Source: Takakia lepidozioides
Taxonomy: Eukaryota > Plantae > Bryophyta
Reading direction: 5' to 3'
Assembly: GCA_030704615.1 (NCBI GenBank)
Contig: CM060732.1
Span: 39,060,001-39,124,000 of the forward strand
DNA: 64,000 bases
Below the pieces are notes generated by a model. It did not search any database. It saw nothing but the letters and a program-made list of their open reading frames with translations, and was not told where the DNA came from. A program made the translations under genes and the position numbers. Below are positions 1-64,000 of the stretch, piece by piece (the first letter of the stretch is position 1; each line of letters starts with the position of its first letter).

Positions 1-2046
1 ATCATTGTACTTACTTCTGGTACAACACATGGCCTAACCATGTGAGCTGCCACCACTGGGCCCTCATTCACAGGAGCTCTCATCTCATTCTGGTGTCTTA
101 TCCAGAATGAACAGGCTGCCTTGCGATGTCCTGGCTGATTACAATAGTAACATAGTTCTTCACCATTGGGTCCTCGCCCTTGGTCTGTTCTTGGATTATT
201 TCTATAATCCTGATTCCCGGGCTGGTAATTCCCCCTTGGATTACCCTGATAGTTGCCTCTGGAATTTCCTTGGTAATTCCCTCTTGAATTACCTCTCCCT
301 TCCATGCCATTGTTATAACCACCAGACCTACCATAGTGGTCCTGATCATTGTTTCTTCTTGGCTGGGGCTGCACCTGATGCACCCTTACTTGCCTAGGTT
401 CTCTTGCAGCTGTCCTTCTGTTGTAGTAACAATTCTCAGTAGAATGGTTATCCATTTTACAGATAGTACAGTGTTTCTCCTTCATGTGGCATTCTGTGGT
501 GGTATGGCCTTCATTCTGGCACTTTGCACACCATACACCCTTCCTCCAATGTGTTGCAGCCTCTGTGGCATACTTCTTCAAGATTTCTTCCAATCTTTTT
601 TCATAGTTATCCCTCTTCAACTTCTCCTTTCTCTTACTCTTTCTTTTTAGTTCTTGCTCTTCTTCTTCATCTGACTCATCCTCAGAGTCCTCATCATCCT
701 TTTTCTCTCTCCTGAGCATTCCCAATTGCTCAATTCTGTTTGCAGTTTCAAATGCCTCCTCCACTGTATTATGGGGTAACATATCCACTTTCTTTTGCAA
801 CTCTGGTCTTAGTCCACTCACAAACCAAGTCTTCTGTAAACCGGGTGCTGGTACTGCAGCCAGCTTTTTCATCATCAATTCCATCTTCTCCATATACTCT
901 TCAACAGTTTCATGCTTCTTCTGCTTCAGCTGTTGTAAACTTCCATACACTTCATCCTCAGTTTTACTTGTCCTGAACCTATTTCGAAATGCTGTATTCA
1001 AGCCATTCCAGGTTAGGAAATGATTATCAGGGAATCTTGCATACCATTCACTTGCTTTCTTGATAAGTGAACAAGGAAACAATCTCATCTTGGCATCATC
1101 GCCATTCTCATTGTTCACTATACACATGTGCTCAAATTGGCTAATGTGTACATCGGGATCCCCTTTTCCTGAATATATTGGAAAGGGTGGTTTTGCCCGT
1201 GTTGGTTGTAACGCCATCTGTGGCCCTACCTTCTGCCCACTGACAGGTGCTGGCACCCTTGCTGGTGCTGGTCCTTCTGGACCTGTTGTTTTTGTGGTGG
1301 ATCTTCCACCAAGTGGTGGCCCTTGAGCACTCCCTGCTTCTGGCCCCACGATATTCACAGTATTCCCAGCTTCAGTTGCACTACTTCCCACACTCCCTGT
1401 CCCCCCAGAGCCAGATCCAGGCAGCCCGCCTGATCCCCCTGAGCCGACACCTTCGTTGGCCTGTGATCCAAGTGCTCCACTTGATCCAGGTCCAACGGGT
1501 TGGGATGTCCTGGTTGTAGTCTCAACCTCAGCTGTTGGGTCTACTTCTTCATATTCTTCCTCTTCCAATTTCTTCTCTCTGTTTTCATCCTCCAAGTTCT
1601 GCCCTTGGGTTTCTTCTTCACTCATGTAACTCAACTGTAATGGTGTTGGAGAGTCTGAACTCTCCGTTGGCTCTGCCACATTCTTCTCCTTCTTCACCTT
1701 CTGCTTCAGAAACTGGAGTTCCTGCTTTTGGTGTTCCATGCCAACTCTTATCAAAGATTTCTGTCAAATCTTTTATCCAGGGATGTACCTCAGATCTTTC
1801 ACCTCGTGATTGATCTTCTTCCTGTACCAATTCCCTTAATCTTTCTTGCAAAGAAACAGAAGGAGTGGCATCCAACTCTAGTTCTTCCGGTATGGGTGAT
1901 GTACTCTTTGATCTTAATGGTGTGAGAGGTCCAGATGATTCCCCTATGTCTATTCCTCTCTCCCAAAGATATGGATAATTAGCTTTCAGATAGCTTTCTC
2001 TTTTTGCTGAATATCTCTGGCGTCTAGCTTCTCTTTCATCACTCAT
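1..2046 (-). pseudogene. gag: gag (frameshifted) of retroelement copy 1
   Basis: Starts MSDEREARRQRYSAK, followed by a retrotransposon gag core and zinc knuckles (CAKCQNEGH, CYYCNQPGH..C), broken across several frames. Confidence 0.8.
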
Positions 2047-2067
2047 GTCCCATGTCTTTCATTTCTT

Positions 2068-2763
2068 TTAATGTGGCAATAACCAAAACTCTCTTCTGTA
2101 ATATCTCTCGTATATGCCTGGGTTTCTTTCAAGCTTCAATGCACCCTTGGCTATACTTGAAGTCTCCGTTACCATATAACCATATGGCAAACAAGTCTGA
2201 AAAGCTGTTCTTGGTGTGAGTTTGATCCACAAAATATCCTTTGGAATCCAATTCTTTACCAGTACAAGCTCTTCATGCATATGAGTATAAACATTCACCT
2301 TTCTTTCTTCCCAGCCTTCAAACTCTACTCGCTTAATGGATAGCAATGCTATCACATAAACCAATGTTGGTAACCAACGTGCTCTTCCTCTACAGGCTAC
2401 CTGATAAATCTTTATCACTCCTTTCTCCAGACCCCATTCCGGATCAGCATCATGCACTCGCTTAAGAATATTTTCTTTACAACCGTCTGGCAATTCCAAG
2501 AACCTTTGAAAGAATTGTTTGGACAATCTTTCTTCCTTCGTTCCACAGGGAATTTGATTCACTTCAAATTCTTTAATGGTCCAACCACCATGATCCCACC
2601 AGATGCCTGTCACATCTGGTTGTTCATTACTCAGTTCCCCAGTATGGTCGCCAAATGTCGCGCGGCTTTTACTCACCCATCCCTTCGCTATTCGAGGCGG
2701 AAACTCCAAGATAGAAGAGTTGGAAATCTCTAAGTACTCAGCCCGCGCAGAACAATCAGTCAT
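2068..2763 (-). CDS. Extra 5' ORF (ORF0) of the retroelement, 231 aa, function unknown
   Basis: The frame is open and is conserved, with frameshifts, in copy 2 (8750-9443). It stops about 20 nt before the gag ATG. Confidence 0.6.
   Translation of the reverse strand: MTDCSARAEYLEISNSSILEFPPRIAKGWVSKSRATFGDHTGELSNEQPDVTGIWWDHGGWTIKEFEVNQIPCGTKEERLSKQFFQRFLELPDGCKENILKRVHDADPEWGLEKGVIKIYQVACRGRARWLPTLVYVIALLSIKRVEFEGWEERKVNVYTHMHEELVLVKNWIPKDILWIKLTPRTAFQTCLPYGYMVTETSSIAKGALKLERNPGIYERYYRREFWLLPH
2636..2653 (-). promoter_or_regulatory. Primer binding site (tRNA-Arg type)
   Basis: TGGCGACCATACTGGGGA lies just inside the LTR and is complementary to a tRNA 3' end ...GGUCGCCA, the tRNA-Arg-like PBS typical of Tat/Ogre elements. 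Copy 2 has a version with a 1-nt deletion at 9317-9333. Confidence 0.8.
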
Positions 2764-3573
2764 GACCTACAGCTAGTGTATCATGGGGGTGTTTCCTATT
2801 TGTTTCCCTTTTGGCATTCATGTTAGCTATCTTACCATTGATAATTAAGTATCAGTTTGCTTTATCAATCTATTGGATTCCATCAACTCATCCATTCATT
2901 CCACAGCTTCACTCAGATCTCTCTACACAGTGTGATTGTATCGTAAAAGTATCCGATTATGATTTATCAGGTATCAGGCCGAAGCCATTGTGTCTCTAAT
3001 CTGCTCTACAATATCATTACAGCCTTGCATATATCAAGCATCTACTCATCATCTCTCTATCTTCACTTCCGTTCTTCATCTCTGCCCGATCCCCTCTCCT
3101 CCATGACCAAGAAGTCCTCCTCCGAATGATCCCCCAAAATTCCCCGCTTCTCCCTTTATCTTCCTACCCGTGGTTCTAACCGTTTCCCTCACTAACCGTC
3201 GTCTGTGAACTAACATGTTCCCTTCGCAGGTGTTGTTTCCCACAGTCGTTCCCTGTCCTGCTCTCCGTTCCCTATGATCGTGACAGCTGTGTCAAGCTGT
3301 GACTGGCTGTGTGAAACTGTGACGGGCTGTGACTGGCTGTGCGACTGTGTTGGCTGTGTCGGGCTGTGACTGGCTGTGTGGCTGTGTCGGCTGTGTCGGC
3401 TGTGTTGGCTGTGTCGGCTGTGTCTGCTGTGACGACTGTGACGGGCTGTGTAACCCCCCTCTACAGTGCGCTGCTGTCACCCCTAAGGCTCCTGTTGGTC
3501 TCAGTTTGTGCAAAAATTAAGGGTACCCTACAGATCCCGTATAAGTGTCTAAGTCCCCAACAGTCCTCTAACA
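2656..3573 (-). repeat. 5' LTR of retroelement copy 1
   Basis: The minus strand begins TGTTAGAGG and ends CGCGACA, 2 nt before the PBS. Homology to 9336-10350 stops at essentially the same outer point. It contains a GGCTGTG(T/A)C microsatellite at 3290-3450. Confidence 0.85.
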
Positions 3574-4220
3574 GCTGCGGCTAAGGAGTATAGTCTACTG
3601 GCATCTCCACCTTCTCTGCTACACAAAAGACATGGTTTTCAACAAAGCAGGGCTAGCGTCTTTGTGGACAGTTCTGCCTTCGTCCTGAACAGTGCGTCCT
3701 GTAGCAGTGGATCTTCTTTGTCCGAATGAATCGATTCTTGTGAAGGGTTTGTTTAAAAACCAAGAGTTCACCTGTTTGCCTTCTTCATGATTGGATGTGA
3801 TCCTCTCTATCAACGTTGTATAACTGGGAAAATGACATGTGGTCATTCTCAATCAACAAAGCAATGTGGACTCAAAGTTTGCAATATACATTGCACCCAA
3901 CATAATTTGATTTTCAAGCAAAACAAGTATGGTTTCATGCATCTCCGAGCTTTTGGGAGCTACCACTACAAACAACTATCTAATCTTTCATTTATGTCAT
4001 TCATCCACCTCTCATTCGTTACACAGACATTCATCCGACATTCATCCCTCATTCATCCAAGCAGCATCCATATCCAACCTTCTGATACTGGCTACCCTGC
4101 ACAGTAATAGGTCTTCTAAGTCGACTGGACGTCCGCGGTTATAGGTAGGCAGGTCCTCAAGCGTGAGCAGATTTATGCTCACGCAATTTTTTGCTCGCAG
4201 GATCTGCTCACACAATAGCA
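3574..4220 (-). mobile_element. LTR-like segment of a different family, preceded by a polypurine tract and interrupted by copy 1
   Basis: The minus strand reads ...GATCATC-AGGGGGGA-TGCTATTG, i.e. a PPT-like tract followed by a TG start. It has a hairpin GCGTGAGCA-N6-TGCTCACGC at 4161-4184 and no clear match to the 9336-10350 LTR. Confidence 0.5.
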
Positions 4221-7200
4221 TCCCCCCTGATGATCCACATAAAACATAAACTTCCTTCCCAATATGTAATGCCTGAATCTCTTGACTGCATAATTCATTG
4301 CCAATGCTTCTCTTTCAGTGGTGCTATAGTTCCTTTTAGCACTGTTCAACAACCTGCTAGCATAGTACACCGGTGAATCTATGTTTCCTGTGATATTTTG
4401 GGCTAACACAGCTCCCAATGCTTCTCCTGAGGCATCACAGTGTACATGAAATACTACATGCCAGTGAGGGTTAATCAACACAGGTGTAGTTGTTACTGAC
4501 AATGTAAGTTCCTCAAAAGCCTGCTGACATTCAGCTATCCATGTAAACACTTTAAAAGCTTGCTCAATGGAGCTGATATCTGTGCATACCGTTTGACAAA
4601 CCTTCTATAATAAGTAGTTTGTCCAAGGAACCTCCTTAGACCTTACTTGGTGGTGGTGAGGCTTTAATAGCCTTTGTCTTTCTAGGACCTACAAGCTGTC
4701 CCTTCTTACACACAATGTGTCCCAGCAGTACCCCTGAGTTTACACAGAAAGTACACTTTTCCAGATTCAGACCAAGATCTCTCATCCTGCATCTGGCCAA
4801 ACATAATTCCAACTTCTGTAAGTGCTCATTCTTAGAGCTGTACACACTAAAGTCATCTAAGAACACTTGCATGATATCATCCAGATACTCATGAAAAGAT
4901 ATCACCCTCTGGAAAGTTGCCGGTGCATTACAAAGTCCAAAAGGCATGACTTTATATGCATAAGCACCTAGTCTGTGATGAAAGCTGTCTTTCCCTGATC
5001 TTCTTCGCCACTTGCACTTGGTTATATCCACTGAACCCATTTATGAATGAGTACATCTCATGGCCTGCCACAGTGTCCAGTACAGCTTTTGTAAATGGCA
5101 AGGGAAAGGGATCTTTCTTTGTACAAGCATTCAGCTTCTTATAATTCACACAAACTCTCAGTTTACCATTCTTCTTGGGAACTATCACAATGGGTGACAA
5201 CCAAGTTGTATACTCTATCGAGTATATGAACTTAGCCTCAGCCAACTTCTTGATCTCTTCCCCAACCTTCTATGCATAGTTGGGATTCATCCTGTACCTT
5301 GCCTGTTTGATTGGCATTGACCCTGGTTCTAGTTCAATCTTATGTTGGCAAATCTCAGGGGGTATCCCTTTCAGATCCTCATAGCTCCATGCAAATACAT
5401 CTTTGTATTTGATAAACAGACTCTTAGCCTCCTCAAAGAATTTTGGCTCCAAGTCAGCCCCTACTTTCACCATTCTTGGTTCTTCCTCAGTTCCCACATT
5501 CACTTCTCTCACCTGCTCCTCAGCTGTGATTGTCCATCTAGCCATTACTTCATCCTATAAACTCACAGTGGCTGGTTCATCTAGGATTTCCATTTTTCTC
5601 TCCCTTTCCTCATAGAAATGTGGTGGGTAACTACTTGTTTTCTCCTCAATTGGTGTTGATATTACTGCACCAAATAGATACCTTTAAAGCAACTCAGGCC
5701 TCCCAGTTGCATTTCTGCAACCTGCTCCCACTTTGGGTGTGCAGCAAACAGGGTAGCTTCCTGCTCCTCATCAAGTCCTCATCTCCAGTCATACTCCCTG
5801 ACTCCATGAGGTCTTCTGGTAGCAGGTAGCCTACTAGATTTCTTAGTGGTGACTTGTATCTTGTGCTTCCGATCATGCACAGTCAATAACTGGGAATTCC
5901 AGTCATGGAATTACCCTGGCCTGCTTCAGCCATGGTTGACCCAGCAACAAGGAGTAAGCTTCCATAACATCATCCATTTTCAACACAGTCACTGTGATCT
6001 TAAAGATCATCTTCTGAATCTGTATCTTAACTCCTCTTATCAAACCTAATGGTTGTACACTCCTTTGATCTGCCATTGTTACTGTGAATGGGGCTGGTTT
6101 CATGTTACTTAGACCAAGCTTCTGCCTTAATTGGTCTGTCATAATATTCACTCCTGAGCCTCCATCTATCAGTACCTCAGTCAAGTCTGTGCTTCCAATT
6201 CTCAATTGGATTACTGGCATAGAATCATCAAAGTCCATGACTATTTCTTGCCCTTCAGGCCTCACATTATAACTTGTCACCTTGCTGTTCAGGTCTGTGT
6301 TCTCTATCACATGAGCAATCTGATTGATTGCTTGATACAGCCTGTGCCTACAATGAGGTGCCACAGCCAATAGCTGTCCAATGGTAATCTCAGCTTTGGT
6401 CTGGCATATTACTTCAGCCAAAGTCCCTTCATTACCCTGCACTTGTGAAGCCTCTTGCTTCACCTTCTCCTCACCTTCTTCATCTTCCCCTTCAGAGTCA
6501 GAAAAATCCGCCATAGGGATATCAGTATCCTTCTGCATTTCCTTTATGGTATCAGTCACTTCCTTGTGTAGTTCCTTCTCATCTCTCCAAGCCTCATCAT
6601 CTTCAGGCACATCATTGCCATCTTCATTAACATCTTCTTCCTCATCCTCTGGGGATATTAGTTTAGCTTCGCTTCTGGTCACTATCATTGTACTTACTTC
6701 TGGTATAAAACATGGCCTAACCATGTGAGCTGCCACTATTGGGCCCTCATTCAAGGAGCTCTCATCTCATTTTGGTGTCTGATCCAGAATGGATAGGCTG
6801 CCTTTCGATTTCCTGCCTGGTTACAATAGTAACACAGTTCTTCACCATTGGGTCCTCGCCCTTGGTCTGCTCTGGAATTATTTCTATAATCCTGATTCCC
6901 TGGCTGATAATTCTTCCCTGGATTACCCTGATAGTTGCCTCTGGGATTGCCTTGGTAATTCCCTCTTGGATTACCTCTCCCTGCCATACCATTGTTATAT
7001 CCACCAGGCCTACCATAGTGGTCCCGATCATTGTTTCTTCTTGGCTGGGGCTGTACTTGATGCACCCTCACTTGCCTAGGTTCTATTGCAGCTGTCCTTC
7101 TGTTGTAATAACAATTCTCAGTAAAATGGTTATCCATTTTACAGATAGTACAATGTTTCTCCTTCATGTGGCATTCAGCTGTGGTATGGCCTTCATTCTA

Positions 7201-10200
7201 GCATTTTGCACACCAAACACCCTTCATCCAATGTGTTGCAGCCTCTGTGGCATACTTCTTCAAGATCTCCTCCAGTTTTTTCTCATAGTTGTCCCTCTTC
7301 AACTTTTCCTTCTTCTTGCTCTTGCTCTTGAGCTCTTGCTCTTCTTCCTCATTCGACTCATCTTCAGAATCCTCATCATCCATTTTCTCTCTCCTAAGCA
7401 TTCCTAATTGCTCAATTCTGTTGGCTGTTTCAAATGCCTCGTCCACTGTATCATGGGGTAGCATATCCACTTTCTTTTGTAATTCAGGTCTTAATCCACT
7501 CACAAACCAGGTCTTCTGTAACCCTGGTGCTGGCACAGCAGCCAGCTTTTCCATCATCAACTCCATCTTTTCCATGTACTCTTCAACAGTTTCATGCTTC
7601 TTTTGCTTTAACTGTTATAAACTCCCATACACTTCATCCTCAGTTTGCTTGTCCTGAACCTATTTCGGAATGCTGTACTAAGGCCATTCCAGGTTAGGAA
7701 ATGATTATTAGGAAATCTTGCATACCATTCACTTGCTTTCTTGATAAGTGAACAAGGAAACAGTCTCATCTTGGCATCATCGCCATTCTCATTGTTCACA
7801 ATACACATGTGCTCAAATTGGTTGATGTGTACATCAGGATCCCCTTTCCCTGCTTATATTGGAAAATGTGGTTTTGCCCATGTTGGAGGTACCGCCATCT
7901 GTGGCCCTACACCGCCCACTGACAGGTGTTGGTCCTCCTATTGGTGCTGGTCCTTGAGGACCTACTGTTGTAGTGGTGGAACTCCCACCAAGTGTTGGCC
8001 CTGAGCACTTTCTGCTTCTGGCCCCACTGTACTTACAGTATTCCCAATTCCAGTTGCACTACTTCCCACACTCCCTGTCCCCCCAGAGCCAGATCCAAGC
8101 TGCCCGCCTGATCCCCCTGAGCCGACACCTTCGTTGGCCTGTGATTCAAGTGCTCCACTTGATCCAGGTGCAACAGGTTGGGATGTCCTGGTTGTAGTCT
8201 CAACCTCAACTGTTGGGTCTACTTCTTCATACTCTTCATCTTCCAAATTCTTCTCTCTGTTTTCATCTTCCAAGTTCTTCTCTTGGTTTTCCTCTTCCCC
8301 ACTCATATAACTCAACTGGAGTGGTGTTGGAGAGTCTGAACTCTCCGTTGGCTCTGCCACATCTTCCTCTCCTTCTTTATCTTGCGATTCAAAAACTGGA
8401 GTTCCTGCTTTTGGTGTCGCATGCCAATTCTGATCAAAGATTTCTGTCAAATCTTTAATCCAAAGATGTACCTCAGATCTCTCCCCTCGTGGCTGATCTT
8501 CTTCCTCTATCAAATCCCTTAATCTTTCTTGTAAAAAATAAGAAGGAGTGGCATCCAACCCTGGTTCTTCCGGTATGGGTGATGTACTCTTTGATCTTAA
8601 TGGTGTGAGAGGTCGAGATGATTCCCCTATGTCTATTCCCCTCTCCCAAAGATATGGATAATTAGCTTTCAAATAACTTTCTCTTTTTGCTGAATATCTG
8701 TGAAGTCTAGCTTCTCTTTCATCACTCATGTCCCATGTCTTTCATATCTTTAATGAGGCAATAACCAAAACTCTCTTCTGTAGTATCTCTCGTATATGCC
8801 TGGATTTCTCTCAAGCTTTAATGCACCCTTGGCTATACTAGAAGTCTCCGTTACCATATAACCATATGGCAAACACGTTTGGAAAGCTGTTCTTGGTGTA
8901 AGTTTGATCCACATGATATCCTTAGGATCCAATTCTTTACCAGTATCAATTCTTCATGCATATGAGTGTAAACATTCACTTTCCGTTCCTCCCAGCCTTC
9001 AAACTCCACTCGCTTAATGGATAGCAACGCTATCACATAAACCAGTGTTGGTAACCAACTTGCTCTCCCTCTATAGGCCACTTGATGAATCTTTATTACT
9101 CCTTTCTCCAGACCCCACTCAGGATCAGCATCATGCACTCTCTTAAGAATGTTTTCTTTGCAACCGTCTGGCAATTCCAAGAATCTCTGAAAGAATTGTT
9201 TGGACAACCTTTCTTTCTCAGTTCCATAGGGAATTTAATTCACATCAAATTCTTTAATTCTCCAACCACCATGATCCCACCAGATGCCTGTCACATCTGG
9301 TTGTTCTTGACCCAGTTCCCCAGTATGGTGCCAAATGTTGAGCGGCTCTTACTCACCCATCCCTTCGCTATCCGTGGTGGGAACTCCAAGATAGAAGAGT
9401 TGGATATCTCTAAGCACTCAGCCCGCTGAGAACAATCAAACATGACCTACAACTAGTGTATCATGGAAGTGCTTCTTGTTTAGATTCTTTCTTACCTTCA
9501 TGTCAGCGAATTACCTTACTATTTATATTTAAGCATCAGATTGCTTATGCAATCTTCCATGTTCCAATCACTCATCCCTTCATTCCACAGCTTCACTCAG
9601 GTCTCTCTACACAGTGTGAGTATGGAATATGTATCAGATTATGATCTATCAAATATCAGGCCGAAGCCATGGTGTCCCTAGTCTACTCTACAGTTTAACT
9701 CTACGGCTTGCATGTATCAAGCATCTACAGATCGTCTCCCTTCCTTCACCGTGTTCTCCATCCTTACTCCAGTTCATGCTCTCCGCCTGATCTCCCCTAC
9801 CGATGACCCAGAAGTGCTCATCCAGAAGTGACCCCCCCATGTTGCTGCTCTGCCTTATTTATCTGCAAGCTGTTCTAACCGCCTAACTAACTAACTGTCA
9901 CCCAAGAAATAAGCACGTTCCCTCTGCAGATGTCGTTCCCGCACAGTCGTTCCCTGCCAATGATAACCGTTCCCTATGTACGTTGTGACTGGCTGTGCCA
10001 AGTTGTGTTGGGCTGTGGTTGACTGTGCCGAGCTGTGACTGGCTGTGTGAAGCTGTGTCGGGCTGTGACTGGCTGTGTGAAGCTGTATCGGGCTGTGCTT
10101 GACTGTGTCGGGCTGTGTCGAGTTGTGTTAGACTGTGATAGGGTGTGTAAGGCTATATAAGGCTGTGTCAGACTATGACAAGCTGTGTCAAGCTGTGTCT

Positions 10201-10350
10201 AACTGTGTAATGTTGTGACTGACTGTATAAGCCTGTCTCCCACCCCCAAGGCCTGTGCTAGTCCAAGTCTATCATCCGTAAGTCTGTGCAAAAATTAAGG
10301 GTACCCCACAGAACCCATAAAAGTGTCTAAGTCCAGACAGCCCTCTAACA
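4221..10350 (-). mobile_element. Ty3/gypsy LTR retrotransposon copy 2 (decayed): LTR-PBS-ORF0-gag-protease-RT-RNase H, truncated before integrase
   Basis: LTR 9336-10350; gag 8729 to about 6750; protease VLIDGGSGVNIM (5903-6754); RT WLSPIVIVPKKNGKLRVCV, MPFGLCNAPATFQR, VFLDDF; RNase H VHCDASGEALGAVLAQ...NYSTTEREAL...FYVDHQ. It has multiple stops and frameshifts. Confidence 0.93.
9336..10350 (-). repeat. 5' LTR of retroelement copy 2
   Basis: TGTTAGAGGG...CTCAACA ends, an adjacent PBS, and a longer GGCTGTG microsatellite at 9985-10230. Confidence 0.85.
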
Positions 10351-13300
10351 GCGTCCATCCACATTGATGCATGTAAGATCAAAGACAAACTCAGAATGCA
10401 CCAAGTCTGTCAAGGAAACAGGATCATCCCGCACTTCAGGATTAGGCCATTGCGGAAGAAGAAGAGCACGTCGCCCACGTAGAATATGATAGATCAAGTA
10501 TGGACCGTCGATCTTGAGTTTAGATTTATATGCATGCTTACCATGCTACAACCGAATGCACACGATCTGTCTTACCTAAAACAGGTAAGGATACTTGACA
10601 CACTTGTTAAAATTGCGGGCCTGGATTAGCTGAGCCTTACCAATGCTCACCTTGGCATCATGGATAGACACTGCATGCCGAGCATGAACATCCTCAATAA
10701 AGGTATCAAGGTACAAAGGTACCAATGGAGTCTGGCAGGCCTTTGAGTGCTGTACAATTCATGAGCCACAGTTGTTCGAGGTGAATCAATGCTCCGATGG
10801 AATCAGGCACGACTTGTATGTTGGAACAACCCCGAAGATTGAGGATTTTTAACAATGCAAGATTACCAATGGAGTTTGGCAGGCCTTTGAGTGCTGTACA
10901 ATTCACAAGCCTCAGTTGTTCGAGATGAATCAATGCTCCGATGGAATCAGGCAACCTCTCCAAGCTGGTACAAGACTCTAGGTCCAACATTTTGAGCTCC
11001 TTCAACACCCTAAGTAGTCAGGCAAGGCTTGTATGTTGGAATAACCCTTAAGGTTGAGGACTTTTAACTTTGCAAGATTACCAATGGAGTCTGGCAGGCC
11101 TTTGAGTGCTGTACAATTCTTGAGCAACAACTTTTGGAGATGAATCAATGCTCCGATGGAATCAGGCAACCTCTCCAAGCTGGTACAAGACTCTAGGTCC
11201 AACGTTTTGAGCTCCTTCAACAGCCCCAAGTAGTTAGGCAAGGCTTGTATGTTGGAACAACCCTTAAGGTTGAGGATTTTTAACTTTGCAAGATTACCAA
11301 TGGAGTCTGGCAGGCCTTTGAGTGTTGTACAATTCTTGAGCAACAACTTTTGGAGATGAATCAATGCTCCGATGGAATCGGGCAACCTCTCCAAGCTGGT
11401 ACAAGACTCTAGGTCCAACGTTTTGAGCTCCTTCAACAGCCCTAAGTAGTCAGGCAAGGCTTGTATGTTGAAACAACCCTCAAGGTTGAGGACTTTTAAC
11501 TTTGCAAGATTACCAATGGAGTCTGGCAGGCCTTTGAGTGCTGTACAATTGACGAGCCTCAGTTGTTCGAGATGAATCAATGCTCCGATGGAATCAGTCA
11601 ACCTCTCCAAACTGGTACAAGACTCTAGGTCCAACGTTTTGAGCTCCTTCAACAGCCCCAAGTAGTCAGGCAAGGCTTGTATGTTGGAACAACCTTTAAG
11701 GTTGAGGACTTTTAACTTTGCAAGATTACCAATGGAGTTTGGCAGGCCTTTGAGTGTTGTACAATTCTTGAGCAACAACTTTTGGAGATGAATCAATGCT
11801 CCGATGGAATCAGATAACCTCTCCAAGCTGGTACAAGACTCTAGGTCCAACGTTTTGAGCTCCTTCAACAGCCCCAAGTAGTCGGGCAAGGCTTGTATGT
11901 TGGAACAACCATTAAGGTTGAGGAATTTTAACTTTGCAAGATTACCAATGGAGTCTGGCAGGCCTTTGAGTGCTGTACAATTCTTGAGCAACAACTTTTG
12001 GAGATGAATCAATGCTCCGATGGAATCAGGCAACCTCTCCAAGCTGGTACAAGACTCTAGGTCCAACGTTTTGAGTTCTTTCAACAGCCCCAAGTAGTTA
12101 GGCAAGGCTTGTATGTTGGAACAACCCTCAAGGTTGAGGACTTTTAACTTTGCAAGATTACCAATGGAGTCTGGCAGGCCTTTGAGTGTTGTACAATTGA
12201 CGAGCCTCAGTTGTTCGAGATGAATCAATGCTCCAATGGAATCAGTCAACCTCTCCAAACTGGTACAAGACTCTAGGTCCAACGTTTTGAGCTCCTTCAA
12301 CAGCCCTAAGTAGTCAGGCAAGGCTTGTATGTTGGAACAACCCTTAAGGTTGAGGACTTTTAACTTTGCAAGATTACCAATGGAGTCTGGCAAGCCTTTG
12401 AGTGTTGTACAATTCATGAGCCACAGTTTTTGGAGATGAATCAATGTTCCGATGGATTCAGGCAAGCTCTCCAAGCTGGTACAAGAAGAGAGATCCAAGT
12501 TTTCGAGCTCTTTCAACAGCCCCAAACAATCAAGCACGGCTTGTCTGTTGCAGGAACAACCCTCAAGGCTGAGGACTTTTAACTTTGCAAGATTACCAAT
12601 GGAGTCTGGTAGGCCTTTGAGTGCTGTACAATTGACGAGCCTCAGTTGTTCGAGATGAATCAATGCTCCGATGGAATCAGGCAACCTCTCCAAGCTGGTA
12701 CAAGACTCTAGGTCCAACGTTTTGAGCTCTTTCAACAGCCCCAAGTAGTCAGACAAGGCTTGTATGTTGGAACAACCCTTAAGGTTGAGGACTTTTAACT
12801 TTGCAAGATTACCAATGGAGTCTGGTAGGCTTTTGAGTATTGTACAATTCTTGAGCAACAATTTTTGGAGATGAATCAATGCTCCGATGGAATCAGGCAA
12901 CCTCTCCAAGCTGGTACAAAACTCTAGGTCCAACGTTTTGAGCTCCTTCAATAGCCCCAAGTAGTCAGGCAAGGCTTGTATGTTGGAACAACCCTCAAGG
13001 TTGAGGACTTTTAACTTTGCAAGATTACCAATGGAGTCTGGCAGGCCTTTGAGTGCTGTACAATTGACGAGCCTCAGTTGTTCGAGATGAATCAATGCTC
13101 CGATGGAATCAGGCAACCTTTCCACGCTGGTACAAGACTCTAGGTCCAACGTTTTAAGCTCCTTCAACAGCCCCAAGTAGTCAGGCAAGGCTTGTATGTT
13201 GGAACAACCCTTAAGGTTGAGGACTTTTAACTTTGCAAGATTACCAATGGAGTTTGGCAAGCCTTTGAGTGTTGTACAATTCATGAGCCACAGTTTTTGG

Positions 13301-16300
13301 AGATGAATCAATGTTCCGATGGATTCAGGCAAGCTTTCCAATCTGGTACAAGAAGAGAAATCCAAGTTTTCGAGCTCTTTCAACAGCCCCAAACAATCAA
13401 GCATGGCTTGTATGTTGCAGGAACAACCCTCAAGGCTGAGGACTTTTAACTTCGCGAGATTACCAATGGAGTCTGGCAGGCCTTTGAGTGCTGTACAATT
13501 GACGAGCCTCAGCTGTTCGAGATGAATCAATGCTCCGATGGAATCAGGCAACCTCTCCAAGCTGGTACAAGACTCTAGGTCCAACGTTTTGAGCTCCTTC
13601 AACAGCAAGTAGTCAGGCAAGGCTTGTATGTTGGAACAACCCTTAAGGTCGAGGACTTTTAACTTTGCAAGATTACCAATGGAGTCTGGCAGGCCTTTGA
13701 GTGCTGTACAATTCTTGAGCAACAACTTTTGGAGATGAATCAATGCTCCGATGGAATCAGATAACCTCTCCAAGCTGGTACAAGATTCTAGGTCCAACGT
13801 TTTGAGCTCTTTCAACAGCCCCAAGTAGTCAGGCAAGGCCTGTATGTTGGAACAACCCTGAAGGTTGAGGAATTTTAACTTTGCAAGATTACCAATGGAG
13901 TCTGGCAGGCCTTTGAGTGCTGTACAATTCTTGAGCAACAACTTTTGGAGATGAATCAATGCTCCGATGGAATCGGGCAACCTCTCCAAGCTGGTACAAG
14001 ATTCTAGGTCCAACGTTTTGAGCTCTTTCAACAGCCCCAAGTAGTCAGGCAAGGCTTGTGTGTTGGAACAACCCTGAAGGTTGAGGAATTTTAACTTTGC
14101 AAGATTACCAATGGAGTCTGGCAGGCCTTTGAGTGTTGTACAATTGACGAGCCTCAGTTGTTCGAGATGAATCAATGCTCCGATGGAATCAGGCAACCTC
14201 TCCAAGCTGGTACAAGACTCTAGGTCCAAATCTTCGAGCTCTTTCAACAGCCCCAAACAATCAGGCACGACTTGTATGTTGGAACAACCCCGAAGATTGA
14301 GGATTTTTAACAATGCAAGATTACCAATGGAGTCTGGCAGGCCTTTGAGTGCTGTACAATTCATGAGAAACAATTTTTGGAGATGAACCACTCCTTCGAT
14401 GGACTCAGGCAAGCACTCCAAGCTTGTGCATGATGAGAGGTCCAACTCTTCGAGCTCTTTCAACAGCCCCAAACAATCAGGGAGGGCTTGTATATTGGAA
14501 CAACCCTCGAAGTTGAGGACTTTTAACATTGTAAGCTTAACAATGGAAGTTGGCAAGCCTTTGAGTGTTGTACAATGCTTGACAATCATCTTTTGAAGCA
14601 TCGTTAGCTCTCCAATCGAATGTGGAAGCATTTCAAGTCTCGAACAGCTGGATAGTTCTATCTCCTCCACTTTTTTCATATGAGCCAAAGTGTGTGTTGG
14701 ACCCTTCAAGACAATATCACCAAAACTTATTAGTATCCGCACCTAGTTTTACTCAAAATAATAGATATTGATCCTAGCTCATTTTTTACAACACAACATT
14801 TCAAAGAAGCATACAATCTAAAGTCTACATTTAATATAATATATGATATTCAATTTAAGTAACATGTACCTGATTATTATGATCTTCCTCCCACAACTTT
14901 TGGATGGCACTGTCTCGCACATGAAGCACGCGCAAATTGTTCGCAAAAAAAAGCCCGTGAGGCAAGTAGTCGGACCGCAAATCACACATGCGAAACCATG
15001 TCAAACTCTTTGGAAAAGTAATGGAAGATTCCCATGTGAAATCATGTAAGAAAAGTATTCTTAGTTTTTTCATTGTCTGAAAGCTTTCCATAGCCAATCT
15101 TTTGGAATCTCTCTCCACATTCTCCAAATTTAGTGAAAGCACTTGGACCTTGGATTTGATCTGGACAACACCACAACATACATTCTTGTATTCAACAGGT
15201 AATAACATTCATGACGTCTTCAAATAGAAATTCCAATCATATGGCATCTGAAAAGAATTGAACATGCATTACATTTTGTGTTTCTCTTGTATAATGAATG
15301 TCCATCAAGTTGTTGATTTATAGTCAAGCCTTGAAGTTGTGCATCTCTCAAAATGTGTTAACACTTGGAACAATCAGTTCGCTCCCTCTTCACCCATCAA
15401 ATAAATATTTGAGTCTCGACTTGCATCGTACAAACTTTAACAACAATGGAATAGACAATTCGATTTTTATGAAATCACCTCATTTTCAGTCAGGTCTGTT
15501 GCTTCGTCTTGGGGTACCCAAAAACCACTCCACTTCTCAAGCAAACCATGCTCTGTCATCACAATGTGTCGACCCATGTCTCGTAGATGATCATGCATCA
15601 AGAATCTGCGTTCATAGTCCAACTTCACCAATGCCTTATCTATGAGATTTCGAAGTCCAATCTCTGCAGACCACCTAGATCCTTTCCAGGCTCGTTTAGC
15701 TGTCTCACTTGATTCCCCAAGGAGCACGCAAGCAATGTCAAGGAACATTTTTTTATGATCTTCCTCGAGAGCATCAAAGCTTATTCGCAAGATCTCATAT
15801 AGTTTTTTGTACTCTGGGAGATAAGATTGTTTCTGCAACTTCTCAAGGACTTCTTCCCAAATGCCTTTGTTCTCCTCTCCACTCAATGATGCGCCAATTA
15901 TCTCCAAAATTAACGGAAGCCCACCACAAGCTTTCACAACATCATTTGCAAGCTTTTCAAATTGTTCTTTTGGGTTCGAATTCGAAAAAGCATGCAAATT
16001 GAACAACTTCTTCGAATCTTCCTCACAAAGACCCTCGACATTGTAGATACCACCAAGTTTTAACATCAATCGCTTGTCACGTGATGTCATCACACAACAA
16101 CTCCCATCTCCTAGTTCTCCAAACATCTCTACATCGAACAATAGAGCATCCATTTGAGACCGATCATCAACGTCATCCAACACAATCAAAACCTTCTTCC
16201 CACGTAGGCGTGCCTTCAATATTTCTTTTCCTCGAGATACATAATTCATCCTTAAATCTGTATTTTTGGATATGTCATCGTGCAATTGCTTTTGCATGTT

Positions 16301-19291
16301 GGTGACCCCATCAGGCTGCTTAGCTCTCTCCTTGATGTCCGCCACAAAACTAGCCGCCTCAAAACCCGTAAAAATATTATTGTATATTTCTTTTGCTAAT
16401 GTCGTCTTGCCCACTCCACCTGTGCCCCATATGCCAAATGTCATAACTCCTGGACCAAGCTGCAGACTTTGGATTACAATTTTTGCTCTTTCCTTAAGCC
16501 CGACAGGGTGTTTGGCAGTTCCAAATGGTAATATGTTCAAAACTTCTTCAACTTTCTTCACCACTTTCTTCACCACACTCACTTCAGACCTGCACATCAA
16601 GGGCATTGATAAGGCTACATAAGGCAGTGCCCCATAAGCATCTCATCAAGAATTGCTTCTAAGAACTAGTAATTTTCAATCAGTTATCCAAAGGCAAAAG
16701 CAAGCTTCCAAGGAGCTCCAACATCTACACCACAATCAGCACCACACTTTGTGATCTAAGAGTGCAACAAACAACTTTTTATGCAAAGCTCATAGTGCCA
16801 AGGGGCTTTGCCATTAAAGTGATGTTGATCCACTAAAAGATCTCGTCAGAAAACAAACAATTATAACTATCATGAAATTTATATGAAATATCCTAAATCA
16901 TATAATTAAAGTCCCACTTCTACATTTGCATGCACGATTCTTTCCTAGGAGATAAAAAGAATGAGGAAATAGAGAGTGGCTGTAATATCTTTACGAATAT
17001 GGAGATATATCCATACTTACACTTAAAGGTAGCCAAATAAGAAACATTGAGCAGATCTAATCTAAGGTTATTATAGAGGAATTTTCAGATGAGCAAACAA
17101 AAAACAATTAGAGAAACAGCAACAAAAAAGTAATAGAAAAAAAAAAAAAAAAAAAAAGAAAAAAGAAGCATGTACAAAAAAGACACCAACCATAACAAAA
17201 CAATGAATATGGATTCATATGAACCCTGAACTAAGAATTGTAGTATATAGACTTGGTGACTGCCTCTCACACATCCATGGACCAAGCAAACAATGAACAC
17301 GTATGGAAGTATCAGGCCACCATCATTTTCTCTCCAAGAGAAAGTAAGTGCAATGACCTGACGGTACAAGAACGCACGACAAATCCTTAAAACCGACAAG
17401 AGAAGAAAACGATATCCCCATGCAGCCCCTCGTTGTTGACAAAGGCCTCCACAACTTCAAGGGTAGAGTCATAAAAGGAAGACAGCAAGGTAGGAGCAAT
17501 TGGGAAATGAATGCTCCTAAAAGTCAAAATTATGAAAGAGACGTGTTCTCAGGAGTGGGAGGGAGGTGGGAAATCAAGTAAATCATCATCATGCTAAATA
17601 TACATGAGTAATCAAGCAAACTTTGCACACCCTACCCATCTGCAAGTTCCACTCCCATGCGATGTGATGCTTGAGTGAGTGCTTCCTTCCACTTTGTCAC
17701 TTCTTCATCAGTGTGCCGCTGTCTTAGTTTCTCAAGCCCAGCCCTTAAACAACCGTTATCTGCCCAGCGTACATCGCTGGGTGTCACATCATAGAAGATG
17801 GGCAAGATGACATTGTCATGGCTTTTCAACATGAGGCATAGCTCATCCAGGCACCACTTGGACTCCGTATAACCCTTACTGAACACCGGTATGCAGATAC
17901 GAGCACTGCGGATAGCATGATCGATGGACTCCCATGGACTCTCTCCCAAACCAATATCTTTGGCGTCGAGGAACGGTTTAAACCCAGCAGTGCGCAGCGC
18001 CTCATCCAAGTGGCCCACGAAAGTCTTCTTTACGTCCGGCCCTCTATGACTGATAAACACATCATACCTCTCCACGGGACCTGCACATAGAAGAACAGAA
18101 CCTTTTCCTGCACAAAGTGAATGCCTCAGAGGATGATGTTGACTTGCAAAAGGGTCAGTTTAATCTGACCTTAACTCAAGGGGATTTTCCAGCAGCCATG
18201 ACAAGAAAACAATGCCCAAGTAAATGGCCATGCCTGAGCATACAAACCAAAAAATGGTGAGGCTCCTGGGGATGAGCGAAAAGGTATTTACCAAGCCACC
18301 AGTTCCCTCACCCCTGACTCTCTTTCTATCTTTCATACCTCAGATACGTACCAATTGTGACACTATTTAGGTGTGTGACTCTTAGTGCACATCACCTGCG
18401 GAATCACATGTACCGATCAACACCAGTATTGTAATACCAGTGTTAGACCTTCAAGCTGGCGTCCATGGACTTCTAAAACAGATTAAACTTTTCTCATCTC
18501 CAGCAGGTAACTCCCACTTTCAGTCGTCTTGCACCCAGCTTACTCACCTACGTCGTTTCTTCCAGTTCTCTTGCATTCCCATGTCATCATGTTTACCACG
18601 GATAGTTCCTAAACTTAACACCAGAACAGTGCCTCTTCATTCAGATCGGGTGTGGTGCGAACTACTCCCCAAACTTCAAACAAGTTGGCGCAAGGTGAGA
18701 AGGACTTATGCTCATCAAGTCCCGCCAAATTTCCACCACTTCTGGGAGGTGCGGAATGTTCACAAAAGAAGCTCGCGGCGGTGGGCTATCGTCTGATAAC
18801 CCCTACTAATTGTCAATCCCACCCAAGGAGGCCAGCGGAGTAGCTCTCTCAATGGAGGAAAGAAAGCTGACAGCGTTACCTCTGGGGGTTCGGTTGCCGC
18901 GGTTGATATCCACTGAGTCATCCTCGGCAGCCCGTTCATGTGGATCCTGAGAGCTGGAAGCAAGCGTGGACCTTTGAGCAGATGCAGAGCTGATATCCAC
19001 TGAGTCATCCTCGGCAGCCCGTTCATGTGGATCCTGAGAGCTGGAAGCAAGCGTGGACCTTTGAGCAGATGCAGCGCTGATATCCACTGAGTCATCCTCG
19101 GTAGCCCGTTCATGTGGACCCTGAGAACTGGAAGCAAGCGTGGACCTTTGAGCAGATGCAGCACTGGATTTCGACCAGAGAGGAGGCAGCCACTGCACGG
19201 CACAGCGAACATAGCACACACCAACAATCGCAAGCGCCGCCCAGGTAGCCCATCCTACATTTTGACTCTTCCACTGTACGCTCCAATTCAT
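10351..19291 (-). CDS. TIR-NB-ARC-LRR (TNL) immune receptor with N-terminal extension; 3' end disrupted (possible pseudogene)
   Basis: Predicted exons with phase-compatible GT-AG junctions: 19291-18880; 18080-17636 (TIR: YDVFISHRGPDVKKTF, SKWCLDEL); 16589-15479 (P-loop GTGGVGKTT, LIVLDDVD, GGLPL, FLDIAC, MHD); 15160-14870; 14742 to about 10650 (LRRs); and a further exon from about 10545 to 10351. Frameshifts occur near 11008 and 10717. Confidence 0.93.
10720..14680 (-). repeat. LRR-coding tandem array: 72-bp LRRs grouped in 216-bp triplets, about 55 LRRs
   Basis: The recurring triplet is LKELKTLDLESCTSLERLPDSIGA / LIHLQKLLLKNCTALKGLPDSIGN / LAKLKVLNLKGCSNIQALPDYLGL. Confidence 0.95.
18905..19165 (-). 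repeat. Three 87-bp tandem repeats (29 aa, SAASAQRSTLASSSQDPHERAAEDDSVDI) in the first TNL exon
   Basis: GATATCCACTGAGTCATCCTCGG recurs at 18905, 18992 and 19079. Confidence 0.9.
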
Positions 19292-20221
19292 GTTCACCCT
19301 CGATCGGCTTCCGATGCAGCACCAACCTTCATCCACCACAAGCTGCATGCCATGCCATGACTTCACACTCTCAAGAACCCACTACCTCTTTCAGAATATG
19401 AAATCCCACAGACATCAATACATGTCGGAAAGACCTCATACCGCATGTACAAGCATCCCCAGCCATTGGAATGGCGTTGTGCGGCATAGTGAGGAGACGA
19501 TGCAAGGGCGTCCATGGCAGCGAGCACGCAAGAAGAAGCAAGTAGCACTGAAGACACAGGATCGCGGTGAGGATCAGAAGGACCCAACACGACTGCCTCG
19601 CTCCCTCTCTCTTCCCAGTATTCATCCAGAAATATGGATGAACAATCCGCTCATGGATGTTGGTTAACCTTCCCCTTAAACATAAAGCACTTTGAAATAT
19701 TTCTCTTTGTTATTATCTGCTCCCCCAAAGTAGATTGGCTCGCTTGGCGCAGTGACAGACTTTCTTCTTTTCAACAAAAGCTGGAAGAACACACAGGAAA
19801 GGGAGCAGTGAGTTGAGAATGAAAAGAAGCGCCTGGTCGAAAAGATTCGAAAGGTGGAAAGAAATCTTTCACATGCTTTACAAGGGAAGGTCCCACACAA
19901 GGGCGGTGCCAGAAAATCGAGGAATGCCCCCACACCAGGGCCACGAGTGGCGCAATCAAGTCGCACCAGCTCTCCTCACTCATATCCACAATCGTGGGTA
20001 TCTAAACATGCTCTCCTGGTCTTTTTCCATGTCCAAAGTACTCTGATAAGCAGTGCACTACTGCTCAATTGACTCATATGCACCGAATCTCTTGTTGCTG
20101 TGTACATGAATCCATCAAATTGTATATATATTTACATTTGACGCCTCCCCAAGGAAGCGTAAATTATGGTGTCTCTTCACCCCCAAGGGTTACTGCCTTC
20201 CGCTAGGAAGGTGGACACCTT

Positions 20222-20292
20222 TGTGACACAATTGGTGGATTGAACCCACAACCACTTTCAAGGTGGTGTGTGCCCATTACCATTGGGCTACA
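20222..20292 (-). other. Degenerate tRNA-like or SINE-head remnant
   Basis: The minus strand has an A-box-like TAGCCCAATGGT and a B-box-like GGGTTCAATCC at tRNA spacing, but no convincing full cloverleaf. Confidence 0.3.
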
Positions 20293-22544
20293 ACTTGAAT
20301 CCATCAAACAACCTTCAAAAGAGGTGGAAAAAGAATAGACGGTAGAATGTCATGGCAGGGCCATGCTTTCGGCACAACAGAGCTGGAAACAGTGGAAGGC
20401 AGGACAAGAAGAAAGAAGGTGGGGCCCAACCATCCCCCAAGGCTCACTTCAGAAGTGAGATTTTTTTAAGCTGTTCTGATTTCCGTACAATAGATTTTCA
20501 TCAGTTTGTTTCAAAATGTTCACTGCACCATGAAAGAAAGAAAGAAATTCTACACTATCCATGGGAAGCTAAGAGAGTTTATAGGACAAAGGAAGTTGGA
20601 TACAAGGACAGTGGGGCCCACTACAAGCAGCCCAAAAACTACACTGGAACTTCAAGAAATTCCTTAAGGTAGAGGCATCTTCTGATCCTTGCAAAGAAAC
20701 ACATCTGTGTCAGATTGGCTATAGCTACATAGGTAGTAGTAGTGGGACAGTGAGAAAAGAAATGCTCAGTCTCCATCTCCTGAAGCCAGGCAGAGTTGTC
20801 CAGCATGCTGTACCTATCCCATCTCCTAGTCTCTATCCTCATACTTTGTAAGCCCACATTAGGAGATGGAGAGAGAGGCACAATCCAATACTTAGGCCAT
20901 AAGATTCTATCCTTGGGAGAAGAAGGAAGGCAAATTGATAGAGCTGCAGTTATGTGGTAAGGGGAGTCAGTGATTTCTCAGTTATCTCCCGCTGACATGG
21001 AGTTGAAACTCATGTCTAATGAGTCACAGGGGGGGAGCCCTCTTTGATCTCAACTTCCCCCCACCAGGTACAAACTTCTCAGCTCCAGGGTCATGACACC
21101 TCTTTGCTCTCAAGTTCCGCCCACAAACTCCTCCATTACCATCTCCACCATTTGCACTTCAGGTTTGAATGCATGAGGTACCTTACTTATGGAAGGACCC
21201 ATAACTTTCCTTTGGAGGGATGACGACTTGTGCAAAATCTGACCGTATACAACTCCAAGTAGGACCCTTAAGTATGCCCTGAGTTTACCTACAACTCCTC
21301 ATATATGGCCATCTGAGAACCCTAAACTAGCTGACAGAGGGAGACGAGAGAGTGTGTGAATGCAAACATGTGGCCTAAGGGGCAAAGCACTCCGCATTGC
21401 ATGTACTGCAATACTGGGTGTCATAAACTGGGCCGTCGAAATACCTACCCGGTACAGCAGCCGAAACTAATTGCGGGCCCATTAATGCATCTAAAGAGCA
21501 GGTAATGGAACCCTTTACGCTGAATTAATTATCGCCTAAACGGTTGTCCAGGGATAGTAGGCCCCAAGGGATTCAACGCTCAATTCTTGTGGACCTGAGC
21601 ATGTTTTGAGTTTATGAATGAAAAGGTGGCCAGAGGTGCAGATATTCCAGTCAAGGGTAAGAAAAGCTCGACTGAGAGCATCCCCATTCTACGCCTCTAT
21701 GGACCCCTGCACCCGTACTTCTCGTATACAGGTTCAAAATCACCGCCAAATGTACCACACCCTTGCCCCCCTACCATATACGCCGTTCAGGGCGGGCACT
21801 GAACCGCCTCTCTTTCACCGAATCCGTGCACAATATTCAGTCCCTGAAATAACCCAGAGATGAGGGGCAATGAAAGAAGCTTTGTACTAAGCATGTCCCA
21901 CAGCTCAGAATGAAAAGATGTGCTAAAATGAATGTGTCAGGCTTGGCGGTTCCCAGAGCTGCATGATGTATTATTTCTCTAGCATTGCCCAGAGACGGCC
22001 AGTGAAATCATTACATTGTGTAGAGTGGCCCATGCTACTGGGGCCACTTGAAGATGTTCACGTCTTTCTTGATGTGTTACTAACTCCTCTCTACCTCCAT
22101 CTCCACCCAATGGAGTATGGCTTAAATGTCCATAAATAAAATAACCCTCACTGTTACAATGCAAATACATTTGCCCCTCAACTCAAGAACTACGGACCTT
22201 GGCGCGCAGTGCCAGGCCGTTCCTAAACGCCCGGCGGGGCGTCCGCGCGACGTAGTTTTCTAACGCAGGAGAACCTGCGTTATGCAGATGGAAGTGCGTT
22301 CCTTGAAAGCTGCAACCTGTTAGGGCGCCACCAATGTGGGAAGGCGCCATGAGAGCAAGAAAATGAGGAAATAACATTATACTGACGTCACCCTTTGCCT
22401 TGTTGGATCTTAACAACCAATACATGCTGTTGAAACTGGGTCCCACCAAGGAGCCACCAAGGAAGGATGGGGCTTGTGTGGCCGCTCCCCTTGCAACGTT
22501 GGGAAGGAAGACATTGTTTTTCAACGTGCGTCCTGGCTATCAGC

Positions 22545-23168
22545 CTCTGAATTTTGTGTGGCCTCATCGTAATGAGGCCGCACCGTGCAGAGGGGACAGG
22601 GACTTGAGAGCGGGCCTGCTACATTAAAACGATCCCAATTCCTCTGGTTCTCTTATATATAAACAAAACTACGATTTGTTGGCAAGGTGGAGGTTGTGGT
22701 CTGGTAGTAGTAGGTCGGAGATGTAGCGATGTAGGTATTGGGTTCCATTCCCTGAACGTGGTTCCGGTGGCAGGCACTGACTACAACTACCTCCTCCGTC
22801 CACGTATGTAACTACTCTCATGCAGCTAGTTTCAGCTTGGTTGTGCAACTACCTTCATGTAGAAAATCCTAAAACTACCTGCATAGAGGTAGTTGTAAAT
22901 TTCATAGCTGTTTCAGCTTGGTTTTGCAACTACCCTCATGTAGAAAATCCTAAAACTACCTTCATGAAGGTAGTTGTAAATTTCATATGCTGTTTCAGCT
23001 CGGTTTTGCATCCACCTTCATGTAGAAAGTCCTAAAATTACCTGCATGGAGGTAGTTGTAAATCTCATATGCCAAAAAAATTCTTAGTCCTCGACGCACG
23101 AAGGTAGTTTGCTCCTATATTAATGCTCTGACCAGCCTCATTATGACGAGGCCACACAAAATTCCGAG
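22545..23168. mobile_element. Non-autonomous mini TIR element related to the 29.4-38.8 kb Mutator-like element
   Basis: Its inverted ends CTC.GAATTTTGTGTGGCCTC.TC.TAATGAGG match the large element's TIR core. Internally there are three ~81-bp repeats carrying AACTACCT-N6-AGGTAGTT dyads. No TSD was identified. Confidence 0.7.
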
Positions 23169-23883
23169 CCCATCATTATCTGTCGTAAAAACCTTCTGAT
23201 TATTTGGCTTTCTTCCCTGACAGGAATTTTCCCTCGCACGTGATTACAGGTTTTTGTCCCGGGACGGGGCTGTAATCCCAGATTATGGAATCTGTCCCCC
23301 CATTCTTTATGGATCTATTTTGGGCAGACGATTTTCAAACTTGGGCAGCGATCTACAATGACGTGACAATGAAACCCTAGTGGCAACGCAGAGGAGAAAC
23401 GGGCAGTCTCGAAAACGGGCAGATTCGTTTTCAACGAAAGGTAAAGCCCTCGCCCTTGGACTTTCCGGGATTTTCGACCCCTGGCCTCGGGCTCCGGTCA
23501 TTTTAGTGACTAAAATGAAATAAATAAATACAAGGGTTGGTCATTTTAGTCTGTGAAGAGACTCGTGAATCCCGGGTATGACAGGAGGATGACGAGAACG
23601 ATGACGGCGGTACTCTTGTGCTGCCCGACCGGCGGCCTCTTCAAATGGATAACGACAATTGTGTCGGACTCTCGGAGGTAACGGTGAGAGCATTGATGAT
23701 GTTGACGAGACTGGGAGTATTGAGGATGTCACTAGGCTACCGACAGATTGCGTTGTTTCGTGAATGCACTGCGTACTGACTGCACGGCACTCGTGTTTCT
23801 TATGGGCGATAGCACAGGAAATTTGGAGAGGACAGTCAAGTGTGAGGCGTCAGGCTGCAGGTGCCTGACAGAAGCTAGCGTCC

Positions 23884-25065
23884 ATGAAGGTGGCTGTGGC
23901 ACTATCCTTTTTGTTGGGATGGACACGGTTGCAGCTGGCTATGGCGGGGACGTTGGAAACGGGCAGCCTGCTGCAGACGCCCTTACTGGTACGCATGGCA
24001 GACACAGCGCTGGAGATCTGGAACTCGTCGGGGCCTGGAGGTGAGGTGTGGAATTACGAGCGCGGCGTGCTGCTGTATGGCATGGAGGCGGTGTGGCGGA
24101 GGACAGGTGACGACAAGTACTTGCGGTTCATACAGCGCAGAACGGATGCGTTCGTGTCGGAGATTGGATCCATTCCGAGCTACAAGCTCAAGGAATACAG
24201 CCTCGACAACATTCGGTCGGGCGTGAATCTGCTGTTTCTGTACAAGCAGACGGGATTGGAGAGGTATCGCAAGGCCGCAGATTTGTTGCGAGAGCAGCTG
24301 AGAACTCATCCGCGGTTGTCTGAAGGTGGGTACTGGCACAAGCTCATCTATCCTTACCAGATGTGGCTGGATGGTCTGTTCATGGCGGAGCCTTTCCGCG
24401 CTGAGTACGCATTGACATTCAACGAGCCGGAGGAGTTCGAGGACATTGCGATGCAGTTCATCTGGATGGAGAAGGACGCACGCGACAGCAAGACGGGGCT
24501 GCTCTACCACGGATACGATGAATCCAGGCAGCAGGCCTGGGCCGATCCCGTGACGGGCAGATCGCCGATCTTCTGGGGCCGCGCTTTGGGATGGTATGCC
24601 ATGGCCATTGTGGATACCTTGGACTTCTTCCCCGAGGATCATCCCAGGCGACTCGACCTCGTCAAGATCCTGCAGCGCCTTGCTGTGGCGATCAAGGACG
24701 TGCAGGATCCTGAGTCGGCCCTCTGGTGGCAGGTTCTGGATCAAGGTGGGCGGGCGGGGAATTACCTGGAATCGTCTGCATCTTGTATGTTCGTGTACGC
24801 CCTGGCCAAAGGTGTGCGCAAGGGATACTTGTCACCTCGCTATCTCCTCGTCTCCGAGAACGGTTTCAAGGGAATCAAGTCGGAGTTTATTGAGGCAAGG
24901 TCGGATGGAGGTGTCAATCTCACCCAGACAGTTACTGGGACAGGACTTGGAGGAAATCCTTACCACAATGGAACGTATCAGTACTACATCAGTGTGAAGG
25001 TGGCGACCAACGATGCTAAAGGTGTTGGCCCGTTCCTGCTGGCCAGCACCGAGCTGTCGCGATGA
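23884..25065 (+). CDS. Secreted glycoside hydrolase family 105 (unsaturated rhamnogalacturonyl hydrolase, YteR/YesR-like), intronless
   Basis: Intact 393-aa ORF with an N-terminal signal-like segment. Motifs: WNYERGVLL, SLDNIRSG, GGYWHK..YPYQMWLDGLFMA, TGLLYHGYDES, FWGRALGWYAMA, GNYLESSASCMFVYALAKG. Confidence 0.92.
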   Translation: MKVAVALSFLLGWTRLQLAMAGTLETGSLLQTPLLVRMADTALEIWNSSGPGGEVWNYERGVLLYGMEAVWRRTGDDKYLRFIQRRTDAFVSEIGSIPSYKLKEYSLDNIRSGVNLLFLYKQTGLERYRKAADLLREQLRTHPRLSEGGYWHKLIYPYQMWLDGLFMAEPFRAEYALTFNEPEEFEDIAMQFIWMEKDARDSKTGLLYHGYDESRQQAWADPVTGRSPIFWGRALGWYAMAIVDTLDFFPEDHPRRLDLVKILQRLAVAIKDVQDPESALWWQVLDQGGRAGNYLESSASCMFVYALAKGVRKGYLSPRYLLVSENGFKGIKSEFIEARSDGGVNLTQTVTGTGLGGNPYHNGTYQYYISVKVATNDAKGVGPFLLASTELSR

Positions 25066-26639
25066 GGATGCACATGAGAACGACTGGAATTGTTTATTTT
25101 AGATTCTCTATGTGAGTGGAGAGTTGCAGGCGCTTGGACCTGCACATCCCAGTATTCCTTAATGATGATTGAAGGCCTCGACGAGGTGGTCCAGCCAAGA
25201 GGTTGATGATCTGGAGATGATCTGTTCAGTTCATCTCATGCACAGTAGGGCAGGGCGATCTCATTCAATGGTCTTGGCTGTGAGGCTACTTGGTGAACAG
25301 CTTGGAAGAGGCATCGCAGATCAAAGTCTAGTTTGCAGTGAAGATTAGCAGCTCAGCTTTTGCTCTATAACTTCTGCGGGCAAACTTTTCCATGGACATC
25401 TCTTCATCCCAGAGATAAGGTCAGGACTTGAGTACCTCTAAATACATACACACCTCTGGAGATAAACTAAATCCAGAATGACAATCCTCAAATCAAACAT
25501 CAAGCACATTAGATGATGAAATTGCTGATTTCATGTGTTTGAAAGTGACAAATTTGGTTGAAAGAGCTTTACTGGTACGAGTAGCCTGCTCGTGTTTTCA
25601 ATCTAGTTATGACTACTCACCTTCTTCAAAAAAGCAGCCTTTGGCTGAGTATATATTTCAGTTCAGGGCATACGTCTAAGAAGGGAATTTTTTTCTCACA
25701 GAAGTTTTGTTCTGGTCTTGTCTTTTACCCAAAATGTTCATTTCAACTCAACAGGGGTCGTGAAGTAGATTGGAGAGGCAGGTCATCCCCAAGGGTAAGT
25801 TGCTTTAAACTACTATGGCTACTGTTCTATTCACTTGTTAATTTTAATATAGTCATTATAAGCTAGTGCAAAGTCCATTGCATTCTTGGTCAAAAGGCAA
25901 GTATGACTTGTGACAATTGTGAGAGAGCTCCAGGCAAGTCAGTGGTCTCCACGTTGCCAAGGATCCTACAAGTCCTGACATTGCAAAGCCCATTGGCACT
26001 TGCTTGAAAACGACAAGTATGACCTTGACAATGGGGACAATGGTGACCTCCTTCAGTGGGCATAGGTGAGCATATAAGCTCTAACAATAGTAGGAAATAT
26101 GTCCGCGTTTGTGCTTCTGTTGATGATGCGTTGCATTGGGCTGCGGATCTGCTTGAGAAGACCTTAGTACAACACGCACCGAAGTTCAGAGGGCAGGGCA
26201 GGGGCCGAGACCGACCCATCTGAGCAAGTGTTTTCTGGGTTAGAGGAAAGAGGTAGCTAAGAGCTTGGGCATCTGCATGGTGAAATTGTTCAGCAATATC
26301 ACAGCACAATAATGTGAACAGGAGTGATGCAGTCCCCATGCTCAGAAGAGGCACCCCAGCATGTGGCAGGGCTTGGAAGGTCGCAAGTGTGTGGACACCT
26401 CTTTCGGATATGACATGGCCATTCTATTTTGCACAGTGGGCAAGTGAAATCAATAGTGATGAAGTGAAAGCCTGAATGCCTACATATCTTAGGTGAGGTA
26501 ACCACTTTCTCCCAAGACGCTTTGCTCCAGGCAATGCATACCACCAATGCACGGGTGTTGGGTTTCAAGTCCTGAGTCAGACCCACTTGTTTGTAGTGCG
26601 TCCAATTGGGGCCAAGGGTCTGATCCTTGACATGATTAA

Positions 26640-27275
26640 CATCTCCACACGGCGTCTGGTGGAGTGGAAAGAGTCCGATTGAATGGAGGGCCTCCAGGGA
26701 CGTTATGCAACTCGTGGGGATGTGAGGACAGTGTTCCGGGAAGAACGATTGAAAGAGGAAAGCAACATTTCCAAGGACATGATATGGAGCAACGAGGCTT
26801 TCGCTGTAATCCGGTACGTGCGTTCGTCTCTTGCAAGAATACGCCCGCACGAAGGCCCTCGCAGATGGCAAAGGTGTTCATGCCCAGTACATCATCAAAA
26901 GCCGATTTCAGCCAGATATCTTCCTTGGAAGCACCCTCGTCAACACGTATTTGACGTGCGGGAGTTATATTGTTAGCGAGTGCCAAGTGTTTGACAATAT
27001 GCCCAAACTGAAGGTGATCTCATGGACTGCCATGATTCCGGGCTCTGCTCAGCAAGGGCAAAAATGAAGAGGCGTTTGACCTCTTTCAGCAAATGCAACG
27101 AGAAGGCGTGCTCAAAGCCTGACAAAGTCACTTTCATTATCGTCCTCAACGCATGCGCTAGAGTAGCAACTCTGGAGGAGGACAAACGGGTGCATGCCCA
27201 AGTTACTGAGCTGGATTTGCGTTAGATGTCTCGTGGGTAATACCTTGTTGACATATATGCCAAGTGTGGTAGTGA
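26640..27275 (+). pseudogene. PLS-class pentatricopeptide repeat (PPR) gene fragment
   Basis: Across frames it reads ALADGKGVHAQ, DIFLGSTLVN.Y..CG, VFDNMP...VISWTAMI.G.AQQG, PDKVTFIIVLNACA...LEE.KRVHAQ, VGNTL..IYAKCG, with frameshifts. Confidence 0.85.
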
Positions 27276-27588
27276 TCAGCAGCACTTTATTTGAGGGGAA
27301 CCTTCATAGGCCTACGACATTACACACTGAAATGGTGATCAAACGCCAGAGACTGGCCCTAATAAGGAAGAAAAACCATACAAGGCAAAGGAGGCCCATA
27401 GAATACTACCAAGGACAAAGCCGTGGTGAGAACATTAGAGAAACTGAGCAGCTGGTAGAAGTTGTCCTTGTCGGCCGTCTCCAGAGGAAAATGCACACTG
27501 TACATTACAAGCTCCCAATACCTTTTGTAATCGATCCCAATGCCCTCTCATGCGCTCGAGATCCTTGTGTCAAAAGAGGTTGTTTTGT

Positions 27589-28170
27589 CTAAGAGATAAT
27601 CTGGATGGCAGCATTTGAGCCCAGAATAATCTCGGTGGCGTTAACCGCTCCATCCAACTGAGCTGTCGATGAGTGGTCAATTACTTGCATAAGTTCCCGC
27701 TTAGACATATTATCGAGGTGCAAAGAGTACAATTCCATATTCTTGAAAGCAATGTACAGCGAGATTGTTAGTCCCACACAGAGCATGGCCGCTGTGATTG
27801 CGAGGCGGTACTGTTCTGGTGCTGGCACGATTGCCAAACCGGCACTTACGAATCCTAATGCACACCACAAAAGCGAGAAGTACACCAACGATCGGATCAG
27901 CAGCCGGGGTCTGAGAAGGCTTGAAGGCATCAACTCCTGTGGAGGGAACCCAACAGCATGTATACACAACGCAAGACCCCAAACTGAGGAGCTGAAGGAA
28001 ATGAAAACGTAGAGAAGAAAGCAAATAAGTTGCGGGCTTGTAGTCCGAGCGAAGCCTTGTGAGTCGAATGAGCCTGGTGGCTGAAGAAAGCCAGAGAATG
28101 AGACACCGATCAGCATCGCCAGAGCTGCACCATACATGCCCAGTTCGAATGCTTCTCCATTCTGACTCAT
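27589..28170 (-). CDS. PGG-domain-like four-transmembrane protein, single exon
   Basis: AALAMLIGVSFSGFLQPPGSFD resembles the PGG signature and is followed by three more hydrophobic helices. ATG is at 28170 and the frame is intact. Confidence 0.6.
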   Translation of the reverse strand: MSQNGEAFELGMYGAALAMLIGVSFSGFLQPPGSFDSQGFARTTSPQLICFLLYVFISFSSSVWGLALCIHAVGFPPQELMPSSLLRPRLLIRSLVYFSLLWCALGFVSAGLAIVPAPEQYRLAITAAMLCVGLTISLYIAFKNMELYSLHLDNMSKRELMQVIDHSSTAQLDGAVNATEIILGSNAAIQIIS

Positions 28171-29480
28171 TGTGAGGACCCCCAACACTCCGTGCTCAAT
28201 CCCACTCAGTCCAGAGTCTCAACTCTCAACTCACTCTCTCCCCCCCAGGTACAACCCACCACTGATACTGCTTCTGTTGTTGTGGTGGCCGACCTCCACT
28301 GCGCACAGATCTTAATGTGTGCAGCTTGTAAGCTGCTCTGAGAATACCACAAGAGCGAGTTGTATTTGAAGTCAATTTCAAGGAGCTTTGTGGGCCACCC
28401 TCATTTCGTAAAGGATTTTGGGGGGCAGATTCTCCCTTTTTTGAGGCAAATTAAAATGCAGAAGATCGACGCTCCACGGCGCTGGCGCATTCTGTAAGGG
28501 GGGGGTGACTGAGCAGCAGCAGCTCGGCTTCACCTTTCGTAAAAGACGAAGCTGTCCGTTTTCGATGTTTAAAAGTTGAATCCGGAACCGGACCCGTCTC
28601 GCTTGGTTTGCGATTTCTTTTGTCCGGGCCATGATCTGCATGGCAGGCAGCAGCATTCTTGCGCTTTAATTAGAGGGGGGAGGGTGGGGCCCTCGATCTC
28701 CACTCTCCCTAGCGGCTGATTGTTGGCATTGATCTGCTGTGTTGCACTAGTTGCACTGATCTAGGGGGAGTGACTGCACGTTTCTCCTCTGCGTTGCCAC
28801 TAGGGATTGTCACGTCATTGTAGCTCGCTGCAAGTTTGAAAATCGTCTGCCCAAAATAGATCCATAAAGAATGGGGGGACAGATTCCATAGTCTGGGAAT
28901 ACAGCCCCCGTCCCGGGACAAAAACCTGTAATCACGTGCGAGGGAAAATTCCTGTCAGGGAAGCCCTAATTTTAACAAAGCCAAAAAATCTGAAGGTTTT
29001 TACGCAATCCTAATGGGCAGTTTGACTGCCATAATCGGCTGTTTGACTTTTAGTGGCTCATTATGGCCTGCAGCCAATCAGGGCCTCGCAGAATCTGCCC
29101 CCGAAATTCCTTTAGGCCAGGGAAGGCCCCCCTAGGGTGAGTCACTAGGGCGAGGCCGATAGTACGTTGAAGGCAGGTGTAGCATATTCTGCCACTTTTG
29201 AGACTGATTCTCAGACCGAATTGGCAGTGGCACAGAGGACGGCAGAGAGCCCGCCCGCCCGTACACATTCCCACCCTTTGTGGCTCGCCCCGTTTATATC
29301 CTCTCAGGGCCCTGAATCTGGGCAATCGGTATGGATAATTGACCCGCAATCATATTGCACCAGGTGGCGGCGAGAGTACGCTACACCTGATTTTAGAGGG
29401 TCGTGTTTGGCCGACTCGCCTCAGAATTTTGTGGGCCTCGTCGTTATGAGGCCACACGCTGCAGAGGGGACAGCCCCTCC

Positions 29481-29709
29481 CAGCGTCCGGGAAATAATTT
29501 CAGTTGAACCAGCCAATGGCCCCTCATTCTGAGAACCAACCGGCTAAGTGGGTTGGGGAGTCTGGTTGCTTCCCCTTAATGGTAACTGCAATAGTCAATT
29601 TCCTATGTGAACATACTCGGTAAATTTTCGAAGGTTTCAATTTTCACTCCGAAATCCTCAGAATCAGTCGGCTAGCATGTAACTAGCTGCCGGTTCTCCC
29701 CCTTGGTTG
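29481..29709. mobile_element. 229-bp insertion (hAT-like, non-autonomous) in the left TIR
   Basis: It is absent from the right TIR and is flanked by an exact 8-bp direct repeat GCCCCTCC (29473-29480, 29710-29717). It has CA...TG ends and AACCGG-like internal motifs. Confidence 0.65.
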
Positions 29710-29766
29710 GCCCCTCCTATCACGGCCCGCACGCTTGGGCCCTTGACCTGCAGCCCCTGCCCGCCC

Positions 29767-29895
29767 CTAACCTCCTGCCCTAACCCCCAACTAACCTAAC
29801 CTAACCCCAATCTGACCTGACCCTCAACCCTAACCTGACCCAACCCTTAACCCTCACCCTAACCCGACCTTAATCTAACCCTCAACCCAACCCAT
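29767..29895 (+). repeat. Degenerate telomere-like (CCCTAA/CCTAA/CCTGA)n array in the left TIR
   Basis: The sequence reads ccctaacc...taacctaacctaacccc...ccctaacctgaccc. Confidence 0.85.
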
Positions 29896-30473
29896 AGTCC
29901 ATTTTTGAACCAGGGCTAGTTATCGTCTCTCTCTCTCGATCAACGTAGGCCTTGTGGACCGGCTTTGCTATCGAGTTTCAATAGCTTTCTCTTTCATGCA
30001 TCATCATCATCAGCTTCTATTAGTTCACATGAGGAAAGGAGGAGGAAAGGAGAAGGTGGAAGAGGAGGTGCAAAGAAGAACCACAAATACAAGGTTTTTC
30101 TTTTGTGTTGATAATTACTTGTAGATAGTGTGTTGACAACTTCTTGTAGATAGTCATTTTCATTCAATTTTAGGTTGGATCTTTGTTTCTCTTTCTCGCT
30201 TCTCACTCTCGTTCTCACTCTCACTCTTATTCATTTTCATAGTACAACCTAGATAGACATTTCATTTCAAGTTTACATTAATTTAAATTCTCTTTTGTCT
30301 CTTTTTCTATGGTTTTTCTTTTTATCTCCATCTCTCTCGCTCTCCATCTCTTTCTTTCTTTCTCTCTCTCTTTCACACAATAGCATTAGGAGGATTTTAT
30401 AGATTTGTTACTAATCTAGCTTCCATAATATGATTTCTTCTCAATTTTTAGAATAAACACGGCAATAAAAGGC

Positions 30474-32842
30474 ATGGACTACGAGCCTCTGAGCTCCAGT
30501 AAGCTCTAAATATCTTTCATTGCATTGAGGATGTAGTTGCGGAATCTGGCAGAACGATTTGAAGTACAAAATCCTACTTCTAAAATGTTTAGGTTTGGGG
30601 ATTTGAAATGGATTCCACAAACACGGTGGGGAGGTGGAAAGAATGTGAACTGTATTATTGCGTATATTCCATGGGACCGCGTGGAGGATTTTACTGAAGG
30701 AGAGAAACAACACCCACATGCCCCCTACAAATTTCACACTTTACAAGAGTCGGAAAGGAGATCCAAATCTGTCAGTTCCCAATGACGACAGTTTCATTAC
30801 CCACAAATGGTATGTTACTTAATCTTATGTATTTGAGTGTTTTTTTCTATGATGCATTGTTTGTACCTTATCTTTTATCTAGTACCATAATGGAAATTAG
30901 TTGAATAATAAGTGGATGATCAAACTATAGGTACCAATGTGTGTGGGGCACACGACATTACCATCAAAAGCCATTGTCACCCAAAATTCCAAATCGCAAG
31001 AAACGAAGAGACAAAAGTGCGCTTGGCGAAACATCTAATCGCGTTCTCTCTACAAGTTCTCAGTCAAACAACTATTCTTGTATCCATCAATTGCGGAGGT
31101 GACATTTTATCATTGGGACCATATAGTTGCGGAAGGCAATCCTAGCCATGGGGTTTTGGATCATCGGTCAGTTAACCGACCATCTCAATTCGCTTCATTC
31201 ATTTCAGAGGATCTAAAGCAATGGATAAAGACAAGGCTTGATTGTGGTGATACCCCTCGGCATATCTTCAATGAGCACAAAAAACGATGGTCTGAGAAGA
31301 AAGAGGTGGGTGGTCTAATAATCAGAGACGACTTCCTCAAAATGTATGATGTTCTAAACATTGCAAGGATACGGACAACTGAGACTTACAAGCGTCAAGA
31401 TGATCCAGCACAAAGTGTGCACATGTAGGTATTGGAATTTTCTTCACTATGTATTTTTTTACGAACAACAGCCTCAAGTGGGAGGATTACCGTTCACACT
31501 CGGAATACAAACAAGCTACCAAAAACATAAAATGTTGGAGTGGGGACATGAATGATTGGTTTCGTGCGATGCCACATTTGGCACAAATAATCAAAAGTTC
31601 CAATTGTTCACTCTGTTGGTATTTGATAAACATTTCAATGGTGTGCCTGTAGCATGGATAGTCACAAGCAGAGGACAAGCAAATGATCTTGTGCAGTGGA
31701 TGACAGCACTTTAGGCTTACATAAAAGATTCTGATCCACATTGGTTACCTTCATCTTTCATTGTTGATGACACAGATGCAGAGATCAATGCTATAAGGTA
31801 TATTTAATTCTCTTACTTGCTCTTACAATTTGTTTTCAACATGTTTATTGTGCATGTTCACATGTTGTGGTTTGTACTTAGAGTGAAATGATGAATATTA
31901 ATTTTGTTAAGATTTTTTGATGATTGCAGGAAAATGTGGGGGCCATCTATGCCCATTTTTCTCTGTTTGTGGCATGTTCAGAAGACATGGATGAAGAATG
32001 CTTGTAGTAAGGTGGGAAATATTGTTGTCCGCAGTGCACTATTGGAGGGTCTTCGTCACATTATGTATATGTCATCCTTGTCAAACGGAAGTCCCAAAGA
32101 CATCGAGATCAGAGCAACTAACAGTGTGAATGCATTATTCATGAAGTACCCTACCGAGAGGGTTTTCGAGCAACATTTCCGTAGGGAATGGCGTTCCAAA
32201 ACAAAAATGTGGGTGACCAGTATTCGAAAAGGTCCACATGCTGGTTAAGAAACCAATGCAGCCATTGAGGCTTTACCATGGTAATTTAAAGTCTCGACTA
32301 TCTGAGTCGAAAAAAACTATGAAGGGCATGAGAGTGGATTGGCTTATATACGAATCGGTGGGCGATGTTGCAAGACATTATTTATACATGGACCACATGA
32401 AGACCAATGGGTTTGTGACTAATTCCAAAGCAGAATTGTTGATTGAAAGTTCCGTTGTGAGAGCAAGCAATATACTTGACTCCGATGTTGTGTATTCCAT
32501 CAAGGGATGGAGAGCCTTTTCACGTACGAAGCACTCAACATCCTTTCACAAAGTTCCATCAAGTATATAATCCCATAGGTGAATGGGCATGTTGCACATG
32601 CGATTGGGCATTGCGGGGCAACTTGTGTAAACACCAAATTAAGGTTATACAACTGATAAAAAACATCCTTGGTACTCAATTTGTGCAAATTTGTGGTGCC
32701 GAGTTGGGAGCTACTTGGAGCGGTCTTCATGCCTTATTTGAAGACACCAACAACTCACACCACACAGAACTCATGCTGGAAGATGGGTTGCATCAAGGTA
32801 AACACCCATTCCTTATTTATGTACATCTTATATTTTTGTAAG

Positions 32843-32884
<42 letters not shown>

Positions 32885-33344
32885 ATCTACATCTATAATG
32901 AAACAACTATAAGCAAAGTGTATTTCTTATAATATATCCATGTGGGTTAATATAATGTTATTTTCGTTTGTTATGGCATACAGACGAAGCTTCCCCAATT
33001 GACAACCTACCTTCCTGTCAAAACACTTGTGATACTCTGAAGTCTGATATGCGATCTATTGCCAAAACAATGGAAGACGTCATTCATACTATGGAAGGGG
33101 CTAGTCCACAATTGGTTGGTCATACTCTGGCTATGGTGTAAGCAGTGTATGGTAAGTGCGATCGCTGAAGAGTTTAGCAGAAGAAGACATGATGCATCCT
33201 TCTCAAGCCTTTCAAAAAATCGACGATAATGGTGACAACTCCATTCGCCGAAAGAAAGATTTCTTGGAACGTAGTAAAGGTTGGAAGCGCACGAAAACAT
33301 CCGGAAATGACACTATGCATGTTAGTCTAGCCCATAGTTCATGA
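30474..33344 (+). pseudogene. Mutator-type DDE transposase with SWIM zinc finger, intron-containing, with multiple stops and frameshifts
   Basis: Motifs: VQNP, IPWDRVEDF..GE, SHG..D, ISEDLK, RDDFL, PFTLGIQT, SCDATFGTN (D1), VPVAWIV, FIVDD (D2), FLCLWHV (CxxH), ETNAAIEA.YHG (E), RVDWLI, CTCDWALRGNLCKH (SWIM). From recall it resembles the Arabidopsis At4g13970/At1g60560 family. Confidence 0.88.
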
Positions 33345-33519
33345 AAACATTGAGCAACGAAGAATGTCTATATGGATTTCCTGCTATATTATAAAATGTG
33401 AAGCCCCGAGGTCGCTTTTTTGTTGATGCCAATAAACAAACACTAAATTATACTTCGGTCAAGCTTCAAAACCCATAAACTTCATGGAAAATGGTTGATT
33501 TCTTGACAATATCTTGAAT

Positions 33520-35380
33520 CTCATACTACCTACGTGAAGGTAATTCTTCAAAGATAGTTTGGCATTAAGCAATAGTGAGTGTTGTTGGAAATAGGGCACT
33601 ACCCACATGCAGGTAGGCCCAAAGTTCTGGAAAATTGGGGGGTGTCAAACTACCTACGTGTGGGTAGCCCAGAAAAGACCTCTCTAAGTTGTTGGAAATA
33701 AGGCACTACCCACGTGCAAGTAGTCCCAAAGTCTCTGGAATATTTACCTATTCCTGACTACCTTTGTGTAGGTAATTCAGAAAAGACCCTTTCTAAGTTG
33801 GAAATAAGGTCAGTACCCACTTGTAGGTAGTCCGAAAGCCTTTGGTACATTTAGGTGTGCCCAAGTACCTACGTGTAGGTAGTCAAGAAAAGACCTCTCA
33901 AATTTCTTGAAAATAAAGTCAGTACATACCTAGTAGTCGGAAATGACCACCCTAACAACTCGCCAGTCCCTACCCACTACCTGCACGTGAGTAGTGACAT
34001 TTCCAACAACTTACGGAAGGCCATTCTCAGACTACGTGAAGGTAGATTTTCAAAGGATTTTTAAAGTAAACGTAGTTCCAACATTGTTAAATACATTGCA
34101 AGTTCGGGACTACCTGCACAAGGGTAGTGCGTTTATTTCCAACTTAGGAGAGGGTCTTTTTTCGGACTACCTGCACGTAGGTAGTTGCGTGGGTAGTGCC
34201 TTTATTTGCAACTTATGGGAAGAGTACTTTTTTCCGACTACCTGCACGTAGGTAGTTTGGTGTACAATTTTTTTCCCTACCTGCACATGGGTAGTGCCTT
34301 CATTTCCAACTTAGGGGAGAGTTCTTTTAAGGACTACCTGCACTTAGGTAGTTTGGTATACAAAATTTTTCTAACAAGTTGGGGACTACCTACACGTGGG
34401 TAGTGCCTTCATTTCCAACGTAGGGGAGAGTTCTTTTTCGGCCTACCTGCACGTAGGTAGTTTGGTGTACTAAAATTTCCAGCAAGTTGGGGACTACCTG
34501 CATGTGGGTAGTGCCTTCATTTCCAACTTAGGGGAGAGTTCTTTTTCGGACTACCTGCACCTAGGTAGTTTGGTGTACTAAAATTTTCCAGCAAGTTGGG
34601 GACTACTTGCACGTGGGTAGTGCCTTCATTTCGAACTTAGGGGAGAGTTCTTTTTAAGGACTACCTGCACATAGGTAGTTTAGTGTAGAAATTTTTTCCA
34701 GCAAGTTCGGGACTACCTGCACGTGGGTAGTGTCTTCATTTTGAACTTAGGGGAGACTTTTTTTTAAGGACTACCTGCACATAGGTAGTTTGGGGTAGTC
34801 ATTTTTTCCAGCAAGTTCGGGACTACCTGCACGTGGATAGCGCCTTGATTTCCAACTTAGGAGAGGGGACTTTTTAAGGACTACCTGCACGTAGGTAGTT
34901 TGGGGTAGTCAAGTTTTCCAGCAAGTTCGGGACTACCTGCACGTGGGTAGTGCCTTGATTTCCAACTTAGGAGATGGGACTTTTTAAGGACTGCCTGCAC
35001 GTAGGTAGTTTGGGGTAGTCAAGTTTTCCAGCAAGTTCGGGACTACCTGCACGTGGGTAGTGCCTTTATTTCCAACTTAGGAGAGGGGACTTTTTCTGGA
35101 CTACCAGCACGTAGGTAGTTTGGGGTAGTCAAGTTTTCCAGCAAGTTGGGAACTACCTGCATGTGGGTAGTGCCTTTATTTCCAACTTAGGAGAGGGGAC
35201 TTTTTCTGGACTACCAGCACATAGGTAGTTTGGGGTAGTCAAGTTTTCCAGCAAGTTGGGGACTACCTGCACGTGGGTAGTGCCTTTATTTCCAACTAAG
35301 AGAGGTCTTTTTCGGACTACCTACACGTAGGTAGTTTGGTATAGATCATTCAGGGACTACTCACACTAGCTAGTTTGGTA
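33520..35380. repeat. Internal tandem array with a 110-bp unit containing two ACTACC-N8-GGTAGT dyads; the left part is inverted
   Basis: GACTACCTGCACGTGGGTAG recurs at 34601, 34711, 34821, 34931, 35041, 35151 and 35261. The stretch 33520-33960 holds reverse-complement units (GTTGGAAATAAGGCACTACCCACGTGC). Confidence 0.92.
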
Positions 35381-35705
35381 TAGCTCAATAATCTTAAATC
35401 TTTGTAATGACTAGGTAGTGATATAATTTCCAATGACTTGAGTCTTGAGGAAGGTAGTTTCATAAAAGAAATGATAAATGGGTAATGGACCGAATGTGAT
35501 ACCCTTCATGACGACCATGTAGGTACTCTTGTGAAGCCCCATAAACCAGAAGACAGAGTGTGCATTAATGAGTGGGCTATGATGCATGTAGGTAGTATTG
35601 AGTGAATGTCCAACTATCTTTCTGAATGGGTCAATACACAAGAAAAAATTGAAATGTCTTGGAATTTTTATACATGTAACGTATCGGTACAACTGCCTTG
35701 CACAT

Positions 35706-37322
35706 TTATCCCCTAGTTCTCCTAGTAAGAAGGCGAGCCCCTATGCCATCACCCATGTTCGCAAAATATTGAGATTCAGAAGTAAATCCCATCGATTCGA
35801 GTTGTTCACAAGTGGGTGTTACTCCCGTATGAGGTCGTGTACTTAGTGAGGTGACACGAGCATGGGCACGATCACGTCCACGACCTCGACCTCGACCTCG
35901 ACTAGTAGAAGCAATATGATCTTCCACTATTTGGACTGCACCATCCTCATGGGCGGTTTCATGTTCCTCAGAATAACAACTGAGAATGTCCACAGGAGAA
36001 TTCTCATAGATGGAAGGAGTTGGAATAACCTCACTTTCGTCCACGTTCTTCTCCAACTGTGAGACGGAGTCAATTGTAGAAACTTGGACATCGACCATCA
36101 TTTCTTGGCTTTGTGAGGCTGAACCGTGCTCATGAATAGGAGACGATGCAGGATTTTCCTCATTATAGACAACAAGACCCGTTGAAGTGGATGGGAGATT
36201 GCCTGTACATTCATCCCGTGTATCTGAAGCATATCAATCGTGAGGACATGACCATCACTTGTCTTATCTGGACTCCTCTCCGGACAAATAAATAGATCCA
36301 CATCTTCACCATTCGGACCACATCCACCATGGACATGCGTTGCATGTGAACAAGTCAATGAATGCAAACCTTCATCATTCGGATCGTCATATCCATCATC
36401 GTGCACCTCATTGTCGGAAATCTCTTCACTTGAGTCAGATACAGGCAATCCATGTTTGAGCCTGTATGTCCTTGTTGCCACATTACTTTGTTCCACGCGC
36501 ATGTTCTCCTTCAGTTTCCAAGTCGCCATGGCTTTCGACACATAAGAAGCCATGAAGTCGTCCTTGCTTTGTTCCCATCTACAAGAAACATGTGTACATT
36601 TGTGACTTTGAAGCAAACAAAGAAACATATACATACAAACAAGACGCCAAACATATACAATCAATTAAATCAAACAAAAACATACTCGTACCTCCAACGC
36701 ACACTTTGTTGATCATGATACTCCAAAGCCAAATCCAGTTGCTGAATGCGAGTCTCCAAACCACTGTCCCACCCACTCTTTGTCCATGTTTTCCTCATGT
36801 CTGCCTGTTCAGCTTTGGAGTAGTTGTTGGTTTTCAATTTCTTGAAAAGACCCAACACATACTCCCGGGTGTTGTGGTCATTTAATTTGCGGAGATCTCG
36901 CAACTCTCCATCTCCCCAACAGTTGATACATGTAGCAGCATACATGTCCACGTCCAAAACCTCCGCAAGTAACGGTTTACGGATCCACTCAGGCATAGGG
37001 GCCCAAACCTGTGGTTTCTTTGTCATACAGTTCTTTGCCGCAATTTTGTATCTATGTCGTGCCTTACTTTGGGCATTGGCCAACCGTTTGTGAGGATTAG
37101 AGAAAGTGCGCTTGCGCTTTCATATGGTCTATTCATTCGAATCTGTGGCCTTCCAGATTTGCCAGTTGCCATTACCAACCCATGACCCTCCCTCATCATA
37201 TGCATATTAAGCCCCGCTTTCCTACTATACCCCACTTTTGGGCCTTTCTGGCATAATAGACACTTGTAGAATCCGGATGAGACGTCTTGTTCATAGTGCA
37301 CGCCTTCTGTTGTCGTGTTCAT
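35706..37322 (-). pseudogene. Accessory gene of the Mutator-like element: N-terminal C2H2-like zinc finger, helical middle, acidic and RG-rich tail
   Basis: The ATG follows a TTTCTAG acceptor and the protein includes YKCLLCQK...LNMHMMREGH. ORFs 37023-37322, 36670-37083, 36098-36578 and 35706-36101 link through frameshifts and a GT-AG intron at about 36692-36579. RGRGRGRG lies near the C-terminus. Confidence 0.6.
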
Positions 37323-37762
37323 TCTAGAAATTGAAAAGAAGACATAACAATTATACTAATCACAAGCCCATAAGCTATATCTTAGAGATGATCATTCTAA
37401 ACCCATATTTATCATAAGCCAAGGGAGGGTCAGGACCCCACAACACCTTTTAAAAGGGAAGAATCGGTAGCCATCATTTCACTCTCTTATAGATGACAGA
37501 ATGAGAAGTAACACAAGTTAAAGCCTTGAGTTGGTACCCTCACTAGATGGTCATCTTCTAGATAGTTTGTCCATCTGTATCTACTTAGAGAAGCTTCATG
37601 CCGTGATTAGGACATAGGTTCCACTAGAAGGCTCCACTTGAATTTGTCGAAGAATTCCAGCCCTTGCTTTCCTAGGATTAAGGACCTACTCTAAAATGTG
37701 TGAGAGAAAGAGAAAGAGAGAAAGAGAGATTCAATTTAAAGTTGAATTAAAATGAATGAGTA

Positions 37763-37765
<3 letters not shown>

Positions 37766-37800
<35 letters not shown>

Positions 37801-37820
37801 TGTGTGTGTGTGTGTGTGTG
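37766..37820 (+). repeat. (GA)n(TG)n microsatellite
   Basis: Read directly from the sequence. Confidence 0.9.
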
Positions 37821-38094
37821 CATGTGTGAGAGAGAAAGAGAGTATTTACAAGTAGGTAGTCAACAAAAACAAAAACAAAAAGATCATGAAATCACCTTGT
37901 ATTTGTGGTTGTTGTTTCCTTCTCTCCTTCCACCTCCTCTGTCACCTCCTCTGCCACCTCTTGTGCACTAATAGCTGCTGAAAGGTACTGGAACTCGAAA
38001 GCCGGAAGCAAAGCTCGTCGCCGTTGAGGAGCGCGAGCACGAAATTGAAATTAGGGATTTCAATTTTTTGACTAACCGTAATTAAAAATGGACT

Positions 38095-38285
38095 ATGGGT
38101 TAGTTGAGGGTTAGGTTAGGGTTTCAGTTTGGTTAGGTCAGGTCGGGTTAGGGTGAGGGGTAGGTTAGGTTGGGCTTGGGTCAGGTCGGGTTGGGTCAGG
38201 TTAGGGTTGAGGGTCAGGTCAGATTGGGGTTAGGTTAGGTTAGTTGGGGGTTAGGCCAGGAGGGTCTCGGGCAGAAGGTTAGGGG
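38095..38285 (+). repeat. Degenerate telomere-like (TTAGGG/TTAGG/TCAGG)n array in the right TIR
   Basis: The sequence reads gggttagttgagggttaggttaggg...gggttagggtgaggg, mirroring 29767-29895. Confidence 0.85.
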
Positions 38286-38439
38286 CGGGCAGGAATGAGG
38301 AGGGGCTGCAGGTCAAGGGCCCCAAGCGTGCGGGGCCCGTGACAGGAGGGGCTGTCACCTCTGCAGCGTGTGGCCTCATAACGACGAGGCCACACAAAAT
38401 TCTGAGCGGCCAACCCTGTGCGCGGCCATAGGGCTCGGC

Positions 38440-38719
38440 CTGACGGTCCCAATGTTTTTTTTTTCAAATTTGGAAAAGAACAGGAGTGGCTACTGAGTTT
38501 TGCAAGAAATAGCCATATTTTCTGCTCATCCACTGAAATTTGGACAGAATCATCCTCCTCTGTACTTTCATCCATATTAGGCGAATCATCCAAGATTTAT
38601 ATTTTGTTTTGAGACTTTTGGCGATTTTATCCATGAGAAAATAAGGAATTTACGACAGAATATTCGATTTTGATTTTTGAGGTCGAAAAAGTGCAAAATT
38701 TCGCCAGAAATAAACACTA
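38440..38719. mobile_element. Probable MITE in the outer right TIR
   Basis: It has imperfect inverted ends CAATGTTTTTTT / AAATAAACACTA and an AT-rich interior that interrupts GC-rich TIR sequence. The TSD is only loosely matched. Confidence 0.4.
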
Positions 38720-39042
38720 ACGGGCTCGCCCAAAGGCAGCTTACAGAGCCGAATCGGCCAATCACGTCCCGTTCTCTAGTAATAAGGCCCATGACACACG
38801 AGCGGTAGGAAATTGTCGCGTTTTAAATATCAAAGGCTAGGAGTTTTGCCTATATATAGGTCCACATCAACCTACATCAACGATAAAATCTTGGCTGGCT
38901 ACCACACGGGAAAGATAGAAGGATGCCATACCACTTCTAGACTTAAGTGGAAGAACGAGTTGCATAGCAATAAAAGATTTAATAGTTTATCTTTATATTT
39001 TAATCATTTTTAAGTTATTTTTAGTATTCATCTTTTTAGTCA

Positions 39043-39247
39043 TTATTTATTTATTTATTTTAAAGAAAACCTGGGAGCGACAGCCCACAATTCAGGCCCT
39101 TGAGAAGGGGGAAAAATTAACCCCCTTTCATTTATGGGCCATGTGGCCTACAGGACAAACGCCCATATACCGTCAAGAACACTCCCACACTGAACCCCGA
39201 ACCACCAAGGCAACACACTGTGCACTTACCAGCGGAGCTACTAGCCG
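39043..39247 (-). mobile_element. tRNA-derived SINE, copy A
   Basis: Head TAGTAGCTCCGCTGGTAAGTGCAC (A-box), a B-box-like GGGGTTCAG, a 3' body AAGGGCCTGAATTGTGGGCTGTCGCTCCCAGGT and an (AAAT)n tail. It is homologous to 58702-58908. Confidence 0.75.
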
Positions 39248-39412
39248 ATGTACAGCTCATTAGAATCATTGAAGCTTATATTACTATACGAATTAAATCA
39301 ACACATATTTGCTATTAAAAATAATAATACAAAATTAGTCAAAATTTAACTTTTATACAACCAGTCACTTGTAACAACACAATGCTCTTAAGCATGTAAC
39401 AATCAAGTATGT

Positions 39413-39445
<33 letters not shown>

Positions 39446-40004
39446 AGATCTATCACACAACATTCAGTCTCATTTTCATATTCTAAACATCTACAGATCG
39501 GACATGTAACAATCTGATTATAAGTATTTCAATATATTTTTTTCTTTCTACTGTAATTAATTAAGAGAGATGGACTATAGGCAACATTGTCAATAATTGC
39601 GGAAGATGTACAGATCTGTTGGAAGAGGCTAAGCGAGATCATGAGAGACTTGAAAACTTTAAAAGAAAAGAATATTTCCTAAGGGAAATAGAAAAAAATA
39701 TAAAGTACTATAATAAATGTATCAACTTAGGTCAAATATACTATTTATTGGTATGTACCGACAAAATTGGTAGGTTGTCATCATTTATTATAATTAAAAC
39801 AAAACTTTATTTTCGATAAACGTTCATATATCCATTTGTAATGCACTAACATCCTTTTTTGAAATAAACCTTGACGTGTTAGTACCTATGTTAAAAATAG
39901 AAAAATAATAAGATATTATTTATAATTGCCCTTAGGAGTCCTAAAGGGGGGGGGATGGAAATATGTAAATTATTATTTATAATTGCCCTTAGGACTGCTT
40001 AGGA

Positions 40005-40985
40005 AACAGCTACACAGACAGTTAACCAAGCCTTCCGCCCCTCAGTCAACAGATCTTGGTAAATATTGAATAATACCGATTTGCCCCTGCGGGGTTTTCC
40101 CTCATAAACCCAAGCACATCTTGTTTTCCATAAGTTCCACAAAGTAAGCGTTCTAAGAGCAGCCTAAACCGGGCAGACTGACCCCCATTGAAATTCAGAA
40201 ACAACAGAGAAGGTGGGGGGGGGGGAGAGAGGGGAAGCTATTCCAGCGGGAGTAGAAACCAAGAACCAAGTGCCAGACTCTAAGAGCCAGATTGCAGAAT
40301 ATCAGGCAGTGTTCAATGGATTCGGGAGAAGAACCGCACAGAGAGCAGTTAGGGTTGTCTTCGTAGAATTCTATGCGCGATTTTGCATAGAAAACCGGAT
40401 AGCCTGGCTGGTCTGTTTTTTCTCCAGATTTTGTCCCATCCATGGTGGTCTAGCAGCGAGATGTTCCATTTTGCTTTCCACTTGAACTCAAACGAAAGGA
40501 GGGGGGTTAAAAAAGAGGGTATCCCTTTTTCACAGAGTACGCAAAGAAAGGGGTCTTATCCATCCATCTTATCTTATCCATCCATCTCACTCCCTGGGAT
40601 CGAATTGCAGGTCCACCAGTGGGCAGCTCAAAAACCAGGTGAGGTTTTCTTGCCTTGCCCATTGGGTCTCCATGCCTTGCGGGAGCGGCGGGTTTGGGTT
40701 GCCCAGATTATCCAGAACTCTGATGTGAAAAAGTCCGCTTTATCTGCTTCCATTCTTCTTTGATACTGAAGAAGACCTTTCTCATCTGCAGAAAATCCCA
40801 AACCTGTTGCTCTAACACCTTGGCAGGTTGTGACCAGCATGACAGGGGTCTGAATCTGTTGACTGGTGGCCATCCAAGTGGGTATCTTTATGACCAATAC
40901 ATCGGCTAGGAGAGATTCCATGTACTGAGGCACATTTGCCAGAATGGTGTCCCGGGTTTTAGCTCTTATGTGCCCAACCATGGTG
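40005..40985 (-). mobile_element. L1-like LINE ORF2 3' remnant
   Basis: A zf-RVT-type CSLCGSSPESIEHCLIFC...VW motif and a downstream ELWKTRC motif, both degenerate. Confidence 0.7.
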
Positions 40986-41164
40986 TAATCTTTAAGTTGT
41001 ATATACTATATTGATTCATGCTTGAATATCGTATACACTATAGATTATGATATAACATTCAAGTGGCATAATCACAGTGTAATGAATTTTGATAATTTCT
41101 TGGAAATATAAGATAGTGTTTTTGGTAGTTATTTGATAGTGTGTCAAATATGTTAGAATAAAGA

Positions 41165-42110
41165 AAAATAGAAAGTGAAAAGGAAAAAAAAACAAAAAAA
41201 ACAAATGAAGGCTACTTAGATGAACTAGGAGACATTTCTATTTTGCCACAGAACCGAAAGAACAAAGAAATATAAACAAACAAACATCAGCAAAGAAGAA
41301 AGACAAACAAAGAGGAAAGAAACAAAACGAGAAAGAAGAAGAGAAAGAAAGAATGGAAAGTTCTATTTTGCTGTACAATTCACACAGAAATACAAAGAAT
41401 AGAGATTGGAAAGAATATAAACAAAGAGGAAAGAACAAAACGAAAGAGAAATAACGAATAGAAAGTTTTATTCCGCTGAACAACTCACACAGAAATACAA
41501 AGAACAGAGATCAGAAAGAAACATAAACAAAAAACAGAAAGTGAAAGAAAAAAACAAATGAAGGCTACTGAGAAAAACTAACAGAGAGTTCTATTTTGCC
41601 ACAGAACCGAAAGAACAAAGAAACATAAACAAACAACAGAAGCAAAGAAGAAACACAAACGATGACAAAGGAGCAGAACAGAGAGACAATTTTATTCTAT
41701 ACAAAAAGCTTGCTTGTAGAAGAAAGTGAAGGAAATGATCCTCGTTCTGCATACTTATAGAGTTTTCAAAGGAAAAAAAAACAACAGAATGAAAGAGAAA
41801 AATGAAGAGAAAGTTCTATTCTATCGAAAAACTCACACAGAAAGACAAAGAATAGAGATTAGAAAGAAACATAAACAGAAAATCAAAAGTGAAGAACAAA
41901 GACAAATGAAACTACTGAAAAGAACTAAAAAACATTGCAAAAGAACCGAAAGGACAGAGAAACATAAACAAGCAACAGAAACAAAGAAGAAACATAGAAA
42001 CAAAGGTAAAAGAGCAAAACTGAGAGATGGTTCTATTGTCTAAAAAAAACTTGCGGAAGAAATAGAAGAAAACGATCCTCGTTTTCTATATACTTATAGG
42101 GAAAAAAATG
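41165..42110 (+). repeat. About three imperfect ~350-bp A-rich tandem duplications
   Basis: AAATGAA(GG/A)CTACT and AGAACCGAAAG landmarks recur near 41203, 41556 and 41904. Confidence 0.7.
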
Positions 42111-42409
42111 AGGTACAGTCTAAAAAGAATGAATGAAAAATAAAATAATTGGATGAAAACATAATGAAAAGTTGATATTTATTAACCTTATCCAACACAC
42201 TTTTTGAATAATAACTAACAAGGTTTATTTAAAAATGGATGTCGGTGCATTACAAATAGCTGTATGAATGTTTATCGAAGACAAAATCTTGTTTTAATTG
42301 TAATAAATGTGTCACCTACAAATCTTGTCGGTACATACCAAGAAATAGTATATGTGATTCTTAAATGTAATGGTCAAAGTTGATATATTTATTATAGTAT
42401 ATATATGTA

Positions 42410-43520
42410 TATTTCCCTTAGGACTCCTTAGGACCGCCCTAAGGAGTCTTAATGACAATTATAAATAACAAAATACATCTTTCTATTTTCCCCCTCTTAG
42501 GAGACTATTATAAATAATAATTTACATCTTTCAATTTTCTCCTTCTCAAGGTTTCTTAGGGCAATTATAGATAATAATTTATATGTTTCTATTTTTCCCC
42601 TCTTATAACCTCTTAGGTTGCCTAAACGGGTCTTAAAGGAAATTATTTATGTCTTTCCATTTTTCTCATCTTATGACTCCTCAGGACTGTCCTATGAAGC
42701 CCTAAGGGTAATTATATATAAGAATTTATACGTTTTTTATTTTTCACTATCTTAGGACTCCTTAGGGCTGCCTGAGGAGTCCTAAGGGCAATTATAAATA
42801 ATAATTTATACGTTTCTATTTTCCCCCTCTTATAACCCCTTAGGCTGCCTAAACGGGTCTTAATTTTTCTCCTCTTAGGACTCCTTATGACTGTCTAAGA
42901 AGCCCTAAGGATAATTATAAATAATAATTTACATGTTTTCATTTTTCCCTCTCTTAGGACTCCTTAGGGCCGCCCTAAGGAGTCCTAAGGGAAATTATAA
43001 TAATAATTTATATATTTCCATTTTCCCCTCTTAGGACTCCTTAGGGCAGTCCTAAGGAGTCCTAAGGGCAATTATTGATAATAATTATATGTTCCATTTT
43101 TTCCCTCTCATAAATCCTTAGGTTGTCTAAACGGGTCTTAAGGGCAATTATTTATGTCTTTCCATTTTTCTCCTCTTAGGACTCCTTAGGACTACCCTAA
43201 GAAGTCCTAAGGGTAATTATAAATAATAATTTATATGTTTTTATTTACCTATAATTTATATATTTCCATTTTCCCCTCTTAGGACTCCTTATGGCAGTCC
43301 TAAGGAGTCCTAAGGGCAATTATAGATAATAATTTACATGTTTCCATTTCTCCCCTCTTATAACCCTTTAGGCTACCTAAACGGGTCTTAAGGGCAAATA
43401 TTTATGTCTTTCCATTTTTTTCCTCTTAGGACTCCTTAGGAGTGTCCTAAGAAGTTCTAAGGGTAATTATAAATAATAATATATATGTTTTCATTTCCCC
43501 CCACTTATGACTCCTTAAGG
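42410..43520. repeat. Palindromic minisatellite (unit ~75 bp) with CTTAGGACTCCTTAGG-N5-CCTAAGGAGTCCTAAG dyads
   Basis: There is a perfect dyad at about 43030-43066 and many degenerate copies. Reverse-oriented units occur at 39890-40005. Confidence 0.85.
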
Positions 43521-44729
43521 CCGCCCCAGAACTTCGGAGCAGCGAGGGAGGAAATTGCTTCAAGACTTCCATGACACCTGGGGCAAAAACAACATGCCCG
43601 GCGCCGATATTTCCAACTCTAAATTCACTTGGCAACATTCCATCCCCTCTCAATGGGAGATCACCTGGTGACGGTTATGAGGGAGATTGCAACTGGCGCC
43701 ATAAACGTGCTAGAGCCCCCAAATTCCGCGCGCAGCTTAAGTTCTAGAAGTCTGGCATCTGCATTAGCCTCTTCGACAGTTCTGAGTTGCATCACCCTCA
43801 AAATCTACTTCCACCATCCCCTGACATCCCTTGCTGGTTTCAAGTCTTTTTCAAGACTTAGCTCATTATTTTTTCCTGGCATTGTCTACTTCTCTACAGT
43901 GAATCCCTGCGTCTAATCTCCCCCCACCCTACCACATCTCTCTTGGTCCCCCGCACCACTCTCTCGACCCCTCCCTCTCAAAGTCATCTCTTTGGGTTAC
44001 CTTGCTCCTTTCCCTTAGCATGTTCGCTATGGTTCCGGGGAAGTTCCCCCTCAGTAAGCCTCACGGCCTCCCCCGGGTCGTTATTTCTTCCACCCCTGTG
44101 TAACTCTTTCTTATTAATTTGATCAACAGGGCTTCTGTCCATTTTCTTAAAAATAAAAATAATTTAAAATAATTATAATCAGAATTATATATATAATATA
44201 AATAAGTATATGAAAAACAAATATTTATATTATATTAAATAAATGAATTTAATAATAAATAAATATATTGTAAAATCTAGCTATAATCTAACAACTTCGC
44301 TACATAAATCAACTATCATTCTATCTATCAACCAGTCAATTATCGTTCCATCCATTATCATAAATAAATCATTATCAGTTACAATCATGTGTTATTTTTA
44401 CTTACTAAATAATTATTTATTCATATCACTTTATATCTTATCACTAAATTTTCATATTTAAAATTTAGAATTTAGAATATTTATATAAATTTAATTAAAA
44501 TAACTAAAATTATAATACATTTATTTATTTAAACATAATGATTATATATTATAAACATAAAAATATTATCAATGAAAAACTTCAAATATTTTAAATATAC
44601 TATTTATATTAACGAATTTATTTAACGCATAATAGATACATACTATGTATGTATATATATATAAATACTTTAAATATAAATCAATATATACTATATACTA
44701 TATTATACTATATTATATCAAATAGCAAT

Positions 44730-45280
44730 ATAGTTTATTCTGTTTTCTTGCTCTAAGTAATGCTTATACTTAGAGCGAATGTAAATAGCAATTTATCTTT
44801 TTTTATTTTCTTACTCTAAGTAATACCTAGATCGAATGTAAATAGCAAATTAGTTTTTTCTGTTTTTCCACTCTAAAAAACCCCTAGAGCGGCTCTAACG
44901 GATTCTTAGAGCGAATATAAATAGCAATTTAGTTTTTTCTGTTTTCCCGCTGTATGAAATCCTTAGAGTGGCTTAGAGCGGCTATAAGGGATCCTTAGAA
45001 CGAACGTAAATAGCAGTTTAGCTTGTTCTATTTTCCCAATCTAACAATCCTTACATTGGCTCTAAGGATATTAAGGGATCGTTAGAATAAATGTAAAAAA
45101 TATGTTAAGGTTTACCTTCTTCATCATGGTTGACCCATTTGTTTTCCCGCTCTATGAAATCCTTACAAGCTTAGAATCCTTACAACGAACGTAAATAGTA
45201 AATTAGTTTTTTTTATGTTTCCAATTTAAGAGATCCTTACATTGGCTCTAAGGGATCATTAGAATAAATGTAAACAATAT
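44730..45280. repeat. Second palindromic minisatellite (CTCTAAG...CTTAGAG dyads plus a GAATGTAAATAGCAA spacer)
   Basis: Repeated units of roughly 60-75 bp lie upstream of the Harbinger ORF. Confidence 0.7.
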
Positions 45281-45598
45281 GTTAGGGTTTTTCTTCTTGG
45301 TCATGGTTGACTCTTGAGGCCGTATGAGATTTAACTCTTCCTCCCCTTCAATAATTCAACTATTAACAATATAGTTATTTGGTTTAAAATAATGTGATTT
45401 TTTGGCTAAAATATATTAGGGTTTAGCCACAACTTGTCAACGTGGCCTTCTGTCAACAAAAACTTGGCACTAGCTGGCATCCTAAAGAAGCGGCAACGGC
45501 AATGGTTTCCCACCATAATCCAAATCGCTCCTGTTTTCTAGGAAGAAGAGAAGCCTTACGTTCGGTTTTTTTCACCCAGCCAAGTCCATGCACAGAGC

Positions 45599-46343
45599 AT
45601 GAGAGAGAGTCTGTGTACAGACAATCTTCTATGCATTGACTTCACTTCATTTGTTATGGATTCAGGTAGGAGAGCGTTGTTTGTTGCATTGGCAAAGCAG
45701 ATGGCATTACTCTATGTCATGGAAATCATTTCATCTTGGAACGAGGCGTTCACGATGGATCATCTTGAAAAGGTCGCTACGTTGTTGCTGTGTTATCAAA
45801 CGTGGACACTTTCAAGAAACAGTCGTCTACGGCCAAAATCGTACTGGGCTCGGGAAAGGAACTTGTCATTTGTAGATTCTAGTTTACTGGGATCATTCAC
45901 TGCATATGAATTTAAAAACAGGATGCGAATGTCTAGAGCTACTTTTGAATTCATCTGTGCCAAACTTGCTCCAATGCTGCACAAACGTGACACCAATATG
46001 AGAAGAGCGGTACCTGTGGAAACAAGGGTAGCTATCTCCATTGCTCGGTTGGCTGCTGGAAGTGGGATGCATATGATTGCAGATCTCTATGGGGTAGGTT
46101 TATCAACCAGCCAGAAGATTGTGGTGGATTTTCTTAAAGCACTCAAATCGATTTTACTGAATGCTTATATCAAATGGCCATCTACCGCAATGATGCAGCA
46201 AATTTCAAAAGAGATTGAAAATATTTATGGCATCCCTTTTGTTGTGGGAGCAGTCTATGGTTCCCACATTCCAATCATCCCACCACGTGATCATGCTGCT
46301 GATTATTACAACAGAAAGCAATTTTACTACAGGGTGTTGCTTT
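45599..46343 (+). pseudogene. PIF/Harbinger transposase, truncated, with the first catalytic Asp changed to Tyr
   Basis: Motifs FKNRMRMSRATFEFIC, AVPVETRVAI, IADLYGVGLST, VVGAVYGSHIPI (normally GA.DG.HI) and DYYNRKQFY, after which homology ends. Confidence 0.88.
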
Positions 46344-47261
46344 GTCTTGCCGCTTAATAAGGGCTGCATTTCCCACCCCCCTCTACAATCTCTTCTTCAC
46401 TTCAAGCTCTCCCTCCTTGCTCGACCCCCTCAGCCCCCTCTCTTCGGCATTCATCTCTTCCAAGTTTGGATACGAAGACCTCGAGCAACACGTTTCCATT
46501 CACAGAGTGAATCGTTGATGGTATTCATCTATGAGAGAGAGAGAGAGAGATTGCGCTGCGCGAGAGGGCGAATGCGATGAGGTGGAGAGAAAAGACGGAG
46601 GTACTAGAATTGCGCATTGGAAAGGGTTGGTAGGATGAATTCATGTGGCTCGGGGACGCTTTGATGCACATTAGAAGGCCTGATGTAGGGCATTGGAGAA
46701 GCTATTGAGGGGAGTAAGGTATCCGTAGTAGTCATGGAGAAAATATCAGTGTCGATGTCGATACGAGTACGGCCTGCCTCTGAGCAAGCAGGAGCACATG
46801 GGAGTCCGTGGAAACTTGAACAAGACTCAGTTGCTCTTTGCAATGCCTCCGGGTACCCTGTATCCGGCCAGTCGTACAAATTCGGTATGCGTTCTTCCCA
46901 TATGTCTTGGTTCTGTAATGTTTGTAGCTCCTTGTCGACGATGCTGCAGTTAGGCGTGGCCAATGTTTTGCGATACCTAGTCTCTCCGAGGGATTTGGCC
47001 TTCTGTGAATGTCCGTTTACCACTGGCTGCTATCAACATGAGAAAATATCCTGGTTGGAGACTACTCTAATGTAGACGAAGTTGCCCATGAGCGGCCAAC
47101 GCCGACCACAGCACATTTAGCAGTGGAATGAAGAGACCCGCAGCAGTTTCAAAGAGAGATTCACATAGCACGTCAAAGCTAGACAAAGAAACACTAAGCA
47201 CAATGTGCTTTGTTTGCCTGTTTAAAACGACATCAGACAGCCTAATCGAGGCACCATCAAA

Positions 47262-47535
47262 CTGTCTCTAATAACTTTGCAAAATATCTTGCCAACAACA
47301 TTGAGGAGCGTGATGCCACGGTAATTCCCCGGTTCTTCTCTGTCACCCTTCTTGTATAGATTGACATTAATGACCCTGTCGCCAGCAAAAGGGAACCATT
47401 TCAGTCTTCCAAATAAGGTTAAAGAGTAGAATTAGGGCCTCTCTCATGGAATCGCCACCGTGCTTGATAAGCTCATTGACAATGCCATCAGGTCCACCAG
47501 CTTTATATCCGTTTAAATGCTCAATTATGTCAGCC
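47262..47535 (-). mobile_element. Non-LTR retrotransposon RT N-terminal fragment
   Basis: KAGGPDGIVNELIK...LFNLIW...W....VNLYKKGDREEPGNYRGITLLNVVGKIF. Confidence 0.88.
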
Positions 47536-47656
47536 AACATACTCATTGAGTACGAGGAACTCTGCAAAACCCCTAGAGACATGATATCTTACTGACAAGA
47601 ACATCTGACATGCACTTGAAATGTTGGCTACAAACATCAGCCCTCCCGTCAGACCA

Positions 47657-48330
47657 TCAATTAACTGTGAATAGGTAGGTGCCAAGGCGCAAGGCTGGAG
47701 CTGAAACCGTAGTGCCCTCAAGATCAAAAGCCCCTGTGCCCTGTAACATTAACGACAACCAACTTCTCCCTACCACGCCAGGGCCATGATGAAGCTCTGC
47801 ACTTCGAACACCAGAAAGAGGAAGATACAAACCAACTTCCAACCACGTTAATTCACGATGGTTTAGAAAACGTGACTTGATCGCCCTGGACGGTAGACGA
47901 TCTTCATTGCGTAGCTCAAATTCGCGCTTAGCAAGCTGTCTGGCCCCGGATATCACCGCACCAGGCTCAAGCAAAGGTCGTGTGAATAGGGCCTCGTGAT
48001 GACTGGTCAATGCAGCAAGATCACCTACAACAACTCTCTCTACCTCCATACCTCCGTTTATATATCCTTGCTGGAAAACTTGTTTTTAGGTGTACAAAGT
48101 GGCAATCAGATGCACACAGAGGTAGGCCCTTCTCAGAAACAGATCTGCCTCCTCGCTTTCACATTATAGGAAGCTACAGTAGAAGTAGGAAGAACACAAA
48201 TGTCTTCTCCATGTAGGTACAAGCTCATAGATCCATCAAACCAATGAGAGCAAAAACAATAAGCAACTGGGTCGTCCATGAAGTTTCCATATTCTGTCAA
48301 AAGGGGTAGAAGAATCGGCTGTTGAACCAT
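47657..48330 (-). pseudogene. Possible fragment of a conserved plant gene of unknown function
   Basis: Protein-like stretches RNEDRLPSRAI..RF.NH.E..WLEVGLYLPLSGV and PLLTEYGN; the family is not confidently recognised. Confidence 0.3.
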
Positions 48331-48425
48331 CAAAACAAACCTTCAGGATATATCTGCAGAATCTGTCGAAGCAATGAAATTCTCTTTAATTGCTATTGCT
48401 TGAATGTCTGGTGCTCTTGTTGCCA

Positions 48426-50930
48426 GACTGAATTGGAGAGAGAGCGAATGGCCTTAGAGCTGCAAGAGAAGAGGCACAAGCAGAGTGGTCACAATCACAG
48501 TCATCCACAGCAGGCACAAGCAGAGTGGTCAATAAACATGGTACTACGGTTCTCAATTTGTTTGGATTGAGAATCTCAGTACCATGTTTATTGACTCTGC
48601 TATGGATGACTGTGACTTTGAGAAGCGCAATAAAAAGGTTAATCTCTTTGATCAACTTCACCAGGGTTGTGTCAATCATTAATGGCCTCATAACGATGCT
48701 CCCTTGTTTCTTACCAATTGACCACTAACTGCAAGTTTGCAGTCCTTTCCAATTTCAGTAGTCCTGCCATAAAGAGCGGCTACACCTTTGTTTTGACTTC
48801 AAATATGTGCTTAGTCATGTGAGAGCTTGTACTAGTCTGTCATTTCTTTGTTAGGTATTTGCCAGCTTTGAAGCTGTTAGGCATACTTTTGACTACTATT
48901 TCTCTTGGAGGGAAATCGCCATGAAGCATGGTGTCCAGGAATTCCTTTGTTGGAGTTAGATTTGGAGGTTGGAGCACTCATTTTCTGCGGATGCCTCCGG
49001 GAATTTGTGGGTTTCGGTGTGAATAAGGAACAGTGTAAGCTCTCACTGAGGGTGCCCTTAAAATATTTCAGTCCCAGCCTTTGTCCACTTGGAAAAATGG
49101 TGGCAGCATTTTGTGTGTTCCATTTCCCTTGTATTCCATCCATCTGGTTCTCTTGTGACTCATCCTATACTAACTGTGCTTCTAGACTTGCAGATTTGTA
49201 CGATATATTTTTGCGATAGGCCAAAGACTTTAGAAAATGTTGCATTTATAATGAAAACCTCACAAAATATTTGTTTGCCATTCAATGAATGCAGCATCAG
49301 GATCTGAACAGGTGTTTTACAAAGGCCACTGAACGAGACCCTGTTCATGAGTTGGGACTGCCACCAACAGCAGCTGGAAGCCCATCTGAAAGTGGTAGCC
49401 TTGGCTTAGGCAGTTTCTACCTGGAGCCAAGCTCCCGTATTCACGTAGCCGTGAGAAAGAGAAGATCAACAGAAGAGACAATTCCGACTGAGTTGATGAG
49501 TTGAACTGGGCTCCACATACTTGCCATAAGCATTGAGGAAGCTATGTCAATTTGGAACAAATATTGTGGATTTAGAGCTCCTATGTTTGTTGCAGGCAAG
49601 GGGTTGGTGTGCTAGGGTAGGTTTAATAAAAACATTATCTGTAGACTCGGATGAAATTGAGCTCTCCAAATTAATTTGTGGGTAATCATGATGCAGCTCA
49701 AGCAGCAGCTCAATGACTTGCAAGCAAACTACGAGGACCTGTAATATGAAAATGAGCTTAAGGTCAGTGCACTTTCCTTTATTGCACGTACTCATTAGTC
49801 TGCTATGACTATTGAAGCTGTATATTCCAGTTCTTCCTCCCTTTTGTTGGCTTTTGTGTTGTCTAAGCGTAGCTTTGCTCTGACACTAGTGGCTTGTGGA
49901 TGAAAGAGAAGATGATTGAAATGGTGGAGCTGAAGAATGAGTTGGCTTCTGTTCGAACCGCTGTAAGCGAGACGCAGAAATTGGATGATAACTATCGTGA
50001 GGTGGGGAAGAGAGACACCATCTTGGATGCGTGGGATACCGAACCTTGTGCTAGTAGTATCAAACATCTGAGGGTGCAGGTACCCTTTTGAGGCAGTGCG
50101 GCTTGCAGAAATTGCATGTCAGGCAATTGCGTATGCCTCAATTCTTCTTTAGCGTAGGTTTGGCTTAGAACTTTGGAAGGTGTAATACAATAGTTGTTAC
50201 TGAGATCCATGGCGTTGAAGTACAATTGTGGTATGATATTGCTTTGCTTTGTAGCTTGGAGGCTGACTACTGTAGAATTCGTCTGCTTGGGTTTAAGTCA
50301 AAGCTTCAAAGGACACTGTTTTTAAGGGAGCCTTGATGAATAGTAGAGGTCCAAAGTAAGAGCAAATTGACAGTTTCTCCCTCATGTGCGAGGTCCTTAG
50401 TAAAATCCTCTGTCCATGTAAACTATCTGGAGCTGGAGAAATTTTACATGCAGCGGGAGTTGGATAGTCTCATGGAGCAGGCTTAGGACCAGTCATCTAC
50501 TGCTAAGGAAAACTTAGAGAAGGTATGACACATCCAATTACACTGACCACTAAGACGTTGGTTGAAGGACTTTTGGGAATTCTTGTTGGCTTACTATAAC
50601 GTTTTGTCTGGTTCAGCACGCAAATGAAGAGCTCAGCAAGGCAAGGAAGGATGCTAGAGAAGTGGAGTTGCAGCTGGCTGTGGCCTTCAACGCATTCAAC
50701 AAATGGAGAAGGAGAAGACTTTCTATTCTAGGGGCTTTTTTACATTTAGCTCCTTGGAAGTTGAACCATTCGTTACTTATACTTCTCTCCATTTCCGTTG
50801 GATGACCCGGCCTCCCTGGCAAAAAAAACCTCATGCAAACAAAAGAAAAGCACTCTCCCAATCAAAGGTATACTAAATGGAAGCGATAGAGCTGCAAACA
50901 CAACTCAAGACGAACTGAAGAGCAAAGTGG
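48426..50930 (+). pseudogene. Decayed multi-exon coiled-coil gene (possibly a kinesin-7/CENP-E-like stalk)
   Basis: Short exon-like coiled-coil pieces with splice signals (TELERERMALELQEK; MIEMVELKNELASV; ANEELSKARKDAREVELQL) that contain stops. Confidence 0.3.
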
Positions 50931-53598
50931 AGGCCACAAAATCCACTACAAATGGTTTCCATGCTCTTGTGATTGAAAGTTCTCTATCTTGTGGAAGCTT
51001 TTTGGATACCTCTTGGAATGTGCTTCATTATTGTCTTGTCGGGGGTAATGTGCCTATGCCCAAACCATCACGGAGATCACCGAGACCAGTCAGTCACTTA
51101 TTAGAGAGTGCAGAACCACGGGTCCAATGGGACCCAAGTGTTCGCGACGTAAAATGCTGTGCAGCATCGCAAATGTCATTAGTGTCCATCGTATTCCTAC
51201 CAATAATTGAATCTATGGATCGAATTATTGGATCGAGTTATCGGCCAGGCTCACGTGAGCCCATGTTTATGGGCCTAATCTCGCGGAGGACAGACCTACA
51301 ACCACGGGACTAAGCTCCACATATGAGGAGATAGGTGTGTTTCATCTCAATTTAATGTTATGTAAACCTAGTTCGATTATTGGTAAGTATATGATTGGAA
51401 CGCTGCACAATATATATATATTTTTTTATCGGAATCCCATGGACAGTCCAAGACCTCAGAGAAGGAGCTGAAAGCACAAACAAGGAGTTGCAAACTATGA
51501 TGAAAGAAAAAGAGATTGCTGAGTGGCATAAAACAGAAGTATTGGAAAATGTTTGCCAAAAATGAGTTGGATGTAAGAGACTTTGATGAGCGTATCAAAG
51601 CTGAAGCAAGCACAAAGGTATGGGGCCTTGCCTTCCCTGATAATTTCTTAGAGGAGCAAAAGAGCAATGCAATTAGAGGTCCCAACACACTGTTGATGTT
51701 TTTGATGATGGATACCAGGAAGGAGTGCTGAAAGAGCTGCAGGTGCTGGAGAAGGAAGCTGAAAGGTCAAGGAGGGATTTGGAGAATATCAAGCCCTCTT
51801 ATGAGGATTTAATGGCACGGGAAGCAGAAATCAGTGAGAGGTACATATATGCAGCTGAGTTGCTTTGGAATTTTGCTTGGTCTGGTGATATTTGCGATCT
51901 GTCATGATAGACATTTTGGGTTTCCCTTCTTTACTAGTATTTACTTTAAATGGTTGTGATTTACTGATAACTGAAAGTGATACTGGTAGTGATGCTGAAT
52001 TCTTCATAGGTGAAGTTGAACTATAGCAGATGGAGAGGTTGGAAGCTCAAGTATCAGCTGGTGGGATTTTAGATCGGGAAAGACATCCTTTATCAAATGC
52101 AAGGCAGGACATTCCAGTTCCCCACCAAAGCGGCACAAGTGGCTGCAAGGAGAAATTGATGACCTTCAGCATCTGATGGCAAATATGAAGGAGCAGGTTA
52201 GACGTTTGAGAGCTGTGTGTAGACTCATTTGGTGCTCTCTCTCCCCAACGACAGGAATTGTATGTTGCTTTTCAGGGACTGCCATTCTCTCATGCTCTTA
52301 ATGTTAGTCATCTGTCATTCTACTTTGTGCCTGTGTGCCCCTAAGGGCTTGCTTGTCTCTACTTCATTGTCATCAACTACCGTAATCCGCTGTCTCATCC
52401 TCATAATGCATTGGAGATGGTAGCTTGTTGGATGGAAGTTTGACTCTCATGTATGCTGTCGTAAGGTGGCAAAACTAGAACTCGAGACTACGAAGCTAAA
52501 TGAAGGCTAAGCCCAACAGACGTTTAACATTGAGGCCCATCAGGCTGAATGAAAAGAACAAGAAGTGACTCCTTGACAAGGAGTCACTCAGGGTCAAGGT
52601 TCAAGGGTCTCCTCAGTCAGACCCTTGACAAGAAGTGACTCCATCGGGATTTTGAAGCCTTAAAGGGTCAAAGGGATGGACTTCGAGAAACTCGGGAGTA
52701 AGTCTTTTGCTTAACTTTTAGGTGCAGTAATAAAATTGGAGTGCATTCTTTCTAATAAGAAATATTGTCCTGTAAACCTACAAGATCCCAAGGCTTGACT
52801 AGTAGTTCTGATTGATATGGCTACCAGACTTGCAATAATCTTCTAATGTTCTGTGTAGAGACCAAAGTCATGCGACTACTTTGTAGGCCAGCTTAAACCA
52901 CTCTTACATGTAGTGTACTTAGTAATTTAGATAATCTAGTAATCTGTGTAATTAGTTGCACTACTTGGTCAAAACACACAGTTTTTTTATTCACAAGAGT
53001 TACTACATGTAGGTTGTTTTGAGAAGGGTCCACATGTGATTCTGTTTCTGACTGGATGGCTGGGCTTGGGAAGCTAGAGTGTGAGGGGCCATGATCACTC
53101 TGTTAAGCCACTGTGAAGGTGTTTATTGAACACGGACTTCCAAAATGTGTCAATACTTGCAGAATACTCTGGAAGCAGGAAGCTGACTTAAGCATTGAAG
53201 TTGAAATACTAAAGGGGGAGATTATGAAAGCAAAAAAGAGTTTGGATGTAGTTGCTCCTGGGGTTAGTTGTCTTAGGATTCCCTTGTTACTTCAATGTTT
53301 TCCATGGTGAGTGTACACGATGAAACCTATCTTGATGTTGTTCAGCCAAAACATAGGTCGTGTTTGCAGGCCACATGTGTCTGCTGTCAACAGTCTGTCT
53401 AGTCCAGCAGAGTATGGTTGGGAGCTTTTGTATTCTCCATAGAGAAACGTGCAATCTTGCCCCTCATTCAGCACAAAGAACAAATCCGACCTTAGTCAAA
53501 ATGTGGAGGTTTGGGACTCTTCAGGCCTGAATTCCCAAGGCAAAGTAGTGACTAAATTCAAGCACATAGACCTGTCGAGTAACCGTTCTGGTGATAGA

Positions 53599-53669
53599 AT
53601 GTACTCATAAGACGTTTGTTTGCCATAGCCTTGTGGCCATGGACCCTGCGCCCAGTTTGAGTGGAGCAA
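53599..53669 (-). mobile_element. 71-bp retroposed copy of the LINE 3' end
   Basis: It matches 56970-57040 and is flanked by a 12-bp TSD TCTGG(T/C)GATAGA (53587-53598, 53670-53681). Confidence 0.85.
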
Positions 53670-54619
53670 TCTGGCGATAGACTGGGTGTGGATCGTCAAA
53701 CTCATATGTGCCTCTGTTAAGTTGGTGGAGTGAGAGAGAAGACCGCACCGTAGGCATGCTGTTCTGGTTCCAAGGGTCTGACTGTCTGTTCCCTCTTTGT
53801 TTCAACCATCAGGAAATCAGAAGAGGGTTACGTTCTGTGAAGAGAATATGCAAGGACCACAATGGATGCATGGTCCTCTTGCTGAACTGCTGGAATGCGA
53901 TGAGAAGTTCTTTACGGCTGTTGAAGTCACTGCTGGCAACAAGTTTGAGGAACACTTTGAAAGTCTGCTTGAGCTTGTTGATGTCTATGTTATTTATTCA
54001 TGCAGGACATAACCAAACTAGTGTGAAGCTTTCATTAATCTGTTCACTAAAAGTCTTTTGGCTGCTCTTGAAATGTACTGGTATATCACACGATGCCGTC
54101 ACACTGCGTAAATGCATGGTCTGCTGGTACACACAGTAGATCACGCAGGTGATTCCTGCTGCAGTAAATCCACACTGAACCCATGTGCCTTCTGATATGA
54201 TGCAGTCTATCCATGTGACCGAATTACAGCTCCCAGAGTGAACTACCCCACTGGACCTGATGTTGTTAAAAAGGTGAAGTATGAGCCAAAGTTCAATCCT
54301 GCTTTTGCACAGGTCAGAATCTTCACTTGTCATGTTATCTCATGGTTTCCACTTTTGTTATGCTGCATTCTTGCCCTTTTGCAGTGATAGGCGTTTTGAC
54401 ATTTATGGGGCATATAGTGAGATTGTTTTCAGTGGCTTGAAGATGTGTTGTTGGCTCTTTGCCAGAGTTTTGTCAAGCAGTTACTTTTATGTAGTTAAAA
54501 CCCACCTGCTGTGCTTCTACAGGTTTTGGGTAGGACTGTCATCTGTTGAGACCTTGAGCTGCAGGGCACAAAGCATAAACGTATGGTTGCCACAAAAAGC
54601 TATGGGTAATTTCTTGTAA

Positions 54620-56257
54620 GCCTGCGGGGCTTGCAAGCATCGATTAAGAGAAAAGATCCGCTCTGTTCTTCCGTCCCTATGCCACTGCGTAAGTAATATT
54701 GCGAGCGTATAGTCTGTTAGTTCCTCCATAGCTTCAAAGCTATAGCATTGATGGTTTGTCCCGTCGAGACGTCCGTTACTTAGAACGACGCCGACTCTTG
54801 CGCTTAAATTCCCTCCAATTTCTTGATCCCTTTTCTGGCTTCCAATTGGCTGTAACCGCTGTGACTGGATTTTAGATTTAATTTTCTTTAGTGGACTTTC
54901 CCTGCTGGACTGTCCACTAAGATAACACATGTGACAAGAATTTCGCTTTTCTGTACTTGCCGTTTGTTCTGTTGCCCCTTTTCCGTATTCATTAATGGGC
55001 CCGCCATTCATCCGAATTGACGTGCTAAATAGGTATTTTGATGGCCATTCTTGTCCTCTTTCTTGATGACATCTGTTCTTGCACTTCCTTCTCAGCTGTG
55101 TGTTGCGTCCTGACTTCCACGTGTCCCTTTCTAAACTGGCTTCCGTCCTTTTTTCCGCCGGCCATTTCCCTGAAGTTATCATGCGTCCACCTGTCACTGA
55201 TTCTATGGATTGTGTAACCCTAGTAGGCTGTGTTGAGCTGTGACAGGCTGTGTCATACTGTGGTACGCTGTGATAGGCTGTGACACGCGGTGGTAGGTCA
55301 TGATAGGCTGTATTGCGCCGTGCTGGGCTGTGATAGTCTGTGTGGCGTCGTGCTGGGCTATGATAGGCTGTGTCGCGCCGTGATGGGCTGTGATAGGCTG
55401 TGTCACGCCGTGATGGGCTGGGATAGGCTGTATCGCGCCATGATGGGCTGTGATAGGCTGTGTCGCGCTTGTTCTGCCCGCCCTGGTCATATATGCTCGG
55501 CTTAGCGACAAGTGTTCCATACTCCGTTGGTATCACTGGCGCAGCCCGTGACTGCTTTTGCGTTTCAACATGCAAATCATGCTGCAATGGTTTGTCATGG
55601 ATACCACTGTACCCCTTCAACTTATTGGCATTGACTCTTCCCAGCACCTCTTTGTTAATGGTTTGTAACATGGCGGTGTTGTTATCATATATCTTTTGTA
55701 TGACATAAGGTCCTTTCCATGGTGATTTAAGCTTAGAAGCTTTAATCTTTCCCTTCTTCTGCAACTAGAGAACCAAATCTCCCGTCTTAAAAGTCTTTAT
55801 CTTGCCTTCATCAAACTGTTCCTTTTTCTTCATCTGAATTCTGGTCATGTTATCAGCTGCATCAGCACGTACTTCTTGGACATGGTATAATTCATGTTTC
55901 CTGACCTTAATTGAATCTTGCAATTCCATTCTCTTTCCCCATTCCGTTCTCATGGTAGGTAACAGGAATTCCACTGGAAGTAAAGCTTCCATACCATAAA
56001 CTAATTGGAATGGCGTATACTTAGTGGTGACTTTATATGAAGTCCTGTATGACCACAAAGCTGTCAGCAGCTTTGTATCCCAATCCGTTCTGTTTGCATT
56101 GACTATCTTAGCCAAGATAGTACATAGTATTTTGTTGGTAGCCTCTGCCTGTCCATTACCCTGTGGGTAATATGTTGTACTTTTCCTATGCACAATCATG
56201 AACTCTTTAGTCAATAATTCAATGGTCTCATTAATGAAGTGGCCACAAATGTTGCTC
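54620..56257 (-). mobile_element. Ty3/gypsy integrase C-terminal fragment plus downstream region
   Basis: Motifs HFIN, STTYYPQGNGQAEATNK, WD..L..ALWSYRT.YK, TPFQLVYG.EA.LP.E, GDLVL* and WKGPY. A 30-bp tandem repeat lies at 55230-55470. Confidence 0.9.
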
Positions 56258-57041
56258 GGACATCTGAAGTTGATTACATCGTAGCATGCCAAACCAGGAG
56301 CAGTCGGGTTGAAATCGAGGCTGCAGGCAGCAGCCACCTCAAAGCGCAGAAGAGAGTAGAAGAGATTCTCAAGGATCTGAATCTGGACCCGCAAGTCTTG
56401 ACCTTGCTGGATAAATCTGACTTAGAGACGTGTCCAAAGCCATGTCTGTTACCAGCAAATTGTCTGATGCAAATGAAGTTAGGCAGAAAACTTCCCTGAA
56501 CCTGTTTCCAGTCTGTGACATGGGGGAGGATATCATGGATGACCTCAAGGGTCTACCCACTCTCGGCACCAGACGGAAATTTAAACTCAGGGCAGGAAGC
56601 CTACCTTTGAACAGTAAACAGAAGCAGAGAGGAAATGGAGAGTGCAATTGCCCGTTGTGTGGGCAACCCGAAGACAATATTCATTTTCTGATTCACTGTC
56701 CGGGGTATTCTCACCAGAGAGAAGCTCTCCTCCAATCTATCAAGAGAATTGTGTCTGTACCTCTGTTTACCAACTTCGAAATTCTCGAGGCTGAGCCAAA
56801 AGCCCAGGCCCTTCTGAGGCCTAGTTTTTGGGCAAATCACACACAGCAGATTGATGCTTGTGTGAAGGGATTTCTAGAGGATATCTGGAAAACCCGAATT
56901 AATTCTATTTATAAAGGTAAGTCTTACTACCAATGTCAGCCCCTGACGGAGGTAGGTTCTGTCCCTTTGGTTTCCGCTCAAACTGGGCGCGGGGTCAATG
57001 GCCACAAGGCTACGGCAAACAACGTCTTATGAGTACATTCT
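56258..57041 (+). mobile_element. Non-LTR (RTE-like) retrotransposon 3' end
   Basis: A C-terminal CCHC motif CPLCGQPEDNIHFLIHC. The ORF ends at 57032, followed by GTACATTCT, and the terminal ~65 bp recur elsewhere with TSDs. Confidence 0.75.
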
Positions 57042-58701
57042 TATGGCCATGGCAAAGGCATGTAGGGATTTTGAAAGGGTCCTGTGGTGTTTGTTGGTCT
57101 GCAGTCCATTGATCTATTTAGCAATGTCATGTCATTTGATGTCCCTTGTCATATAAAACTGATGTAGGACTGGATTCACAAGAGGAGAGGTTACTGCACT
57201 AGGTGAACATGACGTGGCCCTCACTCTCGAGTCTGTGACAGCTTTTACATGGATTTGATTAGAGGGATGATGTTGAACTGGGGTGTCACAAATTCAATTG
57301 AATGACAGAAAACTAGTATCAAGAAGCAGTGCCTCTCATGTTTGTAGCTTCAACAAGCACAAAGTATTCAAGGTCCTTGACAGACAACAGGGAAGTACTT
57401 TGCAGGGTCTTGAGGTGCATTCCACAGAAACATAAATTCATCCTGAATTTTATTCTTTCCCTAACATGCAGAAAATGTGTGAAAGTCTGGCAGCTCATGA
57501 CCCTGGGAGTAAGTGTAACCAAAATCAACGAGTGTCAGGGAGAAGTTATGATCAAGGAGGGAGAGAGAAAAGCAAGAGCTGAAACTGGTTTTTCACAGGC
57601 AGAATCCAGGAAAACTGGGCTGGAGATGATGCTATCAACCAATCTGGTGAGGCAGCAGCAGGAATTGCATGCCCAGCTATCTACATTGGACCAGGGTCTC
57701 ATAGAGGGCCTAGATAGCAAGAAACAAGATCTCAAGGATGCAAAAGTTTCTGTAGATGAAGCTGCACGTCAGCTGAAGGGCAAGTCCTGTATCTGAAAAT
57801 GGAGATATTCAAAAACATCTTTGAGGTTTTAGCATAACTTGTAAATACAGTACATCTCAACCCTCTGCAGGGAACTGATGAAGTGAGTGGAAATTTATAA
57901 CAGCTGGTCACGGTTATGCATGTTGTAGTTCATTTTGTCTGGTTCTCTTGGATTGACTCTAAGTGATGAGACAACATTCTTCTGTTTACCTTCCTCTCTG
58001 TTGTTTCGTCGTGATGCTTATGTTTTGATCTTCTAAGATCTTCTTTGGCTATCTCTTTATCTTTGGTCAACTCTCAAATGTGAGTTTAGGATTTACCAGG
58101 CTGTCACATTGGTACGTTTGAAATTACATAGAGAAAATATCTGAACAGTCCCCTCTGAATAGTTCAATTTTTAGGATGGCAGTATGTCTTACATGAACAG
58201 TGGTGCTGGCAAAGTGACTTCGGACTTCTATGTCCTGACTAGCAAGTTGACAGGAGAATGGGGTAGTCAGGTATTGAATGTAGGGTCTCAGCCACTCCAA
58301 GGCAATGGCTACACTGGTGTTGTGATGTACTGATCAATATTCTGGTTGATGATATACCTCTCCTTTTCATCAGCAAGGTGTTCTGTATGGTAAGACATTC
58401 TTTGCTTGTTACTAGGCAAGGGATGTCCTTTGCAATTGCACTTCGGCATCCAAGGCTTTTACAAGAGAACAGAAGCACCAAATTGGAAGTAGGATCAGAG
58501 TCTTAGTGGAGAAGCGAAATGTAGGGTTGATTTTATTTTTGATTGATGGTGTAGCAAAGACTGTTCAAAATCAGCAAGCACTCAAAGCAACTACTTACAC
58601 GATATGAAGAATAGACTGGAAGAACTGAAGGGCAGTTGCTAAAATTCTGGGCTTTTTCAGTGATTATTTATTGCCCCTTTCTAGTGAGGGCCGATAGCTA
58701 A

Positions 58702-58908
58702 CTTTTTTCTTTTCTCTTTTTTTTTTCTTTTTTAAAGGGAGATACCTGGGAGCAACAGCTCACAAGTCAAGCCCCTTGATAGTGAGAGGAGAAAATAACC
58801 TCTTTCAGAGCAACCGCGTATGAGTGAGAATACCCGTCAAGTTGCAGGTTTTGACCCCAGAATCATTTAGGTGGCACTCAGTGCACTTAACCAACTGAGC
58901 TACTAACA
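58702..58908 (-). mobile_element. tRNA-derived SINE, copy B
   Basis: Head TAGTAGCTCAGTTGGTTAAGTGCAC, a 3' body AAGGGGCTTGACTTGTGAGCTGTTGCTCCCAGGT and a poly(A)-rich tail. Confidence 0.75.
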
Positions 58909-59363
58909 GTTAGTTTGCTCACATGGTCAATTTTTCCCTCTTATTAGTGGAAGGAAAAGATTTCCTTGAGCCCCCAAACAGAGTTGTCCAGTAAATTTTA
59001 TGCAGGTAATACCAGTTCACGGGTAGACCTAATTCAAAGACAAATGGTTTAGGAACATGGGAACATGTTATCTATTCCCAATCAGAATGAGCGTTCAGAC
59101 CCGGATCCGTTCCCGCCCGCCTGGTCTCCTCCTCGGCTTCCTTGTTGAACCGTCTGCCTCCGATCGTCCACTGCAGAAGCGGCCATAGCCGTCGTGTGAT
59201 TACGGCTTCAACAACCCATTACTGTTGTCTGTCTCTGTCTCTGTATGTAGGCTTCTTTCGTTCTTCTTTCTTGTAGTGCATGTTGTAGTCAGGGAGCTTC
59301 CGTGGCTCTGTTCTGGTTTGTGAGGGACGTTCCTGTCGGGGATCACGGGGAAAGAGGAGAAAA

Positions 59364-62300
59364 ATGTCAGGGTTCCAGATGCCTGGATACGGAATGCAGT
59401 CGATGCTGAAAGAGGGCCACAAGCTTATGTCCGGGCTGGATGAGGCTGTTCTGAAGAACATCGAAGCTTGCATGCAGCTGTCTAAGATCACCTCTACCTC
59501 GCTCGGTCCCAATGGTGAGGCTCTCATCATGCTGGAGACAAAGAGAGACGGATAGAGAGAGAAATAATTCTATTATCTTGGCGGGATCCAGTAGACCCAC
59601 GAAAAACAAAAAGTAGAACAGTAGAGAGAGATGCCATCAATGCCAAGGAAATTTGGAATCACCTACCCGTGCTGTCAGTAAAGAAGCTGCACTAGCTCTC
59701 TATCTCTTTGGTGCTAGGTTTTTGGCTTCAATGCTGGAAATTGTGACCTAAGCTTGTGATTGTCTTACAATGACAAAGTGGTATGGTGCTGGATTTGGCA
59801 GGGATGAACAAGATGGTGATCAATCATTTGGACAAGCTATTTGTGACTAATGATGCTGGCACTATTATTGCGGAACTTGAGGTTCAACACCCGGCCGCGA
59901 AGCTGCTGGTCATGGCCGCAAAGGCGCAGCAAGAGGAGATTGGAGATGGAGCCAACTTTCTCATCTCCTTTGCTGGCCAACTGCTTCATGGTGCAGAGCA
60001 ACTCATTAGAACTGGTCTGCATCCGAGCGAGATAATTGGCGGCTACACGAAGGCCAGCAAGAAGGTCAGGGTTTTGGCCGTCTGTGTCAATCTGGTCATT
60101 TGCCCTAAGTTCAGGGTTTTGGAAATGCGATGAGCCGCAAAGAAGTGTGAGGAAAATGTTTATTTTCTTGGGGTTTATTCTGTTCAGAATTTCTTTGGTG
60201 CGCACCCACTTCATCTACTTGTATTTGGGTTTTGTTCTTTCAAATATCTGACGTGACATAATTGGGTTGAGGGCAGGCACTTGAGCTGCTTGATCAATTA
60301 GCTGAGCCAGGGTCAGAGACAATGGACGTCCGGAACAAGGACGAGGTGGTTGGTCGAATGGTGGCCGCTGTGGCCAGCAAGCAATATGGTCAGGAGGGAG
60401 TTATTTGTCCGCTAATTGCTGAGGCAAGATGTTCTCTCTCTCTCTCTCCTTCTCTCTCGCTCTCTCTAGCAAGACCGCTCAAACTGGGCGCGGGGTCAAT
60501 GGCCACAAGGCTACGGCAAACAACGTCTTATGAGTACAATCTCTAGCAAGACCGTCCCCTTGAACAGGCTATGTCCTGGTGAAAAAGGCTAGAAGAGATT
60601 TTCAAGTATCTGAAATTAGTCCAGAAGAATTGATCCTGCTGCGGGAAAGTAAGTTTACACCTGCAGCTGAGTTGCAGGGATAAGCTAAACCCTGGTGGGT
60701 GCAAACCCCACAAATGGCTCCAGGAGGGTGAGTTTCCTGCGGGGTCAATGGCCATAAGGCTATGGCTAATGTTGGAGGGAACAGCATGAGTACATTCTCT
60801 CTCTCTTTCAAGGGTACATTCTCTCTCAACAGTTTGATAACTAGTGGACGTAGTCATGAAATTATTCTCATGCTTCAGTTTCCCGTATGGAGTGTGCAAG
60901 GCCCACAGTTTGGGCTGAGTCTCATAGACCCCAGTCATTTGCGGGGATTGTCGAGCTAAGGTTATCATATTGTAACACAAGATCACAGGTTTTAACAACA
61001 ATATTGCATATATACTTCACTTGAGCAAGGGTATGACCTGCTGTATTTGTTCTATCTTCTGCATATTTCCTTGGCAAATATCCAAGTATACTACTAAGCA
61101 TTCACATATACCTATACATATACAGTCTCTTGATTATTTCAGTATGATTAGTAAAATTTACAGCAATATTCATTGTTAAGACGGGTTTTCAGATGAAATG
61201 GTTCTGTGAAAGAGATATTGGAAGCCCTATAAGAATTTAGTACATGCTTGCAAGTACTTCCGTTTGAGATACAGTTTTTTGGGTGGCAGGCCTGCATTCA
61301 GGTGTGCCCTAAAAACCCGGCAGATTTTAATGTTGACAATGTGCGCGTTGCTAAAATTCTTGGAGGGGGAATCAACGATTGCAGTGTGGTGCGAGGCATG
61401 GTTCTCAAGAGTGAGGCCATGGGCACTGTAAAAAAAGCTCAGAAGGCCAAGGTATTTTTCTTCAATCTTTTCTGATATTGGATAGTGAAATTATTTATGC
61501 AGGAAAAGGATAGAGACAGAAAAGGGAGAGGCAAATAGAGAAAGTGCTCTGATCCTTGGCTTCTTGGGCAGATTGCTGTGTTTGGCGCAGGGGTGGACAC
61601 ATCAGCAACAGAAACAAAAGGCACTGTTTTGATCAACAGTGCTGACCAGGTCAAAAGCTCTTTCCAGTGAACTCTTTTTCAATAATGATTGCGCATAATC
61701 TCTGATTTACCTCTGCTGATATTTGAAGAAGCGAGTGAGATGAGGCAGCTGATTTTTCAAATATCTGGTGGATTTTTGGGGAAAAGTTTGTTGAAGTCTC
61801 TGCCTGCTGTGGCCTGTCTATGTCTGCCTGAGGTCCAGAAGATATGTAGGCAAATAGGAGTGACCAAAGATATGATGCTTTGAGATTGAGAGTTTCAGGG
61901 TCATGTGGGGATACAGTTGGAAAATTATGCAAAGACTGAGGAGGCCAAAATCGAGGAGCTGATCAAAGCAGTAGCAGCATCAGGAGCTTCAGTCATAGTA
62001 AGTGGAGGTGCGGTTGGCGAGATGGCTCAACATTTTTGTGAGCGTTACAAGTATGTAGGCATACACTTCTCTCGTTTGCTTGAATGACAAGAAAGTTTCT
62101 GGGATAGGGATAGAGATGGGGTCCTTTTATCTGCTCTGTGTGGTTGCCAGTTATGACTACGGGAGGTTGGTAATGTGATGGCAATGGAGAAGGCTGTGGA
62201 GGCAGCTTTGAGGTAGGTTAAGGGAAGATTTGTTTGTGTGTGGATGGGAGAGGAAGAGAACTTCAGCAAGTTTGAAGGAAGGGCAAGTTTTTTCATGCAG

Positions 62301-64000
62301 TTCGTCCAATTACAACTTGAGAAGGTCTGGAGCCTGGTTTGTTTGTGTAATGTTCCCACTAACTATCTCCATATCTACACATGCTCAACTCTATTTTTTC
62401 CCTGACAGGTTGATGGTGATAAAGATATCTTCCAAATTTGAGCTTCGTAGATTCTGTCGCACGACAGGTGCCGTGTCGTTGGTAATTCTCTGCACTCTCA
62501 AGAGTTGTCAACTTACTGCTCTGGTTGGAATAAGCTTACCACTTATCAGACAGTTTTGGGTGAATCATGGCGAGTCATGGATGGAAAATAGAAACGGTAA
62601 GAGCTGAAAATTGCTCACGTTGCTACTGTTGTTATGCAGGTAAAGTTGGCGCAACCGTCGGCTGATGAGCTAGGATATGCTGATTCTGTTTCTGTTGACG
62701 AGATTGGAGGAACAAGGGTACTTTCTAAAAGAAACACTTTTTTTTTGCAAATGTTTGCTTCTCAAGTGAATTAAAAAAAACAATGAGAATTTTTAGCGAG
62801 TATTTTGAGAGTAAGCCATCTAATTTCTGCATCACCGTATATGCATTTGGACCTTACATTGTCTAGTGGTGTCTGGAGTCACTAAGGATCATCGGATGAG
62901 CTACAAAGGTTGCCCCAACCATTCAGCTTGTCTTCATAGGCATCAGCTAACTGATCTGTGTGCTGTGCAGGTAACAGTCGTGAAGAATGAAGAGAATGGA
63001 AATCTAGTCTCTACAGTCGTGATTCGAGGAAGCACAGAAAGCATATTGGACGATGTTGAGCGTGCTGTCGATGATGGGGTCAACACCTATAAGGTGAATG
63101 AAGAGACGAGCAATTGCTCCCATGCCTTTGCTATACCCCTGAACCCTTAGTCTTCAGGATTCAAGATACAGTTAGTAGGGCTTATACGAATCTGGTTACC
63201 AAACTAAGCTAGCAGTGGCGCACAGGTAATGAGGTTACAGATTAAGGGAGCATTGTTATGTCACCTGGGAAGCGTAGGGTTGGTTATTGCACTGCCAGTC
63301 ATAATGAAGTGAGAGAAGGTGAGCAGAAGGCTGACAGAGGGGTGTCTAAATGTGGTGAAACTGACGTTTACTTTGTTTTGTCGGTGAATACAGGCAATGT
63401 GCCGGGACAGTAGGATAGTTCCGGGAGCAGGAGCAACAGAAATTGAATTGGCAAAGAGATCTAAGGACCATGGTGCCAAGGAAACAGGGTACAAACCAAT
63501 CAACTCGTCTCCTGTGATAGGTTGTGCAACTATATCCACTGCTGCAAGCTAAACCTGTCTGAGAGGTGGAGTGCTGAAATCAGTTGATGGTTGATATGTC
63601 GTAGGTTCCATTTGCACTTCATTGTCCATAAGATCATTCTCCCTCTTCCTTGGGAAGGCGGGGGCATGTGCAGCCACAACTGTTATCGTTCTGAAGCTGT
63701 CTTAAGAATCAACCCATTGGTTGATTATTTTGGGCCCCCAGGTCCTTGGGATGATCCACAATTGGCAGGTTAGGAGTATGTGAAGAATCTGGTATCATGT
63801 TGGAGACCCTTACGTTTTTATGTTGGATGTTACAGGCTAGATCAATATGCCATTGAGAAATTTGCTGACAGCCTTGAAGTAGTCCCGCGAATTCTGGCTG
63901 AGAATGCTGGTCTGAATATGACAGACATGATCGCTTCTCTCCGGGCTGCCCATGACTCTGGCAACTCAAAAGTGGGGGTTGATATTGAAAAAGGCGTGTG
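59364..64000 (+). CDS. CCT8: T-complex protein 1 subunit theta (chaperonin CCT8); 3' end lies beyond the window
   Basis: Exons 59364-59514, 59802-60064, 60277-60423, 61290-61451, 61572-61649, 61917-62050, 62409-62481, 62640-62717, 62971-63093, 63394-63488 and 63836 to beyond 64000 splice in frame. Motifs: SLGPNGMNKMVINHL, VTNDA, EIGDGAN, DDVERAVDDGVN, PGAGATEIELA. Confidence 0.97.
60478..60539 (+). mobile_element. 62-bp retroposed copy of the LINE 3' end in CCT8 intron 3
   Basis: It is essentially identical to 56977-57037 and is flanked by a 15-bp TSD TCTCTAGCAAGACCG (60463-60477, 60540-60554). Confidence 0.9.

Follow-up and report, generated by a model that had tools for sequence, protein, structure and literature searches.

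A decayed Mutator-type transposon of MuDR-like layout with long mirrored ends and a central dyad array in Takakia lepidozioides

Maize MuDR carries two convergent genes, mudrA and mudrB, which are read from promoters located in its terminal inverted repeats (TIRs), and both transcripts stop in the region between the 3' ends of the genes (PMC3440606, PMC8224964). In the Arabidopsis elements VANDAL21 and VANDAL6, a Mutator-type transposon (MULE) is combined with an extra gene, encoding VANC, and with a short motif multiplied in non-coding tandem repeats; it has been shown that the targets of VANC were amplified as such repeats (PMC5735166). The transposase of AtMu1 is a sequence-specific activator (10.64898/2026.08.24.746577). 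Among other MULEs, Mutyl (mutA/mutB) of Yarrowia and Spectre carry an additional ORF or one of C2H2 type (PMC6446971, PMC5014426), and the fold-back MULE Muta1 possesses repeats inside long TIRs and a palindromic terminal motif (PMC5225508). The TIRs of plant MULEs reach 1.5 kb (PMC12973397), and tandem TIRs have also been described (PMC3310237).

Extra ORFs, antisense accessory genes, TIRs of up to 1.5 kb, TIR repeats and tandem TIRs are already known in MULEs, and so is the general design of two convergent genes, TIR promoters and motif arrays. To our knowledge, few transposon-encoded sequence-specific regulators have been characterised: VANC, TnpA and the AtMu1 transposase. Here we describe a locus of Takakia lepidozioides with likenesses to several of these systems. 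The window, that is the whole 64-kb stretch of DNA analysed, was scanned throughout, and the regions 21.5-24.5 kb and 28.5-49.5 kb were re-read.

Extent and genes of the element

The segment 29418-38407 is a decayed copy of a MULE, 9.0 kb long. It possesses long terminal inverted repeats and encodes a DDE transposase with a CxxH motif and a zinc finger; of dispersed copies with common termini, one gene-less relative is present in the 64-kb window. Taken as a whole, the locus is probably explained by a once-autonomous MULE of MuDR-type layout whose insertion split the left arm of another, small and unrelated element.

The ends at 29418 and 38407 match both ends of the gene-less family member, which spans ~630 bp (22543-23170) and is 87-91% identical to the MULE ends, so that the family end is fixed independently. 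Immediately outside the ends predicted from this relative lies a candidate 9-bp target duplication, the left copy of which (29409-29417, +) agrees with 38408-38416 at 7 of 9 positions. Both mismatches are transitions, and the pair is the best among the end pairs scanned, though GGCC may be repeated within the host arm itself. The relative has no clear target duplication at 22543-23170.

A larger extent, 29398-38770, had been proposed originally and proved wrong, as the outer ends belong to a separate host element of ~380 bp that was split by the MULE. The outermost 20 bp (29398-29417 against 38751-38770) form an inverted match of 17/20 (0/500 shuffles), and their homology resumes in register from 38408 onwards, with an anchored score of 38 against 16.2+/-5.5 (1/2000 shuffles; 1/3761 window positions). 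From 29418 onwards the same anchored test gave 423/2000 shuffles, and the homology does not continue there. The continuation at 38408 is weak, and in an unanchored local test it was not significant (79/500). As the outer match is resumed on the far side of the MULE rather than at 29418, the MULE appears to sit within the left arm of the host element. We therefore regard 29398-29417 as the left tip of the host element, not as a MULE end, and 38408-38770 as its remainder, the first 9 bp of which are the right copy of the candidate duplication. Self-comparison found no partner of 38408-38750 to the left of the MULE.

Two independent neighbouring family elements lying tail to tail could mimic a single one, or the true unit could be the larger 29398-38770 composite. 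The outer 20-bp inverted match is indeed real and the candidate 9-bp duplication is imperfect, as such explanations would have it. We nevertheless consider both very unlikely: the locus contains just two family termini, both facing inward, with the 9-bp near-duplication outside them, and the MULE interrupts the outer arm of the supposed composite in register, and no duplication accompanies that arm itself. The prediction of one two-gene element with one TIR pair is thus supported by the sequence, with inward termini and both genes between them.

These genes form a convergent pair, as had been predicted, with a MULE/SWIM transposase on the forward strand and a C2H2-like gene, here called gene B, on the reverse strand. 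Both are pseudogenes in this copy. The transposase pseudogene (30531-33344, +; ~790 codons) is divided by introns at 30810-30930, 31798-31929 and 32798-32983, and contains at least five internal stops (31426, 31553, 31712, 32246, 33139) and, read by eye, about six frameshifts. The D, D, CxxH and E motifs are located at 31565, 31760, 31964 and 32258. A catalytic piece of 52 aa matched the Pfam families ZSWIM1-3_RNaseH-like (6.9e-6) and MULE (7.9e-5), both just below the cut-off, and a C-terminal piece matched SWIM above the cut-off (5.6e-4). The pieces may follow Arabidopsis SWIM proteins of the At1g60560/At4g13970 type along their length; the best Pfam match of the transposase is ZSWIM1-3_RNaseH-like. 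Protein and locus searches with the coding pieces, queried separately and hence at lowered sensitivity, returned no relatives.

Gene B (35706-37322, -; ~500 codons) has an intron at 36579-36691 and frameshifts near 37120 and 36230. It encodes a C2H2-like finger, a core predicted to be helical and a tail that is acidic and rich in RG, and its start codon, ATG 37322, is in frame with the finger. The C2H2-like pattern of the finger includes an insert of four residues, is unusually spaced and has no Pfam match. No Pfam relative was found for gene B as a whole (four pieces, E up to 1). An exhaustive search of 1.84 billion representatives with the 149-aa core gave two matches, both repetitive and spurious on inspection, and a length-limited database search with the core gave none. 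Matches in the Atlas were at 0.90 or lower, with low recognition and no relative among them, and neither the PDB nor viral contigs yielded a match. The core was the piece searched exhaustively, the other pieces of gene B being searched in Pfam and PDB only; pieces were queried separately, which lowers sensitivity. A single-sequence AlphaFold model of the core was all helix with a pLDDT of 42, too poor for a fold search. Since the transposase pieces likewise matched nothing, transposon proteins of an unannotated genome may be absent from the collections searched.

The convergent arrangement of a transposase and an accessory gene within one pair of long TIRs is that of MuDR, with a comparable region between the 3' ends (PMC3440606, PMC8224964). 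No homology of gene B to mudrB was found, its 149-aa core being without any relative in the databases searched and its other pieces without one in Pfam and PDB. Judged from its sequence, the element works like MuDR in its layout, and MuDR-type here refers to layout alone. Membership of gene B in the VANC family was considered and rejected, as it contains neither DUF1985 nor DUF287 (Pfam, four pieces, E up to 1; domains from PMC5735166). Mutyl and Spectre differ from the present element in having short TIRs (22 and 74 bp), no described array and fungal or insect hosts, and no sequence link between them and this element was found.

The mirrored ends

An inverted homology of about 700 bp had been noticed between the two ends. 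It is real, and longer than first described, with a left arm of ~1.07 kb and a right arm of ~1.12 kb. Self-comparison recovered it as the outer pairs 29420-29480/38345-38406 (97%) and 29710-29893/38145-38352 and the inner pairs 30010-30095/37894-37981 and 30429-30484/37291-37346. From the outside inward the mirror comprises the terminus, a degenerate telomere-like microsatellite, a putative first exon, an intron, an acceptor and 11 first codons. Substitution identity is 97-98% over the outermost 260 aligned bases and drops to 75-80% towards the inside, as expected if the outer parts had been homogenised.

The left terminal segment (29418-29480, +) is identical to 38345-38407 at 60 of 62 positions and has the same end as the element at 22543. 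It is followed by 229 bp present in the left arm only (29481-29709), located between 8-bp direct repeats, which reflect either an insertion in the left arm or a deletion in the right; no other copy of this segment exists in the 64-kb window. The left inner TIR (29710-29906, +) includes a CCCTAA-like microsatellite (29771-29893) and shows 6 substitutions in 196 aligned bases relative to 38084-38352. The right TIR (38084-38407, -) likewise consists of the terminus and a degenerate telomere-like microsatellite, and is the inverted match to the left arm. Telomere-like arrays had been predicted here and are present, in the form of degenerate 5-6-mers with four perfect CCCTAA per arm and never two in tandem. 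True telomeric repeats at the termini can be ruled out, as the repeats are internal (150-350 bp from the ends) and without two tandem perfect hexamers.

Inward of the microsatellites follow putative 5' non-coding exons, at 29907-30093 (+) for the transposase gene and at 37896-38083 (-) for gene B. The former, purine-rich in its 3' part, mirrors 37896-38050 (114/177 columns, 0/500 shuffles); the latter has no sense-strand ATG. As was noted at first, the donor context is the same on both sides: GT at 30094 (+) and at 37895 (-) is preceded by a 17-bp exact mirror run that stops at the GT and is the longest exact run in the otherwise 75% identical region of the purine-rich segment. Such a run is as expected if selection had kept both donors, or after recent conversion. 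The left donor context, GTTTTT, is weak. The putative first introns are both GT..AG and measure 358 bp on the transposase side (30094-30451, +), where the sequence is CT-rich and its 3' end homologous to the right-hand intron, and 572 bp in gene B (37324-37895, -).

The AG acceptors end at 30451 (+) and 37324 (-), are homologous, and are followed by 11 homologous codons; the mirror through the acceptor and these codons covers 61/88 columns (0/500 shuffles). An acceptor just before the ATG of each gene had been predicted, and this holds for gene B, where it lies one base before ATG 37322, whereas on the transposase side the ATG has been lost. There the 11 codons homologous to the start of gene B (30452-30484, +), which mark the inner limit of the mirror, begin with ATA; of the ATGs that follow, that at 30474 opens 11 codons and that at 30531 a single codon. 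Beyond the start the homology ends, as a control gave 463/500 shuffles. No TATA box was found in either arm.

We propose that recombination or conversion between the ends copied the head of one gene, with its promoter, non-coding exon, intron, acceptor and start codons, across to the other end. Both genes would then have come under one common promoter, to be switched on together and read inward, ending near the array. The 11 codons are in frame with the finger of gene B and run into a stop upstream of the transposase domains; because of this, gene B was probably the source of the copied head, which would have become a leader at the transposase end. By analogy with the inward reading of MuDR, the TIRs are most likely the promoters of both genes. 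The TIRs of MuDR measure ~215 bp, whereas the mirror here reaches ~1.1 kb and includes a non-coding exon, an intron and start codons. A limited search of open-access text found no description of TIRs with a spliced gene head common to two different genes. The mirror would illustrate one route to a co-regulated second gene, by extension of a TIR across a whole gene head.

The central dyad array and its candidate binders

A palindromic array had been predicted in the centre of the element and was indeed found, as a fold-back of 1.8 kb between the stop codons at 33344 and 35706, with 31 copies of a 20-bp dyad, ACTACC-N8-GGTAGT. The left arm (33525-33883, -), which is older and inverted, contains 7 dyads in ~107-bp units, and the right arm (33976-35335, +) contains 24, its regular part being built of two-dyad units of 110 bp that are 82-97% alike. 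Dyad spacing alternates between 52 and 58 bp (34276-35262), about 5.0 and 5.5 helical turns.

The dyad is 2-3 times better conserved than the array spacers. Cells differing from the consensus make up 6.4% of the dyad columns against 14.5% of the spacers, and 15/40 dyad columns are variable against 46/69 spacer columns, with p about 0.005, an optimistic value as the units share history. Positions 9-10 of the dyad, which are not self-complementary, are invariant in 31/31 copies. The gene-less relative carries the same dyad in each of three 82-bp units (at 22874, 22955 and 23037), and the likeness of these to the 110-bp units is limited to the dyad plus a few bases. Spacing in the relative is 81-82 bp, so that the 52/58 phasing of the array is not conserved. 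Of the dyads in the window as a whole, 31 belong to the array and 3-4 to the relative, and 3 are stray weak matches; none occurs in the TIRs, introns or genes of the element, and those of the array lie 4.1-4.5 kb from either element end. The dyad therefore looks like a cis-acting site of the family, on the grounds of its conservation and of its retention, together with the same ends, in a different repeat unit of the gene-less relative.

MuDR carries short direct repeats, and the fold-back array here exceeds in size and regularity whatever we found described for that element. A dense, family-specific short motif in non-coding tandem repeats, seen here at the scale of the 64-kb window, is a feature of the VANDAL/VANC type. 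The VANC motif is an oriented one of 9 bp and its sites are located in introns, upstream regions and throughout the element, as opposed to a 20-bp dyad in one central block. Long TIRs are also present here, unlike in VANDALs, which are not known to possess them. The midpoint of the element (33912) nearly coincides with the inversion axis of the array (33929, ~33930), probably by chance, since the length of an array can change.

We propose that a dimeric protein encoded by the element bound the dyad as a site specific to the family, and that tandem duplication multiplied this site. The likeliest binder is gene B, at a little less than an even chance; a single C2H2-like finger, as it possesses, is a small DNA reader, which counts against it. 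Next among the proteins comes the transposase, as a lesser possibility, and that the dyad has no protein partner at all is a substantial one. Any purpose of the dyad and gene B in anti-silencing, transcription activation or help with integration is suggested by analogy only. Tentatively, and with less confidence than we place in the element as such, the locus could represent a distinct lineage with an independently evolved self-recognition module, in which an orphan finger protein binds an arrayed, family-specific dyad that non-autonomous copies have also retained, and in which the duplicated, spliced gene head of the TIRs co-regulates both genes; the anti-silencing or activation would then be of a kind other than VANC or TnpA.

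Binding of the dyad by the transposase itself, as a regulatory or synapsis site, would leave gene B as a MURB-like partner that binds the transposase and not DNA. MULE transposases recognise repeated motifs and can switch on copies of their own element (10.64898/2026.08.24.746577), MURB binds MURA (PMC12973397), and the gene-less relative retains ends and dyads, as a transposase substrate would. We consider this explanation rather unlikely, as the known sites of MULE transposases are located in TIRs or subterminal repeats (PMC5225508, PMC3440606), whereas the dyads here are far inside and absent from the TIRs, and as gene B carries a finger-like motif.

Slightly less probable still is an array that amplified itself as a palindromic satellite, or that acts as an RNA hairpin or terminator between convergent genes, with the dyad conserved by self-repair of the palindrome. 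Gene B would then be passive captured cargo, its promoter and first intron having been absorbed into the TIR. Read-through RNA over the array is predicted to form a strong long hairpin (z = -20.5), and because of this the array could also be a source of small RNAs or a transcription stop. Unrelated dyad arrays occur nearby (42386-43520), so that arrays of this sort may be common throughout the genome; the gene head resembles an ordinary plant promoter with a CT-rich intron, and MULEs are known to capture gene fragments (PMC6446971). The non-palindromic positions of the dyad are, however, invariant too, and an invariant non-pairing centre fits reading by a protein better than hairpin repair. 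Moreover, the same dyad stands in a different unit in the relative at 22543-23170, and gene B has no host-gene homologue among 1.8 billion representatives.

For gene B as the binder, a clean 20-bp dyad near an orphan finger protein offers a direct binding test. If binding were positive, this would be a third way in which a protein solves the same problem, and possibly a targeted epigenome tool.

Neighbouring features in the window

Both family members lie close to an inverted pair of 230 bp (23184-23408 and 28772-29004; 89%) that encloses 5.8 kb. The gene-less relative ends 13 bp before its left arm, and the full element starts ~400 bp past its right arm. Within the pair, a glycoside hydrolase gene at 23869-25062 (Pfam Glyco_hydro_88, 1.2e-106) is intact and lacks introns, and an ORF at 27592-28218 encodes a hydrophobic product with no Pfam match. 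The segment 23184-29004 is possibly a TIR element carrying the glycoside hydrolase gene; no clear target duplication was found at the inverted pair.

A second, unrelated array (39677-40007 and 42219-45311) consists of 77-80-bp units with a different dyad, of CCTTAGG core, and is partly inverted at 39677-40007. Beside it, the ORF 45542-46354 appears by eye to be a piece of a PIF/Harbinger transposase and has no Pfam match. A TIR-domain resistance-type gene (11005-18159, -) contains 17.5 copies of a 216-bp leucine-rich repeat unit that are 89% alike. A direct repeat of 3.5 kb (1-3575 and 6684-10352; 87%) surrounds Gypsy-like gag/pol pieces and probably represents long LTRs. A related 10-bp microsatellite is found again at 55227-55468, beside further retroelement ORFs.
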